Positions 1 through 64,000 of a stretch of 64,000 bases of DNA are shown one piece after another (within the stretch, counting starts at the first letter, position 1; each line of letters starts with the position of its first letter). The stretch covers positions 50,158,001 through 50,222,000 of the forward strand of contig NC_043006.1 in the NCBI RefSeq assembly GCF_006345805.1, written 5' to 3'. Source of the DNA: Octopus sinensis (lineage: Eukaryota). Position numbers and translations under genes: made by a program. The notes under the pieces are model-generated. The model saw nothing but the letters and a program-made list of their open reading frames with translations, made no database searches and was not told the DNA's origin.

Positions 1-215
1 GTATAGTTAATCCAAACATGAATAAAGAGAAAACACAACAACACGAAGACGTGGAACAAGTATAGTGTTATTGGATGCTCAGGAAAAGAAAGAAAGAAAG
101 AAGGAGGATTTAACGTTTCGAGTGGAGCTCTTCGTCAGAAATATAGAAAAAAAGAAAAGTCCAAGGAAGGGAAGACAGAGAAAGAAAATCGTCAACGATA
201 CACACGCGGTGACAT
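1..215 (-). mobile_element. Short non-autonomous repeat carrying a minimal hammerhead-ribozyme core (family A, copy 1; runs off window start)
   Basis: Reverse complement of 3890-4105. Minus strand reads attt-CTGACGA-a-GAGC-tcc-ACTC-GAAAC-GTT-aaat at about 109-142. Confidence 0.7.
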
Positions 216-522
216 ATTGAAATGCATGTATGTATGTATGTATGTATGTATGTATGTATGTATGTATGTATGTATGCTTACATGTATGAATATATAGTTC
301 ATAGATGAGATTAAGATATTCTCCGTATAGAATACACTCTGTAGTGTCCAAGAGATTTAAACTTGAGTGAGTATAGTAGTTAATGTCGGGATAAGCAAAT
401 TAGACAGATCGAAATATAAAGTATATTAAATACATAAAATGTAAAAAAATGTATATATGTATATATATTATTTGCCTATCTCTACATTTACTTCTATATA
501 TGAATATATATATGTGTGCGTT

Positions 523-555
<33 letters not shown>

Positions 556-869
556 TGTGTGTGTGTGTGTGTGTGTGTGTGTGATGTAAATTACTGCTCC
601 AAAGGGCTCAGAGAACAAATGTTAATTTGAATATAATAAATTGAAAAACACATCATGCTATGTTCTTCTATTTTACTGGATTCCGTCACTCAATGGAGTC
701 CAAATAATTGATGAGCAGCAGACTGCCGAGACCCACCTTTTAGAGTTTAGTCGATAATATCAACTCAAACACTTAATTTCGAATTGATTTTAATGGTTTC
801 TAATTACTGAGTAGCTAAGTTTATAAGAGTCGCTGTTTTTTTAAGGAGAACTTTTCCATATAACTGAAA

Positions 870-1980
870 TCAAACAACTGAAATATATTGAAAGCGAAAT
901 AAATTTAACTGCGCACAAACCAGCAAACAAACAGTCTTCCCAGACATGGCGAGCTTCCAATGAAATTATTGACCGCAAAAGTACAATTAAGTTGAAACTA
1001 AAAGCCACAAATCTGCAGGAATTACGAAACTAATGGAAGGAATATTTCCAAAACCTCCTCTTTAATACTCCAGTATTTCAGAAAGACCTATAGAAACTGT
1101 TGTTAGACATGATCTAGATATCAAATTTTGTAATTTCACATTAGGTGAACTAACTGGAGTGCCTAAAATGCCTAAACACAGGAAGCAGCTGTATTAGAAA
1201 ATATATAACTAGATGATTGAAAAACAGGCATTTAATGATATTCTCTTTCAATGTTACAGTGCAGTTTATAATCACAACCAAATTGAAATGCGAACTTAAG
1301 ATTGTATTCTATTTCCCAAGAAAAGTAATTCAGACGAGGCTAAAATTACTGAGTGATTAGTCTTAGAGTGTAATAGCAATAACTACTTATTGTTAAACCA
1401 TAGACAGTCGGAGGTCGTAAAGTTGTTTCGAAGAAAGCAAAGCAGGTTCAAGAAAAACTGGTTTACTTGTGGAAAGATATTAATAGTCAAAAGGATCGCT
1501 GTGAGAGCCAGGCCATCATATTGCTTGTAGACTTCTCAAAAACTTTCGACTCAGTCCATTGAGACAAAACGGAATATCTCCTTCTTACATGTGGTTCAGA
1601 TCAAGAAGTAGGGGCAGCAATAATGATGTTCTGCACAAGAGCTAAAGTACGATCATCTGCTAAAGTACGATTAGCTGGAGACATCGATTTCTTCAATATC
1701 AAGGGAGGTATCTTGCAAAATGATACGCTTATACAATTCTAGTTTACTTTCTGCCTAGACTATCATCTGCACTTCAACTGACAAAAAAAAAAAAAAGAAC
1801 TCGGATTCACGCTCACAAAGTCCACTTTCGTTGGTCACACATCTCTAACAACCTAAAAACAACAGAAGCAGATAATGTTGATAATATCGATCTCTTCGTA
1901 GTTACCATCTCAGAAGCTACCATCCTTCTACATCACCTTGAAAAGGAGCAGAAGATATTACTCTTTATACCAGTGTCTTA
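870..1980 (+). pseudogene. Decayed non-LTR retrotransposon reverse transcriptase (RTE group, RTEX-like)
   Basis: Manual translation gives FPKKSNSDEAKNY*VISL (~1313-1365), LVDFSKTFDSVH (~1524-1560) and GDIDFFNIKGGILQNDTL...CLDY (~1677-1762). These match the PKKGD..NYRGISL, VDFSKAFDS and GVLQGDTL RT motifs, with stops and frameshifts. Confidence 0.8.
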
Positions 1981-3005
1981 ACGTATGCATTGTTGTTTAG
2001 CGCCGATCAACTCTAATTGAGCTGAGATATAATCAAAACCATTCCAGAAGTGACAATTCGATCTTTGTGTACTTTCTAGAATTAAATTGTTTACAGTGTC
2101 TGTTGTAGTCCTTTGTCGGACTGTTGTAACGCTCACTCTGCAATAGCAGAATAGTTAGATAGAAAAGACACGACTACCCCTCTATGACCGACTACCTCCG
2201 ACGACTGCTCGAGGTCACCGTATTTGTAGCGACTTTCACATACCACTCGTCACATGTGAGGAGTGTTCTATTATTACTATTATCCCTGTAACAGTGTCCT
2301 ACTTTTTAAAAAGACAGGTGAGCGATTTGAAGGAAATTCAGATCGTGCAACTACATAAATGCACCCACGTTCACTCATCTTTTATAGTGTTGAGTGAGCC
2401 ACGCTTATTATTATAGTCAGCCCACCGCAGCTGCAGCATAATACGTATCAACCATGTACATTGTATAGTCAGTCGACTATGCCACAATATCCGCCAAACA
2501 CGCGAAATCATTTTTAATAAATTATAAAATGTAATTAGAATACTTTCTTTCATAAAATTCTGGTTACATCTTCCATTTCATTTATTTACAGAATAAAGCA
2601 AACATTTGCCAGTGAGTGTACCTTTACGTGATTGCTCAACCGGCTATCTAGAAACAGCCTACAAATTGCTCGCCTATCATATTTCAACCGTTTCATATAA
2701 GACAATATGTCTTGAAGCCTTGTGACCATATAACTGCTCAATCAAAGCAGATATGGACAAACAACATCAACTACTACAACAGCAGTTTTTTTTTACCGAC
2801 GCAAACATTTTTATAAATATGGTTCACCACCAAATAGACATTAAAATGGTCAAGACAGAAAATATCGATCTTTTATTGGCGTCGAGGGAAAGCAAAGAAT
2901 ACAGATTGAATACAAATGAAATACTTATTGAAAGACAGAGATCCAAGGAAGAATATATAGTGTGCTATCGACCTTTGTGTAGCAACATTAAAATGTATTA
3001 CATCA

Positions 3006-3082
3006 ATTCGGCTTTCAGTCTTATCTTTTACAAAATCGTGCAGTGATTTAAATAGGTGTCTACATTTCTCTGCGTTATAGTG

Positions 3083-3084
<2 letters not shown>
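3006..3084. repeat. 79-bp unique sequence with an exact inverted copy at 4398-4476
   Basis: attcggctttcagtc...ttatagtgaa is the exact reverse complement of ttcactataacgc...gaaagccgaat. Confidence 0.95.
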
Positions 3085-3123
<39 letters not shown>

Positions 3124-3275
3124 GTGTGCGTGCGTGTGTGTGTGTGTGTGTGTGTGTATGTATGCATGCATGCATGTATGCATGTATGTATAAAACGCAC
3201 TGGAACCTATGATCTTTTAAATGGCGGTGTTTCAGTGTGGTCAAAGCCGTCGGGCTGGAGCGCAAAAAGGAACAC

Positions 3276-3312
<37 letters not shown>

Positions 3313-3366
3313 CATACATACACACATACATACATACATACATACATACATACATACATACATACA

Positions 3367-3397
<31 letters not shown>

Positions 3398-3817
3398 GTA
3401 TATATATATACTTTATTGATAAACATACAATATTCTCTTCCACCACAATGAGGAAATAGTGGGTCGATCTGAATAGTTTAAGCCTTAAGTGAAAGAACAT
3501 CTATCTGTTGTCAACAGAGAAATTAGCAGAATAAGCTTATAACTATTTACAGTGGGGCACTCGTGTGTATAACTAGCATAACAGTATATGCACTAGCAAA
3601 GTGGTTAATTAATTAATGATGCATTACAAAATATTTCTTAATATGATTTGAAAAGAAATGGATGTTGTAACTTTTTAATAAGCATATTTTAGTCTCGTAG
3701 AGAAATTTAAACATAGTAGCCACGTTACAAGTTAAGTTTTCACAATATAGTGAAGTGAATGAAGTAATTAATATTGCTCTGCTCAGTGCTGTTGTAAAAT
3801 TTGAAATGTAATGTCTA

Positions 3818-3879
<62 letters not shown>

Positions 3880-3889
3880 CTCTCTCTCC

Positions 3890-4105
3890 CTTGACCGCCT
3901 GTGTACCGTTGGCGATTTTTTTTCCTCCGTCTTCCCTTCTTTGGATCTTTCCTTTTCCTATGTTTCTGACGAAGAGCTCCGCTCGAAACGTTAAACCCTC
4001 CTTCTTTCTTTCCTTTCCTGAGCGTCCAATAATACTATACTTGTTCCACGTCCTCGCGTTGTTGTGTTTTCTCTTTGTGTTTTCATGTTTGGATTAACTA
4101 TATAT
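3890..4105 (+). mobile_element. Hammerhead-core repeat, family A copy 2
   Basis: gttt-CTGACGA-a-GAGC-tcc-GCTC-GAAAC-GTT-aaac at 3962-3996; ends in (TA)n. Confidence 0.75.
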
Positions 4106-4115
4106 ATATATATAA

Positions 4116-4315
4116 CGCCATGATAGACCGTTAGCTCCTACACGCATTTTTTTTCTTTCCTTGTTTCTTTTCTGTGTATCTTTCTGTCGAAGAGCGTGGG
4201 CTCGAAACGTAAAAGACTTGTTCTATTTCTATTCCTGAGCGCCATACTAATACATTTGTTTGTTTGTACTCCACCTGCCTTCGTCTTTTGTTTATTTTCG
4301 TAAACCTTCCCGTTA
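4116..4315 (+). mobile_element. Hammerhead-core repeat, family B copy (CTGTCGA core variant)
   Basis: tcttt-CTGTCGA-a-GAGC-gtgg-GCTC-GAAAC-GTA-aaaga at about 4179-4216. Homologous to 12660-12866, 18712-18895, 25440-25652 and 63790-63950; ends in (TA)n. Confidence 0.7.
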
Positions 4316-4318
4316 TAT

Positions 4319-4391
<73 letters not shown>

Positions 4392-4397
4392 TATATA

Positions 4398-4472
4398 TTC
4401 ACTATAACGCAGAGAAATGTAGACACCTATTTAAATCACTGCACGATTTTGTAAAAGATAAGACTGAAAGCC

Positions 4473-4476
<4 letters not shown>
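4398..4476. repeat. Inverted copy of 3006-3084 embedded inside a (TA)n tract
   Basis: Exact reverse-complement match, with (TA)n on both sides (4318-4397 and 4477-4523). Confidence 0.95.
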
Positions 4477-4526
<50 letters not shown>

Positions 4527-4649
4527 GTGCCAAGGGAGAAACGTTTGTACGTAGGGGATATGTGCGTGTGCATTACGCATGTTTACCTGTTTGCGTGTGT
4601 GCATATCCATGTCTGCAAATACACACTACTTATCACTGCATGTAGTATT

Positions 4650-6660
4650 ATAATTTTTTTAAAAATAAGTTTTAATTTCATATATAATGTGAATATTTTA
4701 CTTCTCCATCACGTATTCTTTCTATTACTTGTTACAGACAAGTTTTCAGCAATTTATTTCAATAACATTTTTCTCTTATATGTTTGCTTATATGGCATTT
4801 CAATGAGAAAAGTTTACCACAAAGACTTACATTATTAATGAGGTTATCTATAAAATAAACTTTGACAATTAATAACGAGTAGATTTTTCCTTTGGGTATA
4901 ATTGTGGATTACAAGATAACTCATAATATTTTCGTGCAAATTTCACTCTGATCATTTTTTTTCTTCTCAAGTCTGTATTCATCTGCGATTTACAAGTGTA
5001 TTCATGTTTCACGTGGAATAATCTCTTACATATTTTGCGTTCATGTTTTTGTTTTCCTTTGCATATTCATTTATCAACTTCAGATATTTAGCAGAAATGT
5101 TTCGCTTAATCAAGAGCACATTTGTAGATTACATGATGTGAATTAAAAAATATATATTTTCTCTAACATTTACTTGGTAGACAGAATTTTTCATGTTTCG
5201 CACCTGAAAAGCTGTGTACATGTCTCTGCTGTTGCCTCATATTTTCCAGTGATAAGACTTTTCGGCATTGCATAATTTTTAGTGAACTACAGTTTTAGTA
5301 AATTACCAAAGATAGATTCTCCATATATTTCAGAATGAAAAAAAAAAAAATTCCTTCGCTGCTTGTTCTTTCGTGTTTGATTAAATCATTATTATTGGCA
5401 AAATATTTTCTACCATAAATAATAATTTTCCCTAGTGTATATTATTCTTGTGATATATTTTAATCTCCAGTGTGACTATGTTTGTGCATAAAACGTTTCA
5501 AAGTATCAAAGGAAGTTTATTCATTCCATATTTTACAATATGTGTGTATTACATTGTCTTTCCAAACTACTATTGGGTTGTCCGGAAAGTTCGTGCCGAT
5601 TTTTAATGGAAAGAAAAAGGTCAATAAAGACTTGCCATTACATTTTTAATCTACCAAATATGAAACATTTTGTTGCACAATGCGTCTCCAACTTTCCTTT
5701 AATTTGAAAATACCCTCTTCCCAGAATTGAGGCGGTTTCATGGCAAAGAATTCATCAAGCTATCTTTTTACGTCATCCAAGGAATTGAAATTTTTACCAT
5801 TAAGACTATTCAGCAGGGACCTGAATAAGTGGAAATCCGAAGGAGCAATATCTGGTGAATATGGAGGGTGGAGTAACACATCCCAGCCGAGCTGCAGCAA
5901 TTTTTGTCTGGTTCCCAAAGCTTCAAGTGCCGAAAATGAACTTTCTTATCTTCCATTTTAAAGGGTTATAAAATTAACACAGGTTATAGGAACATAAATC
6001 TTCTTCCACGGAAAGATAGCTTAAACTAAATGGAGGTGTAGTCAAATCCTATTTTATGGACTCAACCATGTTCTAAAATAAGTCGAAAGGTAAGCTACTA
6101 TAAATCAGCATGAACTTTCCGGACAACCCAATATTTCATAGCGGAAATTTTTCTTCAGTGAATATTCTCTTGTTACTTCAAGATGATAATTATCAACGAA
6201 TGACTTTCCAAATATTTTACGATAATAGGGTTAAGATTTTTTGCATAATTCACAGTGATAGGAGTTTTTTTTATCCAAAATAATTCGGTATGTGGATAAG
6301 AAAAGTTCAACTGGTGAAATATCTATTACATGTTTTATTGTGGAAAGATGTATGTAACTTTGTACTATGCTAAAACATTATTGGAGATAAAATATTTCTC
6401 ACATATTTCGCAGGGACATGTCTTTTTCTCCGGTGTGACTACGTATTCTCAATGAATGATTTCCACATACTTCATAGTGGAAATGTTTTTTTCCTCAGCG
6501 TATCTTATTTTGTGGTAAATTACTTTTACTGACAAAAGGTATCTTACATATTTCACATTGAATATATTTGTATACTCATAACTGAATCCATATTGATAAA
6601 ACTTGTTGTGACCTCGTGATTAATGATCTCCACATAAATTCTAGATGAATTCTTTAAAAA
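4650..6660 (-). pseudogene. Decayed tandem C2H2 zinc-finger array, split by a mariner insertion
   Basis: Minus-strand fragments: CEICKIPFVSKSNL (~6500-6545), SHTGEK then PCEICEKYF (~6400-6440), YHCELCKKS (~6235-6262), PYYRKIFGKSF...KRIFTEEK (~6150-6230) and MHKHSHTGD (~5463-5490). Many stops and frameshifts. Confidence 0.75.
5573..6131 (-). mobile_element. Internally deleted mariner element (559 bp) with TIRs and TA target-site duplication
   Basis: Left TIR TTGGGTTGTCCGGAAAGTTCGTGCCGATTT pairs with right AAATCAGCATGAACTTTCCGGACAACCCAA. TA at 5571-5572 and 6132-6133. Minus strand keeps the N-terminal MEDKKVHFRHL and the C-terminal LGWDVLLHPPYSPDIAPSDFHLF. Confidence 0.92.
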
Positions 6661-9440
6661 GGGGCATTATCTGCGACTCTTATCTATTAGAGTTCAGTTC
6701 CTAGACTTGGATATCATAGACGTTTTATATGTGTGGAAAATAAGCCGTGTAGAAATAAATGTTGATTTGTTGAATTTTGTAAAAAAAATACTGCATTGCA
6801 CGATTTCTTAATTCGTATTCATATTTCCATAATGCTTTATACAAAATCTTTCACGATAAATTGAAATGTGCAGACGTGTCTGTTATGATTGTTGAATAAG
6901 AAACTCGCGGGTTATATTTGAGCAACAAAGTAGAGAAAATAAGATTTGAAAACGCATTCAAGAAAAAACAAATATCAATTTTTCTTTCCGAATAAGATGC
7001 TTTGGCTGTCGCGGAAGCTGTTCTTATAGTCAGGAGAGGCGATTTGCTTCACCTTTTTACCAGTGAACATTTGTGAAGCAAGAACGTGTTGGAGAGACAG
7101 TAGTTTGTCATGTGCAAACTAGTGCCACAGGCAGTGAATGTCGAAAGGATGATTCTAAAATATTCCGCCCTCAATATTTATTTATTTCTGTATGGTAAGT
7201 AGTGTTAATTGGAAATATTATATAAAATCATTGCCAGTTAATCATTGTTTTTTTTTATATAAATAATCCTTCGATTATTCTCACACATAACGACACATAT
7301 TGGCACACTCACTTATTCAAATATATTGGGAAAAGTTTTTCTTTTAGACGTGTGATGAAAACAACTATGTTTATATTTTAACATCATTATAAGTTTTTTT
7401 AAAAAAATATTTTCTGTCTTTTTGTATTTGTACCTTGCAGGTCGTTTGGATGAAAAATGTTCCGAAACTCCTCCAGTGTTGAAAATGTTACTGACGTTTG
7501 TAACAGCCTCCTTTATTAGAAGTGAATGGGATTTGTGTATACTTTGAGGCGAGATTTCGAAATTTGAGGATTTCATTTTTATGTCAGTCATTTACATATA
7601 TTTTGTTTATGACGTGTATATACACATATATATCGTGTACATGCCATGTATATGTTGCAACTGTGTTGTGTTGCGAGTAATACTATCAGTAATCATATGC
7701 TTTTGTGTGAAATTCTATATGATATAGCTGTATTATCCACTATTTGTTTTCTAATCAAGTTTTGGTTGAAGCTGAGTTGCATCGTGTATTGCAATTGCTT
7801 CTTGTTTCAAGCACGCGGTGAGCTTACGAGAGAGTATTTCGCGCGTATGCATAATGTAACAGTAAATATAACAAAGTATAAAACTTCTCTTTTAAATCAA
7901 ATCTATTTATTTCATTGATCATTTGTGGCAAGATCTTCTTAGTTTATATATTGCTGAAAAAGGAGAGTTTTATTTTAGCGATTTTGTTGCACATTATTCG
8001 TAGTAGTAGTAACGTTTGGTTCGGTGCGATACTTTTTGCATTTATTTTGGTTTGGTGCAGTGTATGTTGTGTTCCATTCTATGAGATCATTTTGATGATG
8101 TGTTCTTTTGTTATATCGGTTAGTATGCAATTAATTCACACACAGGATTGATTGACTTAACGATCTAATTGGTTACACGTTTTTAATCGTTAAATGAAAG
8201 ATCCCTAAGTAATACCATAAATGATGGTTATGTTCACGCCGATAAGATTTTACATATGATATTTTTAAAAGTGTTAAATAATAGACAATAAAATAGCAGT
8301 TTTGCTACAACCGATGAATTAATGCATCTTACATAAAATTTATCAATTTATCAATATTATCTTGCTGCCATTATAGTCATATCTTTTCTTCGTAAACCAT
8401 AAGAACCGTTAGATCTACTAAGATCTGTGGCAATCTTTCTCCTTTGATCCAGATTTGAATACACAGCCCTTTAAGAGTGAAAGAATAAACAAGAGATTCT
8501 TGCTCATTCTTTCTCCTTATTTGGTCTCCTTCTTCAGCTTTTACATAATGTTCTTCCATTTCATGATGCCTTCGTTTGAAAGATCTTGTTCATGTAACTA
8601 AAAGAAATCAATTATGTAATTCATAAAAACATCAAGATAGAATTGATTAGCAATATCAACGATTGTTTCCATTTTATTTAGAACAATATCTAAGGCTCTT
8701 CAAATCCTGAAAAAGTGTCAATAACTTGAGAGCAGAAGTTCTTTCAAACGTCATTCTTATTTTTTCCAGGCTTTGTTTATTGATTTTACTGCACCTAACA
8801 CACTGAATGATTTTCCAAAATTCTTTCACTCACAAATACGGTATATTAGCTGATATAAAGTGTACCGAAAATAATATGCTTTGAATGTTGAAACAACACT
8901 TTGGCCCATTGTTTGCAAAGGTAGTGTTGTATTTGGCCCCACAAACATTAATATCTATCTAACATTTAATTGAAGATTGTGGATTACAAGATATATCTCA
9001 TTAGCGTATGAAAAAGAATCAGGCATTCACTTTCTGTTTGGTAATTATAATGTCTTTAATTGTCTTGGTATTTTCCACAAGATCTTAACTTACAATTATT
9101 GTCTTTAGTTGCTTACAATAAATTCAAACAATCATTATTTACTTTAAAATGTTGTCTCGATGATTTGTCTTTTGTTATGTGACTACGTTTTGACATACGC
9201 TTCGAAGTATACGGTTTTCTCTACATTAACAATTTGTGATTATATTTTATTATATTTTACTATTATTTCTCCAAACTGTTTCCCGAACAAATTTACTGCT
9301 TCAATATCGGTCCTCGTAGCTACTCCCTGCACCATTGCATTATAAAAACAGCTTGTTTTTATATCTATAAAGACAGTCACCTTCCTCCTGTTTTGAAGCG
9401 TATTAATGATAGATAAGTATTTAACACAAATAACGGCTTA

Positions 9441-11166
9441 CAACCGTGGGAAAAAGTTTAGCACCACCGAAGTTTTCGAGTGTTTTAAAGGATACATCCT
9501 TGATATTATTGCTAACGATAATATTTACTTAATGTTATTAAAATAGACAATAGTTTTATCCTTGACCTTGTTTACAAAGTAGCAGTGTTTACTTTTGCAA
9601 CTAATGTTAATAATATGTGGTATTTAGATTAATGGTGTGTTTTGTCTGGTAGTTACCTAATTTCAGGTAAATTGCATTCTTGTCCCAGTTGTATTTGTAA
9701 TTTCTTTTCATATTTATTGCTAGTTTATAATACTTTTGTTGCATACCAGTGCGTAAATAGCTTGTTCATTTTTTTTGCCTGTACATTTTACATTTGGACA
9801 ACTTTTACAAAGAATGCTGTGGGCACTGTATTGTACAAATATAGTCCATGCACGCGAGCTTTTTATATAGCAATTGTATTTTCTTTTTTACATATTATTC
9901 ATTAATAGTTTAAGCCCTTTTGCATATATTCATTATCTTTTTGCACATGCTGTACATGTGTAAACATTTTCTAAATCTATATGTTTACTTTGCAGAATGG
10001 GATGAAATAGTGAACTTTTTTGTGAAGTCCGTGCACAAATCATTGCTCTTCATGATGAAAGATTTTCATGCCGAGCCATAACCTCTCGACTAAATTACTA
10101 CAGTTGTTAGAACAATTAAAAGTATGTTGAACAAGAAAACTTTGAAAGCAGATCCAGAAGTGAAAGACCAAGCGTTTTTACTTCATATCAGACGAGAACA
10201 ATTAAACGTTTGGTTGCCGAAAATCTCCGGCTAACATCTGCTGGTAGATATCCGAAAACATCTGCCTGGTGCAACTACATCAAGAATAATAAGTTGCCAA
10301 CTACCAGAACAATTCGGAATTTGTTGTTTAGGAAACTGAAATTGCGTGCCAGACGGCCAGCTCGAAAACCACTATTGAATGAACGCAAGTACTGCAAGTG
10401 GACAGTTCAACAATGGAAGCAAGTTCTCTTTTCAGATGAGCGCACATTCCAGCAGTTTGGGGCATAATGTTAACTGGGTTCGTAGACCAGTTAAGTGTCG
10501 TTTTGTGCCCAAATACATCGTCTCTACGAGGAAGCACCCTGTCAGCATAATGGTTTGGGGTTGTTTTAGCTGGTATGGAGGTAGAAGATTTTACTTTCTA
10601 CAAAAGGGAAGAACTGTCAATTCCAAGATCTATCAAGAAGTCATGGAAGAAAAAATGCTTCCATGTATGGAGAGTCACTAGACGACTATTTTCCAGCAAG
10701 ATAATGCTCCTTGCCACACCTCAGAAACAATGAAGGCATTCTTCCCCCGAGCAAAGATCAGTGTTATAAGATGGCCCGGCAAGAGCCCGGATATCAAGCC
10801 TTTTAGGAAACCTTTGGTTGATTATGAAGAAGAAAGTTTCTTCTAAACATCCTCCAAACGTTGAAAAATTGAAGGCATCCATAAAGGAAGTGTGGGTCAA
10901 AGAAATTGATCCGGATGTTTGTCGTAGGCCGGTACAGAGTCTGCTGACACTTCTCGAAGAAATTATTTGAAACAAAGGCTACACTACCAGATACTGATAT
11001 GTCTAGAAATTGTACTTGTAATAACGTTTTTAGTGTTATTCATTCATGGTGCTAGCTTTGTATTTGCAGAAATGTTTGATTTTGTGATAAAATGAAATGA
11101 TTTACGTCTTGTGTTATGTGTTTTTGATGAAAATTAAAGGTGGTGTTAAACTTTATTTCATAGCTC
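9441..11166 (+). mobile_element. Tc1-like DNA transposon, transposase inactivated
   Basis: 28-bp imperfect TIRs (CAACCGTGGGAAAAAGTTTAGCACCACC vs reverse complement GAGCTATGAAATAAAGTTTAACACCACC), with TA at 9439-9440 and 11167-11168. Motifs RPARKPLL, WKQVLFSDE, KHPVSIMVWGCFS, IFQQDNAPCHT and WPGKSPDI. Confidence 0.92.
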
Positions 11167-11334
11167 TACATCAAAAACTTGTTCAATCCATTTACTACTG
11201 AAATTAGATATATACTCTCAAAATTTCATTACTCTTAACTACTGTAAGTAGTTTTATATAAACAATACATTTTTTTGTTGAGAAATGTCATGTTCGAAGT
11301 TCGAACCTACTTTTTGTAGAGATACCGTTTACTT

Positions 11335-11726
11335 TTTCTTTGATCTTTTGCATGTTTCAGTCATTAGACTGTGGCCATGTTGGTACACCGATTTGAAGGG
11401 TTTAGTCGAATAAATCGGCTCCATTACTTTTTTTCTTTCTAAACCTGGTACTTATTCAACCGGTCATTTTTTTGTCGAACTGCCAAGTTACAAGGACGTG
11501 ATCAAAACGACATCGGATGTCAAGAGGTGGTGAGTGACAAATACACACACAAACACACACACAGGACGAGATTCGATTAGTTTCCATCTACCATATTCAC
11601 CCACAAGACTTTGGTTGGCCCGGGGTTATATTAGAAGACACTTGGCCAAGGGGCCATACAGTGGGATTGAACCCGGAACCATGTGGTTGGGAAACAAACT
11701 TCTTACCACACAGCTACACTTGTGTC
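11335..11726 (-). mobile_element. tRNA-derived CORE-type SINE (family A, octopus OK/OR-like)
   Basis: Homologous to 46964-47380: tRNA-like head, CCTTGG(G)CAAGTGTCTTCT core, central (CA)n and a ...TGACTGAAACA... tail. Confidence 0.8.
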
Positions 11727-12659
11727 TGTTTATTATATTACCGAGAATATTGAGGCAACATGACTTGCAGAAAATAACAACTCTATTTCTTGGTAGATCT
11801 TCAACATCATTACTGGAATAACCATGACATTTAATTTCGCAGTTAAATGGCTAATCGTTACGAGAATAAAACTGAATACTTCATTATTATGTACTCTCGA
11901 AGATTGCTGCATAGTCTGTATACTTCTATATTTTTGTTCAGATATTTTTCTTTATCAATAAACATTTTAGATACAGTTGACTAAACCATACAAAATTTTA
12001 AAGATAAATCTTTAACGGTTTTCCAGTCCTTTCGATTAAATTATGATCTTGTATTTTGTTTCTAGAGTTTATTGTTCCCATTTCTTTATACTATCGATAG
12101 CATTTCATACCATACTAGTTTTTTCGCTTGGGCCTAATAGAAGGGTGAATTAATTCAAGAGTTTTAAACAAAGGAGTAGTGGAGAGTTTGTGAACGCAGT
12201 ATGAGCATATGACGTCAGCAAGCAAGCAAGCTTAATAACTGGCTAAAAGTACGAACTCTCACGAGTATATTATCGATGTGTATTGAAGCAATTGAGCAGT
12301 TAAATGAATGGTTAACAATTATTTTATGCAATTAACTTTTAAATTATTATCATTATGATTAAAAACGTATGAAAGCAGGTGATTGTTAAGCGAAGTAATG
12401 ATGTAGTACACTTTGTATATGACCTGCGTATTTCTACTAGGCGTAATGTCTGATATATTTGTTGCGCTATATTTATGCTTGTATTCTCTTGTGCCTTAGG
12501 TTACTGGTCTGTTAGAATAAATAATGTTCATTAGTGTATAATTTACTGTGTCGATTTCTAATGCAACTTGTAAATAAAATCGCCAATAAGTTGTAAAAGC
12601 AGAATCTATTCAAAACTGACTGGTTTTTAGTGGAACACTCATTCAAATACCCTCACAAT

Positions 12660-12866
12660 CATATCGCCATGCTAGATCGGTAGCCACTACACACATTTGT
12701 TTCTCTCCTTGTTTCTCCTTGCTTTTTTTTTCTGTGTCCCTTTCTGTAGAAGAGTGTAGACTCGAAACGTAAAAGACTTTTCCAATTCCTGAGCGTTATA
12801 CTGATACATCTGTTTGTTTTGGACACTACCCGTCTTCGTCTTTTGGTTTTTTTCATGAACTCTCCT
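12660..12866 (+). mobile_element. Hammerhead-core repeat, family B copy
   Basis: CTGTAGA-a-GAGT-gtag-ACTC-GAAAC-GTA-aaaga at 12744-12776; ends in (TA)n. Confidence 0.7.
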
Positions 12867-12971
<105 letters not shown>

Positions 12972-12999
12972 TGTATATTCAGATGAAAACTCGTAAAGA

Positions 13000-13057
<58 letters not shown>

Positions 13058-13613
13058 GAGTGAGAGAGCAGTGCATGCCATCAAAGTAACACTGGGGTAA
13101 AATATATGAAGCCCAGTATACCCATCATGACTACCTGTCTGATAAGGGTACACTAGGCACATGCATCACAACCATATGTGCGCGACATGGTAATCTTATA
13201 TCAAGATAAACAGCACATGACCTTGCAGGTGGGACCCAGTTAGAATTTTCTTCTGCTCGAGTAACCCATCCCGCTCAAAAAGTCCCTGAATAAGGGTTGT
13301 TTAAGGATGTTGAACGAAACACGCATGTTTCCAGGGGTGAATTATTCAAACCCCAAAGAATCCCTCTCAACACATGGCTATGATGCTCCCCCACTACTTC
13401 TGCTCGTGATCAAAGATGCACATATTGTCAGCCACTAAGGGACATGCTCAACTGGTTCAGGTCAAACAAGTGACAAGCAAATCTGTGGTATTGAGCAGAA
13501 TATTTGCTGTAGCCCATCTTTTATACCAAGACAAAACAATGTACATGATAACACTTCCAATCAGTTAAGATCAGAAGCCATGAGAGCCACTGTCTGGCAC
13601 TGCATCAGGGCAT
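13058..13613 (-). mobile_element. About 560-bp non-coding interspersed element between (ATT)n tracts (copy 1)
   Basis: Reverse complement of 46067-46616 at high identity. Flanked by (ATT)n at 13002-13057 and 13614 onward. Confidence 0.85.
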
Positions 13614-13647
13614 TTATTATTATTATTCCGTAGTTTTATTTATTTAA

Positions 13648-13704
<57 letters not shown>

Positions 13705-13919
13705 CATTCTTATGCAAAATTTTCGCTTGCTTCAAATACCAGTCAGCAACAATCAAGGTGATTGCTAATGGTACACTTTTAATTACTACAAATGTTATTC
13801 TTTGCTGTCATCTCATATTCTTAAGCAAAAAAAAAAAAGTTGTGAGAGAAAAAAAAAAAACACTTTCGCTCGAAAGACTAACCTTCCTTTTATATTATCA
13901 TTCTTTTATATATCATTCT

Positions 13920-14132
13920 TTTCCTCCTCCTCCTTCTTCTTCTTCTTCTTCTTCTTCTTCTTCTTCTTCTTCTTCTTCTTCTTCTCCTCCTTCTTCTTCT
14001 TCTTCTTCTTCTTCTTCTCCTTCTCCTCCATCTCCTTCTTCTTCTTCTTCTTCCTTTTCTTCTTCTTCCTTTTCTTCTTCTTCTCTTCTTCTTCTTCTTC
14101 TCCTTCTTCTCCTCCTCCTACTGCTGCTGCTG

Positions 14133-14177
<45 letters not shown>

Positions 14178-14180
14178 GCT
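13920..14180. repeat. Compound (TTC)n/(CTC)n/(CTA)n microsatellite
   Basis: Direct inspection. Confidence 0.95.
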
Positions 14181-14927
14181 ATGTAACCCTGACATCTAAC
14201 ACATGCGCTTTTCGTTTTCTCATCACTCATTCTGTGACTTCCCTCCAGATCTCACACTAACCAATATGAAGCCTACTTCCTGAATTCCTTCCTCACCAAA
14301 ATTCGTTTTTTTTTTCCTCTGCGAACTTCGACTTGCATCTGTGCTGCAAATTGAACGGCGACAGACACCGTTTCATCAAACATGGAAAACCCGGGAAAGT
14401 CATGGACACAGCGCCTTCTCTTTTGACAAATATATCAAAATCAAGAAAAACACGCAAACGATAAAGAACTCTGTTAATTTGAATTCTAGTTTCACCGAAG
14501 ACCAATATTAAAGCCAGAGATTTTGTAATTTTTTTTTTCTCTTGGAATGTTCGTAAATGTTACAAGTGAAAATTGTCACCCCCGCCTCCATTTGCTTAAC
14601 AAAACTTCAAAATTGATATTAAAGATATAAATCTTATTAAATGTCCAAGTGTTTTGTCATAATAAACTGAAACATACGAAAGATGAATAAACTAACATTT
14701 ATAAGAAAACCAGTTCCAAGAAAAGTAATGCTACATAAATAATACAACCATACATACATACATACATACATACATACATACATACATACATACATACATG
14801 CATATACTTATATATACATGTATACATACATACACAAATATATGCATACATAAAAAACATACACATTCATACATGCACACATACATACACACACACATAC
14901 ATAAATACATACATACATGCGTAATAT

Positions 14928-14963
<36 letters not shown>

Positions 14964-15192
14964 CATACGTGCATACATACGAAAGTAGTACTCCCCCATA
15001 ACTGCAGTATGATAATAAAAGCCAATAATAGACTAAAAGAATATATACATACATATAAATATGACTGTATACACACACACGCACACACACACGCACGCAC
15101 ACACATACACGCACACACACACCCACACATATATACAGGCGTGTATGCTAGTATTATGTATGCATGTATATATTATATGTATATGTATATAT

Positions 15193-15225
<33 letters not shown>

Positions 15226-17577
15226 GTATATATCATTTATGTAAACATAGACATGTGTGTGTTTATATATATATAAACACACGCACACACATATATACAT
15301 GTATATATACAGACAGAAGCACATATCGTTGCAAGTAGATAAACAATATGTGGGCGATTACAAGAAGAAACACACTATAAAAGAGAGAAACAACTCATTA
15401 TCTATTATAATGTATAAACACAACACCAGAATTTCATAATTAATAGAATCCATTATATAGTTGTAGCCAGAAGATTTATTAAATACACAGTCAATATTTA
15501 CAGTAGACCCAGTCGAGGACTTTTGTTCTTTGTTCTCAGTTGTAATTCCAAAAGGCTTGTTATGTTTTCATTTCATTGTAATCTCTGTGGCGTTACCTCT
15601 TTTCCTCAAAGAGTCATTAATGTTTATGTTTTTACGATTTCCTCCTTTTTGTCCTTATTCTATCTCTTTTACTATCATTTGCGTATCTGCCTCTCTGTCT
15701 GCCAGTCTATCTGTATATGTGGCTGTCTCTTTCTCTCTCTATCATTTGTAAAAAAAACAATAATGAAATCACTCTGGCGCGAATCGACAGTGTATCCAGC
15801 TACCGACTATTCAAATCACTATTCGTATTCTGTCGTTTTGAGCACTGCTTTGGGTCCGTGACCAAGACACGTAACTTACAGAAGGCCCAGTGCAATTAGC
15901 TTTGAATAGTTCGTGCCACTCACTTTTGGTTTCGAGTCAACTCTGGATTATTTAAAATGTTATTATCAATATACCTGATGCACGTTCGAATTAAGGAACA
16001 AGCTACTCACTGCGTTTTGTCACGGATAATATATTTCGTTTGTTGACAAATGGGGTGTATACATCTAGATCAGTTTGCAGCGACACCTACCTAGGCTGTG
16101 AAATGCTAGCATTTCGGAGTAGTTATCTCCTCATCGGTCACAGACACTAAGCAGACGACACTGTGAGCTGACTGAAGAGATTGCCTCTCTAATGTTTTCC
16201 AGTCACCCTATGGTGACTGGTAGCGTTATACGATGGCTCACCGTAAGTAAATTACAGAAGGGGAGCGCTGAGCAGTGATAAGTAAAATTACAATGTTATT
16301 ATCAGATCGAGTATGCTTGATGCACGTTAGAACTGGCAAACAAGCTAATCACTGCGTTTTGTCACGGAGAATATATTTAAATTCAAAAGAGGTTCGTATT
16401 ATTAGCGCTTCTGTTTATAATCCGAGTTCCTACGCACAGGATCAAACATATCTTTGCGAGCTAACGAAGCAAATTTTGAATTCCGATAAAAGAAAATAAT
16501 TATCTTTTATCTTTTACTTGTTCCAGTCCATTGGTTTTACTGAAATGTCATTACGAACAAATTGTAATTCTTAGGAAATCAAAACGTTGCCAACGATTAG
16601 AAATCAAATTGTTCGATATATAACATTGTTTCTCATTTAAACACAAGGCTAGAAATGTCCGAAAGGAGGAGGAGGAGGCTAGTTGATGCCACCGACTCTA
16701 GAACTTGAGTGGTACTTTGTTATCGATCGCAAAAAGGAGAAAAGTAAAGTTAACCTCAATGAGATTTGAACTCAGAACATAAAGAATTGGAAGACATACC
16801 GCAAGGTATGTTGTTCCGACACTCTGACGAAGGGAATTCGTGATGGTCACGGTCAGAACAATTGGCTCTAACTGACTGATCAAAACAACAACAAAAGCAA
16901 CAATAAAAATAATAAGCACTATTATATCTAAAATCATTGATTCTCGGATATTATTTATAAAATTATGCGAAAATACGTTACAATATGTTTATTATGTATT
17001 TTTGTATATGAAAGAGAAATGGCTAATTTATTAATTAATTAAAAACAATAAAAGGCAATAGATTTACTCAATGTCAACGAAGAGATGGGTGAAGATTATT
17101 TATTATAATAACAGAATTAGCAGAGTTCTATTGAAAATTATCTCTACAGACAATAAACTGAAAATTGGCGACAGAGAAAAAAGATACTTTAAAAATTAAT
17201 TATTTAGCGTCTACAAATTTTTAAAGAGCTTCCAAGACTGATGGGAGAAAAGGAAGAAAGGAAGAAGGGAAGGAACTGGCCTCTGTCGACGATTTGGCCC
17301 GAATGATTGCAACATAGTAAATTCCGATAAAGGCAACAAGGACCATATAGTGATGTTGTACTAGCCGACATATTTAAGTCCACTGAACAATGATGGGAGC
17401 GACCCCTCCAATATGATTTCAAATTTCTGTCTATAAAATTTATTTCCCTCGTAAGACTTCAGTCGATCTATAGTGAATGGCAGTTGACACTAACTGGAAT
17501 CGAACGAGCGGGCACATAATTGCAAAACAAACTTTTTGCTCATACAGCCACAACTGCTCATTTATTAAAATAAACAG

Positions 17578-17790
17578 ATAAGGAGACAAGCTTGCAGAGT
17601 TATTAGCACGATGGACAAAATGCTTAGCGTAATTTCGTTTGTCGTTACGTTCTGAGATGAAATTCAAATGAGATTGATTTTGCCTTTCATCTTTTCGGAG
17701 TCGATAAAATATATACCAGTTGAGCACTGGGGCCGATATAATCGACTTAACCCTTCGGCCCTGTCCCGAAATTTGAAACCGATATTGAAA
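17578..17790 (+). mobile_element. tRNA-derived SINE family B (diverged)
   Basis: Aligns to 52712-52950 (TTAGCAC...AAATGCTTAG...TTACGTTCTGAG...GCCTTTCATC...GTCGATAAA...TACCAGTT...ATCGACTTAA). Confidence 0.75.
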
Positions 17791-18711
17791 CAAACAACGA
17801 AGGGCATGATAGATTTCCAATGTTAACATAATAAAACCATACCTTCAAGGTAAGGGTAGGGTCGATTTAATCGAGATACAATCGACCTCTGGGACTATAT
17901 TATCTAATACGTGCTTCTTTTTTAAGACAGCGAGGAGGGGATAACATCTGAAAGACGTTATACTTCTATCTCTATCATGTATTGGTTCTATCTTTGGCTC
18001 TCACTTGCGTATGCATGTATGTATGTATTATCGTTGTTAATTTGAACTACATCGAAGTTGTTCCTGTCAACTGTGTTCCTATCATGACTTTGCTACCCGA
18101 TTTAGCTGAGAGGTACAATCGACTGGTAATTATTTTATGAACATAGTTAGGCAAAGCAAAAGTAAGCATGGGTGAGAGATTAAAAATAAGAGAACGTAAT
18201 ATGGCTTGGCCTCTGCTCTATGGAACTGGCTGATCACATGCTACATCCACTTCGGTTTTTTCGACACGTTTTCATTCATCCTCTCGTTAAATATATTGTG
18301 TCAGCGACACAAGTCCCGTATAAACCACATCACCTACGACTTTTTCTTCCAAAACATGACCTTATAGAAGCCCCACTTACTATTGCACATGTTATTGCTG
18401 TCGTCGACTTGCAACAGTTTAAGTAGGGGACGGGTAGTTTGTTGTGTTCTTGAACAAATCAATTCATTTCACGTTGCTCCAATCCCCCAGCAACAGACTG
18501 GCGTCCTGTTTAGACAGATTGTTTTGATCTCGGTTTCTTTTATGACATGGAAACCGAATAACCGCAACCTATGAACCGAGTCAGCAATATACATGCATAC
18601 ATACATACATACATACATACATACATACATACATACATACATACATACATACATACATACATACATACAAACATATATATATATATATTATATATATATA
18701 TAGGGGGAAAA

Positions 18712-18895
18712 TTCACAAAAAGAACAAAAGACGAAGACAGGCGGTGTAGACAATAAACAGATGTATTAGTATAACGCTCGAGAAATGAAAAAGTCTTTAA
18801 CGTTTCGAGCCTACACTCTTCTACAGACAGCAACACAGAAAGAAACAAGGAGAGAAAATAAAGAATGTGTAGTGGTTAGCGATCTATTATGGTGA
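18712..18895 (-). mobile_element. Hammerhead-core repeat, family B copy
   Basis: Minus strand CTGTAGA-a-GAGT-gtag-GCTC-GAAAC-GTT-aaaga at about 18794-18826; (TA)n on both sides. Confidence 0.7.
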
Positions 18896-18964
<69 letters not shown>

Positions 18965-19040
18965 ATAGTATATGTATGTATATATATACACACACACACA
19001 TATATATATATACTTATATATATATATGTATGTATGTATG

Positions 19041-19395
19041 TTCTCTTACTTGTTTCAGTCATCACACTGCAACCATGCTGGGGCACCGCCTTGAATAATT
19101 TTTAGTCGAATGAATCAACCCAAGTACTAATTTTTTTTTTTGCTAAGCCTGGTACTTATTCTATCCGTCTCTTTTGCCGAATCGCTAAGATACGGGGACA
19201 TAAACACACCAACACTGGTTGTCATGCGATGGTGGGGGACGAACACACACACACACATATACGACGAGCTTCTTTTAGCTTCTGTGCACCAAATCCTCTC
19301 ACAAGAAGACACTTGCCCAAGGTGCAACGCAGTGGGACTGAACCTAGAACTATGTGGTTAGGAAGCAAGCTTCTTACCACACAGTTACGCCTATG
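19041..19395 (-). mobile_element. SINE family A
   Basis: Homology to the other family A copies along its length. Confidence 0.85.
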
Positions 19396-19642
19396 GATAT
19401 TCGTACCACCTGCATTTTGTCTCATGCAATTACAGAGCTTGGACGTCTCCAGGATCTAGGCTTTTACAGTTCAATGGTACATTTGGTACATTTTTCTTTT
19501 ATTGGTCTCAGAAATATAAAAGGCGAGGACGAGCTCGATGCGACATGAAAACTGTACATAAAAAGACGTATTTTAATGTCACAAGGGATGTTGCTCTTCA
19601 CTACCAATTCAGCCAGCACACCGTCTACACACAAACTCTCCT

Positions 19643-19715
<73 letters not shown>

Positions 19716-19972
19716 GTGCTTACGATGGTAATTACAACAGATCACATTGAAAGGAGTCGGTAGAGAATATGTATTCAGGCGTAAATGGACTAAAGAAATT
19801 GTAGACTTTCAAGACACGTACAGGTGCGCGCACACACACAACAGATGATCGCTAGATAGATTGGTGAAGAATTAATCTTTTTTCTTTATATTAGATGAAT
19901 CTCATTGTAGAACATGAAATCGATTATAGAAATACTTCGTTTCCTTAGGGAGGTAATAAAATGTAATGTTAC

Positions 19973-20084
<112 letters not shown>

Positions 20085-20169
20085 ACCTAATATCCGAAGA
20101 TATATCGATATATTTATTTATCTATCTATTATTTTTTCTTATATGTACATTTTTACTTGTATATTTTTA

Positions 20170-20227
<58 letters not shown>

Positions 20228-20436
20228 TATTATTTTATATCTTTTAATTGCATATCTTTTATTTTTCTCTATACAATATTATCTATATGTAAATCTTATT
20301 CATACATCGTACCTTTTTTTTATGTATATATATATATAATATATATATAAATAAATTTAACCTTTAAGGTATTTTTTAATATGCTGGCCATTGATAAAAT
20401 GTTTTTTCGAAAAGATTTTATCCTACATTAGATATA

Positions 20437-20474
<38 letters not shown>

Positions 20475-20569
20475 TATATATGTATGTATGTATATGTATA
20501 TTGTTACTTTTATATACATATTTATATTTATTGTGTATCTTTTGCTTTTTATATTTTATTTTTTATGAG

Positions 20570-23500
20570 CTACTCCGCGTCGTACACTGGAGTGATATTT
20601 GATCACTTTAGAGAATGTTTGAGTATCGGTTTAGTATCTGGAATGGGATAGCTTACCTCATGGGCAGGTAGAAGCTCTTTAACCTTGGTCGGTAATCTAC
20701 CTAGGAGAAGGAAATCTCCGAAATAAAACCCGAGGCCTTGGAAGTTCCTGGTTTTATCAATTTCCATGTTACACCGGTGAAAGTCTTCTTGGGCCAATAG
20801 GTTGGGGTAGTGCAGTGCAAGCTACACCTACTAAAATTATTCATCTGCACATGTACTTCCTGTACTCCGAATCTTGGTAAAATCATTGAATCGGTTGACA
20901 GGCAGAAACCTTGCACTTGTAACTTATTCTAAAATGTCTCAAACAGATTCAGTAAACGGCAAAAAAAAAAAAAACTGTTTGGAAACGTCAGGGGAACAGG
21001 TCTGGCTCGGCAGGTGTCCCAGTGTATCACAGACTGGACCTGGTCGTGATCCTGCTGCTGTGTTCGAATAACCTTCAGAAAAAAGTCAAAAGAAACATCC
21101 TTTGAATTTTGGTTGTTGGAATGTGCACACACTTCTTGATGATCATTTCAACAAGAGGTCAGATAGGTGTACTGCACTTATTGCATGTGAGCTTAAGAAA
21201 TATTCCCTTGATATAGTTGCGTTCTCTGAAACTCGTCTCTCTGGTGAGGGTCAAATAAATGAACGTATTTATTGATATACTATCTTTTGGAGAGGCATAC
21301 CTAAGGGTCAGCGTAGAAAATCTGGTGTTGAGTTTGCTCTCAAGAATGCATTAGTATCCTCCATTGCAGAGCTTCTAAGTGGTATATCTGAGCGGATTAT
21401 GCCATGCCGTATTAAACTGACAAAAGGTAGGTTTCTTACCATTGTCAGTATTTATGCACCAACAATGTCCCATTCTGATGAAACTGTAGGACATTTTTAT
21501 GATGATCTAGTACAATTATTGAGGAAAGTACCAATTTCTGACAAGCTGGTCATATTGGGAGATTTCAGTGCAAGAGTTGGAAAGGACTATGTTTCATGGC
21601 CTGTTTTAGGTCGACATGGGATTGGAAAATCCAATAAAAATGGAGTAGCTCTTTTGATATTTTGTACTGAGAATAATCTGGTTGTCACCAACACTCTGTT
21701 TAAGCAGAAAAATAAATATAAAACCACCTGGATGCACCTAAGATCTAAGCACTGGCATCTCATAGATTATATTCTGATAAGAAAATGTGATATGAAAGAC
21801 GTTTCTAGCGTTTGGGCCATGAGAGGGGCAAAGAGCTGGTCTGACAATCATCTAGTGCGTGGAAAAATAGATTTTTCGATAATGCCTAAAAATCGATAGT
21901 TTAGTCCTAAGATACCCAAAAAGTTAAATGTTGCAAACTTGAAATTATCAAGCAACTTGCAAAGATTCCACGATGCTGTAGAAGGTATCAATCTTGACCC
22001 AAACAATCTATAGGAAGATTTCAAAACAAAAGTATTTCAGGCTGCAAGTTCGTCAGTGGGATTTCAATCACATAAGTCCAGTGACTGGTTCTTAGATAGA
22101 TCAGCAGAAATTCATGATCTACTTTTAGAAAAACAAAACTTAGGCAATACACTTCTTTCTCAGTCCTTGAACCCCAACTGAAATGAAGTTTACAGAAAGC
22201 TGAAAAGGAAAGTGCAGACTGCTCTAAGGAAAATAAAAAAGAATAGTGGAATGATAGAGCAAAAGGGGCACAAGAAGCAGCTGACAGAAATGATACCAAG
22301 GGATTGTAGTCTTATGTTAAGGAGGTATATGGCCCAAATTCATCTTCAATAACTCTAGTGAGAACAGCAAATGGACGTTTTCTTCTGACTGACACCGCTT
22401 CTATTCATAAGCGTTGGGTAGAACATTTTGTTAGAACGTTTATAGTTCCAAATATAGTGTCTGAGTCTCAGTGTGGTTTTCGTTCCTCCAGGGGCACAGA
22501 TGATTGTATCTTTACTGTCAGACAATTACAAGGAAAGTGCATTGAACTGAATCTTGCTCTATACCATTGCTTTGTTGATTTGAGCAACGGATTCGATACT
22601 ATTAATCGAAATGCTCTGTGGCTAATTCTAAGAAAAATAGGTTGCCCAGAAAAATTTGTAAACATGATCAGGGCTTTGCATCAAGATATGAAAGCTAGAA
22701 TTATTTTTGGTGGTAGGCTCTCTGAATCGTTTGCTGTGTAAAATGGAGTAAAGCAAGGAGACCTTGATGCACCCACCCTCTTTGCAATATATCTTGCTGA
22801 TGTGTTGTCACATGCTTTTCAAAACTCCGAGGAAGGTATTTACATAAAATATCGAACAACAGAGAATGTTTTTAATCTAACCAGACTGAAATTCAAAACA
22901 AAAGTTTTTACTTCACTCGTTGGGAACTTTTGTACGCTGACGATTGCGATCTTGTCAGTCATTCTGAAACAGGTCTGTAATCTCTTGTATCTGCACTTGA
23001 CTCGGCTTGTGATGATTTTGGCGTGACCATCAACTTGAAAAAAAAAAAAACAATTGCAATGCATCAACCTGCGTGTGGTACTGTTTTTAATCCCTCTAAA
23101 ACTTTTATTAAGAGAAAGTTACTTGAGGTGGCCGATTCGTTCGTCTACATTGGAAGCTTTGTTCAAAATGATGAAAATCTTGATACAGAAATACAGCTGT
23201 GAATTCAAAGGGCAGCAAAAGCATTTTTGGTGCCAGCGACATATAAATAAGAATACAAAGCTGGCTCTTTACAAATCATTTGTCTTACCATCCCTGTTGT
23301 ATTCCTGTGAAACTTGGACTTGTTATGGAAGGCACTTTAAACTGTTAGAGCAATTCCACCAAAAATGCCTTCATCGCATTTAAAAAATTAAATGGAGTTC
23401 TTTTCCTCCAAACACAGATGTCCTTGCATCTGCAAGCATCACCTCAATTAAAGCTATGATTTTGAGGAACCAACTGAGATGGTGTGGCCGTATTGTTCGA

Positions 23501-24134
23501 ATGGTAGATGAACGTATGCCGAAATAGCTGTTTTATGGTGAGGGGAAACGCTACCGGCGTAAACCTAAAAAAAGGTTTAAGGACGGCATAAGGAGTACTG
23601 TAAAGTCAATGGGAATGGTTCCAGAAGATATAGAAACTCTTGCTTTGAATTGAGTTGGATGGCGAACAAAGGTATGGAGTGGGCTGAAAGCATTTGAAGA
23701 GGCCAGGATAACACAAGTAAGACTCAAAAGAGATTTAAGAAAGAATGTAACGATTGAGAAGCTGAATGACAATGAACATTTTGGTTTGCATTATCTGTGA
23801 TAGACCATGCCTGTCTTTTGCTGGCCTCAAATCTCATCTGCGAATGCATGGAAAACAAACCTCCCCCAACTATTCTGCATGGGCTGTGCACATATTTGAA
23901 TGCAGTGTATGCCAGAAGGTTTTCAAATCCAACGGAGGCCTCAAGACACATTTTAAGATCTACAAAGAGCAGAACTTATCTGCAGCTCTCGGTGGTCCAA
24001 ATCAGAGGTGCAATCTATGTGGATGTCTTTTCAGAACATTGTCTGGTTTAAAAAGCCACATCAGATGCCATGATGGGGCAAAGATGTAGGTACATGAGGT
24101 GGTCAAACTCTGCATAAGGAGTAGACAACCACCA
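20570..24134 (+). mobile_element. RTE-clade LINE, decayed, with an internal deletion at about 22430; APE endonuclease, RT and three C-terminal C2H2 fingers
   Basis: GCWNVHTLLD (~21113), DIVAFSETRLSGEG, SIYAPT, LGDFSARVG, HWHLIDYIL, SQCGFR, FVDLSNGFDTINR, NGVKQGDLDAPTLF, LYADD (~22935), LYSCETW and LRWCGRIVRM. ORF 23766-24089 has three Cx2C-x12-H units. Confidence 0.92.
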
Positions 24135-24264
24135 TGTGTGTATGTATACATGTGTGTATGTATATGTGTATATCTGTATATGTATATGCATATATACGTA
24201 TATACGTATGTCTTTCTATCTATCTATCTGTCCATCCGTCTGTCTCTCTGTTTGTCTGTTTGTT

Positions 24265-24309
<45 letters not shown>

Positions 24310-24320
24310 AACTAGCTAGC

Positions 24321-24355
<35 letters not shown>

Positions 24356-24539
24356 GAGCACTGTATACAATAATTTCATTATTATTATTATATAGGAAAG
24401 ATATTGATTGAAATTCCATTTGGTATATTCAGAACAAATTACGAACACTCAAGTGATGCTATGGAACCAGAGAAAGTAGACTTTTTTCAGAGAAAGTATA
24501 TATATATATATATAAAGATATATTCGTCAGGCTACTTGT

Positions 24540-25065
24540 GAGGACTTTCATGAATGTTACTGTACTGATGACTTGAAACTCAGTACAACCTTGTGCATGG
24601 TCGGGTCGTCGACGACTAAGCCAGTACCCCCACTAGGCTAACCTGGTTAAGAGAGTTGCTAGAAACCCAGCAGGACTGGAAACAAGACCCTTTCAAAAGA
24701 CGGATGAGCCAAGTGTAGGTTCAATAACTATCTTGCAACGGCTCAGGCTGTCAGAAATTCCAGGTTGGTGTCCAGTGTGCTGAAAGACCAGTGGTTGTGA
24801 GGTGTCTTGCTCTGGCTTATCTCTGGATCATGTCAATCGGGGTGGAGAGTGTTTGTGAGGTTCAGTGCAATCTTATTGGACCTAAACTTTTAGGTTTTGC
24901 AATTGCCGGCGAATAAACTCCTCGATACCCGATCGAGTAGGAGGGCGCTGCAATGAGCAGGGAAGCGGCGGACGCGTATGCGAGTGAAGCCGGCTGCTGG
25001 TGAATTTGCCTCATATACGGGATTGCTCGCATTTTGCATGGGCAGTGGTCAGTGATGATCTTCCT
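24540..25065. other. GC-richer non-coding insert, probably a retroelement UTR fragment (unassigned)
   Basis: Abrupt compositional change between (TA)n tracts, no ORF, and an 8-bp hairpin TGTACTGA/TCAGTACA at about 24561-24587. Confidence 0.35.
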
Positions 25066-25087
25066 CAGTCATAAGTGGACAGTCATC

Positions 25088-25162
<75 letters not shown>

Positions 25163-25223
25163 ATACCTATATATATGGAGAGAGAGAGAGAGAGAGAGAG
25201 AGATAGGTAGATGATAGATATGC

Positions 25224-25271
<48 letters not shown>

Positions 25272-25439
25272 CACGTGAAAAAGCACACATCAACTGTTAC
25301 ACACAAAACACACATACGTTACGCACTCACACAATTCTCACATACACTCATACCTACGCACACCTTTTCTTGTTGAGATCACTAGCACTTTAATATCTCC
25401 CTTCCATTCAACCTCTTTTTTATTATTATCTCCCTTTAT

Positions 25440-25652
25440 TTCAACCACTTTTTTACCCAATCATTCGCTAATGTTACACCGCTGCAGTTGTTTTCCCTTT
25501 CTCTCTCTGTCTCTGTTTATTTTCTCTCATTCCTTTCTGCTTAGGTTCGAAACGTAAAAGAGATTTTCATTTTTCTCGAGCGTCAAACTAACACACCTGC
25601 TTGTTGTTCATACACCTGCTTTAGTCTTTTGTTTTTCTATAAATTGCAACTA
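25440..25652 (+). mobile_element. Hammerhead-core repeat, family B, core partly deleted
   Basis: tttCTGcttaggttcGAAACGTAaaaga at about 25534-25561. The downstream ...GAGCG...TTGTT...TCTTTTGTTTTT matches the family; ends in (TA)n. Confidence 0.6.
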
Positions 25653-25702
25653 TATATATATATGTATATAGACGCACGTGCACACACACATACGCATGTA
25701 TG

Positions 25703-25741
<39 letters not shown>

Positions 25742-26199
25742 GAGCAAAACGCCCCCGGCCAATGGACGGTGCTGAGTTGTCAAACATTTAAACATTTAAA
25801 TTTTCTCAAAACGACTTGTCCGACCGTCCCATAGGCCTCCTCTTTGAGAAACACTGATTTAACCTAAATTTGAGACACCAGCAAAAGAAGAAATAAAGAT
25901 AGACTTTTTCTATTCTACAGAAAAACGATTTTATTCACACAAATATGCAACCGAAGAGTTTAAAGTACCAGTAATGATAAGGCTGTCGACTGGGAGAACA
26001 CAAACATGGTAAATTATTTATTAGCAAGAAAATAGTATTTTCTTCCTTGAATAAAAAGCAATCAGTGTTTTCTTTTCATTAAAAAATAATTAAGCATGCC
26101 TTTATTTCAATAAAAGTTTGGGTTTTGTTAAATGAAGTTAAGGCAAAAAAAAAAAATTCTTGAGAGACCAAATAGTCTTTCCTTCCTTCATGCCAAGTT

Positions 26200-26509
26200 T
26201 GATGAAAATATCTCTTTTGCATCTTAATTTTTTTGTTTCTTAAATATACTGCATTTTGTGGCATTATTTCAAACCAGTCGGCTTTTTTTGCGCAAACTGC
26301 ACGTGCATTTTTCTCGCGTATGCGTAGTATCGATCGCAACAGCTGATGTACTCGTGCGTACAAATGCACCTTCCCACGGCTTTATCGATCGCATTCTCAC
26401 CTGGAAGCGATTTTTGCAATTTTCTCAAGACTTATACACGCCCTGATACCGTCGGTATCTACATATCAAATTTGAGCGCAATCGGATGGAGGATGCCCGA
26501 GATCCTAGA

Positions 26510-26540
<31 letters not shown>

Positions 26541-26560
26541 ACGGATTTTATATAATATAT
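26200..26560 (-). mobile_element. Non-autonomous Helitron-like fragment (5' portion)
   Basis: Minus strand ...TATATAAAATCCGT-(TCTG)n-...CCGATTGCGCTCAAATTT..., the layout of animal non-autonomous Helitron/HINE 5' regions. Similar in organisation to 57146-57805. Confidence 0.5.
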
Positions 26561-26638
26561 AACATGTATATATATATATATACTTACACGCACACACACA
26601 TACACACACACACACAAACACACAACACACACACACAC

Positions 26639-26680
<42 letters not shown>

Positions 26681-26685
26681 TATAT

Positions 26686-26835
26686 ACGAGGGAGTGCTGA
26701 AAAGTTCCCGGCTTTAAGATTATCGTGAAAGCCTGGCTGGCGGCACAACCTTCGGAGTTCTTTTACAGGGCTAAGAAAACCTGACGAACCGCTGCAATAC
26801 GCATGAGAATCTGAAAGGGGAATATGTTGAATAAA
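26686..26835 (+). mobile_element. Mariner fragment (TIR start plus transposase C-terminal tail)
   Basis: TACGAGGGAGTGCTGAAAAGTTCC terminus, followed by a decayed reading ending GEYVE*. Confidence 0.6.
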
Positions 26836-26922
26836 ATTTTCTATGTTTGGGTTTATTAGCCGGTAATATACTTCGAAGATACTTGGAAGGAATTATTTCC
26901 TCGTAAAAAAGAAAATATTCCT

Positions 26923-26985
26923 GAAAAGCTCTACTTTGTAATCTGTCCTGTCTGTTTGCAGCCTTGTGTGGCTAATAAAGAAACG
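26923..26985 (+). mobile_element. Tx1-like LINE copy 0: diverged 3'-terminal about 60 bp
   Basis: GAAAAGCTCTACTTTGTAATCTGTCCTGTCTGTTTGCAGCCTTGTGTGGCTAATAAAGAAACG matches the other 3' ends with several mismatches. Followed by (TATC)n 26986-27094; its 5' flank is not a microsatellite. Confidence 0.8.
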
Positions 26986-27000
26986 TATCTATCTATTTAT

Positions 27001-27094
<94 letters not shown>

Positions 27095-28388
27095 GTGGCG
27101 AACACGTACATCGCGTCCGTCATCTACTACCGCCTGACCGTCGTACCTTGTCCTGACCCTACCATCACCAAACTACAACGCATTCTCTTTCGCTTCTTGT
27201 GGAAAGGATGCGTCCCGATGGTCAGGCGATCCATTTGCTGTCAACACCCGTTAAAAGGAGGGCTGGGCATGCCGTGGTTGATGATGCGCAGACACGCGCT
27301 GAGACTGCAACATCTCTGGCTCTATGTAGACGACGGTGAACAGGTGTGGTCGCCGTTTGTGAGGCACGCTTTCCCGCAGCTCGTCTCCATGACCGAACTG
27401 CAGTCGTGGATCAAAAAGAGGCCGAAGAAGGGCGAATGGCACCGCGAGTGTCGCGTTGCTCTCAAGCAACTCTGCCGTCCTGGGCCGACCTTGAGTGACT
27501 TCAACACAACCAAAGCATTCTATAGGGGTTTAGTGGAGGGGAGGTACGACGACGAGCTCGGGGCGAACCTGGACGTCGACGAGGAGTACCTGACCCGCCT
27601 GTTCAGGACGACTTTCGGGCCAGGGTTCATGGACAACTTCCAGAGATCCCTGGCCTGGCAGTGCTACCGAGAAACGCTACCCGTTCGGGATAAGCTCTAC
27701 AGACACGGCTCGAGAAACACGGGGCCGACCTGCCCGAGATGCGGACAGAGCGACGAAACCGTTCTGCACGCACTCGTGCAGTGTCCAACAATTTCCGACC
27801 TGTGGGCTTATGTCGAACAACTGCTGTCACGTGTGGGACGAGTCGGTTTATCAGCTGAGTCTATCGTCAATATTGTCACGCCTCCTTCCTTCAAACAGGA
27901 AGGAAGAGCTATTTTCCTCATCCTTGTGGCTATGGCGAAAGAATGTATCTGGTGGACGCGTCTGAAAGGATTGGAGACAAACACTTTCCTCTCTGGTCAA
28001 TCTCTCATCAACTTCTACAAGTACCACTTGAAAAGGAAAGTGAGAGTAGAGAGGCAAGTTTTGTCTAGCGAATGTTTTAAAAAAAGATGGGTGAATGTAG
28101 CAAGAATGGCACGTATGAATGACGAAGCCACCTTGAGCATGATCCTATGAACCCAGAAATTGAAAACAGAGAGTTGCTTATTCGCAAAAAAAAAAAAAAA
28201 AGAATTTTTTTTTTTCCTCTCCCCCTTTTTTTTTAACCCTCCGTTTTTTTGTCCTCTTTCTCTCCTTTTACGATCCCTTTTGATCGAAATTCCCCCTTCC
28301 TTTTTTTTTTTTTAAACCTTCAAAAGAAAAGCTCTACCTTGTAATTTGTTCTATCTGTGTGCAGCCCTGTGTGGCTAATAAAGAAACA
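27095..28388 (+). mobile_element. Tx1-like LINE copy 1, 5'-truncated in ORF2, with an approximately 135-bp 3'UTR deletion
   Basis: Near-identical to 32304-33724, and open reading to the ORF2 stop at 28150. Confidence 0.97.
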
Positions 28389-28467
<79 letters not shown>

Positions 28468-28472
28468 GTATC

Positions 28473-28503
<31 letters not shown>

Positions 28504-28547
28504 CTATTTCTCAGTTTGTTTACCTGTCTATCTATTTCTCAGTCTGT

Positions 28548-28607
<60 letters not shown>

Positions 28608-29880
28608 TCGTCCTGCATGGAACTCCAAGGAATATATCAGTTGGGGAAACAAATTTGGTACAGTCCAAGTACGTTTCCTCAACGAAAGTTTAGCAAAACG
28701 TTTTTCCACATTGGAGCTGCATTCGGACGACTTGGTAATGATACCAGTCTATTTAAACAAAAGGGTCACGAAAGTCCAAATAAAAAACATACCACTTGAA
28801 GTCGAAACACAATGGTTGGTCTCTGCCATCTGCTTTGAAATGACAGAGACAATGTCAGAGACAAACATCCTTGAAATCGCGGTTCTAGGAGAGAAAGACT
28901 ATGTGGGCAAATCAATCGAATTCCTGCTTCAATTGGATGAAGCAGCAAGAGAGAAGATACCCACCGCTATAGAACTGCCAGGAGGCTACAAACTCTATAT
29001 AGTGGTAGAGGGCAGGCGACCACGCTGCTATTTGTGTGGAAGCGAAACACACTTGAAAAAGACGTGCCCAACCACTGCACACCAAGAGCAACAACAACAA
29101 CCACTACCACAACCAAAGCACTCCGGGAAAAAAGCTCTACTACCCACACCACCATCAACACAGAAGACGACAAGAGAAGCACACCAAGCTAATCCGTCAT
29201 CAACCAAAAACCACTCAACACCTGAAAAAATACCAACACCACCAACAACAGCAAAACCCAAAGGAACAGAAAAACAAAGAAAACACACACAAACTGATCC
29301 CCCATCCCTTATACCGCACTCAACACACACAAACACTCAACAACCAACAACAACGAAAACAACAACACAACCACTTACACAGACATACATAGAAGCCCAC
29401 AACATACCCCTACCCCCTACTGATTCCTCAGAAATTTCGTCGGAAGACGAAACCAGTGAGGAATGGCAAATAGCTACAAAAAGAAGGAAAATAAAGAGCA
29501 GAAACACGAACAAAGCAGGGGGAAATACATCTCACGAAGACATTTCAAAACCCAACGCAAACAACAGCCACACCAACACCACAAAAATATATACAGCAAA
29601 CATGCTCAAAGCTATAGACACCAAAAACACAAATTTGATGGAATACATCCAATCAAAAACAAACATAACAGAAGATGACATAAAAACAAACAATCACCCA
29701 TACACACCACCACCAGACCACATCAAAATATTACACATCTCCAAAAGTCTGCACCACACACTCAAAGGCATTTTCCCCAGCGCGGTTGGTAAATGCCAAA
29801 AATATCTCACAAAGAAACTGTACTGGGATCTCCTCGAGGACAAACCAAAGGAGGGGAAAGCAAAAACTTTCGAGCAGTAA
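28608..29880 (+). CDS. LINE ORF1 (gag-like nucleic-acid-binding protein), probably N-terminally truncated
   Basis: About 424 codons with no stop. Contains an RRM-like segment ([12 protein letters not shown]), a CX2CX4HX4C knuckle ([14 protein letters not shown]) and a T/P/Q/K-rich tail. Confidence 0.85.
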
Positions 29881-29924
29881 GTAACCCTCTGTTCCTTTCA
29901 CTTGTATTCTAATTCATTAGGACT

Positions 29925-32900
29925 ATGATCAAGATTGGTTGTGTAAATGCGCGTGGCTTGGGGTCCCCTTGGAAACAAGGGTACCTCTTAAATGACATAA
30001 AGTCACATAAGTTAGAAATCATAGCCATAAGTGAGACCAGACTCCACAATCCGCGGGCCCTAAAGACCATGTTTGGCGGACAGTTCAACATTTTTTTCCC
30101 CCTGTCTGCCGAGAATGGGCGGTAGTGGCACCGCGGTACTTTTTCACAAGAGTCTGGATCTCAAAGTAAGGACAATATTCGTAGACCCGGAGGGTAGACT
30201 GGTCGTCCTGGATGTCGACGGCAGCAATGGGTGCGCTTTTCGACTCGTATCAGTCTACGCACCGCCCTTAACAGGTCGGGCGGATTTCTTTCAACGTCTA
30301 GAAGTATTCTTGGGAACGTCTCGTCCTTTACTCTTAGTGGGGGATTGGAATGCTACCTTGGACACGCATGTAGACTACGTGGGTAGAGATAGGAATAGAC
30401 GGGGATGGAAATGCCTCAGAGACCCGCTCAGACGCTTTCAACTGTCTGACAGGTTCCGACTAGACCACCCGAATGCGCCAACGTGGACATGGAGCAACCG
30501 CATCGGGTCGTCGAGATCGTATCTAGATAGGATACTGTGTAGGACAGTAGACAGAGATAGCATAGGATGTCCACAATTCCACATAGTCAGCTACACGGAT
30601 CACAAACTTGTGACATGTACGCTAGACTTAGGTAAGACACTTAGGCAGGGTCCCGGATACTGGAAACTAAACGCGTCTTTCCCATCGAGACAGGTTTTCA
30701 GAGACCGGATTAGCACACTAGTAAAGAGGGCTTTGACGGGAGCCATCATCAACAACAAATGGTGGTTTGCCCTCAAGAGAGCAGTAAAAGCAGAAGCGAT
30801 TAGGTACAGCAAAGCACTAGCCATAGATAGAAATAGAGTAGAGGGTGAGCTAGTTAAGAAGCTAGAAGAGGCAATTAGAAGCGGCATCGCATCCGACGTT
30901 TTGGCGGCGAGGTTGGCCCTCGACCAACACTTCAACGCCAAACACGAAGGATGTGCTGTCAGAGCTAGGATGCGTGCTCTAAGGAACAAGGTGTTGGAGC
31001 CGCGAGAGAGGCCCGGGTGGCAGAGGCGCAACAGGGCAACAAAGCCACCATTCGGTCCCTGGTAGATGAACAGGGGCGCGAATTGCTCGAGCCAAGTAAA
31101 ATGTGTGAGGCCTTTCAGCAGCATTTTGCCCGACTGTTCGGAACGAGTGGAGGGCAAGAACGTAGGGTGGACTTCAGTGCCTACCTACATAGCCTACCAC
31201 GACTCTCGACAAGAAAGGCAGGGTGCTGCGAAGGTGCCATCACGGCGGCGGAAGTGCAGGAAGCGATGGCAGAATGCTCGAGGGACAAATCACCGGGTTG
31301 GATGGTCTACCCTACGAGCTTTACAATTGTATGCCAGACTTGTTTGGAGATCTCTTGGCGGCGGTGTACTGCAACTGGCAGCAAAACGGGAGCATTCCTG
31401 GTTTTGTGAGCCGAGGAGCCGTAACACTGCTGAAGAAAGATCTAAACAAGGGAAATGTAATAGATAACTTTAGGCCCATCACTCTGCTTAATGCAGACTT
31501 GAAAATTTTGGCCAAGGTGCTAGCCAAGAGGTTGGCGCTTGTCATCGAGAAACTGGTCGACAGAGCGCAAACATGCGCCGTGCCAGGCCGGACCATCCAT
31601 GACAACCTCCACCTGATGCGCTACATCATAGACAGGGTAGTTAACGAACCTGGCATGGGTGGGGCGCTGATCAATTTGGATCAATCGAAAGCTTTCGATA
31701 GGGTGGACCATCGATACTTGGAGGCGGTCCTCGGAGCGGCTGGCTTCGGTCCCGTCTTCCGCGGGTGGATAGCCGCTTTGTACAGAGGCATCCGTTCGGT
31801 AATTCGCGTGAATGGACATCTATCGAGACCCTTCGACATCGCACGTTCGGTCCGTCAGGGATGCCCCCTCTCGTCGCTTCTATACGTATTGACTCTCGAG
31901 CCATTATTGCGGAAGCTGGCAACCTTGAGAGGCATCCCGCGAGAACTGGGATGCGGGACGAACGTGTCTGCATACGCGGACGACGTCACCGTCATAGTGT
32001 CTAGCCACGAGCACATCGAGCAGGTCGGCGAGACACTGAAAAACTACGAAGCGGTGACAGGAGCGAAAATCAACCGGGAAAAGTCAGTGGGCTTGCGACT
32101 AGGCACCTGGAGAAGCAAGCCCATGCCGTCCACCAGCGCCTCCGTCGTGGGACGCTGGACCGACGGCCCGGTTGAGTTGCTCGGGGTCTGGTTTGGTCCG
32201 GACCTCCAAGTGGAGAAGAACTGGAACGAGATAACGAGTAGGGTGGTCACTCTCGCCCGGCAATGGGCCGAGAGGAAACTGTCCCTAAAAGGTCGGGCGG
32301 AGGTGGCGAACACGTACATCGCGTCCGTCATCTACTACCGCCTGACCGTCGTACCTTGTCCCGACCCTACCATCACCAAACTACAACGCATTCTCTTTCG
32401 CTTCTTGTGGAAAGGATGCGTCCCGATGGTCAGGCGATCCATTTGCTGTCAACACCCGTTAAAAGGAGGGCTGGGCATGGCGTGGTTGATGATGCGCAGA
32501 CATGCGCTGAGACTGCGACATCTCTGGCTCTATGTAGACGACGGTGAACAGGTGTGGTCGCCGTTTGTGAGGCACGCTTTCCCGCAGCTCGTCTCCATGA
32601 CCGAACTGCAGTCGTGGATCAAAAAGAGGCCGAAGAAGGGCGAATGGCACCGCGAGTGTCACGTTGCTCTCAAGCAACTCTGCCGTCCTGGGTCGACCTT
32701 GAGTGACTTCAACACAACCAAAGCATTCTATAGGGGTTTAGTGGAGGGGAGGTACGACGACGAGCTCGGGGCGAACCTGGACGTCGACGAGGAGTACCTG
32801 ACCCGCCTGTTCAGGACGACTTTCGGGCCAGGGCCCATGGACAACTTCCAGAGATCCCTGGCCTGGCAGTGCTACCGAGAAGCGCTACCCGTTCGGGATA

Positions 32901-33358
32901 AGCTCTACAGACACGGCTCGAGAAACACGGGGCCGACCTGCCCGAGATGCGGTCAGAGCGACGAAACCGTTCTGCACGCACTCGTGCAGTGTCCAACAAT
33001 TTCCGACCTGTGGGCTTATGTCGAACAACTGCTATCACGTGTGGGACGAGTCGGTTTATCAGCTGAGTCTATCGTCAATATTGTCACGCCTCCCTCCTTC
33101 AAACGGGAAGGAAGAGCTATTTTCATCATCCTTGTGGCTATGGCGAAAGAATGTATCTGGTGGACGCGTCTGAAAGGATTGGAGACAAACACTTTCCTCT
33201 CTGGTCAATCTCTCATCAACTTCTTCAAGTACCACTTGAAAAAGAAAGTGAGAGTAGAGAGGCAAGTTTTGTCTAGCGAATGTTTTAAAAAAAGATGGGT
33301 GAATGTAGCAAGAATGGCACGTATGAATGACGAAGCCACTTTGAGCATGATCCTATGA
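29925..33358 (+). pseudogene. LINE ORF2 (APE endonuclease, reverse transcriptase, zinc finger), about 1144 aa if three 1-bp indels are corrected
   Basis: GCVNARGL, AISETR, SVYAP, VGDWNA, YLDRIL, TDHKLV, SPGLDGLP, NFRPITLLN, LDQSKAFDRV, VRQGCPLS, AYADD and CPRCGQSDETVLHALVQC. Frame changes at about 30095 (+1), 30988 (-1) and 31297 (-1). Confidence 0.95.
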
Positions 33359-33724
33359 ACCCAGAAATTGAAAACAGAGAGTTGCTTATTCGCAAAAAAA
33401 AAAAAAAGAAATATAACATGTGACTCCATTGACCGAGGTTACCGTGGTCTTTTCCGTAGGCTTTTCTTTCCACGGGTAAACCTCACCTGTCCTCCCCTTT
33501 ACACTTCATATTGACATTTCTGTGATAACGATCCCTATTGATCAATTTTTTTTCCTTTCCCCCTTTTTTTTTAACCCCCTTTTTTTTGTCCTCTTTCTCT
33601 CCTTTTACGATCCCTTTTGATCGAAACTCCCCCTTCCTTTTTTTTTTTTAAACCTTCAAAAGAAAAGCTCTACCTTGTAATTTGTTCTAACTGTGTGCAG
33701 CCCTGTGTGGCTAATAAAGAAACA

Positions 33725-33814
<90 letters not shown>

Positions 33815-35049
33815 ACTGCGACATCTCTGGCTCTATGTAGACGACGGTGAACAGGTGTGGTCGCCGTTTGTGAGGCACGCTTTCCCGCAGCTCGTCTCCA
33901 TGACCGAACTGCAGTCGTGGATCAAAAAGAGGCCGAGGAAGGGCGAATGGCACCGCGAGTGTCGCGTTGCTCTCAAGCAACTCTGCCGTCCTGGGTCGAC
34001 CTTAAGTGACTTCAACACAACCAAAGCATTCTATTGGGGTTTAGTGGAGGGGAGGTACGACGACGCTCGGGCGAACCTGGACGTCGACGAGGAGTACCTG
34101 ACCCGCCTGTTCGGGACGACTTTCGGGCCAGGGCCCATGGACAACTTCCAGAGATCCCTGGCCTGGCAGTGCTACCGAGAAGCGCTACCCGTTCGGGATA
34201 AGCTCTACAGACACGGCTCGAGAAACACGGGGCCGACCTGCCCGAGATGCGGTCAGAGAGCGACGAAACCGTTCTGCACGCACTCGTTCAGTGTCCAACA
34301 ATTTCCGACCTGTGGGCTTATGTCGAACAACTGCTGTCACGTGTGGGACGAGTCGGTTTATCAGCTGAGTCTATCGTCAATATTGTCACGCCTCCTTCCT
34401 TCAAACGGGAAGGAAGAGCTATTTTCATCATCCTTGTGGCTATGGCGAAAGAATGTATCTGGTGGACGCGTCTGAAAGGATTGGAGACAAACACTTTCCT
34501 CTCTGGTCAATCTCTCATCAACTTCTTCAAGTACCACTTGAAAAGGAAAGTGAGAGTAGAGAGGCAAGTTTTGTCTAGCGAATGTTTTAAAAAAAGATGG
34601 GTGAATGTAGCAAGAATGGCACGTATGAATGACGAAGCCACCTTGAGCATAGTCCTATGAACCCAGAAATCGAAAACAGAGAGTTGCTTATTTGCAAAAA
34701 AAAAAAAAAAAAAAAAAAAGAAATATAAAATGTGACTTCATTGACCGAGGTTACCGTGGTCTTTTCCGTAGGCTTTTCTTTCCACGGGTAAACCTCACCT
34801 GTCCTCCCCTTTACACTTCATATTGACATTTCTGTGATAACGATCCCTATTGATCAATTTTTTTTTCCTCTCCCCCCTTTTTTTTTAACCCCCCCCTTTT
34901 TTTTGTCCTCTTTCTCTCCTTTTACGATCCCTTTTGATCGAAACTCCCCCTTCCTTTTTTTTTTTTTTTTTTTTAAACCTTCAAAAGAAAAGCTCTACCT
35001 TGTAATTTGTTCTATCTGTGTGCAGCCCTGTGTGGCTAATAAAGAAACA
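33815..35049 (+). mobile_element. Tx1-like LINE copy 3, 5'-truncated
   Basis: Near-identical to 32512-33724 with private substitutions and small indels; followed by an interrupted (TATC)n at 35050-35509. Confidence 0.97.
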
Positions 35050-35080
<31 letters not shown>

Positions 35081-35120
35081 TTCTCAGTCTGTTTACCTGT
35101 CTATCTATTTCTCAGTCTGT

Positions 35121-35208
<88 letters not shown>

Positions 35209-35321
35209 TTCTCAGTCTGTTTACCTGTCTATCTATTCTCAGTCTGTTTATCTATATCTATCTATCTATCTACTATCTATCTATCTATATATCTATCTAT
35301 CTATCTATCTATCTCTATCTA

Positions 35322-35384
<63 letters not shown>

Positions 35385-35431
35385 TCTCAGTCTGTTTACC
35401 TGTCTATCTATTCTCAGTCTGTTTATCTATA

Positions 35432-35509
<78 letters not shown>

Positions 35510-35838
35510 GTGACTTCATTGACCGAGGTTACCGTGGTCTTTTCCGCAGGCTTTTCTTTCCACGGGTAAACCTCACCTGTCCTCCCCTTTACACTTCATA
35601 TTGACATTTCTGTGATAACGATCCCTATTGATCATTTTTTTTCCTCTCCCCCCCACTTTTTTTTTTTTTTTTTTTTAACCCCCCTTATTTTTGTTCTCTT
35701 TCTCTCCTTTTACGATCCCTTTTGATCGAACTCCCCCTTCCTTTTTTTTTTTTTTTTTTTTTTAATACCTTCAAAAGAAAAGCTCTACCTTGTAATTGTT
35801 CTATCTGTGTGCAGCCCTGTGTGGCTAATAAAGAAACA
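35510..35838 (+). mobile_element. Tx1-like LINE copy 4, 3'UTR only
   Basis: Starts GTGACTTCATTGACCGAGG and ends AATAAAGAAACA; followed by (TATC)n 35839-36053. Confidence 0.95.
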
Positions 35839-35897
<59 letters not shown>

Positions 35898-35969
35898 ATC
35901 TATCTATCATCTATCTATCTATCTATCTATTTCTCAGTCTGTTTACCTGTCTATCTATTTCTCAGTCGT

Positions 35970-36001
<32 letters not shown>

Positions 36002-36053
36002 TCTATCTATCATCTATCTATCTATCATCTATCTATTATCTATCTATCTATCT

Positions 36054-36409
36054 AAAAAAAAAAAAAGAAATATAAAATGTGACTTCATTGACCGAGGTTA
36101 CCGTGGTCTTTTCCGCAGGCTTTTCTTTCCACGGGTAAACCTCACCTGTCCTCCCCTTTACACTTCATATTGACATTTCTGTGATAACGATCCCTATTGA
36201 TCATTTTTTTTTTTCTCTCCCCCCCACTTTTTTTTTTTTTTTTTTTAACCCCCCTTATTTTTGTTCTCTTTCTCTCCTTTTACGATCCCTTTTGATCGAA
36301 CCTCCCCCTTCCTTTTTTTTTTTTTTTTTTTTTTAATACCTTCAAAAGAAAAGCTCTACCTTGTAATTGTTCTATCTGTGTGCAGCCCTGTGTGGCTAAT
36401 AAAGAAACA
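36054..36409 (+). mobile_element. Tx1-like LINE copy 5, 3'UTR only
   Basis: Starts in the internal A-run and shares diagnostic variants with copy 4; followed by (TATC)n 36410-36477. Confidence 0.95.
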
Positions 36410-36477
<68 letters not shown>

Positions 36478-37368
36478 CATTTATCTGTCTGTGTGCTCTT
36501 GTGAGTATATGTGTATAAATACAACCGCGTGCATATTAATCACACCATTCTATTCATTTCAATACTTCATTTAATTTTTACTAAGGTTTCTCGGCCTTGT
36601 TTGCTGCAAGTTATCTTTTCTGTAAAGCAAATCATAAAAGAAAACAGAGCAATCTAACATTCATACACACTCTGTCTCTATCTGTCTGTCCTGACTTTCT
36701 CATTTCCTGCTTATTTTCATGATTTTTCTAATTCATAGCGGAAAGTAAAATCCTATACTTGAAGGAATATACGAAATCTTATTGTTGTAAAACAAATTTG
36801 TAATGATAATTTGGTGCGCAGATAGGTTAAAAGTCATTCACAAGTGGGTACAATTATGCATTAAAGCAAGTACGCTTACACGCAAATACACTCCCACATG
36901 TACACACACACATACATGCACACATATTCGCTTTGAATATACACACAGATCTACATAGCTAATTCAAAGTTCATGTGGGTGTATATATATATATATATAT
37001 ATCTTAAATTTGTTTAAGGGAAACACTTTCAATATGCAAATAAAGCTCCTATTCCATTATGCCTGCCACAGTCTAATGATGCTGACTGGTGAACCAGTTG
37101 TTTTGATAAATATAATAATATCAATAATCCTTGGATGGAATTTATAAACATTTAATGCATCGCTACACGCGTTTCCACAAATCACATGTCTCTTATGACC
37201 GTAGTCCGTATTTCTGGGATGATTATAGTGCAGACCGTTGTATCGGGTCGATCATCTTCATGGATTCATTTCTTCAGGCGATATAGCATTAATGAATGTA
37301 CAACAGAGGGATACTTATCCCTTTTTACCAGCGTGTTTGTATATCTGTGTCTGTGTGAGTAACATATG

Positions 37369-37400
<32 letters not shown>

Positions 37401-37499
37401 TGTATGTATGTATGTATTTATGTGTGTATGTATGTATGTATGTATGTATCTATGTGTGTGTGTGTGCGTATGTGTATAATATAATTCTCATCACTCTTA

Positions 37500-37640
37500 G
37501 CAGTTCTAATTACGCCGAGGTTGAATTTGCCTGCTGGGGTCGATGAAATAATTACCTGTTGAGTACGGGGGTCAAGGTAATCAACTACCCCCTACACTCA
37601 AAATTTCAGGCCTTGTGTCTATAGTAGAAAGAATTATAAT
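37500..37640 (+). mobile_element. SINE family B, 3' half
   Basis: GCCGAGGTTGA...GGGGTCGAT...TACC...AAAATTTCAGGCCTTGTG matches the family. Confidence 0.65.
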
Positions 37641-37879
37641 TGTTATTGTTTGTTGCATCCAACGACAGTCTGCTGCTACTTTTGCCCGGGAAGGTAGTGT
37701 TGCAAAGAACTTATCAGTAAAGAAAGCAAAGATAAAAACCGGCAATGGTAGCTAATATACAATTGGCACTGAATGGCCGTGTGAGAAGCAAAGTACTGGG
37801 TTTGTATAATCTGCTCCCCACAAGTTCTATACATACATTTTACACCTGCTCACTTCCGTCTTGGTAGTCGTATATCGAA

Positions 37880-38560
37880 ACTAGCAGCCGAGTTCTTAGG
37901 TGTTGATGGAATTGCTGAACAAAGATGCAAACAGCGGAAGACTTACCGAATTTAACGAGAAAATTGATAATTGCAGACCCATAATACTTCTGAATGCAAA
38001 GATAAAGATTTTGATTAAGAATTTGGTACTGACTGATCACAGTGCCAAATTCTTAATTCTTGTGTAGCTGACACAGCTACACAAACCTGTGCACTTCCTA
38101 GCAGATGTCGCCAGAACAGAACATTCCTCATGCAATCCACCATAGAGAGAGTGCGTAACAAATCTGCCTTCATTGGAAGATCTGAACAATTTAGATAAAA
38201 CAAAAGCAAGTGCAACCAGTTTCTGTCCCGAGTAAATGCTACGGCATACAAAAGGCCGTTCACCTGTCAAAGGTCTGCCTTTTGGATCTTCAGTCGCTGC
38301 TGGGAAAGTTAGATGTGTTGATGGACATTCTTCTGAGGCACAAATTAACCGCATATAGACAACTTTAGCCCCATGCTGCCAGATATCTCGAAATTAGTGG
38401 TGGTGGAATCATATTGAAGGGATATCAGGAGTAACAGGAAGCACGCATTAGCAATGCATTTGCAACTTGCCACAAGAGGAGTTTAGTATAAGCTGACCAG
38501 CGTGTTGCCGGACCGAAGACCTGATTAAGTTGTTTTGAATCTGGTTCGAACTTTTTTGTG
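37880..38560 (+). pseudogene. Old Tx1-like RT relic
   Basis: NCRPIILLNAKIKILIK (~37971-38020; cf. NFRPITLLNADLKILAK), NLDKTKA (cf. NLDQSKA), AQINR (cf. AKINR) and LIKLF*IWF (cf. VELLGVWF). Confidence 0.7.
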
Positions 38561-39352
38561 TAGCATTTCACCCTGCCTGAAAAATTTGCCGTCGGTAGTG
38601 TATTAATTTTGAAGGAACAAATTTTCTATTACAATGTACCTTTCATCAAAATATTTATGACGGATAATCATAGCTTTAAGATATTCACTGTTTATGGTTA
38701 TTCAGTATTTATCTTATACATGGTCATTATGCAAGAATTACGCATTGATACCATCTGGGTCATGACATTAATGTCTGTAATAATATTTTCTTCACTACAT
38801 TAAATATATTCTATATTTTTATGAAACTTTTAATCTACTATTAAATTCTACTAGTTTCTATCATTCAAGCTCTTAGATAAAAGCGTGCGACTCATTCTAC
38901 TGTCATTAGATAGTATTGTGGTTTTAATCATATGTTTCTATTAAGTAGAGGCGTTTTGCTTACTAGTATTGGGTATTTAAGCCTGTTTTACACCTAAAGT
39001 TAATCTCTAAATGATATACTGCGTCTATTTGATACTGTTGTCTTCTAACATTCTGTATCAACTCATTGTTTATTAAAATCACACGTTACAGAAAAGAATT
39101 AATAAACTATGGTGTCAAATTTCGTTTTGTACATTGTTTACTTATTCAATGAATCTTATGCTGATATTAAATATTTACGCTGTTTATATAATACCTAAAA
39201 CTATTAATGATATATCATGTCGTTTCATATGCATCGTCAATTTTATAGGAAACCTCTATGTAATCAGTGGACCTGCTAGAAAGATTCAACCAAATCTCCC
39301 GCAAATTACACCCACAGTATTAAATAACGTAGTGAACAATGTAGTCCTTGTT

Positions 39353-39400
<48 letters not shown>

Positions 39401-39402
<2 letters not shown>

Positions 39403-39550
39403 TTTACTCTCTTTTACTTGTTTCAGTCATTTGACTGTGACCATACTGGAGCACCACCTTTAGTCGATCAAATCAACCCCAAGACTTATTCTTTGTAAGC
39501 CTAGTACTTATTCTATCGGTCTCTTTTGCCGAACCGCTTAGTTACGGGGA
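39401..39550 (-). mobile_element. SINE family A, 3' part
   Basis: Matches the family tail (TTTTACTTGTTTCAGTCATTTGACTG...AGTTACGGGG). Confidence 0.85.
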
Positions 39551-39559
39551 TCGACCACC

Positions 39560-40054
39560 CAAAAGAAACAGACAAACCTCCTTTCAATTCATAACCTACT
39601 GCCTTAAAAGAAAACAGAAGGCAACACTGGATAATATAATATTGGATATACAATATGGTGAGTTAATCAATGCTAGAACATATTCGACAGTAGCTATACA
39701 TGATCAGACTTGCGGAAGGAATAAAATAGAACAAAAACATTAATCAAGAGACAAATTCATACTCTACATAAGGTTGCTCATTCACCGGCAACTGTTGCTA
39801 TTATAGAAGGTAATAAAACAAGGAAAACGAATTTTAGCCTGACTTGGATTGATTACCGAAAAGCAACTGATAGTTTACCACGCTCGTGGATATTGGAAGC
39901 TCTCTATATAAACAAATCAGTTACAGAATTAACCTGTTATATAAACCACGTCGTGTCAATATGGAAAGGCAGCCATACTTCTAAAAGGAAATGAGAAGAT
40001 GGTTGAAACCAGCTCATAACTGTGAGAAAATATTTCTGAGATATTCGTTAATCC
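39560..40054 (+). pseudogene. R4/Dong-clade RT relic
   Basis: TWIDYRKATDSLPRSWILEAL (~39842-39905; cf. AWIDYKKAYDSVPHSWI) and a decayed IFQGDSLSP-like segment at the junction with the Penelope element. Confidence 0.7.
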
Positions 40055-43000
40055 CGTTGTCGCTGCTGCTGTCCTAGGACCCCAAAATTTGGTACAGTTC
40101 CTGTATCTGTCTGTGTTTGTGTGTTCGCCCACGGTGACGTCATCGTGGTAGTAGTTGTTGCTGTTATTGCCATCGTTGTCACTGCTGTTGCTGTTGTCGT
40201 TGTTAGTCTTGCTGTTGATACTGTTGCGGTCGTCTGTGAAGTTATTTTGTGTGTGTTTGTGTGTGTATATGGGTTCGCTTCTGTTCTTTGTATCCATGCC
40301 CTTTATATAAATTTATTTATTTATTTTTTATCTATCTCTATTTCTAATATTTATCACGGGTATGTGACAAATATATTTATTTTTATTTATTTATTTTTAC
40401 TTATCTATCTCTATTTCTTATATGAATCAGAGGTATGTGCATTGTGTGTATTACCCTGTTTATATCTGTGTTTTATTTATTATTATTTTTTCCCTCTCTC
40501 TTCTCTTCCCTTCTGTCTTTAATCATGCTGTGTTGTGTGGTGGTGGGTGTTGTTCCATTCGTGTTTTCTATTGAAGCTCGGTCTGTCTACTGCTATATGT
40601 GTAGCCTCTGTGATCTCTCTAAGCTTCGTGTCAGTTCTATGCGTCGATATTACTTTAACCTCTATGCTATTAATCGAGCCTCCATATTCTGCTTGAGCAT
40701 GTTGGGAGAGCACTGACGAGCCTTTCTCTTCTTTGAGTTCTCGCCAGTGTTCACCTATACTCCCCTCTATACTGCGTGCAGTCTCTCCAATGTAAGTAGT
40801 TATGATGTGTCTGCACCGTCCCTCAGTACATTGTAAGCTATACACTATATTCTTAACCTTACAGTTAACCCGTGGGTTCATCCTACATACAACGCAATTG
40901 TTCTCCGTACATGGGGACTTATCAAAGGGATAGGTTCTACGGATCAGGGATTTTATAGGGGCACCAGGCATTTTTACTACTTTAATCCGTAGATTAGCCT
41001 GACTAAATGTTTTTCTAAAATGGTATGCTAGTTTGCCGTCAGGAGTAGCACCGACGAACATGACGCGCTAGTATTTTTTGTTGTCATATCAAGACTTGCC
41101 CCTAACTTATCTTATTTTTGGTCCTTTCAGAGCTGTTCCAGGATTTACTCCTGTACAGGAAGCAGATCACTTTAGCATCACTCTCTGTGATGGCTTTGTA
41201 CTTAGTCCTGGCTCATTTGCACACTCTAGTCCTGTCACTTTGATTGTAGCTAGAGAACTGCATGTGATAGATGAAGTGTCGTAAGTGTCTTCCCAATTCT
41301 GTAGGGTCGCACATGCGAGACACATTCCTCATCACTCTCAGCTATAAGAATGTTGAACTTGGCGTTGTCCGCAATAGCTGTGTTCTTGTGAACAAGATAC
41401 TTAGAGGCCATGTGTTTGGCATAATGAGAGTGAATGATCTGATCTTACCATCTTCGTTTCTAGCCAGAGTTCTGGGTCTAAAACGAGTAACCTATAGTTT
41501 GAGTGCTTACAATGGTGGTCTATCATTATTTCTATATTCTGGTGGATGGAGTTAGCTATTTGCTGGATGCTCTCCATAGTGTTAGCCTCTAGATCATCAA
41601 CATTGTCTTGGGGCTTTGGCTACTATGCTGATATCATCCACATAGGGGAGTACATGGTTAGCTTTATGGAGTTCTCTTCTAAATTCTCTTTGAGTATCCT
41701 ATCCCATGATACCATAAATAGGTTAGCCACATCGCCAGCGCTACTGACACCGATGGCTGCACCTTCCTCTTGGGCGTATATCTTTTTATTAAACTTAAAT
41801 ATATGGCCCTTGAGTGTGGTCTTGGTACTCGCACCCACCGCATGTGCGACCATCTTTTAAACCTGATCATTGATTACGGGGGTCCGTATAGCTCTGGTCC
41901 ACCCCTTCTACTTCTCTTTAGGGGTCTTATTGGCCATAGAAGTTATGGTAGTGGGGGTCTACCTCGTATAGAACAACTAAAGTCATGTTTATATAAGTAA
42001 TCATTGTTGCATGTCAGTCTCAGGAGGAGGCCTAGTTCTTCTGTGTCAACACTACAAAACTCCACATCGCTCTCGCTGATTACTTCGACACATTTCTCCA
42101 TAGCAAAATCAACATCAATGGACGGGTATAGGAATGCTACGTCGATACTGCCTATTATGCATCCCGCCAGGTCGCTGGCGTGGTTGCACTCATTCTTCTG
42201 AGGAGGTTCACCATGCTATCATACACTCCTAGGGACAATTTTATCAGAGGGCGTATGATCATAGAGAGGAAGCAGGAGATCCGGTAGGTGTTGGCAACAT
42301 TGGCTCCACAGACTGGTTTCGTTGGTGGTCTTATCACTGGGTCACTGTCCATCTTATGGTCCTTGCGCAGTCCATATAGTGCCGGGATGTCGTTATTAGT
42401 GACCCGGAAGTTGTTGGCCGTGCACTTTTTTGCCTCTAGGATGTTTAACTACATCATCATACTCTCGTATCGTTGTTTCCCTCATATCGGTGATGTGGGG
42501 TTGCATCACCTGGATGTAAACTGTTGTTTATACCTCGTGCATGTGGATTTTTCGTTGAAGTATTTATCGCATTTGCGTCTGACATAAATGCTTTCTTCGT
42601 GTATGATGTCCATTAAGGTTGTTCTCTCTGTTGGTGAGGCGATGTATTTTACCTCCTGTAGTAACATGCGTTTGCGTTTTTCTAGTTGGCTTAGACCTGA
42701 AAAAATAAAATAAAACACAGACGCAAACAGGGTGATACACACACAGAAGACATGCACATACCTGTGATACGTATAAGAAATAGAGATAGATTAATAATAT
42801 AATCAATAAATATGTTACATACCCGTGATAAATATAAGAAAAAGAGATAGATTAAAAAATGAAAAAATAATCTATATAAAAGGCATGGATACAAACAACA
42901 TAAGAAGCGAACTAATATACTCACACAATAACTTCGCAGACGGCCGCAACAGTATCAACAACACGACTAACAACGACAGCAGCAGCGGCGGTGACAACGA

Positions 43001-43115
43001 TGGCAATAACAGCAACAACTACTACCACGATGACAGCACCGTGTGCGAACACACAAACACAGACAGATACAGGAACTGTACCAAATTTTGGGGTCCTGGG
43101 ACAGCAGCGACAACG
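40055..43115 (-). mobile_element. Penelope-like element (RT plus GIY-YIG) with about 430-bp inverted terminal repeats, decayed
   Basis: Minus strand: IPALYGLRKDHK (~42350-42385), SIDVAFLYPSI (~42115-42148), YAQEEGAAIG, YVDDIS (~41627-41644), and NIVYSLQC...YIGETARS...EH (ORF 40519-41061). 40055-40490 is an inverted repeat of 42700-43115. Confidence 0.9.
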
Positions 43116-43884
43116 TAGGGGGGTGAGGCGAGGATGGGACTGAGGTGAAGGTTATCGTGCTACTAAGAACAATGACACACACAAGCACACACACACACAT
43201 ACACACACATGCACAAACACGGACGCAAACGCATGCGCACAAAAGGATACACATCATAGAAGAGAAGAATGAAACAAGTGGAGCAAGAACACACACAAAG
43301 ACGAAAAGTGTTACTGAAGAGGTCACAGATGTGTGACGAAAGATTTCCGGACAATTAACATGAGTTAGAATAAGAATAGTAATAAACGAGTGAAGAACAA
43401 ATCTATAGTGCGTGTGTGTTTATTTGGCAAATAAAAAAGTGACCTTCCCGAAATACAAAAAATAATAATTTATCGAAGAATTTGTAAAATTAAAATTTCA
43501 GTATTTTGCTCAGCCCTGATGCATTTCAACAGGCTCTTGTTCCACTTGCTTCTAGTAGCAATAATATGACGTTGAGTTTTCTCTCTTGGTCTTTTGATTG
43601 GTTAACTCCAACAACAGCATCCATAGCAGTGACCCTTCGACCAGTATTCCATTAATTTATCGATATGACCATCTGTGCGTCTGTACGCTGTCTTTGATGC
43701 AAGTAACTAAGGACATTATTTTTTTCTTTTAAAATTTCATTTTTTTCCTCCTTTCATTCTGTATTTTACTTCTAATTTAGCGGTATAGAATAGGGATTTT
43801 GCTATTATAGATATGATGTTTTTTTTTATTAAATGAATTAGACACAGATTATCAATCTATTAACTCCGCCTCCATGACCACGAA

Positions 43885-43889
43885 AATAG

Positions 43890-43929
<40 letters not shown>

Positions 43930-44345
43930 TTAACAACAACAACAGCAACAACAACATCAACTATGACGATGACCACGATAAAAAGGATCACAATTGCAGA
44001 AATGAAAACAAAAGACTGCCATCAAATCACCACCACCACCACCACCACCAACACCACCACCAGCACCACCAGCACCACCATCACCATCACCACCACCGCC
44101 ACTACCACCACCACTACCTTTACCATCATCACTTTTATCACAAAACTCCACCCACCATCAAAATCGCCAACGTAGTCGTTGTCATCACCTCCACCACCAC
44201 CACCACCACCACAACAACAACAACAACAACAACAACAACCACCACCACCACAACCACCAGCACCACCAACACCACCATCACTACCACCACCACCACCACC
44301 ACCACCACCGCCACCACCATCATTCTCATCATCGTCGTCGCTTCC
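43885..44345. repeat. (CAT)n/(CAC)n/(CAA)n low-complexity tract
   Basis: Direct inspection. Confidence 0.9.
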
Positions 44346-44574
44346 TCCACCTCCTCTCCCCTTCTCTCCCTCCTCCACCACCTCCTCATCTTTTTTTTTC
44401 TCTTTCGCTCCCCTCGCTCCCCCACCTCATCATCATTGTGCAAATATCTTTATCTCCGTAATAAAAATGCTAATTAATAGCTTCAGCTAAAGCTATATCT
44501 GCCAGCCAACAACAGCAATAACAGCAGGATCAGTAACAGCCGCAACAACAATAATCATATTTGTATTTAATTAA

Positions 44575-44950
44575 GGCTCAAGGCCAGTAATATTTATTAG
44601 GAGAGGTGTAGTTGATTATATTGACTCCATTATTTGATTGCTATTTTATTCTATGGAACCCAGAAGAATGAAAGATAAAGCTTGAATCTGGTAAGGTCTG
44701 AACGTAGAACGTAAAGAACCGGTAAATATCAGAAATGGTTTCAATTTTTGGCACAGAGCCAATTGTTTTTGAGGGAGAGGAAGTCAATTGCATCGACCCC
44801 AGTACATGACTGGTACTTATTTTATCAACCCCGAAAAAAATGAAACACAAAAATTGACCTTTGGCGGAATTTGAACTCAGAAAGTAAATCAGGAAGAAAT
44901 GCTGCTAATCATTTCACCTGGTGCGGTAACGATTTTGCCAGCTGACTGCC
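44575..44950 (-). mobile_element. SINE family B: one near-complete copy (44725-44950) plus a partial copy
   Basis: Reverse complement aligns to 52712-52900. Confidence 0.75.
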
Positions 44951-44968
44951 AATAATAATAATAATAAA

Positions 44969-44999
<31 letters not shown>

Positions 45000-45077
45000 G
45001 TGGTGGTGATGATGAGGATGATGATGATGAAGATGATAATAATAATAATAATAATATAATAATAATAATAATTAATT

Positions 45078-45190
45078 CGTTTATTGGCCACAAGGGCTAA
45101 CAAAAATCAATTGAAACATAAAGGGACAAAACACAGGACGAAAGTTTTGTCCGTGTACAAAAGCAGGATAACAACCAAATATAAGTAACA
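45078..45190 (-). mobile_element. Short retroelement 3' end ending AGCCCTTGTGGCCAATAAA, embedded in (AAT)n
   Basis: Terminal hairpin plus AATAAA resembling the Tx1 3' end; (AAT)n on both sides. Confidence 0.5.
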
Positions 45191-45192
45191 AT

Positions 45193-45242
<50 letters not shown>

Positions 45243-45244
<2 letters not shown>

Positions 45245-45501
45245 GCTTCAAATTATGCCACAAGGGCAGCAATTTTGTGGAAGGGGTGAGTCGAACACAT
45301 TGATCCCAGTGTTCAACTGGTACTTATTTTACTGATCCCGAAAGGATGAAAGGCAAATACGACATCGGTAGAATTTGAACTCAAAACATAGCGACAGGCA
45401 AAATACCGCTAAACATTTCGCCCGGTATGCTAACGATTCTAACACCAGCTCACCGTCCAAATCATAATAATAACAATAATAATAAAAAATTAAAGATGAT
45501 G

Positions 45502-45566
<65 letters not shown>

Positions 45567-45849
45567 TAATAATAATAATAAGAATAATAATAGCTTCAAA
45601 TTATGCCACAAGGGCAGCAATTTTGTGGAAGGGGTGAGTCGAACACATTGATCCCAGTGTTCAACTGGTACTTATTTTACTGATCCCGAAAGGATGAAAG
45701 GCAAATACGACATCGGTAGAATTTGAACTCAAAACATAGCGACAGGCAAAATACCGCTAAACATTTCGCCCGGTATGCTAACGATTCTAACACCAGCTCA
45801 CCGTCCAAATCATAATAATAACAATAATAATAAAAAATTAAAGATGATG

Positions 45850-45851
<2 letters not shown>
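45243..45851 (-). repeat. 348-bp-period tandem duplication of a SINE family B copy (45243-45503 and 45591-45851)
   Basis: The two units appear identical over about 260 bp and are separated by (AAT)n. Confidence 0.93.
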
Positions 45852-45906
<55 letters not shown>

Positions 45907-45920
45907 TAATAATAATAATA

Positions 45921-46616
45921 GTATAAAAGATGGGCTACAGCAAATATTCTGCTCAATACCACAGATTTGCTTGTCAGTTGTTTGACCATGACCAGTTGAG
46001 CATGTCCCTTAGTGGCTGACGATATGTGCATCTCTGATCACGAGCAGAAGTAGTGGGGGAGCATCAATGCCCTGATGCAGTACCAGGCAGTGGCTCTCAT
46101 GGCTTCTGATCTTAACTGATTGGAAGCGTTATCATGTACATTGTTTTGTCTTGGTATAAAATATGGGCTACAGCAAATATTCTGCTCAATACCACAGATT
46201 TGCTTGTCAGTTGTTTGACCTTGACCAGTTGAGCATGTCCCTTAGTGGCTGACGATATGTGCATCTCTGATCACGAGCAGAAATAGTGGGGGAGGATCAT
46301 AGCCATGTGTTGAGAGGGATTCTTTGGGGTTTGAATAATTCACCTCTGGAGACATGGGTGGTTTTTTCAACATCCTTAAACAACCCTTATTCAGGGACCG
46401 TTTGAGCGGCTACTCAACCTGAAGAAAATTCTAACTGGACCCCACTTGCAAGGTCATGGGCTGTTTATCTTGATATGAGATCACCATGTCAAGCAAATAT
46501 GGTTGTGATTCATGTACTTGGTGTATCTTTATCAGATGGATAGTCATGATGGGTATACCGGGCTTCGTATATTTTACTCCAGTATCACTTTGATGGCATG
46601 CACTGCGCTCTCACTC
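45921..46616 (+). mobile_element. About 560-bp (AAT)n-associated element copy 2, preceded by a 146-bp duplicate of its own interior
   Basis: Core 46067-46616 is the reverse complement of 13058-13613. 45921-46066 repeats 46154-46299 with four mismatches. Confidence 0.85.
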
Positions 46617-46639
46617 AACAACAACAACAACAACAAGAA

Positions 46640-46810
46640 CAATAATCCTTTCTGCTGTAGGTACAAGACCTGAATTTTGGTGGGCAGGGGCTAAGTCGAT
46701 TACAACAAACCCAGTCTGCCACTGGTACTTATTTCATCGACTTCAAAAGAATGAAAGGTAAAGTCTACTGCGGTGGAAATTTGCACGGTGTGCCTTTTGC
46801 TCGGCGTGCG
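46640..46810 (+). mobile_element. SINE family B related fragments
   Basis: Contains family B motifs (AGTCGATT...CTGGTACTTATTT...ATGAAAGG...). Confidence 0.55.
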
Positions 46811-46963
46811 AACGATTCATCTATTACTACTACAATCATCATTGCTATTATCTTTATTACTAGCATTCTCATTTTCTTTAACAGCAGCAGCATCAACGAT
46901 GGCAATAACAACAAGAATGGCAACTATAAACCAGAAGAATAACGATAACGATAACAATAGCAT

Positions 46964-47380
46964 GGACGCAGGAGTGGCTGTGTGGTAAGTAGCTTGCTTA
47001 CCAACCATACGGTTCCGGGTTCATTTCCACTGCGTGGCACCTTGGGCAAGTGTCTTCTACTATAGCCTCGGGCCGACCAAAGCCTTGCGAGTTGATTTGG
47101 TTGATGGAAACTGAAAGAGGCCCGTCGTATATATGTGTATATTATATGCATGTGTATATGCTTGTGTGTCTGTGTTTGCCCCCCCCCACCAACATCGCTT
47201 GACAACCGATGCTGGTGTGTTTACGTCCCCTTAACTTAGCGGTTCGGCAAAAGAGACCGATAGAATAAGTACTAGGCTTACAAAGAATAATTCGTGGGGT
47301 CGATCTGCTCGACTAAAGGCGGTGCTCCAGCATGGCCGCAGTCAAATGACTGAAACAAGTAAAAGAGTAAAGAGTAAAGA
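46964..47380 (+). mobile_element. SINE family A, full length
   Basis: Head GGACGCAGGAGTGGCTGTGTGGTAAG (A-box-like) and GGTTCCGGGTTCATTTCC (B-box-like), CORE-like CCTTGGGCAAGT, and an (AAGAGTA)-type tail. Confidence 0.9.
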
Positions 47381-47509
47381 ATAATAATAATAATAATAGG
47401 AGCAGGTCTGTACAGCAAAAGATTATTATCAAAAACCAAGGAATCTTACTTCGTGCACGCACACACACACACACATACACACACACACACATACACACAC
47501 ACACATACA

Positions 47510-47814
47510 TGTACACACATAGAACAGTCACCACCACCATCGCAACCACCACCACCACAACCACAACCACAACCACCACCACCACCACCACCACCACCAC
47601 CACCACCATCACTACCACCACCACCACCACCACCACCACCACCACAACCATCACCACCACCACCACACCACCACCACCACCACCACCACCACCAACGACA
47701 ACAACAACAACACTGCCAGCATCATCACCATCATTTGCATGGACAATAATCATCAAAACCACCACTGCCATATTCATCTCCCTGCTGTCGCGTTCTCGAA
47801 TTACCATCACCACC

Positions 47815-47845
<31 letters not shown>

Positions 47846-48330
47846 GCTGCAAGAACAACATCAATAACAACATTAGCATGTTCACCATTATTGCTAATTA
47901 ACATAAACTCTAGCATCATAGACGCCACCATCACTTGTAACAAAATATTCACCTTTACTACTACTACTACTACTACTACTACTGTTACTACTACTACAGC
48001 CAACAATAACATCAACAACAACAGCAATAACACCACGTCCGTTCGGCACATTCACCATCGACATCATCATTAGCGTGATCCCCACCCCCACCCCGCCCGC
48101 TACCACCCTCTCTACCACCATCGACATCGTACTATCGTCATCTCTATATTCCTCCTTTGTCCTACTCCTCTGATCCTCTCTCCCCCTCCTCCTCCTCTTC
48201 CTCCTCCTCCTCCTCCTCCTCCTTTTTCTTCTTCTTCTTCTTCTTGTTCTTCTTGTTCTTCTTCTTGTTCTTGTTCTTCTTCTTCTTCTTCTTCTTCTTC
48301 TTCTTCTTCTTCTTCTTCTTCTTCTCATCG
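47510..48330. repeat. (CAC)n/(CTA)n/(CTC)n/(TTC)n low-complexity tract
   Basis: Direct inspection. Confidence 0.9.
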
Positions 48331-48515
48331 TTGTTACACACGTACCAATCAACTGTAATAAAAATGCTAATTAATAGGATTCGGTTAAAAGATATATCTG
48401 ACAGTTATCATCATCAGCAGCAACAACAACAACAACAAATTCGCAAGCTAAAACAATGGTTACGATACCAGCAAACAGATTATTTTCGAAAACAATGAAT
48501 CCTCACATTCGCATG

Positions 48516-48575
<60 letters not shown>

Positions 48576-48959
48576 CTCTCTCACACACACATGCAGAAAA
48601 TGATTCACCCCTCACATTAACAGATTTATCATTTGCATAAGCATTGCCACGGCTACCACCACAGCTATGTTCATCATCGTAATCATCATCACCATCATCA
48701 TCATCATCGTCGTCGTCATCGTCGTCGTCGTCGTGATTATCGCCTTGTGTTTATGTTAGAAATTAGTATTGCTGTTATTGGTTTCATTTCAACTTTCTCA
48801 GAATGGTTTTTATTTCTTTAGCGACGTTCATGCCTTTTAAAGTAAAACATTAAAAGAATAAGTGAAGTGAACTTGTGCCAACTGCGTATTGAAACCGGTT
48901 CGTATTATTATAAGTACTTCGCCAGTAGAGAGGTTCGGTTTTTCCAGGCTTCTCGAAAA

Positions 48960-49320
48960 TCAAGGTAAACTTCTCTCTTTCTTTCTCCGACTAACCTAAC
49001 TGTACTGAGAATGGGGTGTGTGAATGTGCGTGTCCTGGAATCAGCTTGCAAGCAAGGTCACTTGCTCAATGATCTCAGGTCGCTTGATTTAGATGTAGCT
49101 GCCATTAGTGAAACAAGGATCTCCGGAATGCACGCTGTAGCATCCATTTTCGAGAACTACGAGGTATTCTCATCTTGTGGTCTATCGGCAGTGTATGGCC
49201 GTGTTGCAGTGCTACTCCGGAAATCCTTAGATCTCTAAGTTCGGGCTATCTTCCTGGCCCGGATGGTAGGGTGGTGGTCGTGGACGTGAATATCAGCGAA
49301 GGTGGCGCCTTTAGACTCCC
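48960..49320 (+). pseudogene. Diverged Tx1-like endonuclease N-terminal relic, with its upstream spacer
   Basis: MGCVNVRVL...KQGHLLNDL...AAISETR...VAVLLRKSLDL*VR.IF..PDGRVVVVDV aligns with copy 2 ORF2 (IGCVNARGL...KQGYLLNDI...IAISETR...AVLFHKSLDLKVRTIFVDPEGRLVVLDV). Confidence 0.85.
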
Positions 49321-49409
49321 AATGGATCATTCTTGCCACATTGTCATAGCATCTTTTGTATTCGCGTTGTGCCGATTTCGGGCATTTGCTAACGGTGTAT
49401 CCAAAATCC

Positions 49410-50910
49410 CTCTACGCAACCAGGTCTTGCTGCTTTCCAGTTGCTTATCTTTTTACTCAAATTTCTGATACTGTCTTCTGTGAAGCGGATAGCCTCTTGC
49501 TGGGGATAAGAAACTGTTTTGCTTCAGGCTGTAGAGCCATTCAGCTGTAGTATTACGTTGTTTTTGCTTACTCCATATCTTACCGCAGAAAAGTCGATTT
49601 TCATCAGCATCAGGGACTAATCGTTCACGTTTTTTAACATCATTAATCTCTGGGTAAAATCTTTTTTGGTCGGTTCTAAACAATTTGTTTCGCCGGTGTT
49701 GCTTAATCCGTTGTTCAAGCCTAGTTAGCTTTGCTTTTTTTTTTTGCATAAATGCGCTGCTTCTATTCTTCAATTACAACATCCAGGCCTTTTGTATTTA
49801 CACCATGCTTCTTCCTAACTTTTTCGAATTTCCATTCATTCCTATGTTCTCCATTTCTTTTCCTGACAAGTATTGACACTACGCTGTTCAAGTTTATATT
49901 TTCAGAAATTCTTTTTCCCCACGGTTGTTTATTTCCTCTTCTATTTGTCGTTGTTCTATTCTCATTAGTTCTTAATCCCATCCTTTCCGCCACAATCCTA
50001 CTAGAGGCCTTAAAAAGATTATTTGTTAGTGTGATATTCTTTGTTTCAATGTGTTTCAATGGTTAGCCTTAAAGTCGCACATAAATTCTGTCCCTTCTGT
50101 ATTTAATAAATTGAATATTCTGTCTATTATTAATCAATTTTCATTGATTGAATATCCCCTGATCTCAATTATTTCATAATTGTCCATCAATTCCACTCTA
50201 CCACTTTCCTTTCTCGCATGCTCAGTATCATCCGCTATCCTTCTTTTAATAGCTTCTAGCTTCAATTCTGTTAACCATTCATTCTTTCGTATTGCCCTTG
50301 CTTGGTAACATAATCTCTGTTCCGTAATTTCAAACAGTTCCATTGCCTTCCATTCACAGTGCATTCGTTTTCTGTACCTTCTGACAGACACACCATTCGC
50401 ATCCACTTGTGTACACCGGTAGTAGCACTCCATAACCATCATGTTTACTTGTTTACTCCACTTATGTCTTGTACCATGGCTAGCAGTTACTGGATTACGA
50501 CCGAGCCCACCCTGCTGCACAGTGGGGCACCTGCCGAGTGCGGCAACTTTACCATTGGTTCCAGTCCCGTTCACACCGTTATCGCCATCTATTTTGCTTG
50601 GTATTTTCACTCACAAATAAGGTGTGCTTTTAGGTTGCTACCAACCGGTATTTTTATCGAGACACCATCTCTATCAAGGTAGGTCGCCAAGGCGGCAGGG
50701 GTCTGCTCCCTTTGTTTTGAACTCAGAGTGTTCTTTATTGTCATCCAAGGCTAATGAGTACAGCCTACCCGGAGCATACCCGAAGCATACTCGGAACATA
50801 CTTGGAGCACTGGTTATTTGAAGGCGCCAGATACTCGCCTTTCCCAACCTTCTGTTGGTTTCACTGTCAGAGGACAGGTCTTATGCAGGCCATTGAGGGC
50901 ATTTTATAAT
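49410..50910 (-). mobile_element. R4/Dong-clade LINE 5' half (5'UTR and N-terminal region), decayed
   Basis: [17 protein letters not shown]...YRKRMH...[39 protein letters not shown]...QPWGKRI and NKLFRTDQKRFY, all typical of the Dong/R4 N-terminus. Confidence 0.8.
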
Positions 50911-51039
50911 TGATGGGCGCTCAACTACCCTCACCACACCGGCATTGGTAGAAAGTAAAAAATAAAATAAATTAAAATTAAATTAAAATTTAAAAAAATG
51001 AATATGAATAAAAAATATAAGTATAAAAGAGCTAGTGGA

Positions 51040-51076
<37 letters not shown>

Positions 51077-51078
<2 letters not shown>

Positions 51079-51259
51079 CGCAAGAATGACTGTCTGGTAA
51101 GTAGCTTGCTTACCAACTACATGGTTCCTAGTTCAGTCCCACTGCGTAGCACCATGGGCAAGTGTTTTCTATTATAGCCTCGGGTCAACCAAAGCCTTGT
51201 GAGTGGATGTGGTAGACGGAAACTGAAAGAAGCCCGTCGTGTATATATATATATATGTG

Positions 51260-51294
<35 letters not shown>

Positions 51295-51355
51295 TATGTC
51301 GGTGTTTTTTTCCCCCCAACATCGCTTGACAACCGATGCTGGTGTGTTTACGTCT
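51077..51355 (+). mobile_element. SINE family A, 3'-truncated
   Basis: Homology to 46964-47230. Confidence 0.88.
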
Positions 51356-52711
51356 GTCCTTATGGCATCAACATATGTCATCCCCGGTCTCCCTCAACTA
51401 GTGTGTCCAAGTAAAAATATTAAGACGAAAGGAGAGTTCACGGTTAAGTGAAAATTAAATATGAATTTGAAATAACATTTACCTCCTTATTTGGTAATTC
51501 CGAACGTACATACAAATACTACTTGATCAGCAAAAACTTTTAAGGAGGTTTAAATAGAGATATATATTGGAATACATATATTAGCACGCACTTCCTATAT
51601 TTTTTTAGTCTAGATCCAAATAAGCGTGACTGGATGGACGAAAATATAAATACCATAAAACGAAAAAGAAAAACACCTATGTACTTTATACGTATGTTTT
51701 TTTTTGTTTTTCCTTTTAATATATTATCTACTGAGGAGTACAAGTATGACTGTTACGATGTTCTATTTATGAATATCTGGGTCCATTTGTATGAAACAGT
51801 TGTATAGCAACATGAAAAATAATAACTATAACCCATTTTAACATCCAATCTCCTTCATTACATAAATATTAATGAATTTGTTGAACTTTGTTTCATACCA
51901 TAAGTCATATACTGATTATTTCAATACAAACTTTCATATCTATGCGAATTTAAAAAGAATTCGATACGTAAAGTATGAAGAAAAGACATTAGAAATCTTA
52001 GGAAAAAATTCCAATTAAATATGAATTCATCCGATAAAATTCATATTAAAATATTAACAACACATATTATCATCACAGTTTTGTTTCTGATTAAGCGAAT
52101 GTCTATACACTCACCTATGATGTAGAATGTGGTCAGTGAATAAATACGCTAATATATGTTGCAGTATACACACATACAGATATTTTTCGTCTATGAGAAT
52201 ATATTTGTCTTATCAGCTGAATCTACACCAGATGCTTTGAATGTTACATTTCAAGATGGTGACTATCCTTAAATAAGCACGTTTAAATTGTTGCACGATA
52301 ATCATTTATATATATATATATATATATATATATGCATAAATATATATATATGTGTGTGCATGTATGTATGGATGCAAACGTACTAGGAGGAAAAAGATGT
52401 ATACAGGAATAATATACTCAACTAAAATTGTAAAAATATTGGACAAGCTTGAAATCATTGCAGCTGAAGTTGAAATTGAAATAATGTAAAAATGTTATTG
52501 TTAGTATCAGTCAAATGTAAAATCATACTCCCTACTCTCACTTTAGATTCTAGCTTCCCTTCTGAAGAAAATTTTATATGGAGCTTCTTGTAAGGATGGG
52601 GGAAGGGGTTGTTCTACTCGTGTATGATAGAAATGTAACCGTTCTTTCATAATTTGAAAATCTTATTCCCTATTTTCCTAACCATGGCTGAGCTGAGATT
52701 TAGGCATACAG

Positions 52712-52950
52712 AAACGGTGAGCTGACAGAAACGTTAGCACGGCGGGCGAAATGCTTAGTGGTATTACGTCTGCCGTTACGTTCTGAGTTCAAATTCCGCC
52801 GAGGTCGACTTTACTTTCATCCTTTTGGGGTCGATAAATTAAGTACCAGTTTTGCACTAGGGTGGATGTAATCGACTTAATTCGTTTGTCTGTCCTTGTT
52901 TGCCCCCTCTATGTTTAGCCCCTTGTGGGCGATAAAAAATAAGAAATAAG
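52712..52950 (+). mobile_element. SINE family B, full length, ending in a GCCC-cttgt-GGGC hairpin and GATAAA
   Basis: tRNA-like head (GGTGAGCTGACAGAAACGTTAG; GAGTTCAAATTCC B-box) and an (AAATAAG) tail. Confidence 0.85.
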
Positions 52951-53155
52951 AAACGTGTCTTCATCTAGAAGACTGGAATAGTAACTAGGATGCTATTTAA
53001 CTCGCAAATTAACAGTCAAATAGGCAACAATGTCCTGTCCGCATAGAAATAATGAGAAATATATTGTGTGGTATATTTACTTGGGGATACTATCGCCTTA
53101 CATTAAAAATGAATATTTATCTTCACTAGAGATAAAGGATTCTAAACCGATACGC

Positions 53156-53566
53156 TTTTACTCTTTTACTCTTTTACTTGTTTCAGTCATTTGACTGCGG
53201 CCATGCTGGAGTACCCCTTTAGTCGAGCAAATCGAAGCCAGGACTTACTATTCACAAGCTTAGTACTTATTCTATCAGTCGCTTTTGTGATAAGTTACGA
53301 GGACGTAAACACACCAGCATCGGTTGTCAAGCAATGGTGGGAAGACAAACACAGACTCACAAACATATGCACCCATACATATATATATATATATACAAAT
53401 ATACGACGGGCTTCTTTCAGTTTCCATTTACCAAATCCACTCATGAGGCTTTGGTCAGCCCGAGGCTATAGTAGAAGACATTTGCCCAAGGTGCCAGACA
53501 GTGAGAATGAACCCGGAACCATGTGGTTGGTAAGCAAGCTACTTACTACAGAGCCACTCCTGCGCC
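53156..53566 (-). mobile_element. SINE family A, full length
   Basis: Reverse complement aligns to 46964-47380. Confidence 0.9.
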
Positions 53567-54375
53567 AATTCACGAATTTCTGAAAATCGAACATCCTTCT
53601 GCTTTTGCTACCCAGAGACTCTATCACTGCACTCATAACTTCTATAAAGCTTGGCCAACATGTCTCTCTTTCCCCAAAGATCACAAAATTGAAAGTATCT
53701 TCTTCAGAATCAGAATAAGTCATTCGGTTGGAACTCAAGTAGCTGTGTACATCAGAGGGTGCTATGAAAGGAAGAAAATAGTCCTTCAAATTTAGCTACA
53801 TTATCAACATGCTGAGCGTGTGAATATGAGTAATTTCACTCCAATTTCTAAATAGCCTGCTTTTCTTACAGGCAACGCTTTTATTGACAAAAATAATTGC
53901 TACTGAGACAAAACAGTAAAAATTTCAAAAGTTGAAACTATTCTCAAACCGTAAATTTTATAATTCAATTATAAAATATATAAATGTCAATGAGGAACCC
54001 AAGACGGACACAATTGCCAACAAGGTAAACGAATTGAATTATGGCATTACACTCTTACACCAGTTAGAAATCAGTACAGTAAATATGAGCCGGCAGTTTA
54101 AAGTAAAAGTGGTCTGATCATGTTCATGTCGTTGGGAGACACTTCCAGTATAATGCGAGCTGCTTTGTAGCTCAAACTCCAGATGCGACCGTTATAAGCG
54201 AAACATTAGATGGCAATTTTGGTGAGCCTTGGATATTTTCATTTACAACGTTGGGTCTCCCTTGCTCAGTTGTTTGATGCTCCAGCTGCATTTAGAAATG
54301 ATGACCGAGGGAAGAATGATCGAAAAGCGGGTAGAATAATACCAATAAACAACAATGAAAAAAAATACAACTAAA

Positions 54376-54812
54376 GACCCAGGCGTGGCTGTGAGGTAAA
54401 AAGTTTGCTTCCCGTCAACATGGCTCTGGGTTCATCCCACTGTGCGGAGCCTTAGGCAACTGTCTTCTACTGTAACCTCGGCCGACCAAAGATTTGTGAG
54501 CGGATTTAGTTGATGTAATCTGAAAAACAGCTTGTCATGCAAACACACACACACACAAATATGTGCGCGCGCGTGTGCATGCGTGCGTGCGTGTGTCTGT
54601 CTGTCTGTCTGTCTCTGTCTGTCTCCGAACGCTGCTTGACAACTGGTGTTGATGTGTTTACGCTCCCGTAACTTAACAGTTCGGCAAAACAGACCAATAG
54701 AATAAGTATTAGGTTTTAAAAAAATTAGTGGTGTCGATTTGTTCGACTAAAAGTTCTTCAAGGCGATACCCCAGCATGGGCGCAGTCTAATAACTGAATC
54801 AAGTAAAAGATA
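54376..54812 (+). mobile_element. SINE family A, full length, diverged
   Basis: Aligns to 46964-47380. Confidence 0.85.
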
Positions 54813-55164
54813 AATGATACTAATAAATTACCAATGCCCAAACCAATTTTTATGATATTTTTAATTCTTTTAAAAATAACTTTGAAGTTTTGTTGCTCCA
54901 TTGAAATAATCATTTTTTGAAATCACTTAAGAGAAAAATAAATACACTTTTCATATCATAAATTTGGCACTCATGAATTTATAAATGGCTAATCATATTA
55001 ATTCTTCAAATTCTAATACATTTGATTTATTTTTCTTAATGCAGGCGTAGTTAAAATTTTAATTATCAATTATGTGCATTGATTGATTTTGACAATTTGG
55101 TACGAAAACAAACATTCAAAGTCACTCTTGATCGAACACTTAAAAAATAAATCCTAAACACACA

Positions 55165-55231
<67 letters not shown>

Positions 55232-55619
55232 ACATACTTAAATACACATCTAGTCCCTTATATTCACGAAGAGATGAAAGGCAAGTTCAAATCCAGTCAC
55301 GATCAACTTCGCCCTTCATCAATCAAGTAATGAACCGATGAAATCGACTAATTCCTCTCTTAAAATTTGAGAAAATTACTACTAGTACTACTACTGATAC
55401 TGCTACTACTAGCAGTGGTAGTACTCTTGCGCTGTTTGCATGCAGTATCTTCCACTACACTGGACCGGCCTAAATACACTATTGCACGCTATGTTTGAGT
55501 TCTATGATTACTTAACAATAGATGTATGTATGTATGTATGTATGTATGTATGTATGTATGTATGTATGTATGTATGTATGTATGTATGTATGTATGTATG
55601 TGTATATATATTGTAAAGG

Positions 55620-56290
55620 TGATACAAGAAAGTGCAGCAATGACGATAAAATATTTGTGGAGTAAATTTTAAAGCTTTCCATAAATGGCAATTTGAGTTT
55701 AGCACACCAATTTGACAGTGTTATCATTTTTTATAAGAACGGGATGAATCATATCTGAAAGCAGCTCCAAGTTCGTGAAGAACGAATTTGTACGTGCTCT
55801 GTTTCTGAGAGTTATTCTATTGGACCTCTGTGTAATCTGGTGTGTGTAATCTGATGTGCTGCAGCATCCTTTTGCTGATCTTGAGAAAGTATCATCTCCC
55901 TTCTATCTTGAGACTCCATTTAATGTGCTGCAGCATACCTTTGCTGATCTTGAGAAAGTATCATATTCCGTCTGTCTTAGGACTCCATCAGACGTTGTGG
56001 AGCATGCTTTTGCTGATGTTGAGAAGGTCTCCTCTCCCTTCTCTCTTGAGACTGTATTTGACGTGCTGCAGTGATCTTTGGAAAGTGTCATGTCCCTTCT
56101 GTATTGAGATTCCATCTACAGCATGCCTTTGCTGATATTGAGAAAGATTCATATCCCTTATCTTTTGAGACTCTCGCCTTCGATTTTCTGCACTTCGCCT
56201 TGCTTTATAGGTGTTTCTGGAGAGATTGCGTTTTTTCTTTGGTGGCATATTTTTTCAATATTTTAAACAAAAATTATGAATGTCGAAAAA
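55620..56290 (-). pseudogene. Helitron Rep/helicase N-terminal relic with four 69-bp (23-aa) STPR-like repeats
   Basis: MPPKKKRNLSRNTYKARR start; repeat units begin at 55854, 55923, 55992 and 56061. Followed by AAFRYD...IG...CHLWKALKF......CC (cf. Helitron AF.YD...IG.M...C.HC.ALKF......CC). Confidence 0.72.
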
Positions 56291-56538
56291 ATATACATTA
56301 ATCTCTATTTTTGTAAGCAGTTGTTTATATGTAGCATGTCTATATTTTTGTATGCAGTGTAAATTAACCAAATATAAGCATATTGTAAATACCTCGCAGC
56401 CTTGCAACTGTTACGATAATTATGAACTGTTAATTGAATGGTAGATGTATATGTTTACATAACTTGGACCTTCCACGTAATTATTTTTTGTCAAGAGTTT
56501 CACCTCCAGCCGTTCTCCTTACACACACACACACACAT

Positions 56539-56599
<61 letters not shown>

Positions 56600-57145
56600 T
56601 GTATGTACGTGTAGATGTATGTGCGTGTATAATAACGTACGTAACGGACACCCAGACACACACACAGTCACAGACACATTCATATAAAAATGTGACGATA
56701 CGCACACATGCACTCCCACATACAGTCACATACACATAGTAAGAGAGACACATACAAACATACATTCACATGTCAGTCGTCACATGTGCATATGTATGTG
56801 TAGATGTGTGTATGTTTAATAACGTACCTAACGTGGAGACATAGTCAGAGAGACATACACACTCATACACCCACGCACATACACTCAAAGACACGTACAC
56901 ACTCATATATGTGATGTCGGCATCGTCGTGGTATTAAATGTCATTTCCTATCTCGTACGTATCGAACATGTAAACACACACACAAAAGTGACAAAATAAA
57001 AGTGAAAGAATAAAAGTGAAACAATATTATATCACGCAAGGAAGTCAATTTGTAGACAGAAATTACAAACCCCATTTCAGCGTATAAAGCTGTAGAAGAA
57101 AATAGGCTGAGTGAAAAAACTTGAGCCACTTTAGGATATCTTCTT

Positions 57146-57805
57146 CTAACGTAAAAACGCCCGGTGACGTGGTTTAATTCTCATTGGTTTGTAATGAAGG
57201 CTTATCGGCTGTATCTCAACGGTTTTCGATAGAGGGAGAAATGTAAATAGCGTATTTAAATTGATGGAGTGCAGAACAAAAATAAGTAAAGTGATGTAGG
57301 GAGAACGTACAGATGTTTTGAAGACAAATATATCTATGCACGACAAAACTGAAATACACTGACGTCAATTTTCAGAGAGAAAGAGAGAGAGGAGGAAAGA
57401 GGGGGTAGAGAGAGAGAGGGAGAGAGAGTGACAGAAACAGACATAGGCTTAAAGAGAGTATTGTAGAGGGTGAAATTGAGAAAAAGAAAGAGAAAAGATA
57501 AATAGACAGAGAGATAAATGGGAGAAAACCGTTTGAAAACTGCAGAAGTCAAAGCAGAGAATCGGTTGAAAACTGCAGTTTTAGAGAAAACCCAAGTGAA
57601 ACACTTTTTTTCCCAGTCGGTTTCTCGCATTGCATGGGAGCACTGGGCAAAATGTTATAGTGCATGACCATCTTTGGCACATAAGTAATGTGTGTGTAAA
57701 GTTTGGTGAAAATCGTTTGAAAACTGTAGAAATGCATACGTATGACACATACAGACACAGACAGATGCACACACACACATACTTTGTTTTTTATATGTAG
57801 TTAGA
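57146..57805 (-). mobile_element. Non-autonomous Helitron-like element with a canonical 5' end
   Basis: Minus strand A|TCTAACTACATATAAAAAAC-(TG)n-...CGATTTTCACCAAACTTT...; the 3' end is only a degenerate ...ACCGGGCG...GTTAG. Confidence 0.6.
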
Positions 57806-58540
57806 TAGCCTTCTTTATCAAAATTATGAATAACTGGTTTGGATAATCTGAATCCTTAAATCATATTCTTAAAAATCTTCAGCTCATCATCAGAGAACAA
57901 CTGCATTTGGCTGTTTTTCCTTCCGAGGAAACAGTTTATACCACTTTCGAACAGTTTATTCTTCCTATTTGCCAGTGTAGGCTATCACAATTTATTCTTA
58001 GTATACCGGTTGCTTGAGACATAAGACTAAATGAAAAGTAAATAAAAATCACATATTTATGACCTTCTCGCGTGATAAACAGCATCAGTTGCTGCAGCGT
58101 TCATGATCATCTACAGTATATCCATCAACCGTGATTTCTTCCAGTTGCAGCAGAGTGAGAGTTCTCATGCTCACTCATGCCTTCTGAAAAGGGACTATGC
58201 AAACTGAATATATTACACACGAATGAGAATCAGAACTATTTCGCCGGGAGCTAACCACCTCCGCTTCAGTGCTCATCCGAATTGATGTTCAGCCGTATTC
58301 TTACTACGCTTTAAATGGAGATCTCAAAGTCGATTAATCGTCTGTTTTATTGAATTCCTTATCAACAAAACTTTGACTCTGTTATAGCAAAATTGATTAT
58401 GGAACATTTAGTTTTGCTTTTGCCAGTAAACTCGGAACCAATTCCTGTGTGTCGAGCGAAAAGGTCCAGTTGGCTATTAATTATAACCACCCTCTCTTTC
58501 CCTTTCTCTCTCCTTCTTGCACTCTTTCTCTCTCTCTCTT

Positions 58541-58604
<64 letters not shown>

Positions 58605-58743
58605 GTGCATACAAACATACACACACACATATAAGTATATATGTACATGCATATACTTCACTGTATAGATATATATTTCCATATTGGTATTTACGTAGTT
58701 ATACATTCATTCATTCATTCATTCATTCATTCATTCATTCATT

Positions 58744-58775
<32 letters not shown>

Positions 58776-58850
58776 CATACATACATACTCTCATTTATTT
58801 ATGCATATATGTGTATATATGTACGTATATATGTATACATATATATATAT

Positions 58851-58923
<73 letters not shown>

Positions 58924-59269
58924 CCAGACACACATACATACATACATACATGTAAACCTAAACACACAAGCATATGTACATTTATAATCATGCATACATA
59001 TATGTGTGAGGGACAGAGAAAGAAAGAGAGAGAGAGGGAGAGGGAGAGAGAATGAGAGAGAGAGAGGAGAAGGAGGAGGAGGAAATAATTAACCGAATAG
59101 ATGAAGGGATGGATAGACAGAGAAATACCAACATATGGACATAAAGAGAGAGGAATTAGAGATAAAGAGTGACAAAGGGAAAGCAAGAGTTATACAGACA
59201 GCTAGACTAGACAAAATACTTCCCTTAATCTATTGTTCAAAACAATCTGTGTAGATTTATGACTTTATT

Positions 59270-59760
59270 TCCAGTTATTCGAGTAAATTCGTTAGTTCTT
59301 GTGGGATTGAATTTAAAGCTTCACCGCATTTTGGTAAACTTTAATGCAAATTCTCTGTAGTTGTAAATTTTCTCGAATTCTTTATCAGCAAAACCGTTGT
59401 CCCTGGGTATAATAATATTGATTAGGCAACATTACTTGTTTTGTCATGGCAATAAGCACTAAACTGGGTCTTCTACGCTCTATGACCAAATCTATATGAC
59501 TATTAATTAATCCTACAAGACATTTGGAACTTGTTCGTTTTCTACAAATTTTTCAACTAAGAGTTATTTCTCTAATGAAACTAGAAATCTGTTTCAAACA
59601 GCAACTTTCAATGTTTATCCCACCTTACTTTATCACATTAGCATTTATGACCTGTCTGGGTTTATGTTACCCTGTACTAATTATGCATAACAGAATTCTT
59701 TATCTTCCTCTCCCCATTCCCCGTCACTTCTCATATATTTGCTGATTCCAAATTGTACAT
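59270..59760 (-). pseudogene. R4/Dong-clade C-terminal relic (restriction-like endonuclease region)
   Basis: RRPSLVLI...CLINIIIPRD...KEFEKIYNYREFA matches the RPD.....IID.AIP.D...KE.EKI.KY pattern; a decayed HDKV..HW motif lies upstream. Confidence 0.65.
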
Positions 59761-61099
59761 ATTTTTTTTCAAAAATATTTCTAATTAATACTTCAGGAGA
59801 AACTTTTTGTCATTTCAAGTTTTTATTTTTTTGTCTGCGCAAGTGGTTTCAACTTACATCGATCTTAAATCAAAGTTACTTCTCTATCTGTCTTTCTCTT
59901 CCCCATTTCCACCTTTCTTTTTTCTGAAACAAATCAATGCAAGAATTACTTTATTTTATTCTTGCTATGTATTTTGACACTTTCTTCTTAAAATAATTTG
60001 TGGTATGTTTCTGTTATTATTTCAAAGCTGGCATCTACAACTAAAACTGGAATAAGAACTCTAGTTGTTACACAAAAATAAGTCGAAGTCTTTTTTCAGT
60101 TTGCTGCACATTGCTCAATACCAAATTTTCGAAGCTTTACACATTTTTATATAGTCTCCCATTATCAAAACGCGTCCAATTACTCGTTCATCCAATCGTC
60201 TGAAACGATGCACTGCTCACTGCAAACCAAAAAAAACTTACCAAATTTTAAGGCTTAAGTTCTTGGCGAGTTAATACTGCAAGCTTATTTGAAATATCCC
60301 TTGTTACTCTATCATCTTTTTTACATTGGTAATATTCTTGATAAAGAAATACCACAGTATAACTAGCATATTTATTCGAATATAAAGCGACCCATTTTTT
60401 TTCTACTTAAATAGGCTTTATGTAAAACAAAGAAAAACAGAAAGAAAAGCGCATTCGCTTTGTATTCTTAGAAAGAACACTATTTTCCCCCTATAAATTT
60501 CTCTCGATCTACTAAGCGTGGGATGGGCTCACACGCACCTAGACATGCATTCACTCAATAATATACACACATGCTGTTAATTTTTTTATACCGCCTTCCA
60601 TTTTCTCTACACTTCCAAACAACCAGTATGGAATATAAATCGTTGGCAGTGTAGTGAGATGAAGAGAGAGTAGGAAAGAAAGGGGAAAGGGAAAGAGGGG
60701 AAGTGGGAGAAAGGGAGGAAGAAAAGAAGAGAAAGGACGAGAGATGGAAAGTAGAGAGAGAGAGAGAGATAGAGAGAGAGAGAGAAGAAAGAGAGAGAAA
60801 GAGAGGGGAAGAACAGAAAAAGAAAAAACTAGTAAAAAGGAAACAGAAATAAGTAAGTAAAAGAAAATGTGGGTGGAGAGAGAGGGGGAGAGAGGCAGGG
60901 GAGGGAGAAAACGGGGAGAAAAGCGGAGAGAAGTAGATAAGAGAGTGGAGAGAGTGGGGAAAGGTGATTGGTCACAGGAACGTGAATACAGGAAGGAAAA
61001 CACATAAGGGGAAGTTCCTGATGTAAGATTTTTTTAAATCCAAAAAGGATAAAGGGCAGATGAGACATACGACAATGTGGTCCACTATCTCAGAATTAA

Positions 61100-61450
61100 T
61101 TTTCTCAACTGAAAAGGAGAAATCTTCCATCTTTTTGTTGGGGCTTAAATGTGTGCACTTTCCATAAAATTATTCCTTTTTCAGCAAGGCAGAGCCTGCA
61201 TCTTCTATCATCATTCATGCATGAGCTGGATTTTCGGTGATTTTCCAGTTGATGAAAAAAGTCTATATTTTCTTTTAATTGCCAGATTTAGCTGGTAAAT
61301 TTTATGTTATTTGGTTTTTGAATACTTCTGAATGCCACGATGGTGCTGAGAAAGTTTTGCTTGAAGGGTTCTTCTGCTAACCTCTCTTATCGCTTTAAGC
61401 TGGTGTTCTGGTTCTCATCTGTTTAAAATGATTTCTTTCAGTGGGTCGCA
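61100..61450 (-). pseudogene. Penelope-like GIY-YIG endonuclease C-terminal relic (second PLE lineage)
   Basis: TFKQ...IWQLKENID..INWKITE...RCRLCLAEKGIIL, a pattern typical of marine-invertebrate PLE endonucleases. Confidence 0.55.
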
Positions 61451-61679
61451 ATAATGTCCCTTTATGAAGAACCAACTTTAACAGTAGGTGTGTGACTGCA
61501 TGAAATGATTGGTTTCATATTTAGGGTGCGGTAGTAACTTGTATTAGTGTTCTAGAAGAGAAAATGCTTATCTATTAAGTTAAAGAAACTTTCGCCTAAT
61601 TCTGACGTGTAGTGAGAAAGAGCTGCAAACCATCGAAAAACAAAAGCATCCTTAAAAAGTCAAAAATAAAGAGATTATC

Positions 61680-62451
61680 ACTAGGAGATAACAGTGTACT
61701 CGAAGTAGGCGCCCTCGGTTTCCACCATGGCCTGAGGACAGATCCGGAACCTGGCGCAAGTATTCCTCACTGTATCACTAGGAAGATCTTCAAACATCTC
61801 CTTGAACTTGGCCATTAGTTGGCCCTGGTGTTGCAGGCAGAACAGTTGTCTTTCTCGACCGCATCTTAAGTACTCTATAGGGTTACAATCGGGAAAATTA
61901 GGAGGCCAGAATTTGAGGCTAGTGAAGTCGTAGAAATTCTCCAACAACAATTTCTGACTCTTTCCGGAGGTATGACAAGGAGCTGAATCCTGTTCGCAAA
62001 CATACAGCCTTCCAGCAGCGACCCTACCCAGCAAGGGTCCGACCACACTCTTCAGCAGCTTCACATAGCAGTCTGAGTAGACCCTAATTGAACCCTGTTA
62101 AAACTCGTGGGACTGCATGACGTCACCCTCACTGGAGACATACCCACAGACCATCAGATTTTATGGAAACATGGTTTTCATGGAATCCATGTAACCTCCT
62201 ACAGCGTTGTACAGTGTTCACGAAACGTTGAGCAGTAATCATAATGTCAGCATTTTGATAGTCGGCTTGAATCATCATGATATAGGTAACTCTTGTTAAA
62301 TATTCAGAGGGCTTCATGTCAGCAAATTCTATTCCTAACTACAATTTTAATCTGTATACTCTCCAACACCGCTGGCCGTTAACCGACAGATCACGCTGTT
62401 TCTGAAGAAAAAAGGTAACAAAAAGTCGTCAAGTTTAGCTCGAACACTCTG
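61680..62451 (-). mobile_element. maT/DD37D-like Tc1/mariner transposase relic with one terminus
   Basis: MVCGYVSSEGDVM, EQDSAPCHTS...FWPPNFPDCNPIEY and ARFR...EGAYFE. Terminus TA|CAGAGTGTT on the minus strand at 62451; second TIR not found. Confidence 0.8.
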
Positions 62452-62479
62452 TACATACATACATACATACATACATACA

Positions 62480-62513
<34 letters not shown>

Positions 62514-63424
62514 CATACATACATACAGAAAAAAAAGCATAAAATTTGCGCATACACATACACATATATATACAAAAATACTCGATAGATGTCGTTGAAA
62601 TTCCAAGAAGTCATGGGTCTAGGTTAGCAACCGGCTCGTTCTCTATTGGCAAGAACTCTTGAAAAAAAACTGAATAATGACATACAGACATACATACATC
62701 CCACTTCGCTCAGTGAGTGAAAGACTTGTTGACAAAAGGAAAACTGATTATACACACATACACACACAAACACACACACTCACACAAACACACACACGAC
62801 AAAGTGTATAAGGTGAGTCTGTATTGAGACAATCCGAATAACAAGAATCACAAATATATATTTTAGAAACAATACCTGAGTAGGCAAGTAATTTTATGAA
62901 AAATAAATATGAAATCATGCTATTTTTCATAAAATTAACTTACCTGCTTAGGTATTGATTCTAAAACATATAATTTGAATTCTTGTTTTTCGATGCACTT
63001 TGTCATGTGTGTAGGATATCAAATACTCTTAAAGGGGTGTTGCTATCTAAGTTCACAGGTTATATCCAGTGCTTCAGTGAAAAACCAAAGATGCTTGTTT
63101 TACAAAGATGGATAAATATTCTTGTGTGAGGAAAAGGATATGGAGAAATTTATATATAAACATCCACTTATTTGGACAAATTCCATTCAGTATAACATCA
63201 AATTCTTTACGCTTACAAATTTTCTCCCCTGACGAAATACCCAATTTACGATATTCGATATGAAAATTTAAATTAATTTAATCAAATTTAGTTTCTCAAA
63301 TTGAATTAATTGGGCATGGAAACAGCTGTAGATGTAAAGAATTTGATGTTAAACTGAATGGAATTTGTTCAAATAAATTGATGTCTATATAATAATTTCT
63401 TCAGTTTCTTTTTCTCATACAAGA

Positions 63425-63473
<49 letters not shown>

Positions 63474-63756
63474 TATATATATCAAGGTATTAATTTTAAA
63501 CGTCCTTGAAGTTTAATTATACTTCACTCATGATGTGCAAAAAGAAATTACAGGATAATAATAATATACATATTTGTATTTTATTTTTTACTATTTGTAT
63601 GTTATTGTCCTCTTTTCGACAGAAACAGCTGTCTGGAAATATTGAATAATGAATTAATAAATCCATAATTAACAACAAAATCTGCTTCAGTTCATTTTAT
63701 ATGATGTAACGCATTAAACATCGTTTAATGAATTATCTCTTGTAATGATATTTTTG

Positions 63757-63788
<32 letters not shown>

Positions 63789-63789
63789 C

Positions 63790-63950
63790 CAAAATATAGG
63801 ATCGACAAACAGCTGTATTAGTTTATCGCTCGGGAAAAATAGAATAATCTTTCAGGCTTCGAGCCTACGCTTTTCGGCAGAAAGGATTAATAGGAAAAAA
63901 TGGAAAGAGAATGAAAGAAGCGTGCAAAGTTCCACGGTCCAGCATACATA
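63790..63950 (-). mobile_element. Hammerhead-core repeat, family B, degenerate
   Basis: Minus strand tttCTGCCGA-a-AAGC-gtag-GCTC-GAAG-cctg-aaaga at about 63847-63883; abuts (TA)n. Confidence 0.55.
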
Positions 63951-64000
63951 CATACACCATGGATGCCAGAAGCCCTTCAACTTGCTAAAGTTCCAGTCAA

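Follow-up and report, generated by a model that had tools for sequence, protein, structure and literature searches.

Layout of the array and its TATC tracts

Six copies of one LINE, mostly 5'-truncated, lie head-to-tail on the + strand at positions 26923-36477 of the window (i.e. the whole 64,000-nt stretch of DNA that was analysed). Copy coordinates (Table 1) come from a BLAST search of the window with the longest copy as reference (ref; 28608-33724, 5117 bp). All six copies share the same last base, …GGCTAATAAAGAAAC[A/G], after which (TATC)n follows each of them in the same phase, with tracts of 27, 55, 22.5, 113.5, 55.5 and 20 units after copies 0 to 5 in order (TRF). The 29-mer TGTGTGGCTAATAAAGAAACRTATCTATC occurs six times in the window, on the + strand only, with 0 expected in 100 shuffles. 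The BLAST, TRF and 29-mer results thus bear out the preliminary description, which had proposed six same-strand copies with one 3' end followed by (TATC)n. Its claim that the five downstream copies (1-5) have five different 5' truncation points within (TATC)n was likewise confirmed, each junction abutting TATC without filler bases.

Table 1. Features of the array and its surroundings (positions in the window).
Feature	Position	Strand	Description
Mariner-like remnant	26687-26906	+	5' context of copy 0; internally deleted; TACGAGG...CCTCGTA; one frame ...KGEYVE*
Copy 0	26923-26984 (possibly from 26907)	+	62-78 bp 3' end fragment; ref 5055-5116, 88.7% (BLAST)
Copy 0 terminus		+	ends ...GGCTAATAAAGAAACG; end motif common to array
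Tract 0>1	26985-27094	+	G (TATC)2 TATTTATT (TATC)23 T; nearly pure
Copy 1	27095-28388	+	ref 3696-5117; 5'-truncated in RT C-terminal region
Tract 1>2	28389-28607	+	phase kept throughout; one 44-bp degenerate block inside
Copy 2	28608-33724	+	longest copy, 5117 bp
3' terminal box, copy 2	33699-33724	+	hairpin AGCC-CTGTGT-GGCT, then AATAAAGAAACA; ends every copy
Tract 2>3	33725-33814	+	pure (TATC)22 TA
Copy 3	33815-35049	+	ref 3905-5117; 5'-truncated at ref 3905
Tract 3>4	35050-35509	+	460 bp; 44-bp block x3; several 1-2 nt phase shifts
Copy 4	35510-35838	+	3'UTR-only, ref 4813-5117; sister of copy 5
Tract 4>5	35839-36053	+	one 44-bp block, phase shifts
Copy 5	36054-36409	+	3'UTR-only, ref 4788-5117; 5' start 25 nt beyond that of copy 4
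Terminal tract	36410-36477	+	pure (TATC)17, then unique flank CCATTTATCTGTCTG...

Copy 0 is, as had been stated, the most diverged copy and the one with no TATC on its 5' side, judged over a fragment of this short length; the mariner-like remnant, itself adjoined by an (AC)n tract, abuts it there. TATC therefore flanks five of the six copies on the 5' side and all six on the 3' side, all at one locus, and the arrangement of the same repeat on both sides in a fixed orientation is found for copies 1-5 at this locus but not for copy 0. Copy 1 carries an internal 138-bp deletion in the 3'UTR (ref 4801-4938 missing). A target duplication around the whole array was looked for and none was found. Many 1-2 nt indels and homopolymer-length differences fall in the region 35050-36410 and may be assembly noise.

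The tracts differ in purity. A degenerate 44-bp block that keeps the 4-nt period occurs five times, only in tracts 1>2, 3>4 and 4>5; tracts 0>1 and 2>3 and the terminal tract are pure or nearly so and are free of it. This is the pattern predicted if a fresh, pure tail is joined to the remnant of an old target tract. The block was also considered as a very short LINE copy and as a derivative of the 3' flank, and both were rejected on the grounds that it resembles neither LINE nor flank and keeps the TATC period. For copies 1-5 to join TATC at five matching phases has a probability of ∼(1/4)^5 under random phase, assuming a tail-less end. No other retroposon lies inside these tracts, and among the dozens of other microsatellites in the window none carries a copy of the array LINE. 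One of them, (TATC)24 at 19984-20079, lies unoccupied 7 kb upstream of the array; it was considered as a decayed copy and rejected, the sequence upstream of it having no 3' box. Because of this unoccupied repeat and the old degenerate block in the impure tracts, a pre-existing microsatellite is indicated, and the proposal that copy 0 founded the tract is not established.

At least three age layers are present at this one locus, namely copy 0, copies 1-3 and copies 4-5. Copies 1-3 are equidistant (97.1-97.5% identical), with 15, 15 and 16 private differences, respectively, over 1081 three-way columns; private substitutions had been noted before, and the amino-acid changes then quoted are visible in the ORF translations. 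Copies 4 and 5 have ∼7 derived states in common and are nearly identical to each other, and subfamily-type changes lie between them and copies 1-3. Given the different truncation points, the private changes and the age layers, the copies represent separate events.

The element, its 3' hairpin and its relatives

Copy 2 is 5'-truncated within ORF1, with about 0.5 kb gone at the 5' end. The ORF1 remnant (28606-29880) contains an RRM-like region and a CCHC knuckle and can be aligned with ORF1 of the relatives; a Pfam search of it gave no match. ORF2 starts at about 29925, with an APE domain at 30073-31065 and RT/zf-RVT at 31223-33358, and is interrupted by at least three frameshifts (near 30095, 31040 and 31290), such apparent frameshifts sitting at homopolymers (e.g. 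TTTTTTTCCCCC near 30095). Pfam matches in ORF2 were to Exo_endo_phos (6.5e-12), RVT_1 (9.5e-32) and zf-RVT (1e-7). Among solved structures the best match of the RT is human L1 ORF2p (1.1e-34; R2 at 1e-16), and that of the APE domain is the L1 endonuclease. The hallmarks of the L1 group are found together here: an N-terminal APE, an RT and a C-terminal Cys-rich region (zf-RVT/CCHC) in ORF2, and a separate upstream ORF1. Judged by these features, the element is an L1-group LINE, and the family, from a cephalopod and most likely an octopod, is probably of the L1-Tx1 type. An indirect hint of this type is that, among the recently active LINEs of O. vulgaris, the L1-like families are labelled L1-Tx1 by RepeatMasker-type annotation (PMC13282606).

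In the collections searched, no protein matched a 711-aa piece of the RT at more than 73% identity or a 260-aa C-terminal piece at more than 80% identity. The exact 20-mer of the element 3' end was absent from bacterial/archaeal and viral contigs, none of at least 120 metagenomic stretches with a degenerate 3' box was related to the element (BLAST, tblastn), and the copy-0 flank had no match in phage sequences. The protein, metagenome and contig searches thus yielded no further copy of the array family.

A 3' box, N4-CTTGT-N4', is common to LINEs and tRNA-derived SINEs, both in the window and in Argonauta. Across the relatives, 89% of cells in the hairpin pair, compared with 70% in shuffles (0/500 reach 89%), and all four pairs show changes on both sides. 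The thermodynamic fold of the 3' 100 nt was no better than that of shuffles (z = 0.69), so the evidence for the hairpin is entirely comparative. A 3' sequence and structure common to LINE and SINEs, with compensatory changes, is what defines the stringent type with partner SINEs, and both are seen here. The window also holds a 348-bp unit of SINE plus (ATT)n that is tandemly duplicated; the two SINEs are 100% identical, and therefore unequal exchange operates there.

The closest relatives found are from cephalopods, including Argonauta hians, and have the 3' hairpin in common with the array family while differing in their tails. An (ATT)n tail is present in one relative (L003) and in two Argonauta loci (L131 and L132), in Argonauta a SINE bearing the box is followed, at a distance of about 55 nt, by a (CTAT)14 tract, and the contigs of the closest relatives L002, L004 and L130 stop before or inside the tail. 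Another Argonauta element (L001; 64% identical) is without a tail and is bounded by a 17-bp target duplication of the ordinary kind; its site is AT-rich, not itself a repeat, and adjoins (TA)n/(ATTT)n. Two 3'UTR modules lie within this one duplication. Because L001 used such a site, strict sequence-specific cleavage does not characterise the group. Box-bearing LINEs and SINEs also form co-oriented chains at two other loci, one on the minus strand of the window (46250->44600) and the other at Argonauta L132, which is consistent with new copies tending to land on older tails. The tails of some chain members mismatch the host repeat (e.g. SINE B after (ATT)n), and in Argonauta SINEs and one LINE sit directly after the 3' ends of other elements. 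Two more distant relatives form full-length head-to-tail tandems, in which Rfam gave no match.

Build-up of the array

We consider it probable that one TATC tract took up the copies by target-primed reverse transcription, in no fewer than three rounds; duplication, formation of a concatemer in one event, or chance agree less well with the data. The element RNA would end in the small conserved hairpin, AAUAAAGAAACA and (UAUC)n, in that order. The endonuclease may nick the bottom strand, (GATA)n, which is rich in TA steps, and the (UAUC)n tail of the RNA would pair with the freed (GATA)n 3' end and prime cDNA synthesis, such pairing setting both orientation and phase. Copy 0 would have been inserted first, then copies 1-3 and then copies 4-5, each new copy being 5'-truncated elsewhere and bringing a TATC tail in register with the tract, whereby fresh TATC is added. 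The tracts may later have been remodelled by slippage and unequal exchange.

All of the evidence for TATC homing by the array family comes from one locus. The strand-specific orientation that had been proposed stands, and the phase is constant, but sequence specificity of the endonuclease is not established, considering the L001 site and the mismatched tails. That tail and target are the same repeat is plausible for the array family at this locus, probably by way of RNA-tail/target pairing and an AT-preferring nuclease. Target preference in Tx1 has been defined by one sequence type in >20% of flanks across copies (PMC4494074).

A single integration in which, several times over, the RT reached an RNA 5' end and switched to the TATC tail of another RNA is unlikely, even though it would also explain the equidistance and equal private-change counts of copies 1-3, the near-identical sister copies 4 and 5 and the clean junctions, and the two modules of L001 indicate that multi-module templates or template jumps occur in the group. 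The layering of ages or subfamilies at one locus speaks against it, as do inter-copy tracts of 22-113 units, three of them holding the old degenerate block that is not expected on an RNA tail; it would account at most for sub-groups (copies 1-3, or 4-5) and not for the whole array.

Amplification at the DNA level, in which TATC tracts crossed over unequally or slipped during replication so that units of LINE plus tail were duplicated, and later deletions created the different 5' ends, appears distinctly improbable. The 44-bp block, found in three tracts and present three times in tract 3>4, and the tandem 348-bp SINE unit speak for it; however, unequal exchange copies existing junctions, yet no two of the five 5' junctions are alike, and TATC adjoins every one directly. 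Furthermore, copy 5 extends further 5' than its sister copy 4, the 138-bp deletion is confined to copy 1, and copies 1-3 are separated from copies 4-5 by subfamily-type changes.

Just as improbable, in our estimation, is that homing is not sequence-matched at all, microsatellites and retroposon tails in this genome being places where insertions land in general (owing to an AT-preferring L1-like nuclease or to open chromatin) and TATC merely the tail of this family. The chains do mix elements with non-matching tails and L001 did choose its AT-rich site beside simple repeats, but all five later copies in the array belong to the TATC-tailed family, co-oriented and in phase, in tracts from which other retroposons are missing, whereas the many other microsatellites of the window are without the array LINE. 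Lastly, a mis-joining of reads from dispersed copies through TATC repeats is highly unlikely: the long impure tracts, the phase shifts and homopolymer-length differences at 35050-36410 and the apparent frameshifts at homopolymers would suit an artefact, but private substitutions, different truncation points and comparable chains in the independent Argonauta assembly argue against it, and uniform orientation and phase are not expected from mis-joining.

Repeated insertion at this locus may form part of a wider pattern, which we put forward tentatively and as rather less likely than not. Octopod L1-type LINEs and their partner SINEs might form a guild with one 3' hairpin, in which the tail (TATC, ATT, GTT or none) serves as an address borne by the RNA, so that a change of tail re-aims the element with its protein unchanged and each insertion plants a new address. 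If true, this would be a source of microsatellite-linked retroposon chains and perhaps of part of the unusual load of microsatellites and SINEs in octopods. Chains of the kind seen here account for clusters of long impure TATC/ATT tracts in octopod assemblies, and these regions are prone both to mis-assembly and to real unequal exchange. The array offers a tractable case for asking if the RNA tail, and not the endonuclease, can determine the target choice of an L1-type element, a question that bears on LINE-based gene insertion, which is of current interest.

Comparison with known systems

Tx1 families that target microsatellites do exist, as the preliminary description had stated: the targets of Kibi, Koshi and crocodilian Tx1 families are (TC)n, (TTC)n and (TTCC)n/(TTTC)n (Kojima & Fujiwara 2004; PMC4494074; PMC3812793). 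Like these, the array consists of an APE-type L1-group LINE in a simple repeat, in one orientation and with the element end joined directly. It differs from them in its unit (TATC/GATA), its cephalopod host, its putative clade and a specificity read from one locus, and also in its close relatives, whose tails are different or absent and whose target duplications are ordinary. In agreement with the earlier statement, no described TATC/GATA-specific family was found in the searchable literature.

Homing to microsatellites is also known from LINEs of other clades, i.e. Dong (R4 clade, (TAA)n), Waldo and Mino (R1 clade, ACAY and AC) and Togen (NeSL, (TG)n) (PMC3812793; PMC4640811). Some of these have a restriction-like endonuclease, whereas the specificity of the array LINE is not evidently encoded in its endonuclease. 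A stringent-type 3' stem-loop followed by short tail repeats is found in eel UnaL2/UnaSINE1 ((TGTAA)n), the I factor ((TAA)n) and one monocot L1 lineage (PMC3747384; PMC3472496). As in pairs of the UnaL2/UnaSINE1 type, a conserved 3' hairpin with compensatory changes is present in LINEs and tRNA-derived SINEs here and is followed by a short-unit tail; unlike these three systems, for which the tail repeat is not reported as the preferred landing site, the array has the same repeat as tail and flanking target.

Self-nesting is familiar from L1 and Alu, which insert into older poly(A) tails, and from the Zepp clusters of Chlorella. There, as in the array, an existing tail readily takes the next insertion, giving head-to-tail, same-orientation chains of 5'-truncated copies; the array differs in having a tetranucleotide tail in place of poly(A), a tail that would pair with (GATA)n and not with oligo(T). 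In R1, SART and TRAS, work from the Fujiwara laboratory is said to have found pairing between the nicked target and target-derived bases located at the 3' end of the RNA. For those elements as for the array, complementarity of RNA 3' end and target is proposed to fix where, and in which register, reverse transcription begins. The endonucleases of R1, SART and TRAS are demonstrably sequence-specific and their tails are poly(A), neither of which is shown for the array LINE. The array adds one more case to the known microsatellite-homing LINEs and is not a new type of element; if confirmed genome-wide, it would add a TATC/GATA target and a mollusc host to the few microsatellite-homing LINEs of the APE type.

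Architecture of the TATC-linked LINE array

A BLAST search of the window with the longest copy of the LINE (copy 2, 5117 bp) returned five additional copies, all on the plus strand, and none on the minus strand (see table). The 3' end …TGTGTGGCTAATAAAGAAAC[A/G] is followed in constant phase by TATCTATC… in 6/6 copies, and the 29-mer at the copy ends occurs six times in the window versus zero times in 100 shuffles. The 5' junctions of copies 1–5 lie directly on TATC with no additional bases. The preliminary description of six common ends, TATC tails and TATC-flush junctions was right in all details.

Copies of the LINE in the array, members of the second chain, and 3' ends of relatives (ref, copy 2 coordinates; slash, 5' junction; TATC units from TRF; L numbers, outside contigs)
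Feature	Position	Strand	Ref match or 3' end	5' junction	Followed by
Copy 0	26923-26984	+	ref 5055-5116, 88.7% identity		27 TATC units
Copy 1	27095-28388	+	ref 3696-5117, without ref 4801-4938	…TATCT/GTGGCG	55 units
Copy 2	28608-33724	+	ref 1-5117	…TATCTAT/TCGTCC	22.5 units
Copy 3	33815-35049	+	ref 3905-5117	…TATCTA/ACTGCG	113.5 units
Copy 4	35510-35838	+	ref 4813-5117	…TATCTA/GTGACT	55.5 units
Copy 5	36054-36409	+	ref 4788-5117	…TATCT/AAAAA	20 units
Other repeat, second of two copies (chain start)	46153→45921	−			(TAT)n
SINE	45806→45592	−			(ATT)n
SINE	45458→45244	−			(ATT)n
LINE 3' fragment, ∼90 bp	ends 45073	−	GCCCTTGTGGCCAATAAACGAATTA		(ATT)n/(ATC)n
SINE	44950→44737	−			one more truncated SINE
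LINE, L003			…GGGCCCTTGTGGCCAATAAAAGAAATC		(ATT)n
LINE, Argonauta L131/L132			…GCCCTTGTGGCTAATAAAAGAAATA		(ATT)5, then unique DNA
LINE, L127			…TTGTGGCCAATCAACACACACA…		contig stops soon after
Box-bearing SINE, Argonauta L001		−	…GGCAAATAGAGAAATCTAT		degenerate CT-rich stretch, then (CTAT)14

In copy 2, an ORF1 remnant with a CCHC knuckle (28606-29880) precedes an ORF2 that starts at ∼29925 (MIKIGCVNARGLGS…) and contains APE endonuclease, reverse transcriptase (RT) and zf-RVT domains. Because ORF2 is interrupted by frameshifts near 30095, 31040 and 31290, and ∼0.5 kb is missing at the 5' end relative to a full-length Argonauta relative, even this longest copy is truncated and dead; some of the frameshifts lie in homopolymers (e.g. 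near 30095) and could reflect assembly error. Among solved structures the RT was nearest to human L1 ORF2p (1e-34, versus 1e-16 for R2) and the endonuclease matched L1-EN, and the element is accordingly assigned to the L1 group. A recent repeat annotation of O. vulgaris includes 13 recently active 'L1-Tx1' families (PMC13282606). An internal A-run lies in the 3'UTR ∼45 nt past the ORF2 stop (33395-33408, 28184-28207 and 36054-36066); copy 5 starts exactly at this run, and a 138-bp deletion found in copy 1 only spans the A-run to a T-run.

Pairwise identity among copies 1, 2 and 3 was 97.1–97.5%, with 15, 15 and 16 private differences, respectively, over 1081 common columns. Copies 4 and 5 have about seven derived states in common compared to copies 1–3, differ from each other almost exclusively in homopolymer length, and are offset at the 5' end, copy 5 starting 25 nt 5' of copy 4. 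Copy 0 is far more diverged than the others. Copies 0, 1–3 and 4–5 make up at least three age layers at one locus; these layers, the private differences and five distinct 5' ends bear out the earlier claim that the copies are separate. Based on the O. vulgaris calibration, in which a Jukes-Cantor distance of 0.065 equals about 18 My (PMC13282606), a rough estimate for the age of copies 1–3 is 4 My. Between 35050 and 36410 the TATC tracts show many 1–2 nt phase shifts, and copies 4 and 5 vary in the length of their homopolymers; some of this variation may stem from long-read assembly error.

Relatives, a common 3' hairpin and recurrent chains

The best protein matches were cephalopod: NCBI assembly GCA_024449705.1 (73%), contigs of two JGI metagenome samples (72–74%), Argonauta hians (64%) and Acanthosepion pharaonis (38–53%); with a shorter C-terminal query the top identity was just 80%. 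Related LINEs have the same terminal box and differing tails. A full-length A. hians element (L001, 6888-12652) has no repeat tail and is bounded on both sides by a 17-bp duplication, TATTTTTAAAATTTGTA (6871-12669 including flanks), from which it follows that members of this group can insert at AT-rich sites through an ordinary staggered nick. Its two 3'UTR modules, ending at ∼12390 and 12652 with a SINE-like stretch between, suggest either template jumping or read-through of a source arranged in tandem.

The 3' box is common to the LINEs and the tRNA-derived SINEs of the window and Argonauta. In an alignment of 16 LINE and SINE ends anchored on the loop, it forms a hairpin, N4-CTTGT-N4', with a 4-bp stem and CUUGU-type loop a short way 5' of AAUAAA (33699-33712 and equivalents; contigs L001, L003 and L125–L132). 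Hairpin cells were paired in 89% of cases versus 70% in shuffles (observed value reached in 0/500), slid controls gave 16–45% pairing, and changes on both sides were seen in 4/4 pairs, with compensatory stems AGCC/GGCT, TGCC/GGCA, GCCC/GGGC, AGGT/ACCT and GACC/GGTC; folding energy by itself was not significant. The TATC family has AGCC-CTGTGT-GGCT.

Chains of copies recur. The second chain in the window (46250→44600, minus strand) is all in one orientation and includes a tandem duplication of a 348-bp unit of SINE plus impure ATT tract (45181-45920); the SINE bodies are identical (230/230), and the pair is a recent DNA-level or assembly duplication rather than two insertions. The A. hians contig L132 holds a plus-strand chain (4560-11210) in the order SINE, (ATT)3, LINE 3' fragment, (ATT)17, approximately three tandem SINE units (2.3 copies at a 157-bp period, 96% by TRF, and one more copy upstream), full-length LINE, (ATT)5 and unique DNA. 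Two more distantly related families (∼45% amino-acid identity) in ENA ERZ21867824 (L125/L126 and L128/L129) consist of full-length, seemingly intact elements repeated head to tail every 6596 and about 6820 bp, with near-identical junctions; no microsatellite or Rfam RNA gene was found between units. Several chain members have a tail of their own unlike the repeat around them, and solitary copies (SINE A and SINE D) are also present. SINE D (52714-52941 of the window) ends in …AGCCCCTTGTGGGCGATAAAAAATAAGAAATAAGAAAC, similar to the end of the TATC LINE, without a repeat tail, and its 5' flank ends in AGAAAC, possibly a 6-bp microhomology or duplication.

Proposed insertion into the tract and the founder question

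The array was most likely built by successive target-primed insertions into a TATC tract, in which the (UAUC)n RNA tail would pair with the nicked (GATA)n strand and so fix orientation and register, assisted by an AT/TA-preferring L1-type nuclease. Alternatively, a dedicated nuclease specificity could set the target. Anecdotal cases favor pairing: sister families act alike with a different repeat; at the non-repeat AT-rich site of one relative, the first bases, TAT, extend the element's own end (…GAAATC/TAT); and SINE D ends in …AAGAAAC at a site already reading AGAAAC. A further possibility is that the tail itself is the address.

Little or no impurity is seen in the terminal tract or in those separating copies 0 and 1 and copies 2 and 3. 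A degenerate 44-bp block, TATTTCTCAGTCTGTTTACCTGTCTATCTATTTCTCAGTCTGTT, which retains a 4-nt period and is absent from the rest of the window, occurs once between copies 1 and 2, three times between copies 3 and 4, and once between copies 4 and 5. It looks like old, mutated TATC later duplicated inside the tract, and it shows that unequal exchange has acted within the tracts. Successive insertion, with each inter-copy tract comprising a fresh pure tail and then an older target-tract remnant, predicts this mix. The degenerate block in three tracts argues against a pure template-jump concatemer with tracts made solely from RNA tails.

The same old blocks weaken the proposal that copy 0 was the founder that laid down the tract; that a microsatellite was already present before copy 0 is no less likely. 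Upstream of an unoccupied (TATC)24 on the same strand (19984-20079, in a stretch at 19973-20089) there is no recognizable LINE or SINE 3' box, so TATC tracts can occur in the absence of this LINE and need not be occupied. Copy 0 (at most 78 bp) does lack TATC on its 5' side, as had been noted. It adjoins there a mariner-like, internally deleted remnant (26687-26906; termini TACGAGG…CCTCGTA; one frame …KGEYVE-stop), which has (AC)n on its other side and may have inserted into, or beside, the 5' end of copy 0. The preliminary reading of a self-seeding TATC array is partly supported: the anatomy, the independence and age layers of the copies, their constant phase and the recurrence of chains are established; the pairing, the nick position and the self-seeding are inferred. 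The founder claim is unsupported, and the evidence for homing comes from a single locus.

Comparison with known homing LINEs

The poly(A) tails of L1 and Alu, and Zepp of Chlorella, offer familiar cases of insertion into a tail left by a previous copy, and the TATC array resembles them in this. A hairpin common to LINEs and SINEs, as here, typifies a 'stringent-type' LINE and its partner SINEs (PMC3747384). Microsatellite homing by APE-type LINEs is established for Kibi, (TC)n, Koshi, (TTC)n, Waldo and Mino, ACAY and AC, and Dong, (TAA)n (PMC3812793); Togen targets (TG)n (PMC4640811), and in crocodilians Tx1 families home to (TTCC)n and (TTTC)n (PMC4494074), in agreement with the preliminary statement that microsatellite-targeting Tx1 families are known. 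No paper in the literature searched (Repbase being outside its scope) pairs Tx1 with a TATC-type repeat, to which extent the family is, as suspected, new. Given known homing LINEs and known tail landing, the novelty of the TATC array is therefore modest: the principle is already known, and what is new here is the repeat unit and the host phylum.
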